A stretch of 64,000 nucleotides of DNA from Chara braunii (GCA_003427395.1 BFEA01000013.1:2867584-2931583); one strand, 5' to 3'. Shown: positions 1 to 64,000, numbered from the stretch's first letter. The notes: generated by a model from the sequence alone, not told the origin. Numbers and translations: made by a program.

Positions 1-142
1 TCAGTCAAGGTGAGATACACATAAGTGGCAAATCACACAAAAAGTGTAGCATACACACGACACACCACACAGGAGAGAGAGACTTAGAACCGAGCGAAGG
101 TATGCATCAAAAAAATAATAAACATGGTAACACAGACGCAAC

Positions 143-205
143 TTAGGCGACAAGACCCTACACCGTGTTTCTGTCGGTCGCCTGTTGGGCTTCATCAGGG
201 GTCAA
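143..205 (-). ncRNA. Candidate type I hammerhead ribozyme (minimal, Penelope-type; stem II imperfect)
   Basis: Minus strand reads gaccc-CUGAUGA-agcccaacaggcgaccgaca-GAAA-cacggu-GUA-ggguc. Stem I is gaccc/ggguc (203-199 with 158-154), stem III is short and near-palindromic (ACAcggUGU), and the cleavage triplet is GUA. It lies ~500 nt 3' of a Penelope-like RT fragment. Confidence 0.55.
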
Positions 206-621
206 CTAATACCTAGCGCAAGATGGACTGAGAGGTCTGTTACGGAAGTACTTATCAAGCTCATCCTACAATAGAACTGGCTCTCGGGCAAGGCAGGCCG
301 TCGACCTTACGAAGTCGTCGAAAATGGCACATCCCAAGCAGATACTTCGGGAATTTCTAAGACGAACCACCAAGCGATCAACAGTCAAAGTCGTCAGGTC
401 CCAAGTTCGAAGCGCCTCTAAATCCAAAAACCAGTCTTCTTGAACTACCCAGCAAAATAAAAAAATCACAAAAGGAAGGTCCTAAGTTCGAGTCAAAAAA
501 CTGGTCTTTCTGACCTACACAACGGAGAAAAAGTCACAAAAGCAAGTCCTAAGTTGAAATCAGAATGCCCACTATGCAACAATATCAAAACTGGTCCAAG
601 GTTCAAGGTCCGTCAAGTAAC

Positions 622-625
<4 letters not shown>

Positions 626-667
<42 letters not shown>
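626..667. repeat. (GA)n microsatellite
   Basis: Directly visible GA run. Confidence 0.95.
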
Positions 668-670
<3 letters not shown>

Positions 671-712
671 TTATAAGACTGAAAGAGAAAAATAAGAGAC
701 AAATGCCCACCC

Positions 713-1135
713 TTAGGTTAGAACACCGAACAAGGTTACGAGAGGAAGTGCCAATGTGTGGAAACATTGCACCCAGTGACTCCAATAGTCGTTCATCCTA
801 GAGGAAAAGTTTGTCAGACAGTTATCAAAATATTCATCAGGGAAATCCCTTGCCTGCAACTCCATCTGAAGAGTAAATAGGAAGCATGCATCAGCGCTTG
901 GTATCGTTGTCAATGCTTTAGCCCGATGAAGACATGCAGTAATGACTGACATTTTCTGTTGTTTGTCGGAGTACGAGCCAAAATCCTGTTGACACTGAAA
1001 CCGAATCCCTTCTTCAATGATGAAACGTTCATTCTTATGAATGGCCGCAACGAGCACCTTGCATGGCTGATTGAAGACCTTGATAACACATCCCAAAAAG
1101 TCTCATATATCACCTCAACTCGTCATCTCCAATAC
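713..1135 (-). pseudogene. Penelope-like retroelement reverse transcriptase, C-terminal fragment (RT motif 7 plus thumb)
   Basis: Frame reads YEDLVLEMTS*GDI*DFLGCVIKV...QDFGSYSDKQQKMSVITACLHRA...LQMELQARDFPDEYF. This fits the PLE pattern FL(G/D)...F.S......K..vi...l.RA...el...gYP. In-frame stops upstream; no GIY-YIG domain follows the thumb. Confidence 0.7.
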
Positions 1136-1366
1136 CAAATCTTCATATTTTGGCCCAGGCAGGCATCCTCTCCTTCAACTCTTTTGCCACGCCTGTGAGG
1201 GAAGTGCCTAGAGCGACTCTCACACAAGCAGTCTCCGGACAACTATCTTGGCACTGGCCAGCAACCTCTGCCATAGACACATGTGGTTTGGGAGTTTCTA
1301 TGTGGTGCACTCACTCTTCTCCACATGGTCTAGGGATAGGGGCAGTTGTGACCCCGGACAGATGCC

Positions 1367-4300
1367 CTCTTGGATGGCTTGAATCTTGTCCGACAACGGA
1401 CTGATGCCCTCCGGTGTGACAAAATGGCCCAAGTATTCCAGCTCTTGCAAGACAAATTTGCACTTGTCGCGGTCGGCTTTGTACTTAGGGCGGCGGAGCG
1501 TCAAGATGATCCTCCAGTGTCCGGCTATAGACGAGAATGTCGTCTAAGTAGACCAGCATGAACCGGTCCAGCATCGCAAGAAACTCGTTGGTCATTGCCG
1601 CTTGAAAGGTCGTCGGGGCGTTGGTGAGGCCAAAAGGCATGACCACACACTGGAAATGCCCGTACCCCGTCTTGACTGTGGATTTGTAGCGATCGTTCGG
1701 CCGGATCGAACTCTGATGTTATCCCGACTTCAAATCCAATTTAGAAAAATACTTCGCGCCACCTAATTGCTCAAGAAGATGGTCGATACGAGGAAGAGGC
1801 CCCGCATTCTTGACGGTTTGCGCGTTGAGCTTGCGGTAGTCAATGAACAATCGTAGATCTTTGTTTTTCTTCCGTACGAAGAGAACTGGTGCTCCATATG
1901 AGGAGCTACGAGGGCGGATCCAACCCTTGTCCAACAAGTCATCGAGCTGCGCGGTGAGGACCGTAAGCTCCTCCTCGCTCGTGCAAAAAATGCAACCTTT
2001 CGGTGGCACGACACCGGCCTCAAGAATGATCTCGTGAGAGATCGGCCGATCCGGCACCACACCGGTAGGTGACTCGAAGATGTCGACGAACTCGTCAAGC
2101 AACCGCACCACACGGGGGTCCGAAGACAAGTCCGTGGATGAAGAGTCGGCTACCACGACGGTCTGTAGGAAGCATAGGCCTATCTCATCGGGCTGCTCGT
2201 AAACACAAGTAGCCCAGAATGACTTGGTCGTCACCACTTGGCACCAAATTGAAGGGTGTGGAAGAGTAATAGTACACGACACTTCGGCGCCGAAGGCGTC
2301 CCGAACGGTAAGAGTCCGCCGGTGGAAGTTGACCGTGTGATCCGCACTTGCAAGCCAAGGCATTCCCAAAATAATGTCGAAGTCCGTGTCCAAAATGTCG
2401 AACGTCACCGGTTTGCATGCAAGAGGTGTGAAATATACCGGTACGGCCTCAATGTAGCGGTCGATAAGTTGTTGCGTCCTTCCGTCCACTAACCTGATCG
2501 CCGTCGGGTTTGCCTTCCTCCAAACTTGTGTGCCAAGGCCAGTCCTTTGCATAAAGGCTTGGCTCATGAAATTGCGAGACGCGCCGCTATCCAGCAAAGC
2601 GCTGTAGGACACTTGCCCAACTTGGATGCGGACATAGAGGAGCGATGCGTTGTTGTCATCGTACCGCTGCTTGCGAAACTCGCGGGCCACCTTGGTAACA
2701 TACGCAAGGATGTCCCCCACCGCAGCTTCTTCCTCCATCGGCGAAGTTGGTGGTGCATAGAAGGATAGATACGTGTGAAAATGAGCGCTACGCATTGCGG
2801 TCCCGACAATCAGCCCGTGGTCGGGAGCGGAAGCCATGCGAAATCCTCGGACGTGAGCGGGTCCAATACCTCTATGTTGAACTCGCGCGCCGAATCCCGT
2901 GAAGAACCACTTGAAGACGATAAGTTGCCGTTGTCGGACGGGGAAGATGCCGCACACACGTCTTGTCCTTGAGCACGAGTACCCAGCGTAGGAACGAGCC
3001 AGGCAGCATAGTCCTCGTAAGAATATAGAAGAGGACTATCGACTTTCGCACGTGCCTCGGAACGAAGGGCGGTCACCCGCAAAGTGACCGGTTCGAAGGC
3101 GTCGAGAGTGCCGTCGAGTCACTCCCGACGGTGCTGAAGTTCCCGATTTGCCCTTGCCTTTCAACGGGCAACCCACTGTGTCGTGGAGATCGCTGTTACA
3201 CCACAGACAATAGCGGAATCTCGTGCGTGCCTTGTACGCCTGTTCGGAGAGACCGTAGTGGGACCATGGGGCTCAAGCTGTGCTGTGCCGGGCCTGGGGA
3301 TAGATGCGGAGTTTATCTTCGTCTTGCCGCGTCCTCGGCCTTTGCTAGGGCGGCCACCATCCCGGGCGGCTGCGAGTCTGTCCCGTTCATTGGCAGACAC
3401 GGCCTCACTAGATTGGTCGGTTGGCGTTGTCGTCGCAACCACGACCACTTTTGGTCGATGCCGATCTCTGCTCGGGCCTGTCGCAGACGAACGGTGGAGG
3501 TTCTTAGCCTCCTTGTTCATGACAATAATCTGCACGACCTTGTCGAAGAGCTCCGCCGTTGCCGTCAGGGTGTCCTCGACGTGAGTCAAGGCGTTGCCCA
3601 ACGCCGGACACGACCTCGAGATGAAGTAGTGTTTGACGGCCTTGCCCATTTCAATATCTGGGACGAATATTAAGCGTTGGTACTCGACTATCTCGTCAAC
3701 ACTCGGCAGCGTGCCTTGTTCGAAGGTCGTCAACTTGTCCATTGCCTTGATCTTCGACGGTTCTACTTGGAACTGTTTATGCCACGCCGCCTTTAGATCA
3801 TCCCAGCTGATCTTGGTGTACTAGCCGGTAGCTACTACCCCATACTTGGACAAGAGATTGTCCAACCATGCTTGGCACGCGCCCCCCGACCGGGAGTATA
3901 AGTATGCGTGATGCTTGTCCTCACTGATGTGGTGTAGCTGCAACTTTAGCTCGAACTTGCCGAATCGGGTCCGTCTTCGTCGAATCGCAGAAGATCTCCT
4001 GATCATCGAACCTTGGAGTCGTCTCGTGCGGTGCCGAACTTGGGTTGGCAGCGGCAGCACAGATCCACTGTTCCAATTGTTGTGTGGCGGTTTGCTGTAG
4101 CTGCGTGTCGTCCTTGAGGGTTTCGACATCGATCTCCAATGCATTGAGGCGATCGGAGGTGTTGGAGGAGCTGGCATCGGGGGCGGCGGCGGGTCGTTGC
4201 TCCAGCTGCTGGAGGCGGCTGTTGAGTTGAGCCAACGCGTCGTCGAGGCTGTGGATGTCCTCTTGTTGTGTAATGCATGTTGCCAGGAGATCCGTGAGAT

Positions 4301-4655
4301 GGGAGAGGAGTAGAGCGATCTTGCTTTCACTCTCTTCCATCTTACCATACTCGGCCTCGGCCGGCCAGTCCGCTGCCATTGTGAGCAAAGCTCGCTCTCC
4401 GCTGAATATCTTCTCGCGTCATTGAATTCATTCTTCATCGGCAGCCTTTGTTGTGGCCTCGTCTTGCTGGCGCTGCTGTTCGATTGCCAACAGATGTGCC
4501 TCCTCGGCGTCCTCGGCCTTCTTCTTCTCTGCGGCTGCTGCCTCGTCCGCCCGTTTCTTGGCTTCGGTAAATAAAGCCGTCATCCGGTCCTGATAGGCCT
4601 CGGCTGTTTCCCCGGGCTTCTGATCCATGCCGACTATTTGTAAGCGCGTGAGCAT
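1367..4655 (-). pseudogene. Element A gag-protease-RT, disrupted by stops and frameshifts
   Basis: ORF pieces 4428-4655, 3921-4388, 3161-3742, 2810-3082, 1719-2957 and 1298-1504 are collinear with the element B polyprotein. Confidence 0.9.
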
Positions 4656-5551
4656 AGATCAGGCCGGAGGACTGCTGACGTGGCACTCCCTGCTGCTGTC
4701 GTGGTACTGCTGTCGGCTGACGTGTCCTACTGACGTGGCCTGCCGATGTGGTCTGCTGACGTGGCCTGCTGACATGGCCTGTTGACGTGGCAACTTACCA
4801 ATGCTGCCGCAGGGGGTACCCGGAGACAGATAGAGAAGATAAGGCCAGAGGGCGGAACAACATAGGTGGGGAGGGATGGGTGGGATAAACCGCCAAGGAG
4901 CCACTAATCAAAAAGAAAAGTTTGAACTTCGCAAAAAAAATTCGAGAAAATAAGAATCCCAAGTTTTGCAAGTTCAGTTGGTCTCCCAATCTCCCTTGAA
5001 GTGTCAATGAGAAAAATTTTCGAACTTTCAGCCTTCCAATGATTATCAGATAGTGAAAATCGTAGAACTGCGAAATAAAAGAATTCCGAAAAAAAAAAAA
5101 TAAAAAAAATCTGAATTACTTAGATGAGAGTATGCGCAGTTTGGAAAATGATAACTACAAGAGAGATTTCCCGTACCGTTTTCAAAAAAACGAGTTTCAG
5201 AAGAAAAAAAATATATATTCCGGATTTCCAAATAACGGGAACTTGCAAAAGGAAATCGAATTTTTCGAAAAAAAAGATATTTCAGATTTCCAACAACGAA
5301 CTTTTGAATTTTCAGAAGAAAAATGAAAACGGAAATTTCAGGTGTTGCGCTATTGTGATTTTCCACAATAGAAATAGCGGGAAAACAAAATCCAAGAAAA
5401 GAAAAAAAATTTGATTTTCGGCAGTGAGGTCAAAATCGTGATTTTGGGTGCTAATTAGTGTGCTCTAATCAATCAATCAATCAATCAAGACTAATCAACT
5501 AATTAGTCCCAGGACACGTGTCGGATCAGGTTGTCCTAATTCACGTGCGGT

Positions 5552-5563
5552 ATTCCGATACCA
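5552..5563 (-). promoter_or_regulatory. Primer-binding site of element A (tRNA-iMet-like)
   Basis: TGGTATCGGAAT on the minus strand, 2 nt after the LTR end; resembles the canonical TGGTATCAGAGC. Confidence 0.8.
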
Positions 5564-6269
5564 ACTGTTAAATGCCTAGTTGGGCGATGTACATATATAA
5601 CCGAGGATCCGCAATGTGATGAAAAGGACTGAATGGACAATGCAGTGCTAGTGGAATCTCAACAAGCAGTGTACATCCTGATACATAGAAAAATGGTGCT
5701 TTGTAGCGCATTGGAAGACTTAGATATAAGTCTTGACCTGACGGGGACTGACCTCTATCACGTAGTGCAAGACAGCGCAGCAGAATGCTAACCCAATCAA
5801 TGTAGCAACGCAGACCAAACATACATCATCCTCATCACAAGGTGTGAAGGGGCTTGGCACTACACACAGGAAGAATGCGCCAGGTCCAGATCATGCACAG
5901 ACAAAGAGGAGGGGAACGGACGAAGACGAGGGGGAGAGATGGGAATGTCGTCAACACCAAGTCTTCGTTACAAGTCCCAAATAATCCCTCGTCAAGATGT
6001 CTGAAGAACAATGTCGAGTCTGGATCCAAATGTCACCAATCCCGCTCTCTCGTAGTCTGCTGATGCAGTGAAGTTAGGTAGCGAGATGGTGAGAGGGAGA
6101 TGGTGGACTGAGTAGAGGAAGAAGAAGAAATCTCTCTCTCTCATGTGCCAGGTACTAACCTGTGAAAATGGCGCTGTGGTGCAGGTACCTCGAAGACGAA
6201 GCTGGAGCTATGGCGCTGCAGGTAAGTCTCCCNGGCCTCCGCCCAATCTCTCTCTCTCGCCAATACTAC

Positions 6270-6959
6270 TGTTACATGCCAAGATGGGCGATGTACATAA
6301 TAACTGAGGATCCGCAATGTGATAAAAAGGACTGAACGGACACTGCAATGCAAGTGGAATCTCAACAAGCAATGTGCATTTCGATACATACAGAATGGTG
6401 CTTGATAGCGCAGGGAAGACTTAGATACAAATCCTGACCTGACCGGGACTGACCTCTATTATGTAGTGCAAGATAGCGCAACAGAATACAAGAATACTAA
6501 TGACTAGCCCAATCAATGTTGCAAAGCAGACCAAACATACGTCATTCTCATGCCTGGCGCTATACACAGGAAGAGGGCGCCAGGTCCAGACATGCACAGA
6601 CGAAGAGGAGGGGATCAGACGAAGACGAGGGGAGAGATGGGAAAGTCGTCAACACCAAGTCTCGTTACAAGTCCCACATAATCCCTCGTCAAAATGTATG
6701 AAGTCGAATGTCGATTCTGGATTCGAAATGTCACCAAGCTCTCACTCTCTCTCTCATAGTCTGCTGATGCAGTGAAGTCAACGAGAGGATGAGAGGGAGG
6801 TGGTGGACTGAGAAGAGGCAGAAGAAGAACTCTCTCTCTCTCTCTCTCTCTCTNNNNNNNNNNNNNNNNNNNNNNNNNNNNNNNNNNNNNNNNNNNNNNN
6901 NNNNNNNNNNNNNNNNNNNNNNNNNNNNNNNNNNNNNNNNNNNNNNNNNNNNNNNNNNN

Positions 6960-7020
<61 letters not shown>

Positions 7021-7710
7021 ATGCCAGGTACTAACCTGTGAAGATGGCGTTGTGTTGCAGGTACCTCCAAGACGAAGCTGGAGCAACGGCATTGCAGGTA
7101 AGTATCCCTGGCCTCCGCCCAATCTCTCTCTCTCTAGTGCTATCCTAGCTATGGCGCCCAACACTGAAGACTACAGCTACGCTACTAGCGCCCAGCGCTG
7201 AAGACTAATGCTAACGCTACTACTACTACTGCAATGCTCCTCCAGAGTGCTGCTGCCGAATCTTGAAGACTACTGACTGCCTCCTGCCTACCCGTAAGTG
7301 CATGGGAAGTCCCTATGTACTATCTCGGCCTGCCTCCTGACTGCCTCCGACTGCCTGCAGTTGCAGGGCAGGCAGTCCAGGAGGCTGCTCTTGCCAATGC
7401 CGCACTGAGCCAGGGGCTGGCGCTGCAACTGTCGTGGGAACAGGCCAAAAACAGCCTGTTCCTAAAACCGTGGTTTGGTGCCTGAGTTTCGGGGCAGGTC
7501 GGTCCGATGAGGGCCGGAAAATGGCCCTCAGTTTCAGGCTAAAAGGGCTCGTGTCGTTTTTATTCTAAAACGACACAGGGCCTGTAGACCCTGTTTCCAG
7601 CTTTTGGAGCTGAACAGACACGGGGCCTGTAGGCCCTAAATTTCAGGCTTTCAGCCTGAAGGACGCAGGGCCTGGAAAATGGCCCTCGTGTGCAGTCGCA
7701 GCATGTAACA
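6270..7710 (-). repeat. 3' LTR of element B (contains a (CT)n tract and an N gap)
   Basis: Collinear with 13979-15286, bounded by TGTTACA...TGTAACA, adjacent to the PPT. Confidence 0.92.
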
Positions 7711-7723
7711 CCCCCCCCTCCTT
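7711..7723 (-). promoter_or_regulatory. Polypurine tract of element B
   Basis: AAGGAGGGGGGGG on the minus strand, immediately before the TG start of the 3' LTR. Confidence 0.9.
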
Positions 7724-10700
7724 ATGAAGTCAAGCCGGGGCGAGGGCGAAGCTGACGATCTGAAGGTGGAACCTGGACGCAGGCGCGGCGTGGAGCCGAA
7801 GAGCCCGGCTTGCCTTGCATCTTGCGTTCATAGTGTGCGAGAACGTCTGGAGCTGTTGCTTGAAGTTCCGCACGGGTCAACCAACGGTCAGCTCGATGTG
7901 TGCAGTATGCAAAATGTACCAAGTACTCGGTTGGCCTGTTGCCGTAGCGTCGTTGGGAGATGATGTCGCCGACCTCCTGAAAACCGTCCATAGAGGGTGG
8001 GTCTTGCGAACGTTTCGCGGGAAAATCGTCATGTTCCGCTGGCGTGTAAAGAGCCAACTTGGAGCAATGAAAGACTGGGTAGACGGGCAAGTGGGCGGGC
8101 ACCTGAATAGTGAAGGAAGGTCCCTCGGGTGCATCCCCAGCGGGTGCCACGATCGGCCAAGGCCCCATCCATTTCGGGAGGAGCTTGCGAGAGATATCTT
8201 GTTCAAGGCTGAATTCCGCGGCGAAGACCCAAACGAGATCGCCGACGCGGAATGGGCAAGGAAGACGCTGGCGATTGGCCTGTTGGCTCATGCGTTGCTG
8301 CGCCTTGGCCATCTGGTCGCGTGCCCTGACCAGTAGCTCTTGCATCCGACGCAAGAAAAGAAGATGGTCGTCGCTCTCGGCCGTTCGTGGAGTGATGGTG
8401 TCCAACGGCGAAGTGACCGGCGAGCCGTGCTCGAACGCGAAGGGCGACATCCCGATAGCCGGGTGGATGGAGGAGTTGTAGGCCAACTCGACACCTGGCA
8501 GCCGCTTAACCCAATCTTTTTGGTCGGGACGGATGAGAGTGCGAAGGAGAACCCGTGCGGTCTGATGCGCCCTCTCCGTTTGGCCATCGGTTTGGGGGTG
8601 GCAAGCCGAACTTGGCTTGAGAGATGAGTCCCATCGTTTGATGAGCGCCAACCAAAAGTCGGACATGAACCGAGTGTCGCGGTCGCTGACGATTTCCTTG
8701 GGGTAACCCTTGGTTCGAATCCAACCGGCGTAAAGAACCTCGACCAACTCCGGTGCCTTGGCATGATAGCGGCAAGGCAAAAACATGGCGACTTGGTGAG
8801 TCGGTCGACCACCGTGAGAATCCCATCCACTCCTGTCTTGTGCTTGGGGAACGGGTCGGTAATGTCCATGGCAATCGCTTCCCTTCGCCGCAAGGGGACC
8901 GGTAATGGTCGCAACTCGTCGTACGGACGATGATTGCGGGATTTGCAACGCCGACAAACCTCGCATGACTCGCAATAGTGTGTGACGTCGTCGAGAAGAC
9001 CGGGCCACCAAAAGCGCTCGCGGAGTCGGCCAATCGTACGACTGACGCCAAAGTGTCCGGTGGGGGGAGCGTCGTGGAACTCGCTAAGAAGCCGTGTGCG
9101 TAAGTGTAAATCTCGTGGCACACAAAGAAGATCCTTCCCCAGCGAGTGGACGAGCAAGTACCCCTCTTGGATCCGGTAGTGTGATGGCGCCGGATTAGGA
9201 GAAGAGCAATTTGCATACTTGTCGCAAAACTCGGGGTCGACTTGGTAGCCGCGGATGAAGCTGTCCCGCAAGTCGTCGTCAATCTCAAAAGTCGAGTAGA
9301 CTACGGTACAATGGTCCGGACGCCGCGAAAGAGCATCCGCAAAACGGTTTGACTTGCCCGGAATGTGGTCGGGGAAAAGGTCAAACTGGTCGATGAAGGC
9401 CATCCAACGGGCAATGGTGCGATTGACCGTGTCTTGGGTCTTGTAGAAGACCGATGGGTTGTTATCCGTTACCCATCGGAACTGCCGTCGACGGAGAAGA
9501 AAATGCCGTCAGCGCTTGAGCGCGTGTACGAAGGCCAATAATTTCTTCTCCCGTGCGTCGCCAATCGAGTGCACGACGGGCACCTTCTTGCTAAAGTACT
9601 CGATTGGGTGCCAGTCCACACCATCATGTTGCTCGAGGACGGCACCAATGCCATCGCCGGACGCATCGGTAGTGACACGTGTCGACAAAAGCGGATCGTA
9701 CATGCGCAACACCTCCGCGGATAACAATGCGGCTTTGAGAGCCAAAAATGAAGTCCGCGCATGGTCGTTGAAGTCGAATGACCGGTCCTCGCATTGAAGC
9801 TTGGATAAAGGAGCTGCGATCTTCGAGTATCCCTTGATGAAGCGTTGATAGTACCCGGCTAAGCCAAGGAAGGAACGGACATTTGTGACGGTCTTCGGCT
9901 CCGGCCACTCTTGGATGGCTTGAATCTTGTCCGACAACGGACTGATGCCCTCCAGTGTGACAAAATGGCCCAAGTATTCCAGCTCTTGTTGGACAAATTC
10001 CCACTTGTCGGGGTTGGCTTTGTACTTGGCGCGGCGGAGCGTCTCCAACACGCATCGAAGGTGCTCAAGATGATCCTCCAGTGTCCGTCTATAGACGAGG
10101 ATGTCGTCTAAGTAGACTAGTACGAACCGGTTCAGCATCGCATGAAACTCGTTGGTCATTGCCGCTTGAAAGGTCGCCGGGGCATTGGTGAGGCCAAAAG
10201 GCATAACGATCCACTCAAAATGCCCGTACCGCGTCTTGAACGCGGATTTGTATCAATCTTGCGGGGGTATCGAGATTTGATGGTAGCCCGACTTCAAGTC
10301 CAACTTTGAGAAAAATTTTGCGCCGCCCAAACGCTCGAGAAGGTCATCAATCCGCGGAAGAGGTCCCTCATTCTTGACGGTTTGTGCGTTGAGCTTGCGG
10401 TAGTCGATGCACAAGCGAAAATCCTTGTTCTTCTTCTGTACGAAGAGAACCGGCGCACCGTATGGTGAGCTACTAGGGCAGATCCAACCCTTGTCCAAAA
10501 GATCGTCGAGTTGAGCACGGAGAACCTCAAGCTCTTCCTCGCTCATGCGATAGATGCATCTTTTCGGCAGCATGGCACCCGCCTCAAGAATGATCTCGTG
10601 GGAGATCGGCCGATCCGACACCACACCGGTAGGAGACTCGAAGATGTCGGTGAACTCGTCGAGCAGCGGCACCACTCGGGGGTCCGAAGACAAGTTCGTA

Positions 10701-13255
10701 GGTGAAGATTCGGTCGTCGCGGCGGCTCGTAGAAAACATAGACCTATCTCGTCGGTCCGCTCGTAAGCGCAAGTGGCCCGAAAAGACTTGGCCGTTACAA
10801 CTTGGCACCGAATCGAGGAGTGCGGAAGAGGAATGGTACATGGTACCTCGACGCCGAAGGCGTCTCAAACGGTAAGTGTTCGATGATGGAAGTTAACCGT
10901 GTGATCCGCACTTGCAAGCCAAGGCATGCCCAATATAATGTCGAAGCCCGTGTCCAAGACGTCAAACATCACCGGTTCGCATGCATGAGGTGCAAAATAA
11001 ACCGGCACGGCTTGAATGTAGCAATCGAGGAGTTGTTGCGTCCGACTGTCCGCCAACTTGATCGCCGTCGGGTTTGGCTCCCTTCGAACTTGTGCGCCAA
11101 CACCGGCCCTTTGGATAAAGGACTGGCTGATGAAATTGCGAGTCGCGCCGTTATCATCGTACCGCTGCATGCGAAACTCGCGGGCCACCTTGGTAACATA
11201 CGCAAGGATGTCCCCCACCGCAGCTTCGTCATTCGTCGACAAAGATGGTGGTGCATAGAAGGCTAAGTATATGTGGAGATGGGCGCATAGTGCTGCGCAT
11301 TGCGGTCCCGACAAGCAGCCTGTGGAAGGGAGAGGAAGCCATGCAAAGTCGTCGGACGTCAACGGGTCCAAGACTTCTATGTTGAACTCGTGCGTCGAAT
11401 CCCTTGAAGAGCCACTTGAAGACGATCTATTGTTGCTGTTGCCGGACGGAGAAGAAGCCGCACACACATCTTGTCCTTGAGCTTGAGAACCCAGCGAAGG
11501 AACGAGCCAGGCAGCATAGTCCTCATAAGAATACAAGAGAGGACTGTCGACTTCCGCATGTGCCTCGGAATGAAGAGAGGTCGAAGGCGTTGAGAGTGCA
11601 GCCGCATCACTCTCGGCGGTGCTCACTTTCCCGAAGGGGATTTGGCTTGGTGTGGAGCACGTTGCGGTGTCGTGCACCGTGCTGTTGCACCACAAGCAGT
11701 ATCGGTACTTAGACCGGATGCGGTACACGCCTTCCGAGATACCGTAATGTGTCCAAGGCTCTTGAGGTGCTGGTCCGGCCCCGGGGGCTGAATTGGTGTG
11801 TGTGTTCGGTTTGCCGCGTCCTCGCCCTCTGGCGGGGCGGCCACCATCCCGGGCGACTGCCAATCTGTCTCCTTCCTCAGAAGAGGCAGCCTCGTTTGAC
11901 GGGTCGGTCGCTGTAGTTGCTGCGACCACGGCCACTTCCGGCCGATGTTGTCCTCTGCCCTGGTCTGCAGCAGACGAATGACCCAAATTCTTGGCTTCAA
12001 TGTTCGTCACGATGATTTGTGAGGCCTTATCAAAAAGCTGCTCACTTGTGGTGAGCGTCTCCGCAACTTGCGTCAAGGCGTTCTGCAACGCAGGGCAGCT
12101 CCTCCTGATGAAGAAGTGCTTGATAACGACAAATGTCGACGGCAAGTTGGGAGTGGATGCCAAGCGTTGGTAATCGGTGATCCAGTCCGTGCTTGGCAGG
12201 TTGTTCTGATAGCACCGTTGAAGTTTCTCGGCTGCCTGAAGCTCGAGCGGCTCCACTTGGAACCGCTTATGCCATGCTGCCTTGAGATCAGCCCAGCTGA
12301 TATTCGTATGCAGCTCGGAGACTGTGACGTTGTGCGTGGACAACATGTTGTCCAGCCATGCCTGGCACGCGCCTCCCGAGCGGGAGTATAAGTATGCGTG
12401 CCGGTTCAGGTTGATGACGTGGTGAATGTCCAACTTCAGCTCAAACTGGCTCCACCATGGGATCGGGTCCGTCTTCGTTGCATCGCAGAAGATCGGGAGG
12501 CCGTCAAACTTCGGAATGCTCTCGCGATTGGTCGCAGGTGGACTGGCTGCGGCAGCGCAAATCCGCTGGTCAATCCGCTGATTTGTCGTTAACGCGCGGT
12601 CCTTGAGAGTCTCGACATCGATTTCCAAGACGTTGACGCGATCCATCAAGTTGGAGGGTCCGGCGGGGGTGGCTGTTGCAAGCTGCTGTTCCAGCCGGCG
12701 TACCCGGTCCAGCAGTTTATCAATAGTTCGAATCTGCTTCCGGACCAGGATGTCCATGCAGAGGATGTCCTCTTCCTGTGCTGCACAGGTGGCGACCAAA
12801 TCGCTCACATGTTCGATTGTGGTTGCAGGGCCACCCATAGCAGAGGGGGCACCCTCCTCTTCAGCAGCCACTGCCCATTCGCCAGCGATCACCTCGATAT
12901 CCCCCTCACATTCGAGGAGTTTGTCTCGGCGTGGTCGACGGCGTTCGTCTGCGGCCTTTGCCGCTACCTCAGCGTCCGCCTGTTGCTGCTGTTCAGCGAG
13001 GCGACGCTGTTCCTCTGCTTCCTCATCTTCCTTCTTACGTGCGGAGGTTGCCGCAGCTGCCCGTTGCTTGTACTCTGCTACCATGTCCAGCATGCGGGCC
13101 TCATAGGCCTCGGTGGTCTCGCCTGGCTGCTGCTCCATGCCGCTTGTCTTTGGGCGGGTGAACACCATGCACTGACGTGACCTGCTGCTGCGGTGAATGG
13201 TTGCTGACGTGGCACTGCTGCCGTGTACTGCTGACGTGGCCTGCTGACGTGGCAA
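7722..13255 (-). pseudogene. Element B gag-pol polyprotein (gag, zinc knuckle, defective protease, RT, RNase H, integrase, chromodomain)
   Basis: Zinc knuckle CLWCNSTVHDTATC; RT YLDDILVY; RNase H TDASG; integrase HDAPPTGH..CESCEVC, MDIT, SDRD, GQTER; GPW motif; chromodomain EVGDIISQRRYGNRPTEYLVHF..DRWL. Several stops and frameshifts. Confidence 0.93.
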
Positions 13256-13964
13256 CTCACCAATGCCGCCGCAGGGAGTACCTGGAGGGAGATAGAGAGA
13301 AGACCAGATGGGGCAACAACACAGGTGGGGAGGGGTGGGATAAATCGCCCAGATAAGGAGCCACTAATCAAAAAAGAAAAGTTTGAACTTTGCAAAAAAA
13401 TACTCGTTTGCAAGTTCAGTAGGCCTCCGAAGTCCCCTGAAGTGCGAAATTATCGATGAGAAAAATTTTGAACTTTCAGACCGCAAATGATTTTCTGATA
13501 AAAGAATTCCGAAAATGAAGTACAATTTTTTTTTTTTTTTGGAATTACACAGATGAGAGTGCGCGCAGTTGGAGAATGATAACTGCAAAAAGGATTCCCG
13601 CACCGTTTTTCAAAAAACGGATTTCGGAATGAAAATATTCCGGATTTTCCAAATAATGGGAAATTGCAAAAGGAAATCGAAATTTTCGAAAAAGAAGATA
13701 TTCCGGATTTTCAACAACGAAATTTTGAATTTTCAGAAGAAAAATGAAATCGGAAATTTCAGATGTTGCGTTATTGCGATTTTCCACAACAGAAATAGTG
13801 AGAAAACAAAATCCACGAAAAGAAAAAAAATTCGATTTCCGGCAGTGAGGTCAAAATCATGATTTTGGGGGCTAACTAGTGTGCTCTAATCAATCAATCA
13901 AGACTAATCAGCTACTCAGTCCCCGCACACGTGTCAGATCAGGTTGTCCTGATTCACGTGCGGT

Positions 13965-13976
13965 GGTCCGATACCA
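13965..13976 (-). promoter_or_regulatory. Primer-binding site of element B (tRNA-iMet-like)
   Basis: TGGTATCGGACC on the minus strand, 2 nt after the 5' LTR end (..TGTAACA gt TGG). Confidence 0.85.
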
Positions 13977-13978
13977 AC

Positions 13979-15286
13979 TGTTACATGCCCAGATGGGCGA
14001 TGTACATAATAACCGAGGATCCGCAATGTGATTAAAAGGACTGAATGGACACTGCAATGCAAGTGGAATCTCAACAAGCAATGTGCATTTCAATACATAC
14101 AGAATGGTGCTTGATAGCGCAGGGAAGACTTAGATACAAATCCTGACCTGACCGGGACTGACCTCTATCACGTAGTGCAAGATAGCGCAGCAGAATACTA
14201 GAATACTAATGACTAGCCCAATCAATGGTGCAAAGGAGACCAATTATACATCATTCTCACCAAACGGTGTGAAGGGCCTGGCGCTATACACAGGAAGAGG
14301 GCGCCAGGTCCAGACATGCACAGACGAAGAGGAGGGGATCAGCAAAGAGGAGGGGAGAGATGGGAAAGTCGTCAACACCAAGTCACGTTACAAGTCCCAC
14401 ATAATCCCTCGTCAAAATGTCTGAAGTCCAATGTCGAGTCTGGATCCGAAATGTCACCAAGCTCTCGCTCTCTCTCTCTCATAGTCTGTTGATGCAGTGA
14501 AGTCAACGAGAGGGTGAGAGGGAGGTGGTGGACTGAGAAGAGGCAGAAGAAGAACCCTCTCTCTCTCTCTCTTGTATGCCAGGTACTAACCTGTGAAGAT
14601 GGCGCTGTGCTGCAGGTACCTTGAAGATGAAGCTGGAGCAACGGCACTGCAGGTAAGTGTCCCTGGCCTCCGCCCAATCTCTCTCTCTCTAGTGCTATCC
14701 TAGCTGTGGCGCCCATCGCTGAAGAGTACAGCTACGCTACTAGCGCCCAGCGTTGAAGACTAATGCTAACGCTACTACTACTCCTGCAGCGCTCCTCCAG
14801 AGTGCTGCTGCCGAATCCTGAAGACTACTGACTGCCTCCTGCCTACCCGTGAAGTGCATGGGAAGTCCCTATGTACTATCTCGGCCTGNCTCCTGACTGC
14901 CTCCNACTGCCNGCAGTTGCAGGGCGNGCAGTCCAGGAGGCTGCTCTTGCCAATGCCGCACTGAGCCAGGGGCTGGCGCTGCAGCTGTCGTGGGAACAGG
15001 CCAAAAATAGCCTGTTCCTAAAACCCTGCTTTGGTGCCCGAGTTTCGGGGCAGGTCGGTCTGATGAGGGCCCGAAAATGGCCCTCAGTTTCAGGCTAAAA
15101 AGGCTCATGCCGTTTTTAGTCTGAAACGACACAGGGCCTGTAGGCCCCTGTTTCCAGCTTTTCGAGCTGAACAGACACGGGGCCTGTAGGCCCTAAATTT
15201 CAGGCTTTCGGCCTGAAATTCAGGCTTTTAGCCTGAAGGACGCAGGGCCTGGAAAATGGCCCTCATGTGCAGGCGCAGCATGTAAC
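13979..15286 (-). repeat. 5' LTR of element B
   Basis: Homologous to 6270-7710 and followed by the PBS. Confidence 0.92.
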
Positions 15287-15894
15287 TACTCTAGCTCCTA
15301 CGAGTGCCCAGCGCTGAAGACTACTGCTAACACTACTACTACAACTGCAGCGCTCCTCCAGAGTGCTGCTGCCGACTCCTGAAGACTACCTCCTGCCTCC
15401 TGAACTGCACGTGAAGTGCCTGGGAGGTGCCTATGAACTACCTGCAGCCTGCAGGGCGGGCCAGTTCTATATAGTGCTGGCCCGTCCAGGAGGCTGCTCT
15501 TGCCAATGCCGAAACGCGCCAGACCCTGGCGTTGAAGCTCAACCAAGGGTTGTCTTGAAAACAGGCCCAAATTGGCCTGTGCTAAAACCCTGGTCAGGTG
15601 CCTGAGTCTCAGGGCAGGTCGATCTCATGAGGGCCTGAAAATGGCCCTCCGTTTCAGGCCGAAAAGACTCAGGGCCGGAAAGGCCCTGTTTTAGCCTGAA
15701 ACGACACAGGGCCTGTAGGCCCTTGTTTTCAGGCTTTCAGGCTGAAACGACACAGGGCCTGTAGGCCCTTGTTTTCAGGCTTTCAGGCTGAAACGACACA
15801 GGGCCTGTAGGCCCTTGATTTCAGGCTTTCGGGCTGAAAACGACACAGGCCTGAAAATGGCCCGTGCAGCCTGTTGCAGGCGCAGCGTGTAACA

Positions 15895-16215
15895 CAACAT
15901 GACATCCTTGGATGACGGTGCAAAAATTTGAAGCATCTCCACCTCGCACCATCATTGGATGACAGTGCAGAAATTTGAAGTGGTCCAGAAGTTTGAAATT
16001 GGGGAGTGAACCTTGCCACCTGCCATGGTTAGGTTCGATCCCCGTTGTTTTGTGGGAACAAACATCCTATTGTTGGGCCGTGGACAAGCTGCCACCGGTA
16101 GAGCATAACACATTTTTTCCAAGGAGGATCCCAAATTTCGATTTGCCTCTGGCGTGGCTCTTTTTTTTTCTAGGAAAACAATAATTTTTCTCCAGGGGGC
16201 CCCAGGGTGGAGACT
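15895..16215. repeat. Dispersed non-coding repeat family; other copies at ~24490-24795 and, inverted and partial, ~27980-28035 (matching 24328-24380)
   Basis: caacatgacatccttgg.tgacggtgc.aaaatttgaagcatctccacctcgcacc...agggtggagact is shared with 24495-24795. Confidence 0.75.
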
Positions 16216-16302
16216 TTCCATTTCCTGGGCCTACAACTTTTGGAGTCTACAATTGGACCGCAGCTGGAAAATATGTATGAAGAGAGGGGGGGGGGGGGGG
16301 TC

Positions 16303-16580
16303 TTATGGGTTGTCCTGGGTCTGTGGGTGGGATGACCCAGGCCTAGCGCTGTCTCTTATACACATCTAGATGTGTATAAGAGACAGGGCCTAGCCTGTCA
16401 CCAACCCATTTGGGTGACCCAGGCCTAACATTGACCCGCTCGTCACCCACCCAGGCTGGCTCGCCTAGACCCACCCTCACCCCACCCATGTAAGCTTATC
16501 AAGACCCACACCTGACCAAATGCCTCGTGGGTGGGGTGGGTGTGGGTGGGTGTGGGTCTGGGTACCTGTTGCTCATCTCT
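16303..16580. mobile_element. MITE-like or non-autonomous DNA transposon end; second copy at ~49935-50147
   Basis: Both copies share ACCC/GGGT-rich subterminal repeats and end in gggtacc.gttgctcatct.t. Confidence 0.55.
16349..16386. other. Nextera mate-pair junction adapter (assembly artefact)
   Basis: Exact CTGTCTCTTATACACATCT+AGATGTGTATAAGAGACAG, i.e. two Tn5 mosaic ends back to back. Absent from the homologous repeat copy near 49960. Confidence 0.98.
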
Positions 16581-16666
16581 GTTGTGAGTGGAGCAGGACC
16601 ATCCAGGTTGTTGGACTTATAATTGGGTTAGTGATCACTCTCACGATGTTTCTCTTCTGCCTGCAG

Positions 16667-19600
16667 GTGTTGGGGAATGCTAATGCTCTTTCACAGTCGG
16701 AAGATTGGTCAGCTCTGATTCAAGATGCAAAGGCCCGAAGTTGTTACATTCAAGCTCCTTATGTGCACGGACTGTTCACAGATTCACCGCCGCTGCTACC
16801 TGCTGGCAAGCCTGCACTTTCTCATCTGGGAGGACCTCCTGGTTTTGCAATTCCGGCCGCTTCAAAGCTTGAGAATCCGGATGCTGCACAGGATGTGACC
16901 TCCAGATCCATCCCGAAACGAGAGGGGACAGGCATTGCCCTGGAAATGGAGAGAGTTCTCCCTTCCTCGAAACGAGAGTGCATTGATGGAGGGTCTGGAA
17001 ACGGTGGACAGTGGGCTGGGCAGCTGCACACTGGGGCTGGTATGTGGGGTAATGGGCAGTTACCGTCATGTGGAAGGGGTTTTGCCCAGTTGTGTAGCCC
17101 CAGAGATGTGTGGATCAATCAGTCAGCTGAAGCTGGGGATAGTGGGGGAGTGTTGCGGATATCATTCCCAGCAGCACCGTACACTTTTAAGGCATTTGGG
17201 ATGAATGCTCCCAGTAAAGAAGGAATGAGGGGGCTAGAAAAATGGTCTGATGATGGTGATGGCGGTGGGGGAGACGGAGGAGGAAGAGCAGGTTCTATGG
17301 CAATGGTGGGTGGGCCACACACTGATGGAGACACTGAGGCAGTCAATGGTCCTTCCGAAACCTCGGACTCTCTGTGTGAAAGCAGCATTCATGATTTACA
17401 GCCCACTTCAGGAGGTGGCCCTATCACAGAAAGGGGGCGAGGCCAAGTTTCTGTTGGGGCATTACCTCCGGTATTCAAGGAAAATTTTCAAAACCCAGTA
17501 TCTGGTGAATGGCCTCAGGGAGCAACAGATGGTGTAAGACTTGCACAGTCTGGTGGTGAGAACTGGACTAAAGACAATAATTTAACGGTTGAGAGTGCAA
17601 CTGCACCGCCTTTGGTCAAACTGAATGCTCCTGGGATCACAGCTGCAAGTGTGGAATTGTCTGGATCTCTGGCAAAAACACCGGATTGGAAGGTCCACCA
17701 TTGTGAGATGACACCAACTGCTGATGTGCTATTCCTACCAGAGATGACGCTGAAGCAACCAATTCAGCCCTTGCCAAGCCAGGGGGTATCTTGCGGTTCA
17801 GGATCCTGCATTGCTGTTGACGATGAGAGAGGACCACTTAACCCATCTAGGAGTAGCTCTCCCAATAATCTAGTGGGCCATGTGATGGGGTTGTCACAGA
17901 GCCATAATTGTCCGGATGACAGCAATGGGGACATCAAATTGGGTAACGTTCGCTTTAGCCAGCGAGCTGTGTCGAATCCAGCCTGGAAAGAGGACGTGCT
18001 GAGAATGGCAGCTCTGGATGGGTTCTCTGGTCAGGTTGAAGGCCGGAAGGAATCCTTCACGGGAAGTACCACGGAATCTGTCCAATTCCAGAGGACGGCA
18101 GCAACTGCAGGTCGACAGTGGGGACTAACTACAGCAGATCCCGTCATTAGTGATGACTTGAAACCAATGCCAGTTGCTTCTGCAGCGACTAAGCCGACTG
18201 AGCAGGCTCGCCAGGAACAGGCAGAGGCAGTTGAAACAGACCAGTTATTGTTCTCTCCTGGTGAACGGAAGAAGGAGAGCACGGAAGAGGAAAAATTACC
18301 TGGGGCTGTGCAGCAGTTGCTGCAAGAAACCAACAAGGAGTCTGCAAAGGGAGGAGAGCATTTGTTGGAGCATGGTGCAGGTGAAACGATAACAGGCCAA
18401 CACCAGCCGGGCAAAGAAGACGAGAAGGGAGTTGAGAGAGGTTTTACGTTTGATTTGAACTTGACTGCAGAAGAGAATATGAGGATGACTGATAATGAGG
18501 TGGAGAACTATGTGACGCAGAGGCAGACTGGTTCTGGTGGAAGTGCTCAACCTGAGGAGGTCTGTAAGACAGAACTGTTGCACTCGGACCTTTTGTCTCT
18601 TCAGCTAAATGGGGGAGCGGTCAGTCTCACGTCTGTGTCAAACCATAGTGATGGCAGAAGAGTGGCTCAGCTTGAACCAGAACAAGAAGGTGAAGGACAA
18701 CCTTGTGCCAATTCTCAAGAGGCATCCAGAAACACCCCGAGGAGAGAAGAGACACATCAGGGAATATGGGAGAGTACAGGAGGCAGGACTGAGCCAGATG
18801 CTCATGGCCTGTCTAGGAAACGGACTAGACAATCATTTCTTTCTGATGGGAAAGAGGATGACGTGGGGAGCCACTCTAAGATATTAAATGTGGGACCCAT
18901 TGCCACAAATGATATTGAAGGCCTGGTCATACAGGTATGCTCAAAGGACACTGCCTTGACAGATTGTACCTCTGAAGGTAGAGTGTACTCTGAATGTAGA
19001 GTCCATTTAGATGGTAGAGTTCGGGATGAACCAGATCCCTCTCAAGCTGAAGTTGACAGCAGACGGGGTGGGACAGCAGAAAACATATGGTCAGCATGTT
19101 TATCAGCTACAAGCAGCTGGGTGAGGGGACACAGAATTGGCATGGGAAGGGGAGAAAATGATGACCCTGAGGTAGATGACAAGTTAGACAAGGTTGTTCG
19201 GCAACCTCATGAAAGCAGGTGGGAGGATGGGATTCATGACTCTCATGGTCAGCACGCTGGGGAGACTGGACCGGAGGGTACTGAGATTCCTGGCATACGT
19301 GTTCGACCTCAGATACATTTTGCTAGGAATGATGGGATGTGCTTTGTGGAGCAGCAGGGTTCCCTGCCATCTCTTGATCGTAGAGCGAGAATTTCAGCGG
19401 GGCCTAGTCTCAGGCGTAATGCTCCAGTTCTGTCAGTCGCTGGATTGACAAGGTCCGAGAGGCACTGTTCAGCGAGTGCAGAATGTGTTGGAAGAGATGT
19501 TGGGTCAAGCCAGGGCAACAGCAGGGGAGCAGAAGTAGAAAATGAGTTGGAAGAACTGAAGGACGAAGATTGGAGGCATATTCGGATGGCACACTGCAAA

Positions 19601-20290
19601 ACCCCTGGACAACCGTTGCATGTCAGTCGCAACTTGGGATGGGACAAGGGATGTGGCATGGATCCGGAGTCGTCATCAAGCATTGTAGAGCAGAGGGAAC
19701 AGCAGGGACGAATCTGGAATGAATTTGTGGGAAGGGAGGCAAGGATTAGTCAGATTGCCTGTGGGGGGCCAGTAACATCTGCTCACTGGGGCAAAGAATG
19801 GGAGGGTGTAAAGTTAAGGGATATGTGGCATAGTAATTTGGGGTTGGTACATGGTGTACAACCCTTGGGGATTTGGAGGGAGAACTGGCCTGCTGCTGAA
19901 GGTTCTGCAGGATTACAGAGTTCTGAAGAGGGATCGAACTGTGGATTTCTAAGTTTGCAGGGAGGTCTGGATAAGGTCACCAATGTTGGTGATTGCAGGG
20001 TTCCAGAGCAAGGAGGAAATGCACGGCAAATTATAGTAACAGAACCGGAATCCCTTTCCACCACTGCTGTTAGGGTACTGGGAACAGTTTCTAGTCCGGC
20101 CTTGAGTGCTGGCTTGGGTCCACTTTCAGGGCCAGGACTGGGACCAGCTCCACAACCTCCAGGGATGGCGGGTCAAGGAATGTCTCGAGGTTGGGACTTG
20201 CAGTGGCCACCGATCCCAGGGCAACACATGCAAGAGCCTGAGACTGTGTGTGAAAGGTTTGGCAGGAATCTGGGACCTACTTCGAGTTGA
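16667..20290 (+). CDS. Large coding exon (probably terminal) of a host gene; ~1200 aa, largely disordered, with EAR-like FDLNL and NLS-like RKRTR; possible transcriptional regulator
   Basis: 3.6 kb without a stop codon and no transposon motifs. Pyrimidine tract and acceptor (tttctcttctgcctgcag|GTG) in phase 0 at 16667. The ORF-track start at 16520 lies inside a repeat. Confidence 0.75.
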   Translation: MLGNANALSQSEDWSALIQDAKARSCYIQAPYVHGLFTDSPPLLPAGKPALSHLGGPPGFAIPAASKLENPDAAQDVTSRSIPKREGTGIALEMERVLPSSKRECIDGGSGNGGQWAGQLHTGAGMWGNGQLPSCGRGFAQLCSPRDVWINQSAEAGDSGGVLRISFPAAPYTFKAFGMNAPSKEGMRGLEKWSDDGDGGGGDGGGRAGSMAMVGGPHTDGDTEAVNGPSETSDSLCESSIHDLQPTSGGGPITERGRGQVSVGALPPVFKENFQNPVSGEWPQGATDGVRLAQSGGENWTKDNNLTVESATAPPLVKLNAPGITAASVELSGSLAKTPDWKVHHCEMTPTADVLFLPEMTLKQPIQPLPSQGVSCGSGSCIAVDDERGPLNPSRSSSPNNLVGHVMGLSQSHNCPDDSNGDIKLGNVRFSQRAVSNPAWKEDVLRMAALDGFSGQVEGRKESFTGSTTESVQFQRTAATAGRQWGLTTADPVISDDLKPMPVASAATKPTEQARQEQAEAVETDQLLFSPGERKKESTEEEKLPGAVQQLLQETNKESAKGGEHLLEHGAGETITGQHQPGKEDEKGVERGFTFDLNLTAEENMRMTDNEVENYVTQRQTGSGGSAQPEEVCKTELLHSDLLSLQLNGGAVSLTSVSNHSDGRRVAQLEPEQEGEGQPCANSQEASRNTPRREETHQGIWESTGGRTEPDAHGLSRKRTRQSFLSDGKEDDVGSHSKILNVGPIATNDIEGLVIQVCSKDTALTDCTSEGRVYSECRVHLDGRVRDEPDPSQAEVDSRRGGTAENIWSACLSATSSWVRGHRIGMGRGENDDPEVDDKLDKVVRQPHESRWEDGIHDSHGQHAGETGPEGTEIPGIRVRPQIHFARNDGMCFVEQQGSLPSLDRRARISAGPSLRRNAPVLSVAGLTRSERHCSASAECVGRDVGSSQGNSRGAEVENELEELKDEDWRHIRMAHCKTPGQPLHVSRNLGWDKGCGMDPESSSSIVEQREQQGRIWNEFVGREARISQIACGGPVTSAHWGKEWEGVKLRDMWHSNLGLVHGVQPLGIWRENWPAAEGSAGLQSSEEGSNCGFLSLQGGLDKVTNVGDCRVPEQGGNARQIIVTEPESLSTTAVRVLGTVSSPALSAGLGPLSGPGLGPAPQPPGMAGQGMSRGWDLQWPPIPGQHMQEPETVCERFGRNLGPTSS

Positions 20291-20964
20291 AGGGCGCATT
20301 TGTCACATTCATCACGGTCATCATTGACTCATAGGAGTTACCATAGTTGGATAATGGAGTCTGTTTGTCCATGCTGCGTTGCAGTTGGCAGCACATGCTG
20401 TGCAATCAACCATAATGGCTTCTGGTGATGCCACTCAACATGTATTGTAATTGGGAGGACGGTTGTGGGAATGCGTCTCGTAGAGTGGGCTAAAGCGTCT
20501 CTCTCTGGCACGAGTCCGCCTCTTCTTTCTTTCTTTTTCAGTCTTTTAACCAGCTACATCTCTGTTTCATGATCTTCGTGTGCCCTTCCTTATGTCCATA
20601 CCTCCCCTATGCCCTTCCCATGCCAATTCCCGTTTCCTCGTGCACCTATGTATCAATTACAGGTGTTGCTTAGGGCACAACTGACGAGTAGTTTTCACCG
20701 GTTTGTCTCATGCAGTCTACCGTCTGCCCAGAGTTGATTTCAATTTGTTATTCTATGTAAAAAATCTCAACGCATATCTCCTAGCATCAAAATATGAAAT
20801 GAATTTCTGAATTGCTCCCAGTTTACGCAGACTGCAGTGTCCATGGTGCTTCTGCTTGTTTTGTGGGTATGTATTGTGGGGACGTGGGAATCCATTACAA
20901 GAATGGTTACATCTAACAGAGACACAGAGAAAGAAAGGTGTGTGTGGGGTGGGGGGTGGAATAG

Positions 20965-21385
20965 GGGAGGCGGGTGGGTTGCATTTATTACAGATGTCTT
21001 GACTTCGTTGGCGACATCTCATGCTGCAAACGGAGACACAGTGATGCACAGGAATGTGTTTACTAGTACCTCAAATGTGCTGCTGGGGGGGGGGATGGGG
21101 GGAGGCAGGTGGGTTGCATTTGTTACAGATGTCTTGACTTGGGCGACATCTCATGCTGCAAACGGAGACACAGTGATGCACAGGAATGTGTTTTCTAGTA
21201 CCTCAAATGTGCTGGTGATCTTGCCCTGTTCATTGAAATGTGTTATGGGGGGGGGAATGGGGGGAGGCGGGTAGGTTGCATTTGTTACAGATGTCTTGAC
21301 TTGGTTGGCGACGTCCCATGCTGCAAACGGAGACACAGTGATGCACAGGAATGTGTTTACTAGTACCTGAAATGTGCTGCTGATC
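20965..21385. repeat. Three tandem copies of a ~120-bp unit separated by G-rich spacers
   Basis: ggttgcattt.ttacagatgtcttgactt...gctgcaaacggagacacagtgatgcacaggaatgtgttt.ctagtacct.aaatgtgctg occurs three times. Confidence 0.9.
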
Positions 21386-21394
21386 TTGGTTGGC

Positions 21395-21683
21395 GCCAGA
21401 TTTGAAGATAAGATTTGCGAAGGGTTTGTCTGACCATCAGGTCCTCATGTAGGTAGTCCTGTTGCATTGCCTTCCAGGCGTCATGGGTTCGGGTTCTAAT
21501 CTCATCTTCTATCGCTTCTTGTGCTTGTTGGAGTCCAAACTGGTGGTCTTTCCTTTCGAAAGAACACCTAGCTCTCCAGGCCAGCATCAACACCTGCAGC
21601 CTCATGTAGGCAAAGAGATTGGTGGCAAAAGCCGTCCATCGCTTCGTCAGGTGCTGGTTTTTGTTGAGCAGGAGGAGACCCAG
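21395..21683 (-). repeat. 289-bp near-identical duplicate of L1 ORF2 3' segment 28813-29101
   Basis: Same translation MRLQVLMLAWRARCSF..; about three mismatches seen by eye. Confidence 0.9.
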
Positions 21684-22434
21684 GTCCTATGATAATCGCG
21701 TTTTCTCTCCATGACTGTGCCAATATTGCTTTCTTTATGCTCTCTACCTCACTGCACTTGTGTTCTGATGCTTTTTGGTTCTGAAGGCTTAAGCAGCTTG
21801 CAGAACAAACTGGTGGCAGAGATGCTTGTCCTGGGTTGTGGGTAATCTCCTCTTGTGCTGGCTAGGGTCTGGTGCAAATTTATGCAGAGTTTTGCGTGGA
21901 TGGGTGCATGGTAACCAGAACAGATAAATGGGAATGAAGGTTAACAGGGTTTACAATCTAAATTGATAATGGGAACCCTGGTAGTTAAAGGACACAAACA
22001 GGAGGGCGCAAACAAAAAAGAACGTAAAAGAATTGGGGTTACTGCGGTGACACAGAAGGGTGAAAAGCAGGGAAGTGAATGGCAGACCGGTTAGGTGAGG
22101 TGATGGGTCTGCAGACCGGTAAACCAGAATGGGACATGCATTGATGTACCTGATAACTGCATCCTGAATGGGAGCTGACTTCCGACCAGGAGATTGAGAC
22201 TTATTTCTTAGAAAAATAAAGGATGGAGAGGATAAGTACGGGAAGCTAGTCTTTTTAACGTCTTTTGTCCTGCCTCCTCCCTCTGCCACAAGTCTAGTTC
22301 TTAATCTTATACTATCTATATGATTGTTCTCAGCAGCAGTCTGTGTTAGTGCCCATTGTGGCCTTCCGGTCGTGGATCTGGCGGCTGAGATTCGTCCTCC
22401 AACACTTGAGATTTATAATGCGGCACCTTGCGGC

Positions 22435-22596
22435 CAAAAAATATGTATATTATATATTATATTTGAAATAAATTAGGACTTGGAACAAGTCCTAACACAG
22501 AAGCTGTAAATAGACTCGAACAAGCAAAAAATCTGACATGACTCTGATCATGCGACATATAACCATGGCTATAGGACATAACTAATACTGCTACAA
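22435..22596 (-). pseudogene. ndhF: Nuclear plastid DNA (NUPT) fragment of ndhF
   Basis: [49 protein letters not shown] matches the NdhF motif YMSHDQ.Y.RFFAY.S.FT.SMLGLV.S.NL.QIYIFW. AT-rich codon usage. Confidence 0.85.
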
Positions 22597-25284
22597 CGGG
22601 GACCTGAACCGCGAAACCCCTCAACACTTTCTTTTGCCGATACCTGGTAGGGTGTTTGGCAGACAAGTGGATAGTCTGCCTGGTCGAGAAATGTGTCAGT
22701 GAACGCAGAGAGCCTGTGAACGTCAGAAGCGTTAGAGACCGTCAGAGTGTGTTAGGGATTCTGAGTGATTGTCAGTGATCGTCAGGACTGGTTTGCCAGG
22801 ATGGATGTTGTGGGTAAATGAACGTGGTCAGCTGGTCAGTTCGGTGCAATGAGAAGGAAAAGTGTAGAAATGGTCAAATTTGAAATGTCAAAATCAAATG
22901 ATGTGAATGATTGTCTGGCACTTACTCTGTGACAGCTTCTGACAATGCTGGTTGCTTCTTTTTTATCGGCAGGGATGCCCGCAAGTCACTCCCTGAGCCG
23001 TCTGAGTCTCTCGATGTTGGGTCTTCCGATTGTGTTCTTATCCTGTCCGGCATTGTGTTTGTTATTTTCTGGGGCTTGATGCGCATGTTTGGTTATTGGT
23101 TTGGATGTGATCATTGATGGTGGGCTTATTGCGGGGACGGGATGGGTGGAAGAGCAGGTGAGGGATTGTATGTTGCTGTAGATGAGTTGGTACTACCTGT
23201 AATTGTTGAAATGGAGATTGCGCGATGTAGAATGGAAGCAGAGTGGGGCTGGTTGTCTGGGTGTAGATAATTGTGGGCCGATGTTGTTAATAACGAAACA
23301 AAAGAAAAACCCACTGCGGTGATGCCCCATGTGAGGATATCGGTTTACATTTGTGTTACCGTTGGGTGCCTAGCATCCGATCTGGAAATCGGACGGTGAG
23401 GCCATTGAAAAATACTGAAACGAGAATGAAACGTGAAACATGGGTGAGCGGTTGAACGGCTGGGTTTAAGGTGAGTTGTTAGATTATGCTCGAGGCACGG
23501 CTGTAGTTCTTAGGGGGGGGAGGGGCGAGGGGGGGGCTTAAATTGACTAGTGGGATTTCTGATTTTTTATTGTTGATTATGAAGATCAACGGCTGAAAAT
23601 GAAATTGGAGCAAATGGGACTTGGCCGCCAGATTTGTAAGTGTGAATTTAGTCGGAGTGGTGATGTGCGGGATTAATGTAAAGTGATCGTGGTTAGATAA
23701 AAGAAATGAAAAGACTTGAATAGAAACGTTTGTTGGGAGGGACTGGAAGACGCACTGGACACAAATTTATAGCTTACCGAACCAGCGACCGGCCAGCCTA
23801 CTCTGGATGATATAGTCCACTTGGCGGTTCCAACAATGCAATGGCTGTAAGTCCGGACACAAGGACACAACATTTCATATTTGCCGGGAGCAGGAGGAGA
23901 TGATCCTGCACTTGTTTGTGGAATGTCCATGCATCGGAAATTTTTGGAGATGCTGGAAGGTCTGGCTGCCAAGGAGGGGCTGCCTTTCTGCCCCTTTCAT
24001 AGCCAGGTCCCCAAACATGGGGCCATCCTATTGGGCCCATCAAGGAGAACCAACCCACCCAAGTGTTTTTCAAAAATTTCCTCCCACACCCAACCCGACC
24101 GTCACCCGTAAAAAACCTTAACCCCTACCCACCCACACCCCCGAGAACAAGATTACCTGCCCACACCCGGTACCCATCCGCACCCGCCCGTTCACACACC
24201 ATTATTGAGGAGAGATCTCTACTAAAGGGAGGGGCATCACATTTGCAGCCCCATGGAAAAAGTAGCTCTCGGACAGGAAGATTAATGACCATAGCCCAGG
24301 TACATGGTACTACAGTGCTGTTTCCACGGGACGCTGGACCAGGTTTCCAGCAGGTGTTGCTCCCCACCAATAGATGGACAGCCCACCAGCCATGGCCTCA
24401 ATCCTGGCGGTTCTCTTACCACGGCCAGGATAGTGGACTTGCGAAAGGGCTCTTCCAAAAAAAAAAAAAAAATGATTTACACACACCATAGTAGCAACAT
24501 GACATCCTTGGGTGACGGTGCGAAAATTTGAAGCATCTCCACCTCGCACCGTCACTGGATGAAGTGCTGCACAAGTTTGAAATTGGGGAGCGAACCTTGC
24601 CACCTCCTGCGGTTAGGTTTGATCCCCATTGTTTTAATGCAAACGAACATCCTGTTGTTGGGCCATGGTCCAGCTGCTACCGGTAGAGCGCAACACATTT
24701 TTTCAAGGAGGATCCCAATTTGGATTTGCCACTGGTGTGGCTCTCTTTTTTTTTTAGGAAAACTTTTCTCCCCAGGGGGGGCGAGGGTGGAGACTCGTCC
24801 GTTTGACGGCGCACATGCGGGTATTCGACGTTTTTTGGAAGTCACACCAGTGCAGTCTCGTCCGTTTGACGGCGCACATGCAGGAGAAAGCTAAAGTCCT
24901 CACCCGGATGAGTGGCGCACGCAGTGTGTCGACAGCGAGGCGAAACTCTGCGCGGCCTGGGGGTGCACGGCGTCACAGGCCAGCGGGACACAAGACCCCT
25001 CGTCTCCTTACATTTTTTGCGTGTCTTCATGTTTATTGCCTTTGACTTTGCGATCGGTTCCGAGCTGACATCGAGACCGACAGGCCTGGCGTAGTTGCTA
25101 CGACATCGGACAAAGGGCGCTGGCGACAATCCTGTATCCGCCCGCCTTGAACCCGGATTGAAGAGGCCAACGTGCGGGAAAGTGGTGGGGTCCATGTCTG
25201 TGGCTTCCCTTGCTACCCACTTGAAGAGTGCCGATAGCCTAAAGTGAAAGGGAATTGGAGAACCTTCCAAGCGCCTGTGCGGGC

Positions 25285-25620
25285 TGCAGCCAGAGAACGC
25301 CGGAGGTTGCCGCGGATGGACCATTTGCCAGTCACGATCTGCTGTGAGAGGTTTAAGTGTGAGCGCACCACATATAAGACGGTGCACTGCGTCGGTAGCT
25401 CGGCGGGGATATGCCCATTCAAGGGTGGTGACAGCCCCTTGGGCGGAGGTAAGTTGTACCTCGCATGTCCCTATCCTGTCGGAAGGGCTCGCGAGAGGCA
25501 TGGCGCACTCAGCTGAAGTGGTGACAAAAGCTCCATTGCACCTCGATTAAGGATAAATTCCTACCTGAAATCTTGTGTGACGCGGCCGGGAGGGTCCCCC
25601 AACGGGAAAGATGCGCTTTA
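25285..25620 (+). repeat. Conserved segment of an unclassified element; further copies at 49565-49915 (+) and ~53215-53345 (-)
   Basis: Shared core gtc.gt.gct......ggata.gcc......gtggtga.a.cccct......gtaagttgtacctc. Confidence 0.8.
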
Positions 25621-26306
25621 TTGGTGGCGCCATTGTCGGGGATCTCGGTTGCCTACCGGGGTCCTTAGAGATCGAACCCAAGTTATTGGCATGCCTTGCA
25701 TATGTGGATGTGGTTTAGGATGAGTGCGGTGGTATCAGCATTGTTGGGTGCGTCTATTTTTGAAGTAAGCTCTATTAATAATTGTCAGAGCTACAAGGCT
25801 AGTTGACTCATTGTGTGAGTGTTGTGCTAAGCCTGCTTTGGGGAGTAATTAAGTTAACTTGAGGCGTCCTCCCCTAGTCAATAGAGCCTCACCTCAGAGG
25901 AGGTTTCTGATATGCGAGTGTCATGGATGAGGGGATGACTGATGAGCGTGAAGTGGGGGGTTTAATTGTAAAAGTTTGTCCATGAGCTAAGATTGAGTTA
26001 GGGTAGATAGGTATTGTGATGAGTATTGTGCTTGGACTTTTTGGTGGTGTCAGTTGTCGATAAGTTGAGTTACTTAGGGGATCGTTTAGCTGTATGTACC
26101 AATAAAACTTAAGAAGTAGTGGTTATTTAGCTAGAGCTTTGACTAGTCCGAACAGAGGCCTATGTTTTGTGTATATGTAATATATATATGTGATGGGGTG
26201 TGAACCGACAGTCTGTAGAGTTTTCCATCTGGTGTGGGTGAGTGATAGTCTACTTTGATTTTGGTTAAGGTGGATTATCACTTAGTGTAATCAGTGAGGG
26301 GATTCT

Positions 26307-26366
26307 ACAGACTGTTGAGGGTTCAGCCTCCTGATGAGTCGGTGAAACTCCAACGAAACAGTTTGT
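26307..26366 (+). ncRNA. Type III hammerhead ribozyme
   Basis: acagacu-GUU^-gagg(guucag)ccuc-CUGAUGA-gucgg(ugaaacu)ccaac-GAAA-caguuugu. Complete core; stem I 4 bp, stem II 4 of 5 bp, stem III 9 bp plus a distal gagggg/ccccuc pairing. Confidence 0.88.
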
Positions 26367-26372
26367 CACAGC

Positions 26373-26507
26373 CCCTCGTTTGTTGTCCTCTTCTCCCTCT
26401 CTGCCTACGGTTTACCGGGCAGTTCTATTTGACGATACAGTCCCTCGTTTGTTGTCCTCTTCTCTCTCTCTGCCTACGGTTTACCGGGCAGTTCTGTTTG
26501 TGACGAT
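26373..26507 (+). repeat. 69-bp tandem duplication immediately 3' of the hammerhead
   Basis: ccctcgtttgttgtcctcttctc.ctctctgcctacggtttaccgggcagttct.ttt..gacgata starts at 26373 and 26442. Confidence 0.9.
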
Positions 26508-29129
26508 ATATATATATATATATTGTTTCTTATGGCGGATTTATTTTGGTTCTCGATACGTGTGCTCTTTGTTGTATTTTTTTTATGTTTGATTGATGGC
26601 GTATGTATGGATTGCCTTTCGAGAGGATATAGACTCTGCATGAAACCCACGCCTGGCATGGGACGAGGGGTGAAAAGGGTGACTCGTTTTTGTTGGAAGG
26701 TGGTTCTTTCTGAAGGAAGTTAGTCAGCGTGTATAATATGTCTTCAGTAGAAGTGCATTCTTGAATTTTTACTCCCTCGTCAAAGCTTAAGGAAGCAGTT
26801 ATCAGTCTAAAAAATGATAGTGAGACTCGCGCTGGAACTTTGTTTATGGTCTATTAGTGCGGTGTTATTATCTTTCCTTTGAATAGGAAAGTAACTACAT
26901 TGTCAGATAAGAGAGGAGGAAAGGGTTTGTTCCCTTACTTAAACATTGATGGTAAAGTAGGGCGACTACTGCTTAGCCAGAGTGGGTGTAGAGTGACGAC
27001 CTATGCTAAACTTTCGCTAGGTAGGGCCACCATACTTAGAGAGGTGTGAGACCGTCACTTGTTGTCTTAATAGGTATGAGTAGGGGTGTCGTGCTAACCT
27101 CGATGGGTTAAGTAAGGTGTAAGCGTTGGAAACAGAGAGGGTCGCAGTGAGGCTTGATCTTTAGAGCGGGGCTCAGAAGTCGAGATGGTATGTCATAAGG
27201 ATTACATCGTCCCTCTGTATTATATGTTTCGCTTAAGAGTTGAAGGGGTAGCAATTGTATGATGTTATTTACTAATTGTTAGTCCTATTTTCGTTTGCCT
27301 TATAGAAATTGCACTGTGTTTTGCACAAGCGGTTAACAAGGACCCCCACTTTTCAGCCCTGGTTAACCCTCTCAACCCTGAAAAGTGCATTGGAGATAAT
27401 TTTTTTTAAGTTTTTTTTTTTTTTTTTTTTTGCCCTGTTTTATTTTTGGTCAAGGTCTGTGTGTGCCAAGTTTTGTGTTTGTTGGGGTCTTGGAGCTGAC
27501 CGCTTTGGCTAGCCCTGAAAATCCTGAAAACTGAAACGAGTGAATTTGGCATGAAAACACACTTTTGCCTTGCTGTTTTATAGTTTTTTGAAGTTCTTTT
27601 TTTAATTTTGTTTTTGTAAGTAGTTTGTATGATATCCACTCTATGAATTGGTGACACGTTTGGTTAAAATGACCCTTGGGTTTTGTTATAAATGGCCTGA
27701 CAAGTGGTCTGAAAATTGAGGCCTCCGTTAATCGTCTCTTCTTTTCGGTTACAACCCTAGCAAACAATTTGGATTCATGTGAATTATTACTGTAAGTATA
27801 TGCTATCTATCGTGGGTTGAACTGCATTTTGGATTCATGGATGGAGTATCCACCCATGTGACATATGTATATTATATCTTTCGGATTCTTTCCTTGATTT
27901 TTTTTTGGGGGTGGGGTGGGAACTCCCGCAGAATAGTTAGGGGTGCTGGTAAGAGCAGACACCAGTAACATTCGTCAAGGGCTCCATCTATTGGTGGGGA
28001 GCGGCACTTGCTGGAAATCGAGTCCAGCGTCCCTATTATTACGGAAATTGTTTGTAGAGACATTTAGGAAGGTGACAGAAGGACGACAGAAAGATGAGAG
28101 AAGACCTAATTCTACAGCTTTGAAGCGATTGCCCACGGAGGTGGGCGCTCAGAATGGTAGTACTCGCGGGACTCGGACTGTTAATGTTCCTTCTGGTCAC
28201 ACGTTTGCCATTGCAGGCAACCTATCCCCCCATTTTCCCTACCACCTCCCTTTATAGAGTAGTTACATCTTTGCCACTGTTGGCAACCTGTCCCCATTTC
28301 CCCCCCGCCACCTCCCTTTGTTGAGCTGGAGTGCAGGTCCAGCCTCACCAGCTCGATCCCCAAGGCGTTAATGTCCTCTAGTCCCCTGGCTGCTGCTGTT
28401 TGTTGTGATTGCCTCCCAATATCTGTGGACATCCACATTTCCTATCCACACTTCGTATATCTTATTTTCCTTCTGTTGTTGTGCAATTCTTCGCCTGGTC
28501 TTCGCCTGCTCTGTCCGGCATGCTGTTGATCCCAGCGCTGCTGTTGTCCATTTAGGCGGCCACTTTGTGGATGGGAGGGGGATTGGGAGGGAAGGCAATT
28601 GGGGGAGCGGAGGGGGTGGGGGAGGCATTTCTGTCACGGTTGAAGATGACGTCAGTTCAGAAGGGCCGAAATTAGCACGAAATCAGATTGGAGATATGAG
28701 ACTTGAAAGTCTCTCAACGGTCTTCTTTGCCAAGTGTACTCTGTTGTTCTCCATGGTTTTCAGGCTATGTTAGTCCCATCCCCGAGTTCAGAGAAGATTT
28801 GATTGGGGTCCTGCCAGATTTGAAGATAAGATTTGCGAAGGGTTTGTCTGACCATCGGGTCCTCATGTAGGTAGTCCTGTTGCATTGCCTTCCAGGCGTC
28901 ATGGGTTCGGGTTCTAATCTCATCTTCTATCGCTTGTTGTGCTTGTTGGAGTCCAAACTGGTGGTCTTTCCTTTCGAAAGAACACCTAGCTCTCCAGGCC
29001 AGCATCAACACCTGCAGCCTCATGTAGGCAAAGAGATTGGTGGCAAAAGTCGTCCATCGCTTCGTCAGGTGCTGGTTTTTGTTGAGCAGGAGGAGACCCA
29101 GTACCTACGGGATGTGGAAACCAGCTAGG

Positions 29130-29360
29130 GCATGAGTTTTGTTATATTTGGGTATGTATATACCTACTTCTCTAAAAGCTCGCCCTTCGCGTCGAAAACT
29201 AGATTCAATGGCAACAATTCTATAAGTTGGTTATTAGGATAGGTCCCCCCCCCTAGAGAACCGTACGTGAGCTCTTTCAACTCATACGGCTCAAGTGATT
29301 TATCTTCATTTTCTCATTCTAGAAAAGAATATAAAATTCAAACGAAACAATCATATCAGA
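29130..29360 (-). pseudogene. rps16: NUPT: 3' end of the plastid rps16 group II intron (domains V-VI) plus start of exon 2
   Basis: Domain V GAGCCGTATGAGTTGAAAGAGCTCACGTACGGTTC at 29292-29258; domain VI ends ..cctatcctAAT. Exon from 29232 reads (Q)PTYRIVAIESSFRREGRAFREVG, in the phase-1 position typical of the rps16 intron. Confidence 0.85.
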
Positions 29361-29371
29361 CGAGTAATCTC

Positions 29372-29510
29372 TGACCTTATCACTTCACTATATGCGGGAA
29401 AGTCCTAACCTATTTATTGAATGAATTTCAATATACAATGGATAATCCGCAGGAAACCAACATATGTCTGTGTAGGATCCTCAGAGACTATACGTGAAGA
29501 GTCCGAACAA
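29372..29510 (+). other. Organellar (probably mitochondrial) group I intron core fragment
   Basis: P/Q/R-like elements atgcgggaaagtcct, ataatccgcaggaaacc and cctcagagactatacgtgaag. Confidence 0.7.
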
Positions 29511-29606
29511 AAAACAGAGTCAATTCACATTCTGTACTATGATATCAATCAACACTGATCATTTACAGTTACAATGGTTAGCAGGATTGATTCTGTGATG
29601 CAGACT

Positions 29607-29839
29607 AAAATTCCTACAACAGAAAGATAAGGGCCAAAACTACTCAGTGCATTCCATCCGGCATAAGCGTCTGGATAATCCGGAATGCGGCGTGGCATGC
29701 CCGCTAGACCTAAGAAATGCATAGGAAAGAAAGTCAAATTCACACCAAAGAAAGTAATCCAAAAATGAATTTGACCTAAGGTTTCTGGATATTGAAGTCC
29801 AGAGATTTTGCCTATCCAATAGTAGAATCCTGCAAATAG
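29607..29839 (-). pseudogene. cox1: Nuclear mitochondrial DNA (NUMT) fragment of cox1
   Basis: [68 protein letters not shown] is the characteristic Cox1 C-terminal region. Confidence 0.97.
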
Positions 29840-30019
29840 ATACATAATGAAATATATAATATAATACATAATAATAATACATAATATAATTACATAATAA
29901 AATATAGAATATAATATAATCATAATATAATACATAAGTATATATTGATTCTATGCATATTTGATTTTCTTGTAAGTTAATTAAATTTCACTAAATGAGT
30001 TTATGATCTATATAAATAT

Positions 30020-30345
30020 AGAAAAATAGAATTGTCTCGGTATTTCTTACCGTGAAAACCAAGCCAAGTTTGATTCTCAGGGAAGTACTTATGCTTGATT
30101 CTTTGTCGACCCCAGGTAGGGTGTCTACGAAAGACCCATGCACGAAGTTGTTGAAATATCCGGAAATCCATACGGTGAAAGATTGCAGAGCATTCCGAAA
30201 ACTTAAAGTAGTTTCCCCAACCTGAAATCAACGGAACCNAAGCACTGATGAGTCGGTGTACAGCGGAACCTTTGTGAGATTGTATTACAAAACGAGCTTG
30301 CGAAAGAAGTGTTTCCTGTGATTTCTTGGACGGAGCAACCACAAA
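30020..30345 (-). pseudogene. Organellar group II intron maturase fragment (thumb/domain X)
   Basis: PSKKS...LIS..PLISGWGNYF..SECSAIFHRMDFRIFQQLRAWVFRRHP......IKHKYF fits the maturase-specific domain. Confidence 0.85.
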
Positions 30346-33300
30346 CGAATACCATATAACCTAATTGGCTACAAGTAAAATAAGCAATAACCCTTTTTAA
30401 ATCATTTTGTAACTATCTTATATATTTCTTTTATCTTTATGGATATAGAATTTTGTTTTTCATTCCTGTATTGCTTTCTATCTTTCACCTCCATATGTGG
30501 GCAACCATCGAGCATGTCAGCAGGCAATGTTCCAGTGTTGCTCTGGCCGGCTGAGTGGTCCTACCGCAGTAGGTGCAGATGGGAGATGGTATACTTTTTT
30601 GCTCGAGGTATGTTTTTGACATGAGCCAGTCCGGTGTGGGGAGGCAGCGATGCAAGATCTGCCATTGCAGTCATCTGAGGTTCGTGGGCATATAATTTTG
30701 GAGTATGTGGCCTAGGACAGGTTTTGCAAAAGGCTCGCGTCCGCAGGTGAGTCACACTCCCATCTCTGTGGTAGTCTGTGGTCGGTGGGCAATTCCCGGG
30801 GGGATGCTTTGTACCCCCTTCACTGTATAGTCCCACATATGCATGGGCTTTTGGTCAGGCCATTCCCACTCATCTGGGTTGAATGGCAGCCTGGCTACTG
30901 GCGATAAGGGTTCGTATGCACAGTAGCCATTGTCTTGATCTCCGACCACCCTTACTATCAACAGACTTCCCCACCCTACAGTATCCAAGTCTTCATTCCT
31001 CACGAGTTTAGAGAAGCGGGTCCCAGGCAGGGCAGGGCCTTAAGCTTCCAGTGCACATCTCCCACTAACATTCGTTTGCACTCTGTACAGAGTGGGCAGG
31101 ACAGGGAGGTCAGCATATCGAACGACCCAGTCATGCTGTTGTATCGTGGGGCCTGCAGTGAGGGCACCGAGCTAGGCCAGGGGCATTGCCTCTGTTAATT
31201 GGTAAAGTTTTTCATCCACTTTCTTCACATACTTCAGTCTGGCCTGCAGCTGTTGTGGGGTAGCCCAGTTGTTCACTTTCGGGTCCCACAGACCCCTGAC
31301 AATATATAAATCCCGTTTTTTGCCCAGATCAACCAATGTGAGACAGTGGTGAGCAGAAAGGGGTGGTTTGTGTGGTCCAGGATGTGGGGGTTACCGAGAA
31401 GTGGTTGTCTCCATATCGTATGCCATCTATTCAGTGGTTGTTTTTGTACGGGGCCCCTTTTCTCCAAAGTTTGATCATGAAGGGCCAAGGGGATCATTTG
31501 CGATATCTCAACAGACTGCTTGTGCATGTCGGCCTGGGCTCGGAATCGTCCAATGTCTATTGGTCAGCCATTGGAATGGGTGCACTCCATTTGCGCCCAG
31601 CGATTGCGGGGTCAGGTTAGCTATTTGTATGCAGGTCAGGGGTCCCCAGGGGATATCGTTCCCTATTAACAGTCTAACCAACACTTTGAAAATCAATGCT
31701 TCACTTTCCGTTTGTGGATCAAGTATCCCAAGTCCCCCTTTGACTCTTAGTTGGGTGAGAATGTCCCAGCTTACTCCGTTCATGCAACATTGGGAATTTG
31801 ATTTGTTTTTCCACAGGTAAGTCGTGAGCACTCTTTTGAGCTTGGCATACTGCTGTTTTGTCAGCGGCCATACTGCCAGCTTGTAGCAGATCGCTACGAG
31901 AACAACGTTGTTAATTGCCAAGGCCCAGCCCACCAATGAGGTTTGGAGACCTTCCCACTTTGCCAGACGATCTATTGTCATGTTCTCCAGCATGTCCCCA
32001 TGGTCAGGTGGGGGCCCAACGTCGTTAGCCTAACGCCCAGGATCTGGATAGCTTCGTGCTCTGTCTGCCATTTAACTGCCGATTGCGACGGTGGGGGCTG
32101 GTCACGAGGACACAACCACCAGCCTTTCGTTTTGGAGCCCTAGTTCACTTTTATATTTGCCGCAAGCGAGAACTGATGTATATCTCGCGTGAGGGTCTGG
32201 ATGTTGTCGGTGTCTTCCCGCATGAGAACGGTGAGATCATCTGCAAACAGTGACGTCATCGGGATGAGGTGCTCTGGTAGGTCGGGGATGGGCACCTTGC
32301 TAATTGAGGATGGGCCCTGATCAATCATGCGAGAGTCTCCATCACAATAACGAAGAGTAGCGGCGCAATAGGATTTTCCTGTCGCACTGATCTCTGAAGC
32401 GTGATGGGGGGCGAAAGGTGGCCATTAATCATGATGTTCGTGGTGGCCGATTTGTGGAGGAGGCAAATCCAACGGCAGAACGACGGTCCAAAATTAATCT
32501 TGGCTAGGCACATGTCTAAGAAGTCCCAGTCAACGTGGTCGTACGCCTTTTCGAAATCTATGAACAGAATCACCGCCGACACTTTTCGGTGTCTGGCGTA
32601 TTTGATGGTCTCGTTAACTAGGAGGATGTTATCTTCGATGTTGCGATTGGGCATAACCCAGTCTGGTCAGGATGAATCAACATGTTCATCAGGGGTAGCA
32701 AGCGGTTGGTCAGTGCCTTAGCCACCATTTTATAGGGGACCGGGAGTAGGGTGATGGGTATATAGTTCCTTATATCCTCTTTGTCCCCTTTTTTATAGAG
32801 GAGTGTGGTAACTCCTTGCCCGATCATCCCCCCAAAGGAGCCCTCTGTCTTAATTGCCGTACTGTAGTTTATGAGGTCGTCCTGAAGCAGCTCCCAGAAG
32901 TGCACCCAAAATTCTTTGGGGAAGGAGTCGACGCTTGGTGTGTTCTCATCATCCATACCTGTCAAGGCCTCCCATACTTCAGCAAAGGAGATTGGCGCTT
33001 CCAGCAGTTGTCTTTGATCCGGTGTGAGGTGTGGTTGGACTGCTTGTAACAAGTCCTCTCTTGCTCGTAGGACCTCGGCCGGGTCTTTTTCGGGAGTCTG
33101 GGAGGTGAACAAATACCGATAGTATTGGGATGCATAGTCCGCTATTGCGTATGCGTTAGAGGTCACCCGGGCATCGTCATGGAGGGCGTGTTTGAGTCTA
33201 GGGATTGTAGCAGGCCTGGTTCTGGCTTTGGCCTTGCGAAAGAAGACTTCGCCATTGTTCCGTCAATATGGTTTTTTTTTATTTTGTCCTGAATCCTCCA

Positions 33301-34429
33301 TGCCTGTGTTTGACTTTCTATGTAGGCCTGGAGGTGATCTCGCGCTTCTTGCAATTTATGGAATGAGGGTTGGTGTAATGGGTTGTCCATCTGTGTGTCA
33401 TCCCATTCTTCCAGCTCTTGCATGAGTCTGTCGAGAATGGCTTTACGATCCCTTGCATATTGGATGAAAAATTTATTGGCCCTTTCCCTTAGTCGGGCTA
33501 TGCCTTCATTGAACCAGGCCACCCTATCCCCCGATTCCGGTTTTTGGGTCTACCAGCAGAGCCATAATTCATTGACCAACTCTTTGAACTTGGGTAGGGA
33601 TAGCAATGAGGTGTTAAATTTGTAGAACCCTCGTCCCCTGTTGATGTGGGTGTGGAAAGATAGCCCCAATGTGATCATTATGTGGTCAAAGGACTTGCAA
33701 GGGCTGATAGCAGTTATTTCAGCAGTAGAGACCAGGCCAAGCAAGTCTTTGGAGACGAGTGTAAGGTCGATGCTTGAGTTCGCTAGACCACGATCACCTC
33801 TGGAGGACAGGCAGGTGTAGGCCCTTTGGGTCGGGTGCAGCATTTTGTATGCATCTTCTAAGCCCCTATCGTCCATCAGTTGCCTAAGCATGAGGACGTC
33901 CGGGCCCAAGTGCGGCAGCGATGAAGCTTGTGGGTCTTGTCGTTGCGATGTTGACCTTTGATCTATCCAGGGTTGTGTTGAAGTCCACCGCCATTATGAT
34001 CGGGGTGTCATCCAAGAGGTGCTGGAGTAGGGTAAGCCAAAGGTCCACCCTTTGCACGGGGTCATTGGGGGCGTAGATGTTGACGAGATAAAACTCGTCT
34101 TCCTCATATGCCAGCTTCAAACATGCCCTCCTGCCCTGCGTGTGGTCGTGTCGTGCTGATACTGGTCTGAGCCTCGAGGAAGAGGGATCCAGATTGCCAC
34201 ACCTGTTGATGCCCTTTCCGTTGCAGGTGCCTGATACGAAGTGTAGGGCCAAATAACTCTTCCTTTTTCCACATGCGGTGGGGTGTCTGGGAGGTGCGTT
34301 TCGTGGACACACACCGCGTCCGACCAATTGTTGGTATCGGGACATTTAAGCATTGTCCATATGGCGTGTTTTTTTTTCCAGCGTCGCCTGTATGAGTCCA
34401 TTAACATTGAGTGACCGTATATCTATGTC

Positions 34430-34482
34430 TGCACGGGTCAGTTTGATTGCCCATTGTGGCGGGTTCCTGGTTTTGGGGAACA

Positions 34483-34531
<49 letters not shown>

Positions 34532-34532
34532 N

Positions 34533-34602
<70 letters not shown>

Positions 34603-37600
34603 GGAGGGGGACGTGAAGATGGTGGAGGGGCCGGGGGAGATCGATCGGGGAGTGGTGGTCCTGATGTTGTCATGGCAGGAGCCTGGCACAGTGGGGGGCC
34701 AGTTGGCTATTGTTGGTCATTGGGTTGACGCTGTGTAACAGGGTCATCCATTGTTGGAGTCGGACTGTGTCTATGAGCTGTTTTTGTTTCTTTGTCCCGT
34801 CGTCAAAGCTCAGTTGATGCTCAGTTCACGGTCTTGATGGGAAGGACGAAGGGGGGGTCGTCCCATTGATTGTGCTCCTCCAGTATACAGTCCTCTAGGA
34901 ACATTTGCATAAACACCAGGACCCTTTTGACTGTCCACGCAATGTTAGTCCTGAAACGGAAAGAAGTGAGGTCCATGAGTTGTTTATGGTTAAACCATGT
35001 GAAGCCATTGTGTGTTTTTTGCAGTCTGGCCTTGGGGTCAACTTATAGGAGAGCCGGGGTGATCCCCTTAGGGAATGTGAGTGATTCAGGGAGCACCGCC
35101 CCCAACACCCCTACAGTGGCCATCTCACTTAACAAGAACTTTATCTTTTTTTTTAAGGATGACCGCTGTAGAGGGCCTGCCCCTCCATCCATCTAGTGTG
35201 AGGCTGCTAGGCCTGACGTTGTGGTGATGGCGAGTGCCTTGCTGTGGGGGTCTGAGGCCTAGCACCCACTCTCCTCCTTCTTCCACCCTGGTGATTGGGA
35301 AGATGACCACTCCCGGTGGCATAGCCGCCGGGGCGCTGTCATCTTCCTCAAGTCTCACAATTTCTCTCAGTTTTTTGGGGGGAGATGCCTCAATGTAGTC
35401 TTCATCGGATAGCAGCGTGGAGTTGTCATTGTCCTCAAGGCTGATTTCCACAACGAAGAGTTGTCGGGGCAGTATGAGGATTATCTCGTGATCTGATTCC
35501 TCCCGTGGATGGTCCTCCCCGGGGGGGGTCGACCATTTTGCAGAGCAGGGTGGTCTTGATGGTTCACGTCCGGTTGGGCGTGCAAAGTTTTGCAGAGTTC
35601 ATGCACAAGGGCCTTGGGTCAGGCCAAACCTTCGTGAAGGAATGCCTCATCGTGAGGGCCAGACTGTGGGCCTCCCAGTGGAGCACCGTTGAAGTTGCGA
35701 CATTTTCTGGCATAGCTGTCCATTTTGTCCAAGAATTCGTTGACCACCATGACTATGGCTGCCCCCACCTCCATCCAGTCTATCATCGTGACTGTCTTGT
35801 ATTTTTCCACTGTTGCGAGGACCCTTGGACTGTATATAAGCACCATATCTCGTTTTGAGTCTGTCTTCCAGCCTGTCGTCTGTTAGTGAGAAAATTTTGG
35901 TGAGGGTCCAGTCAGTTAGAAACTGTAGCTTTTGTATTGGCCGACAGGGGCGGGTCTGGCGGGGCCGGTTCCACCATCTGTTGAGAGGCCGGCGGGGGTG
36001 ATTCAAGGTCCATTGCCACCGGCATGGTTTGCTGCTTTTGTTGCAACAGGGGCTGGTCCTCCGGGGCAGATGTATCCATGTCTTGGGGGGCAGGCCCGTC
36101 ATTTTCGTTGTCATTTTGGTTGTATGGCACTCCGCAGATCACGTGTTGCTGTTGAGGCTGCTGTAGCTCCTGGGCGAATTGCTGAACAACCTGTTGTTGC
36201 CAGAACATATGCAGCTGTTCTTGCTGCTGTTGCAACATCTGTTGCTGTTGGCAGCAAAGCTGCTGCTGCCATTGCAAGTGCATTTGTTTTAAGAGTTGTT
36301 GTTGTATCAGCCTCCGTTGGTGTTGCTGTTGGTGATATTGCGTCAGTCGGGCTTGCATGAGGATGTGGAGTTGCTCTTCGCATTGTTTGTGTTGCACGAT
36401 GTGCTGGTGTTGTTGTTGTTGGAGTTCCACGGCTTGCTGCTGCGCTTGGTCCAGCACTTGCGTTTGGACTTGCTGTTGTATCTGTTGTTGTATTTGCAGT
36501 TGTTGGTGATCTTGGTGTTGCTGTTAATGTGCGTGCAGTTGTTGTTGCTTTTGGAACTCGGCGCAATGTTGCTGGTGTTGTTGTTGAGTCAGCACTTGTT
36601 GCTCCATTGGCATGCCCTGACAATGGTGACGGTCGTTGCCCACATTCCTATGTTGTGGTTGCTCAGCAAGGGTCTGTTGGCGTTCTTGTTCCATCCTGCA
36701 GCATTGTTGCTGCTCATGGCGTTGCTGGGCTTGGTGTCGTTCCTCTAGCGTTGCCAGTCCCAGGTGCTGGTCCTGACACATCAGCCCCTGTTCCCGGTCG
36801 ACCCAGGTGTGTAGCTGCTCAGGAGGAGCTTGTTGGTGTTTGTGATCCACCTGGTACCGCTGGATTTGGTGCCTCTCTTCCATCACTGCCAGGCAGAGTT
36901 GCTGGTCCTGGAGCAGCAGTCCCTGCTCCCCGCCCGTATGGACGTGTAGTTGCTCAGGGGGAGCCTGTTGGTACTGGTGCTGCTCCTGCAGCTGCATCTC
37001 TGTCCGTTCCTTGTGTTTGTGGTGGTATTGCGGGTCGTGGCATTGGTGCATCTGGGGAAGTTGCCTCTCCTGCTGCGCCGTCAGCACCCTCCCTTCCCCC
37101 TGGCTTCCAGGGGGGCCGTCCTGTGGGAACGGCTGATCCTTCGACAGATGATTGGAGGTGCCTGAGTCAGTCAGAGCAAGGGTGGTCGGTTCTGACTGGG
37201 GGTAGGGAAAGGCTGCTCCTTTGATTTTGTTAATGAGTGAGTTAGCTTTGAGCCACATGTGTTGCGGCGATGACCGCTTGGTGATCGTTTTTGGTACATC
37301 AGCAGGGGGAATTGGCTTGTTGTTGGTCCATGCTTGGAGGCCCTTGCCTTTTGTTGTCCTGGAGCAAGGGGGGTTTCAGACGGGGTTGGATGAGAGTGAA
37401 CACGCGTGTGCAGATGGGTGTCCTCTATTTCAGGTTGTGGATCTACCAAGGTCGGTCTCCCTGCCCTGTCGGTGCTTCCCTCTCCAGAGGAGTGGTCGGC
37501 CATTGGGGTGCTGGTCTTGTCCAGTGTGGGTGCCCTTGAGCACTCTGCTTTCATTATTTCACAGCATTTGTCTCCCTCATGCCGTTGACCATCTGCAGGG

Positions 37601-39225
37601 ACAGGGTGTCGATCCATCAGCAAGGGCATCGATGCTGGGGGAGCAGTCTCCCTTCCCCAGGGGGGAGTAGTATCCCTTCCCAGGAGGGAGTGGTGGTGAC
37701 CCTCCCATCTCACCGACATGGAGGTTGTGCAGAGGTCGTTTGCTACCTTGGGACCCGTCTAGCTTGCTGGTCTCACCCATGGTGGGTGTTTATAAACACT
37801 CTGCTTTCATTATGTCACGACATCTGTCCCCATCAAGCCGTTGGCCATCTGTGGGGATAGGATGTCGATCCGTCAGCAGGGGCGTCGATGCTGGGGGGAG
37901 CAGTTTCCCATTCCCAAGGGGGAGTGGTGACCCTCCCTTCTCGCTGGCGGCAAGGTTGTGCAGAGGTTGTTTGCTACCCTGGGTCCCATCTGGTTTTGGT
38001 TTGTATGTCCATTGGGGGCGGGGTGAGGTCGCCTTGTTGCGCAATATGGGGGCTCCCGATTTTCCAATCCTGGCGGTGCCTCCGATGTTGGTAGCATGCA
38101 ATGACCCATCACCTTTTCCTGGGGCGGCTTCGTATTTGCTCTTGTGCTTGGGGTCGTTATTGACTTGCACCCTCGCCCCAGATGGAAATGCATTTGGTTG
38201 CCCCTTACTCTGCCAGATCCATTTCCCAGGTCGGCCATCTGCGCATGCTCTAAAGATTCACCTTTCAACTTCCTTTTCTTCTAGGTACCACGATTCTTCA
38301 TCCGTAGGATGGATGGGGGATCACCATTCCCCTTATTTTTGACCTGTTGATGTTGGGGCATGCGTCATGAGTACAGAGGTGGCCTCTTTGTTTGCATACA
38401 TAGCACCACGGGTCTTGGGTGTCGCTAACGGGGACTGAGAACTCCTTTCCCCCGTGAGAGTATCTCCATTCCTCGTTGAGGGGGAAGGGAAAGTCCGGAT
38501 CCCAGTCCACGACCATAAGTAGGGATTGTTCATTTTTCCTAAGAATTGTGGTAGATATGTGATATAGCCTTTAACGGGAGCAATGTTCTCCAGGTTAGCG
38601 AGTATTGCTCCCTGCACGCAGAGGGGAACAAATCTGAAGTCCATGTTGCCACTTGCACCGGTCTGCCTCTGAATTGCAACGCATTGTTTCTTAGTATGAT
38701 CTGCTTATCTGTTGAGTATAAGGCAAGTACATTGATGCAGTTGGGGCGTTCAACCTCGATAAGGAAGTGGTCCTGCACGAGTTGGTGGTCTGGTTTAATC
38801 CTGCCAAGCTTGTCAGCGGTCCATTTGACTTTGTCGTTGAAGGGGATCGCTGCTTGCAGAGGATGAAAGCGGAAATGCGGTGCAAGATGTGTGTAGATCG
38901 CATCCCTCACCCCCCTTGCTTGGGTAGGGAAGACAGAGTGGGGATAGATGTAGCCTTCCCTGACTTGACATTTCCTTTGTGGCTCCACATACAACTGCTA
39001 GATGAGCTGGCTCTTCAGTGGAGCCATGGCGACCAAGGTGGAGGACCTATGAGCATCTGACTGCGCAGAGGCAGAAAAAACTCTAGTCAATTGAGGAGGG
39101 GATTTTCTTTTGTCAGCAAAAGGCGTGACTCCATTCTGCGCCCCAGATCCCGATCCTGATGCCACAACTTTGTCCTTCCATATGGCATCCTTCTTGCCCT
39201 CAGATCCCGACCCCGATGCCACAAC
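34430..39225 (-). pseudogene. L1 ORF1 region, unusually long (zinc knuckle, 256-bp internal duplication, Q-rich tract, polyproline end)
   Basis: ORF pieces 38998-39222, 38539-38994, 38298-38516, 36524-37258, 35912-36457 and 35125-35451 lie upstream of ORF2 on the same strand. Confidence 0.6.
34484..34601. repeat. Poly-G tract (contains an N; length unreliable)
   Basis: Directly visible. Confidence 0.9.
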
Positions 39226-39619
39226 TTTGTCCTTCCATGTGGCATCCCTCTTACCCGCTTTCTGTGTTGTTGTTCTCCCCTCTTCCCCCTGAGCAAGTTT
39301 CCAGACATCATGCTTGCTCTAGGTGCGGTCCATTATCCTTCCTTGATAGTAAAAGTGATAATTGACGAATGTTTGAAATGTGATTTGAGGGCTCTATCAG
39401 TGAATATTTGTGTTTTATTTTAGGTGGATAGTTGCTTAAAGGCTCTCTTCGGTATCGTCGTTGTTCTCAATAGGTCCTCATGCGTGCTCACATGATGAAT
39501 ATTGGGGTAATCTTAGTTGAGTATATTTTATAGTATTTATTGACTAACTTACTTGACTCATTCCGAGTGTCAACCCTAAAACCGTTCATTGTTTGTTCAA
39601 CAAGTAATAGGGTCGAGAG

Positions 39620-40700
39620 AGCTCGAGATGGAAGGCTCTCAAGGGAAGATTGGGGTCGAGGAATTCGTTGGGTCTGCAAGATTGGGAGTGAGACAACCTA
39701 CCAAGGTTGAAATCAACTTTTTCAAGGGTTATTATGTCTCTGACTTCCTTGATAAGTTTGGGCAGATAGCGTCCCACTGCTTAGAAGAGGTTATAAAGTA
39801 TATCCATATAGACTTGAAGGAGGAAGTCAGTGGGTTGATTAGAAAAGTGGGGTCATGATGGAGAAAGTTTCACAATGACATGTGGAATACATAGTGGCTA
39901 GGTGAAAAAAAAACTGACCAAAGACGATCTTGAGAAGGAAGATCGGTTCAGTTATTTTCTAGCAAAATATGAACGCATTTCCCACAAGGACTGGACGCTG
40001 TCTAAATATGACAAGTGTTTTGTCTTCCTTATGAACTTTACGGATGCAGAACAACAAGATTTGATACGTGGGCCAGAAGGAAGGCTCATGTGAGACAAAA
40101 TACGAGAGAATTTTGTAGAAGGCGATTTTGATCAGTACCTTTGTCATAATCTGCAGGAAGCAAGGAAAAGAAAGGAGTTGCGAATTTATGAGAAGAGTGA
40201 GTTTGGCAAAAGGCCAAGTGAGTTTGCAGCAGACACCTTTGAGGGCATGAAAAATGAATTTCAGAAGGACGCTAAGATCGTCAAGCGAAATCACAGACGT
40301 AGCAAAGAGAAGAAAAAAAAGTAATGTGTTGAGAGAGAAGAGGTGCAGGTTAGAGTGAGGAATGTTGCAACATATATACCTGTGAGAGGACGATTGACGC
40401 CCCAAACGAGAAGGGAACAAAGGGGCAAAGGGTTCAGGAAGACGTTGGTATAGCCATACCGCCCGCTGCATCCGATCCTAAAAAAGGGTGTAATGATAAT
40501 GGTACATCGTCAATTGTAAGTCGGACTGGGCGAAGGAATAGCAGAGGGCGATAACGGTGGGCAAAGATAGTATGTGCTTGATGTGGAAAAACTGATTATA
40601 CCCTTCGCAGATGTGTCAAAGGAAGGAGTTGAAGGATAAAACCGCTTGCTTTAGATAAGGGTTTTGTTTCTCCCAATAGTTATCATCGCTTTACTTGTCT
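39620..40700 (+). pseudogene. Heavily decayed retrotransposon gag-like fragment, probably continuing after the hAT insertion at 48123
   Basis: FFKGYYVSDFLDKF and FSYFLAKYERIS..WTLS resemble gag capsid motifs; many stops. Confidence 0.35.
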
Positions 40701-41012
40701 CATCTATAGCAAGAGAGGGGTATAGTAATGCTAGCGGTCTCGGGCGACTTAAGAATAGACACTTGGAATGTTATGGCGATGCAGAAGATTCAATTGCTAG
40801 ACTAAGAGACGATTATCTGCTTATTATGCTTCTAAGTCGAGTATAAAAGTTTTATAAGACATAGGTTTCATCATGTATACATTTCTGACTCTAAGTGAGG
40901 GTTTTGGATCTGACTATCCACTCTCTAAGTTTGTTCTGAATTTTGTTGGATGTAAGTGGAAGTCTTCTAGGGTTCGACCATTCGAACGTTGACGCTCACT
41001 CATCTCTGCAAA

Positions 41013-41318
41013 CTATGTGCCAAATTTTCGATTCAACGAGGGTTTCACGTTGAAAAATTCAACGCGCGTTGAATTCGCGAATGAACGGTTTTCGCGAACT
41101 GCGATTTTGCGGGTTTGAGAAAGGGTTTCGGGGTTTCTGAGGGCCTGGGGTGGTGCAGTGGCCTGTTGGGTACCACCTGATGCCCTCAAAATTTTTTAAA
41201 CAAAAATTAATTGAAATTTGTTTAAAAAATGACCCTGACGTCGTGCAGGCACTGCAGGGCGTTTTCGAGGTACCGGTGTGGGGCGGGCTGCTTGGGGAAC
41301 GACTATAAAGAGACGACG

Positions 41319-41383
<65 letters not shown>

Positions 41384-41437
41384 GCAACTTATTTTCAATT
41401 GTTTTTTTTTTATTGATTCAATAGAATGAAACTTTGT

Positions 41438-41475
<38 letters not shown>

Positions 41476-41522
41476 GACGACGACGATGACAACAGAGACG
41501 ACAATGACAGAAGGATCGCGCG

Positions 41523-41569
<47 letters not shown>

Positions 41570-44500
41570 AGAGAGGCGGAGCAGCGGAAGTGGCGGTTGG
41601 AGCGGAGCGGAGCGGGAGTAGCAGCGGAGCGCGGTCGACGACGATGGCGGATCTGCACGCGTGGCGTCGATTAACGTCGTTGAATTTTTAATTCAACGGT
41701 GTAAAACGCGATTCAATGCGATTAATGCATTTGAACGACATTCAACACGACTGAACGCGTTTGTTCGGCGGCCGTTTCACGGTGTGCGGCGGTGTTCGGG
41801 CCGGTCTGAGAAGTTGCCGAAGAGAGGGGGGGGGGGGGGGGGGCCACAAACAGCGGGCAACAAGCGACGGGGGTTGGGTCGCGAGCGGGGTTTGAGGTGA
41901 GGGGGGGCGGGGGGGCGGTGGCCAGGCCGCGTCTCTTCGAAGCAGGGTAGAGGGCGGTCACCATGGGGAGGACACAGCGGCGCAAGCATGAGCTCGCCCC
42001 GGAGCATGTGCAGGAGACATTCAAGGGTCGTTCCCCTGTGTATCGGTACCTTGTCATCAGCCAGAAGGTCGACAAAAAGGGGGTGATGATGCTGCGGTGC
42101 ACGTTTTGCAACAAAGTATTCCAGGGGACTCAGTACCAGGCCACGAGGCACTTCGTCCAGATGAACTACTGCAAGGACGTCAACAACGAGGCGTTGTACG
42201 AGATTGCGCGACGGACTCAACAAAAGTTCGAGTCTGATCAGATGGAGAGGGTTGGCAGGTACGCAGCGGAGCGTAGACTCGATGTGCCCCAGGCTGATGG
42301 TGCAAGAGGAGGAGAGGCGAGACATCGTCCGGTGGAGGGAGGGGGCAGGGGAGCTGGTGGGCAGGATGCGCCCGACCACCCATTGGGGGGTGGAGGCGGT
42401 GACACGGAGGAGGACGTGATGCACATCGATCGCGAGGCGCGTGGCCCCGGCGAGGAGGGAGTCCCGGAATACGAGGCCGTGCCAGAGTTCCAGCCAGCCA
42501 CTGGGGACAGGATGGAGGACTGGCTGTAGCGAGCAGGCAAGGGACAAGTGCCTGCAACGGAGGGTGCGAGTGGGGAGGGTCCTTCAAAGAGGAAGGAAGG
42601 AGGAGTTGATCCGGCTGCCACCCCAACTGGAAAGAGGCTTCACCAACAAAAGGTGATTGAGGTCTACGGTGGCGAGTGGGTTGCTCACCACAAGAAGGTC
42701 TTCCTTCGCTGGCTTTATTCCAGCGGGGTCTCCTTCAATGCCTTCTGCAACCAGGCATGGAAGGCATATCAACAGGTGTTTTTTTTAGCAGCCTGGCAAT
42801 TCCCCGCGCACTGTGCTCCCCAACCACAACGAGATTGCGAGTATGCGGGCGGTGGAGACCCACTGTGCGGAGTTGGCGGAGGAGTTGGAGGGGGTGAGGC
42901 AGTCATTCTGGGTGATTGGTGCCACCATCCTTTCCGACGGGAGGAAATCACGAGACGGGAGACCAATCGTGAATTTCCTTGCCACAAGCTCGCGAGGGGT
43001 CGTCATGTACATGATGATCAATCGCGAGGGAGACGGAAGACCGATCGTGAATTTCCTTGCCACAAGCTCGCGAGGGGTCGTCATGTACATGATGATCAAT
43101 CGTGAGGGCGAGCCAGACGATGCAGAGCACGTCCTTCGGAGATGGGTTACCACCTTCCACGAATTCACGTTCGGTGGGCCGCGGCGGGTCAATGCGATAT
43201 GCACTAACTCTGTTTCTGCGTACGTGGGGGCTGCAAGGGCAATGGCCTCGTCGACCATGCCTCTTGCACTGAGGAGGATCACTTGGCTCTCATGCTTCGT
43301 CCATGTCTGCAACAAATTGTTGTCAAACATGGAGACGAGTTGTGACGCGTTTGTGGACACGATCACACGCGCTCGTGTGCTGGTGGTGTTTTTTAAAACC
43401 CACCAGACTGCCCTTCATTTCTTTAGGAGGCGAAGCCCCGACAAGGGGCTTATTCTTTCCTGCGAGACGCAATTCGCGTCTGTTTATTCCATGTTGAAGA
43501 GGCTGTTATCTCTGCAGGACGACTCACGGGTTTTTGCTTTCATCCCGTGGTCCGCCGATGTGTGCATCATGGTGCATTGGGTGCGCCGATAGATCAGATG
43601 AGATCCTTGGTGGCAGAGGGTGGCCACCATCGTGCATATCATGGAGCTCGTCATGCAGTTGCTTAGGCGGATAGATCGTGGAGGACAGTTCATGTCGTTC
43701 ATGATCGAGTGGACACAGGATCTTGTCCACCGTGTGACGGATGCATGCGCTCCTTTGGAGCAGTCCTTCGCTGACCGGATCATCGGATGTGTGTGGGCCC
43801 ACACACAGCATATGCTTGAGCCGACTCACTGCGATGGGTTCTTACTGAACCCCCGTAGGCGACATGTTCAGTACTTTTCAGGCGAGGTAGCGGAGTACCA
43901 TGCTTGGCTTGTAAGGCAAGCCAAGAAGTACATTCTAACGCAGACGGGTTTCGAGTTAGACGGTGCCGATGACATCGTTGTCTGTCGTCAGCTTGAGGAC
44001 TTCCACATGCAGCAAGGCAGGTTTGGCGATTGGGGCGGGGCAGAGGGGCGTGCTCGTGGGCGCGCGTGTAGCGGGGATGCCGAGATGATAGAGTGCGCGT
44101 CTTGGTGGTCCCAGTTCGGGGCTGGTGCGCCTGAGTTGCACCAGTGCGCTCTTCGTGCGATGCACATGTGGTCCTGCGCCTCTCCAGTGGAGAGGAACTG
44201 GGCAGTCCATGAGGGCAAGCGCAACCAATTGGCCTTCGAGAAGGTCGTGCAACTAGTTGAGATCACCGCAAATGTGCGGTTGACAGAGTAGGCGGGCAGG
44301 ATGCGGTTATGTGCTGCCATGGCAGCGGGACGAGGGCATGTTCGACTGCTAGGCAGGACTCAAGGTGGAGCCGGTGCGCACGGGCACACACAAGGGGATG
44401 ACAGAGGAGGAGATTGCCCAGCAGGTTGCGCTTATTACGCGCGATCCCATCGGGGCTTCCGCACCGCCCTCTGCTGATGTCGTTTTTGATAGACGTGCTT

Positions 44501-47500
44501 GCATTTTTTGTCCCTACCCCAGGGAGGATGACTCGGATGAGGAACCGATACCCGAGGCAGCAGATGACCCTGCGCTCCGCATTCCCCGCGAGATCGATGA
44601 GACGCACGACAATCCATACGACGTGGAGACGAGGACACACACCGCACAACGGGCAGCGGACCGGGCAGACAGGGAGATGCTGGGGGGAGACGAGGATTTT
44701 TGGGGTCCTTTCGGGGAGGTGGCTTCCCCGGGTGATGTGCGCAATGCCAGAGCCAGGATCTCGCATGCAGGCACGAGTTGGACAGAGGCGCGGATGACGA
44801 TTCCTGCTCCAACGAGGCGAGAGTCGTTCATGATGCCACCTCCAGCTCCGAGTCTTGCACCACCATCGCCTGTCTCGCCACATGAGCCAGCCACGGCAGC
44901 GGCGGACACGGAGTTGGCATCCTCCTTGCCTCAGCATGGACTTCTGCAGGGATCTGGGGTGATTCGCCAGCTGAGGTTATGATAACCTTCCCCGGGGATG
45001 TTGCAGGAGGAGGGGGTACCATCAACAGCACCAGTGGAGGGGTAGGTGGCAGCAGCGGAGGGGGACGTAGTAGCAGCAGCAGCGGCAGCAGTGGAGGGGG
45101 AGGTGGCAGCAGTGAAGGAGGAGATAGCAGCAGCAGCGGAGGAGGAGGAGGCACCATCAGCAGCAACAGTGGAGGGGGACTTGACAGTAGCGGAGGAGGA
45201 GAGCAGCAGCGACACAGATGCCGAATGTTAACATGCAGCGTGATGGTGCGGACGGCACTGAGGGTGGTGAGGCCGTTGAGGAGCGCCTCATGCAGCAGTT
45301 CATCACGGAGGAGCTTGATCCGGTCGTGGCGGGTATCACCCCGGGTATGGCAAGGGGCTTGGGGATGTCGGATTCGGAGATGGGGACCCACTTCCACTTT
45401 GATATGTCGACGGGCCTTCCCCCGGATCGGGCACCATCAAGGGACGAGGCGGCAGGCGAGACGGGGTCGGAGACCCCAAGAGACAGGACGACGCCAGAGT
45501 CTCCAGATGCAGCACGCGACATGGAGCGAGAGAGGGTTCGGCTGATGGCATCCAGCGACCCACGTGCTCAGGCTTTCACACGGGCCTTGGAGGAGCGCAG
45601 GCGTCGAGAGACAGGGAGAGATGTTGGGCAGCGTGGGGCAGTGGTGGGGGAGGACGCTATGGAGGTCGTGGCAGCAGAGGCGGAGGAGGATATGGAGGGT
45701 GGACCACAGCCAGTGGATGAGGCTACAAAAGTTGGAGAGGGGCGATACGGGGGGCTTGGAGACACACCGGCGGCAGCTCATGAGACACAGTCTGGTCCAA
45801 TCATCCCGATTCGGGTCTGCACTTGGTCGAGGCCCGACGGTCGCAGCCGGCTGAGGTGGCAGTGCATGGTGTGCCACCTGTTATCATCGAGGATTTGGGA
45901 TCCGAGCCGATGGTTGTGCGTCCAATTCCTCGGCGACCGGCTCCGCAGGAGGTTGATCATCCATTGGATGCCAAGGAGTTGGCAGCGGCCGCTGTGCGCG
46001 ATGTGACTCGACTGGACCGGCGGGTACTTAAGCCGAAACTCGAGCAGCCCCGTTGGCAGAGGATTCCTTCGGTTTCACGGGCCCCTGCATCACCGGTGTG
46101 GTCCGGGTCTACCTCCAGCGGAGGGCCGAGCAGGGCAAATGTTCTAGGGGTTTCGGCGGGCCTGCAGGAGAGAGCGCCAGGTACAGGAGACATGCCACCC
46201 CCTCCTCCTAGGCCATGTGAGGGTGATCCATCGCCGTCGCCCACAACCCGAGGCTCTCCATCCCCACACACGCTTGGGAGATCGAAGGTTCGTGACACGA
46301 CAACGGTTGGGCGCGATGTGCGCGACACGGCGTTGTACGGGAGGACGGACATAGATTTAGATTCCACCCGCCGTGTCAGTTAGCGCACTGCTCGCCTTCA
46401 GGCGGGGTTGGGTCACCACGGCGTCAGGACGACCGCAGCGAGGGAGGTTGTAGCAGCAGGTTGTGAGCCTCAACGAGGTCGAGGCGGAGGAGAGTCCACC
46501 TTGATTTTGGACCACGCTTTGAGAGCAGCGCCGCGTGCTGTGCATGAGTAGACTCCGCGCAAGCGTGGAGTGCCTCGTCCACGCCCCGTACCTGCACAGG
46601 GAGGCGCTACACTTGGAGAGTCTTCGGGGGCGGAGGGGTTGGGGATGCCTTGTGGATCCCGCCGTCAGCAGACGGTCACACAGGCTAGTGCAAGGGTTGT
46701 TGTGTTGAGGAAGGGAGGTGGCCTTGTCACCATCGAGGAGGATCCTGAAACGACACTGGCAATGCGAGAAGATGATGAGGACTACGAGGGTGAGGAGGAG
46801 GAGGAGGAGGAGGAGGAGAGTGAGAGCCGCCACAGCGATGACGACGATGACGACGAGGATGAGCCCCCACCCCCCCCACCGACGCGTGCTTCGAAACGTT
46901 CTTCTGCGCAGACATCGTCATCCGCACGACGGAAGGGGAGGTTGACATCCGGCATTCACGGGGCTACGAGGAGGCATAGCAGGAAGGGGAAGAGGGGTTA
47001 ATGACCATGACGCCAGCAGTCCGCTTTCCCCTACTTGCATGCGACTTCATCGTATTCTGTGCTTTTGTTTTTTCCATCGTGCTGTCTTATCTCATTGTTG
47101 TCAGGTCGTCACTGGTAGTCAGGTAGTGTGCATGCTGCAATTGTAGTTGTTTTCTTTGTTTTTAGTGTGTCCGATTCTGGTATGAGTAGGGCGTTTGTAC
47201 ACTAGAGTGGGTCGGCACCATCGACGCGACTTGTACAGTACTGTTTTTCTAGTAGTCAGTATGCGGCACTAGTAGGATTCATTGTATTATGTTACATTTT
47301 TCATGTGTGATTTCAGTGACTGGTACTTCACTGCTTTTCATGTCCATTACATGTTTCGTGTATGATTTCAGTTACGAGTGTTGCACGACGTTTCGTGTCT
47401 GTTTTTGTCAACGTGTAAATTTATATCTTTAATTGTTATTTTCATTTTTAATTTAATTTATTTCATTTGTTTATTTTGCCTTGAAAGTTGGGTGATTGCT

Positions 47501-48114
47501 TTCTTTTTGTTTCTTTGTAAATTATTGAATGTATGTATATAGACTAGAATACTAACTTTTAATGTTTGGTCGTCACCACCGTCTCCACGCATACCCCTTG
47601 TCAAACATAGGCAAATTGCCTGTGTTTGACAAAGAAGGGGTACTCATGGACACGGGGCTGACTTTGGGGGTGCTCAACGTGGTTGGGTGGGGGGGGCTGT
47701 GTTGGGGAGAGGGGNNNNNNNNNNNNNNNNNNNNNNNNNNNNNNNNNNNNNNNNNNNNNNNNNNNNNNNNNNNNNNNNNNNNNNNNNNNNNNNNNNNNNN
47801 NNNNNNNNNNNNNNNNNNNNNNNNNNNNNNNNNNNNNNNNNNNNNNNNNNNNNNNNNNNNNNNNNNNNNNNNNNNNNNNNNNNNNNNNNNNNNNNNNNNN
47901 NNNNNNNNNNNNNNNNNNNTTTTTTTTTTTCGTTTTTGGTGTTCGGGCGCGTAGAGGCACGTGTCTGAGGCCCAACGCGCCAGTTTCGTTTTTCAAAAAT
48001 TCAACAGAACACCTCCGTTTTTGCGTTAAACGCGATTCAACGGGGGTCCTGGGGCCCATTAAACAGGTTCAACGACATTCAATTTTGTGCGTTCTCCGTT
48101 CATCGGACACACAG
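41013..48114 (+). mobile_element. hAT-superfamily DNA transposon (BED finger, DUF659, dimerisation domain) with 8-bp TSD
   Basis: Exact TSD TCTGCAAA at 41005-41012 and 48115-48122. Imperfect short TIRs CTATGTGCC / CTGTGTGTCC. Multiple subterminal ATTCAACG motifs at both ends. Confidence 0.9.
41963..44291 (+). pseudogene. hAT transposase, disrupted
   Basis: BED finger (RCTFCNKVF..TRHF...YC), ILSDG, CFVHVCNKLL (CxxH), ETQFAS, WWSQFG..PEL..ALR....SCASPVERNW, KRNQL. Stops, frameshifts and a 78-bp duplication. Confidence 0.9.
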
Positions 48115-50149
48115 TCTGCAAAAATGTTTGGAATCATTTTGTGTATATTAGTCAATTATGACTTATAGGGTATGCTATACAAGGTCATTTGTTTATGATT
48201 GGGACATGAATTTGTGGTGGTTTGAGATTTGTGAGGATTTGAGACTCGAGGTAATCTGAACTTTTCTTGGGAACCATTTTGGTATGGGTTTTGATTCCCC
48301 TGCGTTGTAGAATCATGCACGTTCTGGTTGTCATTAATATTCTCACCATTGATGCCTTGTGGGTCTTTCTGTGTTTTATTTTAATTGACATATGAGGAGA
48401 AAATAGTTAACAATGTGAAATAAAAGGGTGACAAAAAGTGAATAAAGTATGTTCGTACCAAAAAGGGTTCGATGATTTGAAGAAAGTGTGATTATCAATG
48501 GGATATTTCTGAGAGATTCAAAGAGTCCAGAAATTATATTGAAGTTATAAATGAGAGAGAGGTCATGCCTAAGGGCGGCCTAAGTGGTTATTAGTTTCAT
48601 TTGGACTCATCTTCAAATGAACGATGTTTTAAAGGTCATATGGATGATCCATCCTCAAGTAGGAGGATGGCTGATAATTTTTTGGTTGATTTCCCTTCAA
48701 GTAGAATGAGTCTTAATTAAATTTATGGAATGTTCATCGTTGATTGGGAGGATGACTTAATGAATTTTTTAGATAGTTGATCCTTAAGGGGGAGGATGGC
48801 TTGAGTAATTTTTATGTGTGGCTCATCCTCAAGGGGGAGGGTGACTTGAAAAGATTTTATGGAGCAAGAGTTTTATCCTCGGCCAAATTGGCAACTCTAC
48901 TCTGTTGGTTTTCAACTGTCGTTGAGAGTGATATCCGCGACAGGGAAACCTGTCAAGTTCTGGAATCCTCGTTTGGCTAGAGTGGGTTTTGTGTGTGGCA
49001 GAGGGTCAGAGGGTAAGGAAAGAACCTGTCAGAATTGGCATCCCCGCTTACTTAGTCACGTAATAGCTGGTGAAGTTGACACTGGCAATAGAGAATTTTG
49101 TTGGTTTTATGTCCTTCACTTAACTTGTTATAAGCTGCAAGCGATCTAATGATTCTAATCTACGACGGTGATTTTCATGATTGAGAGGATTAAGTTTTGA
49201 CTAATAGCCGGTAGGAGCATCATCTGCGGTTGGAAAACCCACCTGGTTTTTGGACCCTTCAATCGGCTTTAATTCTGGTTGAAAGTGACGTTGTCAACAA
49301 GTGTGGAATTTTGAGAAGTAAAAACGTTAAGCTTTTATTTTTGGAAGAAAGATTATGAGAGTTTTCTAGCTTATGGGTAGAGTTGACAAAGTGTGTGATG
49401 AAAGCGAAGAACCCTATTTAAAAAAGTGGGAGTTATGGACAAAAGGGATGGGTCTCTTTTATTCTGAAGACTTAGTGAATACCCCAACCCATCTGTTTTC
49501 ATAAATGACTAAAACGAGTGGCTTCTGCGTGACAGAGCATATCCACCACCCGACAGAGGACGATTGGGGTTGCCAGAGGACGGCGGGGGTTGCCGCGGTT
49601 GCACCGTCCGCCAACCACGATCTGCTATGAGAGGTTTGAGTGTGAGCGTATCCGCTGGGACACGTAAGATGGTGAACTACGTCGGTAGCTTGGGGGGGAT
49701 ACGCCCATTCAATTGTGGTGACAACCCCTTTGGCGAACGTAAGTTGTACCTCGCGTGACCCTATCCTGTCGTAAGGGTTCGCGAGAGGTATGGTTGGCGC
49801 ACTTAGCCAAAGCGGCGATGAAAGTTTCATTACACCTCGATAAAGGATAAAGACCTGCCCGAAATCCTGCGTGACACCGTCGGGAGGGTCCCCCTGCGAG
49901 ACCGATACGCTCGACAGCGGCGGGAAGGGTCTTTTGGGTTATCCTGGGTCTGTGGGTCCCCGCCTGTCACCCACTTATTCAGGTGACCCAGGCGTAACAT
50001 TGACGTGCTCGTCACCCACCGAGGCTGACTCACCTAGACCCACCCTCATCCCACCCATGTCAGCTTATCAAGACCTATACCCGACCCAATGCCTCGTGGG
50101 TGGGGTGGGTGTAGGTGGGTGTGGGTCTGGGTACCCGTTGCTCATCTTT

Positions 50150-51580
50150 GAGCCGTGTCGCCACTACTGCAACCTGCATCCACACTATCGTGACAGACGG
50201 AAGAAAAAACTGATTGCAACTCACCACAACCACCTTGGCACGCATTGGGGTCTTGTCGCGTCTATCACACAAGGGCAGATAAGTGTTGTGGAAAGAGCAG
50301 GAAACAAGCCACCTCCGACTCAAGGTGACCATAGTACAGTAATTGGCGAGACCATGGAGAAGTTCGGAGATATAAGACAGTTTCTCTGCAGATCTTGGAA
50401 ATAAAAGATTACTTACAAAGGCACAGACCTCATGGAAAGGGTGGGTCAAGCACGGGGCACCACGGGTGGGGGACCTATGGGACGCAGAGGCTGGGTAGTG
50501 GAAAGGCGCGGATAGGATGAAGCAATGACTGCGGTACTGCCATTGTACGGAGGAGGCTTCGGGGGAATTGATTAAGAGCTTCCTACTGGCATGGTACTCT
50601 ATTCCAAAAAGGGGCACAGTATTGAAGGAAGGAGATTGGGTCGGACTCCCCAGGGGCCCGAGTTCGGTTGGGATGGTGCACATGGTTTCAACGAGGTGCC
50701 CGTCGAGAGATACACGTTGGGGAGGAAGAACATCCTGATAGGGAGCAAACAACCTTTCTTTTGGGTTCGCAAAGATGAGGTGTTCCATATTAGGGTCATG
50801 CAGATCGCGGGGGAACAAAGGGTCTTCTGACCGATGACGTCAATAGCGGACCTGCCCATCGAACCCGAAGAATGACAGTGAAACCCGGGGGGGAGGGGCC
50901 GAAAGAGAGCAAGGACTGCATAACGGTCATTGAGCTTTACGAACATGAAGGTCAAAACGACTTATCGTACGTTGAGTCCCAAAAGGGAGCTTCGGATCAC
51001 AATCTGTGACATGTGGCAACGTCGTCTCAACGTAGATCTGGGTATCCTGCATCCCATCCAATGGTTCGCAAAACCAAATTACGGTCGACTGAGGTCTTGT
51101 CGCTGGAGTGGCAGGTGGCCCACCGATGCCTTCCGACGAACAACGGGCTGATCGACCACACCAGGCAGAAGCAGCAGATGTCAACACTGCCTTGATGCAC
51201 GAAGTTTCTGTGGAGCTACTTGTCGTGAAAGTGGATTGAGACAATCGAGCATCTTTTTTCTGCAGTGCCCCTCGTCAGTCCTATTGTGGGGATGGTGGAG
51301 TAGGATATGGGTGTAGATGATCCCTAGTACCGTTTGGCCATGGGAATGGAGAGCGTTGTTAATGGGACACTGGTCACAGTGTTGGATGACCTGTTGACGG
51401 GAAACCTGTTCCAGGTGGGTAACAAAGGTGGTTAGGCAATCGGTACAAGCAAAAATTATTAATCAGTGGCAGACAGTCAGATAGCGAACGAGTTTCGTGC
51501 ATACAAGGTAAGATGTTGCCAAAGTCGTTACACGTTTCTGCGAAGAATGGTTGAGAGGAAGAAGAAAGGGATGAATGGCA
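50150..51580 (+). pseudogene. 5'-truncated, decayed L1 ORF2 C-terminal fragment
   Basis: FTNMKVKTTYRTL..MWQ, WQVAHRCLPT and ETIEHLF..C (zf-RVT-like) occur in shifting frames. Confidence 0.6.
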
Positions 51581-54500
51581 ACCGTATCTTGGTTAGGGGA
51601 TAACCTCCCAAAAGACAGAGGGGAGGCAGGGGAGAGGAACCTAGATACTACAAGCTTCCTTTTTGAGGTTGGGCTGCGATAGACACCGGCATCCCCCTAA
51701 AACCAACGACAGACTTTCGGAATCCTTTTGGTAATCGTACACCTACTTCTGACTTTAAACTTTATTTGTACGAATTACAAAATAAAATCGTTATAATTGA
51801 TAAACTCCAGTTTATTTAATTTGACAAAGAATTTCCTCTCCCTTTGCAGAAGCTGCCCACCGGCGCGATCACAAAAAAATCATTGACATTAGTACTTCGT
51901 TATTAATTAGGCGGAAATTTCATAGCAGTCTGTGAACTAATGAAAGTCTCCAAAGTTTACTTGCGTTTAACTAATTTCATATGTGCTGCTAACGTTTTTC
52001 TAAGTTTCTCTTTTCCGCTTTTAATTGCTCGTGGGACTCGACTTATCAAAGAATTGAAAAGATAGCGCAAACGCGAAGTTTTGAATTCCTAGTTTTTTAC
52101 AAAACACAAAGGGTATAATGACCAAAATTGTCCAATTTTAGTGTAATTTTTTTATGGTTGTTTTTTTCCCTTACTTATTCATTTCGTGTTGCTTTTTTTT
52201 TTTTTTTTTTTTTTTCTAATATAAGGCGCTTTCATTTTAGTATTCTTTCTTAAACCACCACTACTCCCGATGTCAAAAACCTCGAGGAACCGGTAGCGCT
52301 ATTTCACGAGGGGTACCGGTAACACAGAGTGCAAAGCCGGATGAATGGCAAAAATAAAATTTGCATCAAAAATTGGAAATGCGCTGAATCGGCGTGGCGA
52401 TTATTTCACGATTATTTTTTTTTGTTTTTTTCCTAATAAATTTCTTTGAAAGATGACGATCCAATCTACGAGCCTTAATTGTTTTTCATAATTTTTGAAG
52501 AATTATTTCTGAGCATGAAAAATCGCCGAAGTTGCGGCTTTCAAATGACGGGATTGGACTCGCCGATAACGAATGGTCACCGCCCCTCCGTAAAACCCAA
52601 CCCTAACTCACAGGGTCGAGGGATTTCAATTGTTGGAGGACTGGCGGTGTAAGTGGAAATTGACCACTTGTTTTGAAAACCCTCTGTCCCATTTGGCATG
52701 AATGGTTCACCGATTTTGCGAAACTCTCTCATTCCTAAATGGGATTCCATTTCCAAGCGGGATTAGATTAACAGAATGTCCAACCACAAAATTGCGTTGG
52801 TTATTCTATACCGGAAAACTTTTTTTTCGTTTTCGTGATCCTCGCCAGGTAGGGAGATAACTAATAACACGCGAATTGACGGTGGTGAAGGTGATCAACC
52901 TAAGCACCAATCCAAGGCCGAGTACACCTAGGAAGGGTAAAGCGGACAACAACGGGAAGCACACCCAAGGAAGACAATAACGAAGGAGTGAACAATGAAT
53001 CCGAACGTGGGGAAGGAATGACGGAGAACACAAATGTGAGATGATATTAAAGGTGAACGATGAGCAGCGAAACCCAATGACACTAGACCTTTTGGATGGC
53101 GAGCAAGAGTGTCATAGCGCGCGACCCACATGTGGTTGTAAGCGTCGTACCTGCATAGTCGTGTCACGCAAGAGTGTTTTCTTTGACGAACGAAGGTACC
53201 ACTGCGGTCGTGTGCGCCAGTTACACCTGTCATGGTACCTTGAGATAGAACAACACTTCGTGAGGTACAACTTACTTCTCCCCGAGGGGTTCTCACCACC
53301 CTTAGGTAGGCATATCCCTGATGAGCAACTGACACACTTGCGAAGGTCTTTACTTGCAATCGCAGAGGTAGGTCAATCGATGGACGTTTTCTCGATCACT
53401 ATAGCATAGGTATATGTGCATTAGAATGCCTAAGACTGACCCATATGAGCGTCGGGCTTCGGGCTGCTAATCTCCTTGATCGACTTCTTAACTAAGTCAA
53501 CTTATGTGTCGAATCGTCGCGCTTGCAATAAAATGCTAAGTTATCGTCGTGTTCAGAACTATAACTTATTTTTGAGTGAAGACGGGGGATGTCACTCATA
53601 TGTGAATAATAAATATAATAGCGGTGCATGAGCGACAACATAACGTTCAACCATGGCGAGGTGCTATGTGAAATTCTACAGTGCGCGTCCCCTTGGTGGA
53701 ATGCGAACCCATCGTTCAACTAATAAATCTAAATGAGGAGTATAGTTCAGTCTGTTTGTGCTTGAGAGATGATAAACCCTCTCTTAGGAGAGCGATCCCC
53801 TCAATTTCGAATGTTGAGGAGTCATGACCAAAGCCTCACGCCCACCTTGCAGAGGGGTTTGTGTTAAATTGAAAACATACTCATGATATTTTTTCCTATT
53901 TCAAGCAAAAAGACATTGTCAGAAGTTTAGAACCGTGGTTCTCGAATCAAGTCCCAACACGTTAGACAAAGAATGTGCACAACAGAGGACTCTGAAGAAA
54001 GAGGACGAGAGAAAATGGAAAGGCTAGATGAGTGGCAAGAATGAGACTACCGATACCATAAATCCGAAGACGGGACTCGTGACTAGTGGGATACAAAAAC
54101 AAGTGGGAATGGCAACGAAAAAAGGTCACGATGGTACAAGGACTTAGACTAAACAAAGGGATGAGCGGATAACGGAGCGAGAAATAATTTGAGAGGAACC
54201 TGAGAAAAACGGGTTTCTTGTATTATCGGGAAACAGGGTATCGATGGGCAAAAAGGGTTTGAACAACTTCGTTCCAAAGCCGAAACGTAGGGAATGTAGT
54301 CACACATGACATATTAAAAATGCAAGGGCAACGGAGACCGTTTGCGTACGAAATTATTTTTATAAAGCAAGCGGGCGTCTCCGCTGGCACGACGGTAAGA
54401 TGGCACATATGACAGCAAGATGGATAGGAGTATATCCAATAGGAATGGGACTGTCGTGGGAAAAAAATGACAAATAAAACGAGCAAGTTGAGATGGTCAC

Positions 54501-55384
54501 GCCGTCCACGAGAACTCCATATGGGGGTTGCCGACACGACACCAGGAGGACGACACTATGACAAGGATTGAGTGAGCGGGATGAGAAAATAATAAGATGG
54601 CCTCCCCTCTTAAAAGAGGAGGCCACAACTTAAAATGGCACAAGGATTTTGTGCTACAACAATTGGGGTCAACGAGAGGAAGGGAAATTATGTCATTGTG
54701 CCATCGAAGGGGAGGGCACCTAAGTGCAGCATGAGGGAAGCCTAAGGGCAGGGAGACTAGGGAAATAGGGTATGGGAGGCTGAGGGGTGCAAATGGACTG
54801 CTGAGCACTAGCCATACTAGTGCATATATACAATGAACATAAAAAATGGTAGCCACGTGAGTTTCGAAACAAAATAAGTTATGGTAGGGGTAAAAAACAT
54901 CCGATATCACGGCTTTTAGACCTTGAAATGAAGAAGGGACTTGAGCGGGGGTGCATAAGAACACAAGGGCTCTCATTTTGAAGGGCCCAAGTGCAGTGAA
55001 CCTGAAAAATGTGGTTCTCGTGTTGCCCGAGATAAAACGGTCAGCAAAGGTGAAGAGAAAAGAGCCTAGAGGAAGAACGGGAGAGGTAGGAAAGTGTGGG
55101 AGTGGAAAAGGGGCAATCTACCATATCATGGTTAACTTGTCCCTTCCGAAAAATGCCTAGGTGCATAATACAGGTCTGCATCAAGTCTAGATGCAGTTGG
55201 GATTGAAACGGTGAAAAACGAATAATTGAAGCCCAAGGAAAACACATGTTTTGGATGCATCTTGTCATCGAGTTCACTTTGGAATGAATCGGGCACAAAG
55301 GCATGGGGTTGGGAAGGTTCAGATATAACTTTCAATAAAAGTAGGAGACCGATGGCACCAAGAAATCAAAGTACAGAACTCGAA

Positions 55385-56590
55385 GAGTGTACCCTGCACC
55401 TTCCACCACTTTCTTTCTCCACCTCCATTTCTCATCCACCAAAGCCAAACAACTTCCACCTCGTTCCTCTTCCACCTCTATCACCCATCCGCCATACCCA
55501 AACACCTTGAACCTTCTTCCTCCACCTCCATCACCCATCCACTATAGGTAAGCACATTCCACCTTCTTTCTCCCCCACCTCCATCACCCATCACCCATCT
55601 GCCATAGCCAAGCACCTTCTACATTCTTCCTCCTCCTCCTCCATCACCCATTCACCACAACCAAGCACCTTTCACCTTCTTCCTTCTCCGCCTCCATCAC
55701 TCATCCACCGTAGCCGAGCAACTTCCACCTTCTTCCTCCTCCAACCCATCCACCATACCCGAGTATCTTCCACCTTCTTCCTCCTCCACCTCCATCACCC
55801 ATTTGCCATTGCCAAGCACCATGCACATTCTTTCTCCTCCACGTCCATCACCCATCTGCCCTAGCCAAGCACCTTCCACCTTCTTCCTCTTCTACCTCGA
55901 TCACCCATCCACCATAGCCAAACACCTTTGCACCTTTTTCCTCCTCCACCTCCATCACTCATCCGCCCTTGCGAAGCACCTTCCAGCTTCTTCCTCCACC
56001 TCCATCACCCATCCCCCATAGCCAAGCACCTTTCATCGTCCTCCTCCGTCCCCCATGGCCAAACATGTAACACTCCTTCCTCCTCCACCTCCATCACCCA
56101 CCCACCATAGCCAACCACCTTGCACCTTTTTCCTCCTCCATATCCATCACCCATCCACCATAGCGAAATACCTTTCATGTTCTTCCTGCTCCATCTCCAT
56201 CACCCATCAGCCATAGCCAAACATTTTTCACCCTCTCCCTCCTCCATCTCCATCAACCATAAGTCATAACCTAGAACGTTTAACCTCCTTCCTCCTCCAT
56301 CTCTATCACCCATCGGCCATACCCAAGCACCTTGCACCTTCTTCCTCCTCCCTCTCCCTCTCCCATCCGCCATAACCAAGCACCTTCCACCTTCTTCCTC
56401 CTCCACCTCCATCACTCATCCACCATAGCCAAGCACTTTCCACCTCCCTCCTCCTCCATCTGCATCACCCATCCACTATAGCCAAGCACCTTCGATCCTT
56501 CCTCCTCCTCCTTGATCACCCATCGGCCATAGCCAAGCACCTTGCACCTTCGTCCTCATCCGACTCATTGTCCGTCAGCCATAGCCAGGC
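55385..56590. repeat. Minisatellite with a ~55-60-bp C/T-rich unit, about 20 diverged copies
   Basis: Recurrent caccttcttcctcctccacctccatcacccatccaccatagccaagcacctt. Confidence 0.92.
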
Positions 56591-56689
56591 GCCTTTTTCT
56601 ACCTTGTCCTCCTTAAGGCCTGGGGAATCTCCCTTGGGAGGGGGGATGAGCTAGGTAGGCGTTTGGTTTGAACCTAGTGGGTCTTTCTT

Positions 56690-56747
<58 letters not shown>

Positions 56748-57818
56748 CATCTTTCCCACTCTCTTACTTCCCTCCCTTTCTAATTACCCTCCACCTGCAT
56801 TCCGCCGCAATTTCATCTTTCTTTTCCTTTTTTCAATTTGGCTTGCGGCTAACCCTTCTCCAGTCTCTTGCTAATTGACAGGGAAATGAACAGTGAAAGA
56901 ACTTTGATCCCACTTGGTGGAGAAAAAAAGCAAGGGGAGGGTTGTCGGTCCCTTGTGCCACCAGGAGGAAAAGACTTGAGATTGTGAGAGTTTGCTGAGA
57001 AAAGAAAAAGAAAGGTCAGTTGACTCGACCAACACCCCGAGTGCATGTGGAAGAGAAGAGGCTTGAGAAAGAGAACGAGTGAATAACATAAGGTATGGGG
57101 GGAGGAAAAAAAACAAAGGAAAGGATAAACATACAGAGTGGATTTTGTGTTGACCTCGGAAGGGGTAGTCCTTGTCCACGTTTGTCTTGAATGTGCAAGT
57201 AAGTGATAGAACAAAGTTGTCTTGTTCAAAGCTGGATGTCAGCGAGGCTGGGTAACGAGAAAAAAATTTGACGGAAGGGATGGGTTGTGAATGAAACGTT
57301 TGCTATAAATGATTTTGGTACCCAATGCTTAAAGTGGCATCCCCTTTGTTTAAGATATGAGACTTGAGGAAGAAAAAATGTTGAGTCGGATGAATGTTCG
57401 AGAGAATGAGGGAGTCCAGAGAATGTGTGGGAGGGCCCCTAAAAGGACTAAGGGGAGTATAAAGGGTCAATATAACCAAGTTTTAAGCACATGAAGTATG
57501 CACTTCATGAGTGAGATATAAGCATATTGTCGGTGAGACACCGACTCCGAGAAGCAAACAAGCCGCATAGCCGACCTGAGTGACGGAGGCATTTCCTCTC
57601 AACGGGCCAAGCAAAAACAAAATATACGATGGCAAGAGGTGGGGACGAAGGGCTACCCTCGTGATGTGAAAGAGTCGTGTATACGGTGTCGGGATCGGTG
57701 GGTCCCGAGATAAGTCTTGGCCGTCGAGAGGCGGTATTCCGCAGAATTGTGCACGACCGAGAAAACCGGAGGCAGGAAGGATAGAAAGCATTGAGGTACG
57801 GGCACTAGGAACGTGGAG

Positions 57819-58770
57819 GTTGCCCTGGTCGCCGGAGCCATGGGACCAAGGAAGGATTAGTAGAACGGCGAGCGGCGAGAGACCGCAAAAAAATAGCAAG
57901 GGCGGTCGTTCCCCTAAGAAGGAGAAGGACCGCCAGGAAAGTGTCGCCATGGGTCGCATGAGGCAGGGAGAAAAGACAGTAAGTAAGGTGCCGACGCATG
58001 AAGTTGTAGCCCGGGCCAAGAGGGCCACCGGGGCGCAATGTCAAGAAGGCCAAGGGGCCACAGACCAAGTAAGAACCCTCGTCCAGGGAGAACGGCGTGC
58101 GGGACATGAGGAGGATAAAGGGAAAGAGGCCGCCATGAGGAGGAAAAATGATAAGGTACCGGGGATCACCGGCGGGGCAGAGTGTCGAGGACCAGGGGCG
58201 GGACAAAGTGTCGGGGACCATCGGCGGGGCAAAGTGTCGAGGACCACGGGCGGGACAAAGTGTTGCCTTGGTCGCCGGAGCCATGGGACCAAGGAAGGAT
58301 TAGTGGAACGGCGAGCGGCGAGAGACCGGAAGAAAATAGCAAGGGCGGCCATTCCCCTAAGAAGGAGAAGGACCGCCAGGAAAGTGACGCCATGGGTCGC
58401 ATGAGGCAGGGAGAAAAGACAGTAAGTAAGGTGCCGACGTGTGAAGTTGTAGCCCGGGCCAAGAGGGCCACCGGGGCGCAATGTCAAGAAGGCCAAGGGG
58501 TCACAGGCCAAGTAAGAACCCGCGTCCGAGGAGAACGACGCGCGGGACATAAGGAGGACAAAGGGAAAGAGGCCGCCATAAGGCGGAAAAATAATAAGGT
58601 ACCGAGGATCACCGGCGGGGCAGAGTGTCGAGGACCATCGGCGGGACAAAGTGTCGGGGACCATCGATGGGGCAAAGTGTCGAGGACCACGGGCGGGACA
58701 AAGTGTCGGGGACCACCGGCGGGGCAAAGTGTTGGGGACCACCGGCGGGACAAGTACCGGCGGGACCACT
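57819..58770. repeat. 443-bp tandem duplication ending in ~27-bp subrepeats
   Basis: gttgcc.tggtcgccggagccatgggaccaagg at 57819 and 58262; repeated ggcggg.caaagtgtcg.ggacca. Confidence 0.9.
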
Positions 58771-61700
58771 AGTAGGACTAGTACCGGGGACTAATGTGGG
58801 AAAGTGGCGGGGACTTGTGGAGTCCCAAGGAAAAATTGTGATGTGCTGTGAGGCACAAATAATTAAAGAAAGATGCATCGCCAAGATCAAGGATCTTGAC
58901 GACCAAGAATATTAGCACCACTAGCATGAGCACTAGTGGGAGCAAGCGGGAGGGCCAAAAGAAAAAGCAAAGTAAAAGAACGTGGAAGTAGAGGCATGGG
59001 AGCAATCCGAAAAATCCCGGATTGGCCTCCCCCAAGAAAATGGAACTAGAAGGGACTCCATGAGAAAAATAGGCCTCCCGAAGAAAATCGGAATATGGGG
59101 GCCTACCGTTTGGAAGAGAGAAAGGCAAACGGAGACTCCCTTGGGCATGGAGTGGCCACAAGTGCAGTCCGAGAAATAATGGACTGGCTCTTGGGCATGG
59201 GAAGGGCCAAAACAAAGAGGAAACCTAGAAAAGGGCCTTAACGGCTAGTTGACACTTGGCATGCAAAAAGAAAAAGAAAAAGAAAAGGAAAAAGAAAAAG
59301 AAAAAGAAAATGGGAGGTGAGAGAGGATGAGTGAGTTGGCCATCAGTAGGGACTGCAGCAAGAGTAGAGACTGGCAGGTCCCTACTGCCTACAAGTGGAG
59401 GAAAATAAAAGAAAAGAAAAAGAAAAGAAAAAGAAAAGAAAAGGAAAAAATTCAAAAGGACAGTAACAGTAAAAAACGGACACTTGGGAGATGCATCCGT
59501 GACCAGATTCATTCTGGAATATGGCGGTTACAAAGAACTTTGATTTTCTTTGATTTTTGCAGAGAAAATCAAAGAAAACCAAAGCCCCTTGCAACCAAAA
59601 AATAAGGGATCACCTAAGGGAGGCCAAACACATGTTTTAGGTGCACCGGGAGCCAAAATGGAGACCGGATGCACTTGGAAGTTGGCCACTTCCTTTTCTT
59701 TCAATTAGGGGCTAGTTGTGGGGCATTGGGACAAAGAAAATAGCCCCTACTGCAGTCCGAGTTGCAGCGGACAGCATGGGGAGGGGCAAACACATGCTTT
59801 AGGTGCTCCGGGAGCCAAAATTGAGCCCGGAGGCACTTAGAAATTTAACGCTTCCTTTTCTTTCAGCATGAGGCATGTTGTGGGGCTGTGGGACTATAAA
59901 ATTGGTTGTGACTGCAATCCGAGAAATAACGAACTACATAGGGATGCCTAGGCCAAGTGAAAATGAGCCACGACACGCCCAAAAAACTAGCAAACGGCGC
60001 CATAGGCATAGGGGGGCATAATGACAAAAGGTGACGGCAAGGCGGGGGCCTCGCGGCCAGAAATAACCAGCACGCTTGAGTCACATGAGAATAATAAATA
60101 GGACTGTCGGGGACATGGGAAGCCCTAAATAAAAATTGGGCATCAGCCGGAATGATGTCGGAGACTAAATGACCCCAAATAAAAATTGTGAAAAAATCGG
60201 GATTTGTCGACGGCACCGCTGGCAGGGCGGAAAAAATGGGACTAGCGAGGGAAATCGACGGGGACTTGAGGGGTCCCAAGGAGAATTACAAGCCAATATA
60301 GGGAGTGGGTGTGCGAGGCCAATGGCGCCGTCAAGATCGAAAATCTTGACGGTGGGAAATATTAGCACCACTAACACTAGTGGTGCTAGTGGAGCCCAAA
60401 CGGGAGGACCGAGAATGAAAACAAAAAAAAATGGGTGATGAGAGGGCTGCCCAGCAGTCCGAGATATCTCGGACTAGCTAGGCATGAGAAATTAAGAGCC
60501 CATGGGGATCCATGCAAGGGAAAGGCTGACAAAAAAATAATCGGAGCCAAGGGGGCTCAAAATTAAGACTAACGGAGCAAAATGAGCCCCATAGGAGCGT
60601 GGGCATGCCACTCTGGAAATCTGAGGTATAACGGTCAACAGCCGGCTATGAACCTGGCTATGAATGAGGTTCTAAGGCCTAGAAAGAGAGGGCACAACTA
60701 TTTGACACTTGTCACAATAAAAATAAAAGAGAAAGAAAAGAAAAAGGAAAGAAAATGGAGGGAATGAGACAAAACGGGAGAAAAGGGGGGAGGAGAATGT
60801 GCCGGCCTATTGGGACTGCTGCAGTAGGGACTGGCAAGTCCCAATGATGACCTCATCCCTCCTAGGATGGGGGAGGATAATGCGGATTGTAGTGATATGT
60901 CCCTTGGGGTCATATCTCCACAATATCTGAATTAAAAAGAAGAAAATGAGAAAAAATGTAAAAAAAATATGACCGGTTTATTTTCTAACCATGCATCTAA
61001 GATCAGATCTCATGGAGGAGAGAAAACAGCCGTTCTTTTGTGGGCCAGCATAAAACGGTTAGCTCCGGAATGAGGTGGCAGCCCAAAATGGAAAGAAACA
61101 AAAGAGGGAAAAAAACGAAACTGTGCATATGGTCCAAAAAGAGAGCCAGATGCACCAAAAATTGAAAAATTGAACTTAGGAGCTCAAATTTGAAGCAAGG
61201 ACCACCATAGGGTAGCTCGGAATAATACTGGCCTTGGATCTCAGCCTGGTCTAAGGCTGAAAATGTGCCGCCACGTGGAAAAATGCTCCGGCCTACCCAA
61301 GGGAGGCCAAAATCAGAAAAAATCGAGAAAAAGGGCCTTGTAGGCCTTTTTCTCTCAAATAGGCTACCCCTTGGGCCTTGGACTCAAGGGGGCAGCATTT
61401 TGCAAGTGGTATGAGGCTGGAAAAAGGCCCAAGGAGCAGTCCGAGTTGGTACGAACCACTCGGACTGCATGTACTTGGCCAAAATGAGGCCCAGGTGCCC
61501 CCGGAGAGGCCTAGTGGTGAAAATTGGCCATAGGGGTACCTCGGTTCACTATGGGGCACATGGGGAGACCCATGGGCTGGCTGGACTGCTGTTTCCAGCC
61601 TACATAAGTTGGGAGTTCAGTCCGCCACACTCCCATTTGCATGAGGAGTGTCCATGCTGCCCAAATGTGCCCATGAGAGCACTACACTCACTTAGAGTGA

Positions 61701-62002
61701 AGTGAGGGGAACCCTTGCCAGTTTGAGAGCTTAGAGGAGACTGTGAGCTAGTGTGTAGGACTCTACTAGCTAGTGGTAGTGGGGAAGGTGATCCGCCATA
61801 TCTCCCAGCCTATGAGGTAGAGAGGAAGGCTAGAGGAGGTCTCATTAGCCCTCTTAGAGGGGAGAACTTCATAGCCATAGTGGTAGGAGCTTGTGGCAAC
61901 TTGGGAAGATGAGAGAGGAGGGGGAAGCCATAGTTAAATAAGGAGAAGCTTCATCAAAGGTTGGAACATCAACACCAAGACCAAAGAGAGGTGAGTGGAG
62001 AG

Positions 62003-62003
<1 letters not shown>

Positions 62004-62057
<54 letters not shown>

Positions 62058-62260
62058 CTTTTTCTCCCTCCTCCCCTTCTTCTTCCTCTCCCTCTTCTTC
62101 TTTTCTCTCCTCCTCTACCTCTTCTTCTTCCTCCCCCTCTTCTTCTTCTTCCACTTCTTCTTCTTCCTCTTCCTCTCCTTCCTCTCCCTCCTCTTCTTCC
62201 TCGTCCTCTCCTTCCTCGTCCTCCCCTTCCTCTTCCCCTTCTTCTTCCTCTTTTTCTTTT
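62004..62260. repeat. Poly-T followed by a (CTT/CCT)n polypyrimidine tract
   Basis: Directly visible. Confidence 0.9.
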
Positions 62261-62319
62261 TCTCATTTTTTGTCTTGCCGTTTTGGTGATGGTTAGTGCT
62301 AGATTAACTTTGATATTTA

Positions 62320-64000
62320 CTCACTATGTAAATCGTCACTTTCCCCCTTGAGTTTTCATGCATGAGAGTGAACTCTACTCACTCTTCACTCAATTTCTCT
62401 TCATTCTCTCACTTGGATGCAAATCGCAATCTTGATTCTTGCTTTTCCTAGCATTTTTGTGATGTGTAGTGCTTGATTAGTCTCAATCTTCATTCCCATG
62501 TAAATCGCCACTTTCCCCCTTGAGTTTTCATGCATGAGAGTGAGTTCTACTCACTCTACACTCAGTTTCTCTCCATTCTCTCACTTTGATGCAAATCGCA
62601 ATCTTGATTCTTGCTTTTCCTAGCATTTTGGTGATGTGTAGTGCTTGATTAGTCTCAATCTTCACTCCCGTGTAAATCGTCACTTTCCCCCTTGAGTTTT
62701 CATGCATGAGAGTGAGTTCTACTCACTCTACACTCAATTTCTCTCCATTCTCTCACCTAGATGCAAATCGCAATCTTGATTCTTGCTTTTCCTAGCATTT
62801 TGGTAATGTGTAGTGCTTGATTAGTCACAATCTTCACTCCGATGTAAATCGTCACTTTCCCCCTTGAGTTTCCATGCATGAGAGTGAGTTCTACTCACTT
62901 TACACTCCCTTTCTCTCCATTCTCTCACTTGGATGCAAATCGCAATCTTGATTTTTGCTTTTCCTAGCACTTTGGTGATGTGTAGTGCTTGATTAGTCTC
63001 AATGTTCACTCCTATGTAAATCGCCACTTTCCCCCTTGAGTTTCCATGCATGAGAGTGAGTTCTACTCACTCTACACTCACTTTCTCTTCATTCTCTCAC
63101 TTGGATGCAAATCGCAATCTTGATTCTTGCTTTTCCTAGCATTTTCGTGACGTGTAGTGCTTGATTAGTCTCAATCTTCACTCCCATCTAAATCGCCACT
63201 TTCCCCTTTGAGTTTCCATGCATGAGAGTGAACTCTACTCACTCTACACTCAATTTCTCTCCATTCTCTCACTTGGATGCAAATCGCAATCTTGATTCTT
63301 GGTTTTCCTAGCATTTTGGTGATGTGAGGGCTTTATTAGTCTCAATCTTCACTCCCATGTAAATCGTCACTTTCCCCCTTGAGTTTTCATGCATGAGAGT
63401 GAGTTCTCCTCACTCTACACTCACTTTCTCTCCATTCTCTCACTTGGATGCAAATCGCAATCTTGATTATTGCTTTTCCTAACATTTTGGTGATGTGTAG
63501 TGCTTGATTAGTCTCAATCTTCACTCCCATGTAATTCGCCACTTTCCCCCTTGAGTTTTCATGCATGAGAGTGCCTTCTACTCACTCTACACTCACTTTC
63601 TCTCCGTTCTTTCACTTGGATGCAAATCGCAATCTTGATTCTTGCTTTTCTTAGCATTTTGGTGATGTGTAGTGCTTGATTAGTCTCAATCTTCACTCCC
63701 ATGTAAATCGCCACTTTCCCCCTTGAGTCTCCATGCATGAGAGTGAAGTTTTACTCACTCTACACTCAATTTCTCNTAGTCTCAATCTTCACTCCCATGT
63801 AAATCGCCACTTTCCCCCTTGAGTCTCCATGCATGAGAGTGAAGTTTTACTCACTCTACACTCAATTTCTCCTCTTCTCCCCACTTGGGTGTAAATCGCA
63901 ACTTGATTTCTTGCTTTTCCCAGCATTTTTGTGATGTGTGGTGCTTGCCTAGTCTCAATCTTCACTCCCATGTAAATCGCCACTTTCCCCCTTGAGTCTC
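62320..64000. repeat. 172-bp tandem satellite (about 9-10 monomers, runs off the window)
   Basis: The .tgtaaatcg.cactttccccc anchor recurs at 62326, 62498, 62670, 62842 and 63014, a period of 172. Confidence 0.96.

Follow-up and report, generated by a model that had tools for sequence, protein, structure and literature searches.

Two copies of a probable non-coding retroposon with a type III hammerhead motif at a (TA)n site of Chara braunii

Hammerhead ribozymes of typical Penelope-like elements (PLEs) are minimal type I motifs, which are thought to work as dimers; PLEs with hammerheads were reportedly described by Cervera and de la Pena in 2014. In Chara braunii, two groups of Chlamys-type PLEs carry canonical hammerheads, one of them at the 3′ end, and Chlamys-type elements are biased towards insertion at microsatellites, become truncated at the 5′ side and occur in tandem or inverted arrangement (Craig et al. 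2021, PMC8557442). Plant retrozymes are built differently: two LTRs of 300–400 bp, each with a hammerhead, a tRNA-Met PBS, a PPT and 4-bp TSDs, together with dependence on Ty3 machinery and the formation of circular RNA (Cervera, Urbina & de la Pena 2016, PMC4918200). Sm-alpha of Schistosoma and satellite 2 of newts are short, non-autonomous hammerhead repeats without PBS or PPT, probably mobilized by non-LTR elements; their hammerheads are of type I, and they usually form tandem multimers yielding circular RNA (PMC4918200). The Avsunviroidae and viroid-like satellite RNAs, finally, are autonomous or helper-dependent RNA replicons with no DNA stage and with ribozymes in one or both polarities.

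The locus described here lies in a window of 64,000 nt of DNA from the stonewort alga C. braunii (assembly GCA_003427395.1, BFEA01000013.1:2867584-2931583), to whose first letter all coordinates refer. Positions 26193–26507 probably represent two copies of a short, non-coding and very abundant C. braunii retroposon that carries a type III hammerhead, is inserted into (TA)n by target priming, and is locked by an arm of its own RNA. The element resembles plant retrozymes in being non-coding and retro-mobile, in having a type III hammerhead of the plant/viroid kind, and in folding into an RNA rod that disfavors the ribozyme; in contrast to them, it has one hammerhead and no LTR, PBS or TSD, its 3′ end is fixed, its copies are truncated at the 5′ side, and its targets are (TA)n. 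With Chlamys-2_cBra and PLE-X it shares the host and the style of insertion, but for Chlamys elements the targets on record are (CA)n and (C)n (PMC8557442). Unlike PLEs in general, the Chara copies have no RT/EN ORF and measure at most 245 nt, and their motif is a complete type III hammerhead with closed helices I and II, accompanied by an antisense lock. From Sm-alpha and newt satellite 2, which are likewise short and non-autonomous, it differs in hammerhead type, and those repeats have not been described as targeting (TA)n or as carrying an antisense arm. It shares with Avsunviroidae and the satellite RNAs a type III hammerhead within a G.U-containing rod or branched fold that disfavors catalysis; unlike them, it exists as genomic DNA copies with a ribozyme of one polarity, a common 3′ end and no sign of permuted circular templates. 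In the searchable literature, C. braunii and hammerheads are treated together in Craig et al. 2021 only, so the short type III element appears undescribed there.

The hammerhead at 26309–26364 (+ strand) is a genuine type III motif, and the anatomy given for it in the earlier note (core, three stems, a GUU triplet, a cut after 26316 and complementary loops) is present in the sequence in every part. By direct reading, the core motifs CUGAUGA and GAAA occupy 26331–26337 and 26355–26358; U26315 is paired with A26358, position 17 is U26316, a base other than G, and cleavage is predicted between U26316 and G26317. Helix III (26309–26315 / 26358–26364) comprises 7 bp, one being G.U, and is prolonged by an outer stem, GAGGGG/CCCCUC (26296–26301 / 26372–26377). 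Helix I (26317–26320 / 26327–26330; 4 bp) carries the loop GUUCAG and ends on a G.G opposition, and helix II (26338–26342 / 26350–26354; five positions) carries the loop UGAAACU and is interrupted in this copy by a C26340.A26352 mismatch; the earlier note was silent on both irregularities. Helices I and II are thus closed by loops and III is open, and helix II is perfect in two intact sister copies.

Against Rfam RF00008, the motif scored 38.0 bits (E = 1.3e-4 for the whole window and 1.4e-6 in a local search), which is below the gathering score of 48.5, as are the 45.8 bits reached by each of the intact sister ribozymes (L008:2141-2196 and L008:43459-43514). It was the sole Rfam hammerhead in the window at E<=1. 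When both strands of 442 kb were searched with a relaxed type III descriptor, only the window motif and the two sister copies were retrieved, with zero false positives; thus, the motif is not a chance match. When the Chara motif was combined with three independent hammerheads, the RNAalifold consensus recovered the three helices with 6 compensatory pairs.

Sister copies were sought in 11 chunks of the same assembly (loci L006–L016; 377,906 nt, 329,316 of them non-N), which had been picked via C. braunii protein matches to a Ty3 integrase ORF of the window and are consequently biased towards Ty3 genes. This ORF matches about 55 C. braunii proteins at 51–92% identity (the best 22 at 80–90%); the window itself is repeat-rich eukaryotic nuclear DNA with Ty3/chromovirus remnants. 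With the element as query, blastn found nine further copies, 91–97% identical, six of the nine in the single locus L008, two in L014 and one in L010; inside the window, it found none besides the two adjacent units, termed win_A and win_B. Nine more copies in ~330 kb bear out the suspicion that the motif belongs to a repeated, non-coding retroelement family. Extrapolated from 11 copies in ~393 kb, the genome of 1.75 Gb would hold ~5x10^4, a value that the bias of the sample restricts to an order of magnitude (10^4 to 10^5).

As delimited by blastn and the alignment of copies, win_A (26193–26437, + strand; 245 nt, subfamily A) is the longest of the 11 sampled copies. Directly upstream of it lies an imperfect (TA)n run (26172–26192), probably a remnant of the target microsatellite, so that its start, too, adjoins TA-rich sequence. 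The region 25600–26192 was not found repeated in the sampled loci, and extending the fold to 26000–26437 paired 26000–26024 with the C/U-rich tract described below, at a z-score that was not better (−4.75 vs −4.76). The 3′ terminus is identical in all copies, namely the equivalent of 26437 in the sequence TTTG(TG)A(C/T)GAT, and is adjoined by (TA)n in every copy except win_A, where win_B comes next. The 5′ ends, in contrast to this fixed terminus, vary. The ten informative starts correspond to 26193 (the window copy), 26221, 26251, 26316/7, 26323, 26324, 26327, 26327, 26338 and about 26368; one additional end at 26327 adjoins an assembly gap and was left out. Upstream of the informative copies, a TA-rich simple repeat was present in 8 of 10, with a mixed GATA/TA repeat for L010. 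Copies also occur in pairs, in tandem at L008:43270-43589 and tail-to-tail at L008:18445-18670.

All copies retain a 3′ module (26365–26437, + strand) that stands out by near-invariant alignment columns and consists of a C/U-rich tract, a hairpin (26401–26422) and the terminal GACGAT(A); only the shortest copy, win_B, lacks its first few bases. The 22-mer of the hairpin recurs without change in the two window units and six more copies, and the module is presumed to be the recognition or priming end for the reverse transcriptase. The element thus combines one type III hammerhead, a fixed 3′ end, varied 5′ truncation and (TA)n sites, with no ORF, LTRs, PBS or TSD found. Fixed 3′ end, varied truncation and (TA)n flanks together point to target-primed reverse transcription, not to LTR-type integration. 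The earlier description as a Penelope-like or retrozyme-like family accordingly divides: the insertion is in PLE style (microsatellite target, 5′ truncation, tandem and inverted pairs), but the retrozyme features that were tested all failed.

What had been read as a 69-bp tandem duplication is an array in its periodicity but not in its origin. Tandem Repeats Finder reported a 69-nt unit in 1.9 copies (26368–26500, 95% matches), and the second unit corresponds to win_B (26438–26507, + strand), a 5′-truncated copy of 70 nt that belongs to subfamily B and lies head-to-tail with win_A. The two units are distinguished at three marker positions (C/T, A/G and a TG indel). The markers of win_A (C, A, no TG) are those of L008_2051 and L008_18445, and the markers of win_B (T, G, TG present) are those of L008_43399, L014_1122, L008_18670rc and L008_33308. 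Since the units bear the markers of two subfamilies found elsewhere in the genome, win_B is a separate copy and not a local duplication; it is likely to have been joined to win_A through a template jump or a second hit at the same microsatellite. A (TA)n run at 26506–26524 (direct reading) is either the tail of the element or target microsatellite. The T-rich tract that had been noticed behind the repeat exists as a G/T-rich tract past this (TA)n, but it is flank and not element because other copies are followed by unrelated sequence after their (TA)n.

Upstream of the ribozyme, the earlier note had missed an antisense arm. Positions 26206–26259 pair with 26264–26317 in a long hairpin (26206–26317, + strand) of 49 bp, of which 13 are G.U, without a single A.C opposition; its energy is −64.7 kcal/mol for the + strand, compared with −28.6 for the − strand. 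The 13:0 wobble asymmetry argues for a constraint at the RNA level on the sense strand of the element. The partner strand of the arm, 26264–26317, takes in the 5′ strand of helix III and the cut-site base U26316, and the extreme 5′ end of win_A can pair alternatively with 26366–26375 or with helix I. For the whole window copy, the rod is predicted at −100.0 kcal/mol and a fold with the hammerhead helices enforced at −84.2, the ribozyme fold being ~16 kcal/mol less stable than the rod. For the 5′-truncated copy L008:43399-43589, which is devoid of the arm base, the MFE structure is the active hammerhead fold. The complete arm is confined to the window copy among those sampled (from 26221 onward, its sequence is also contained in L008:2051-2269), and win_A begins where base-pairing in the rod comes to an end. 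Because the arm is transcribed ahead of the ribozyme, full-length RNA should stay inactive, and by folding over the ribozyme the arm should keep the window copy switched off.

In addition to its predicted lock, the window ribozyme appears to be slightly damaged. At position 26352, the window has A, whereas 7 of the 9 other copies covering the site have G, completing the helix II strand CCGAC; of the remaining two, L014_1931 has A as in the window and L014_1122 reads CUGAC. Differences between copies are mostly CpG transitions in the alignment. The helix II mismatch, which breaks the third pair, is most readily taken as a private CpG-to-CpA change, and the G in 7 of 9 other copies indicates that it arose after insertion. 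The GUU triplet, on the other hand, is common to every copy that reaches that site and is therefore a family trait; it is permitted by the NUH rule, although rare among natural hammerheads. The combination of helix II mismatch and rod lock suggests that the window copy is slightly decayed and locked and is not an active ribozyme gene.

Whether the ribozyme acts in the life cycle of the family can be judged from where the copies begin. Five of the ten informative 5′ ends fall into a 12-nt stretch that begins with U26316, immediately 5′ of the cut, and ends with C26327 (scan-statistic P = 0.005 if ends are modeled as uniform and 0.02 if lengths are modeled as exponential). Within the cluster, one end (L010) lies at the cut site within 1 nt, and four lie 6–10 nt downstream. 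This distribution fits the copying of cleaved RNA minus a few terminal bases, but the four ends 6–10 nt past the cut could also reflect stalling of the reverse transcriptase at helix I instead of cleavage. Three copies run through the cut site, so uncut RNA is evidently copied as well.

A target-primed retroposon would account for these observations as follows. RNA of the element would be copied through target-primed reverse transcription, with its (UA)n tail annealing to a nicked (TA)n target, by a reverse transcriptase supplied in trans, most plausibly from a PLE of the Chlamys type; tandem pairs such as that of the window would result from template jumping or repeated hits. By cutting between U26316 and G26317, the hammerhead would release the 3′ module from longer transcripts. 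In full-length RNA, the G.U-rich 5′ arm, which is made first, would engage the cut site and the 5′ strand of helix III, or else helix I, and the inactive rod thus formed would keep master RNAs from being cut, as happens in viroids and retrozymes. Several points weigh against this reading. No reverse transcriptase partner was found, the GIY-YIG motif being absent from 442 kb; among published targets, (TA)n is reported for Naiads and not for Chlamys elements; a single copy begins within 1 nt of the cut site; the sample is biased, consisting of loci with Ty3 genes and with 6 of 9 copies in one locus; and since the arm precedes the ribozyme, full-length RNA has no evident kinetic window in which to cleave.

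The most serious alternative, which is possible but doubtful, is that the copies are not an element of their own but extremely 5′-truncated 3′ ends of an autonomous C. braunii PLE, such as Chlamys-2_cBra. The latter has a 3′ hammerhead, and such elements are on record as very numerous in C. braunii, frequently 5′-truncated, and present also as inverted copies and incomplete tandems (Craig et al. 2021, PMC8557442), which agrees with 11 copies that share a 3′ end and differ only in 5′ extent. Against this, no copy of the 11 exceeds 245 nt; the longest stops at TA-rich sequence, with no RT homology upstream, and 442 kb contain no GIY-YIG motif against 11 occurrences of the short element. The 5′ end of win_A, furthermore, matches the limit of rod base-pairing. 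The RT-like remnants that the earlier note had suspected at 25850–26160 (MDE, DFL, GYLARA) did not hold up: the tripeptides lie in different frames with stops, and none of the 8 stop-free pieces had a Pfam match at E<=10. No Pfam-matching ORF was found upstream of or within the copy, and a spurious 69-aa ORF across the element had no match in an index of 5.8 billion proteins. As regards a SINE-type head, neither a tRNA nor an Rfam small-RNA match was found, and the T4 runs at 26221–26224 and 26259–26262 would, judging from the sequence, tend to terminate Pol III.

Somewhat less probable still is the proposal that the ribozyme is stabilized by kissing of loop 1 (UUCA, 26322–26325) with loop 2 (UGAA, 26343–26346) and that this contact defines the family. 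The two tetranucleotides are indeed Watson-Crick complementary over 4 bp, the complementarity is kept in the three other copies having loop 1, helices I and II, of 4 and 5 bp, would place the loops next to each other, and Fig. 1 of PMC4918200 depicts natural hammerheads with Watson-Crick contacts between their loops. However, complementarity of at least 4 bp arises by chance in 3.5–6% of random loop pairs of these sizes, and copies 91–97% identical do not offer loops that vary informatively (loop 2 in the three other loop-1 copies is UGAAACU, but UGACACU in L010). Covariation in stems and loops equaled that of shuffles, the sole double change consisting of two CpG transitions in a dead copy. 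Loop 2, moreover, follows the general Rfam type III consensus UGAaA: a phage hammerhead with identical helix II and loop 2 has AUA as loop 1, two metagenomic hammerheads with UGAAAUU have GCUA or UUAAAU, and none of these phage and metagenomic loop pairs is complementary over 4 bp.

The phage hammerheads just mentioned (IMG/VR contigs L017 and L018) are identical to the Chara motif over a block of 29 nt, from CUGAUGA through GAAAC, and metagenome contigs L002–L005 share the signature GUC..UGAAA..GAC with it. Their helices I and III, loop 1 and context are unrelated, and they have a GUC cut site instead of the GUU of Chara; the phage hammerhead is located between two phage ORFs. Transfer was considered for the 29-mer match of core and helix II to the two phage contigs and rejected, as the flanks are unrelated; the match is taken as convergence within the type III class. 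Scanning metagenomes with the hammerhead pattern gave 5 unrelated type III motifs and no copy of the family; viral contigs contained no match to either of two patterns, helix I with the core and the 3′ hairpin, and a scan of a genome contig collection also gave 0 matches.

That the motif is a fortuitous or long-dead look-alike of a hammerhead with no role in the life cycle is very improbable. It is true that the motif stays below the Rfam gathering score even when intact (45.8 vs 48.5), that its GUU triplet is unusual for natural hammerheads, and that the ribozyme is locked by the rod. But 13 of 13 core nucleotides and the three helices are kept in the family consensus, a search of 442 kb with the relaxed descriptor was free of false positives, 5′ ends are concentrated at the cut site, and the region masked by the strand-specific, G.U-rich arm is precisely the substrate strand.

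Identity with a plant-type LTR retrozyme or its solo LTR, to which the type III motif, the plant-like sequence, the lack of coding capacity and the stable RNA rod might point, is scarcely credible, given a single hammerhead per unit, no direct repeats of 300–400 bp around it, (TA)n flanks without a 4-bp TSD, and a fixed 3′ end with 5′ truncation unlike LTR-type integration. The common 3′ end of all DNA copies also argues against permuted circular templates. The only direct repeats nearby, of 295 nt (21395–21689 / 28813–29107), were considered as LTRs and rejected: they are 7.4 kb apart and lack TG..CA ends, a TSD and a ribozyme. No match to a tRNA-Met PBS was found near the element within 2 mismatches. 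The earlier statement that no LTR or PBS is visible is thus upheld on both counts.

For the locus itself, the result is modest, namely one slightly decayed copy, which nevertheless contributes the full antisense arm, the tandem of two subfamilies and a private mutation that can be dated. Its wider meaning lies in the family. Type III hammerheads of plants have been tied to LTR retrozymes, PLEs are noted for motifs that are minimal and of type I, and the Chara element, which belongs to a streptophyte alga, joins both worlds; the proposal that retrozymes descend from Penelope-like elements (PMC5680766) is thereby made testable. The strand-specific antisense lock would be a simple natural case of a ribozyme held off by its own transcript. 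Tentatively, and with less confidence than the reading of the locus as two target-primed copies, the family may be a non-LTR, probably Penelope-like-mobilized type III hammerhead retroposon with a built-in antisense switch. If this is true, the G.U-rich arm would act as a regulated switch of conformation and set the proportion between master RNA that stays uncut and 3′ modules that are cleaved and ready for retroposition, and C. braunii, a close algal relative of land plants, would harbor a living intermediate on the route that has been proposed to lead from the hammerheads of PLEs to the retrozymes of plants and to viroid-like RNAs.

An intergenic type III hammerhead is present on each of two phage contigs from IMG/VR (L017, positions 3334-3386, minus strand; L018, positions 3874-3936, plus strand). 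When compared with the intact version of the Chara family, that is, with sister copies free of the helix II mismatch of the window copy win_A, the phage hammerheads proved identical over a 29-nt block comprising core, helix II and loop 2, whereas helices I and III and every flank were unrelated. Within the window, a second hammerhead-like core (CUGAUGA ... GAAAC) lies at positions 143-205 of the minus strand. It is unrelated to the hammerhead element family, and Rfam returned no match for it at E≤1. No Penelope-type ORF was seen between positions 205 and 1700, where the ORFs present are Ty3 reverse transcriptase (RT) fragments.

An ORF of 1256 aa, in which no Pfam domain was found, lies on a G-rich strand (16520-20290, plus strand). 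The region upstream of this ORF recurs within the window (15895-16215 resembles 24495-24795, and 16393-16578 resembles 49962-50147), and a further repeat pair was noted together with it (25289-25600 and 49572-49894). These repeats suggest that an uncharacterised repeat family adjoins the hammerhead element. The element itself sits between two inverted arms of 51 nt (24328-24378 and 27983-28033), which are 88% complementary and 3.6 kb apart; they could be the terminal inverted repeats of a DNA transposon or, alternatively, two inverted repeat fragments.

A group II intron domain V/VI was matched at 29233-29294 (minus strand); its 52.4 bits exceed the gathering score, which is 40. Weaker matches to the plastid ndhA/ndhB and clpP introns accompany it (29254-29454). 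These matches mark an organelle-derived insert within nuclear DNA. Two tandem arrays were also observed in the window. One is a satellite with a period of ∼172 nt and units 88-93% alike, which occupies 62281-64000 and so reaches the end of the window; the other has a period of ∼53 nt and 75-78% identity (55390-56595).

At L008, a locus of the same C. braunii assembly with six copies of the hammerhead element, a U6 snRNA gene or retro-copy was detected (13876-13978, minus strand; 88.2 bits). At 33270-33409 of this locus, plastid-like sequence is fused directly to an element copy whose truncation point is the first base of helix II. The plastid-like part is an antisense tRNA T-arm-like sequence (GGATTCGAACC) and weakly matches the Rfam model of the plastid psbI-rps4 3′-UTR (33.8 bits); the junction may represent a template-switch chimera. 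At 18445-18670 of L008, a long inverted repeat is made up of two truncated copies that were inserted tail-to-tail into a single (TA)n site; miRNA-precursor models of Rfam match this inverted repeat below threshold (MIR1023, 60.7 bits against 90). Tail-to-tail pairs of this kind could be sources of hairpin RNA.
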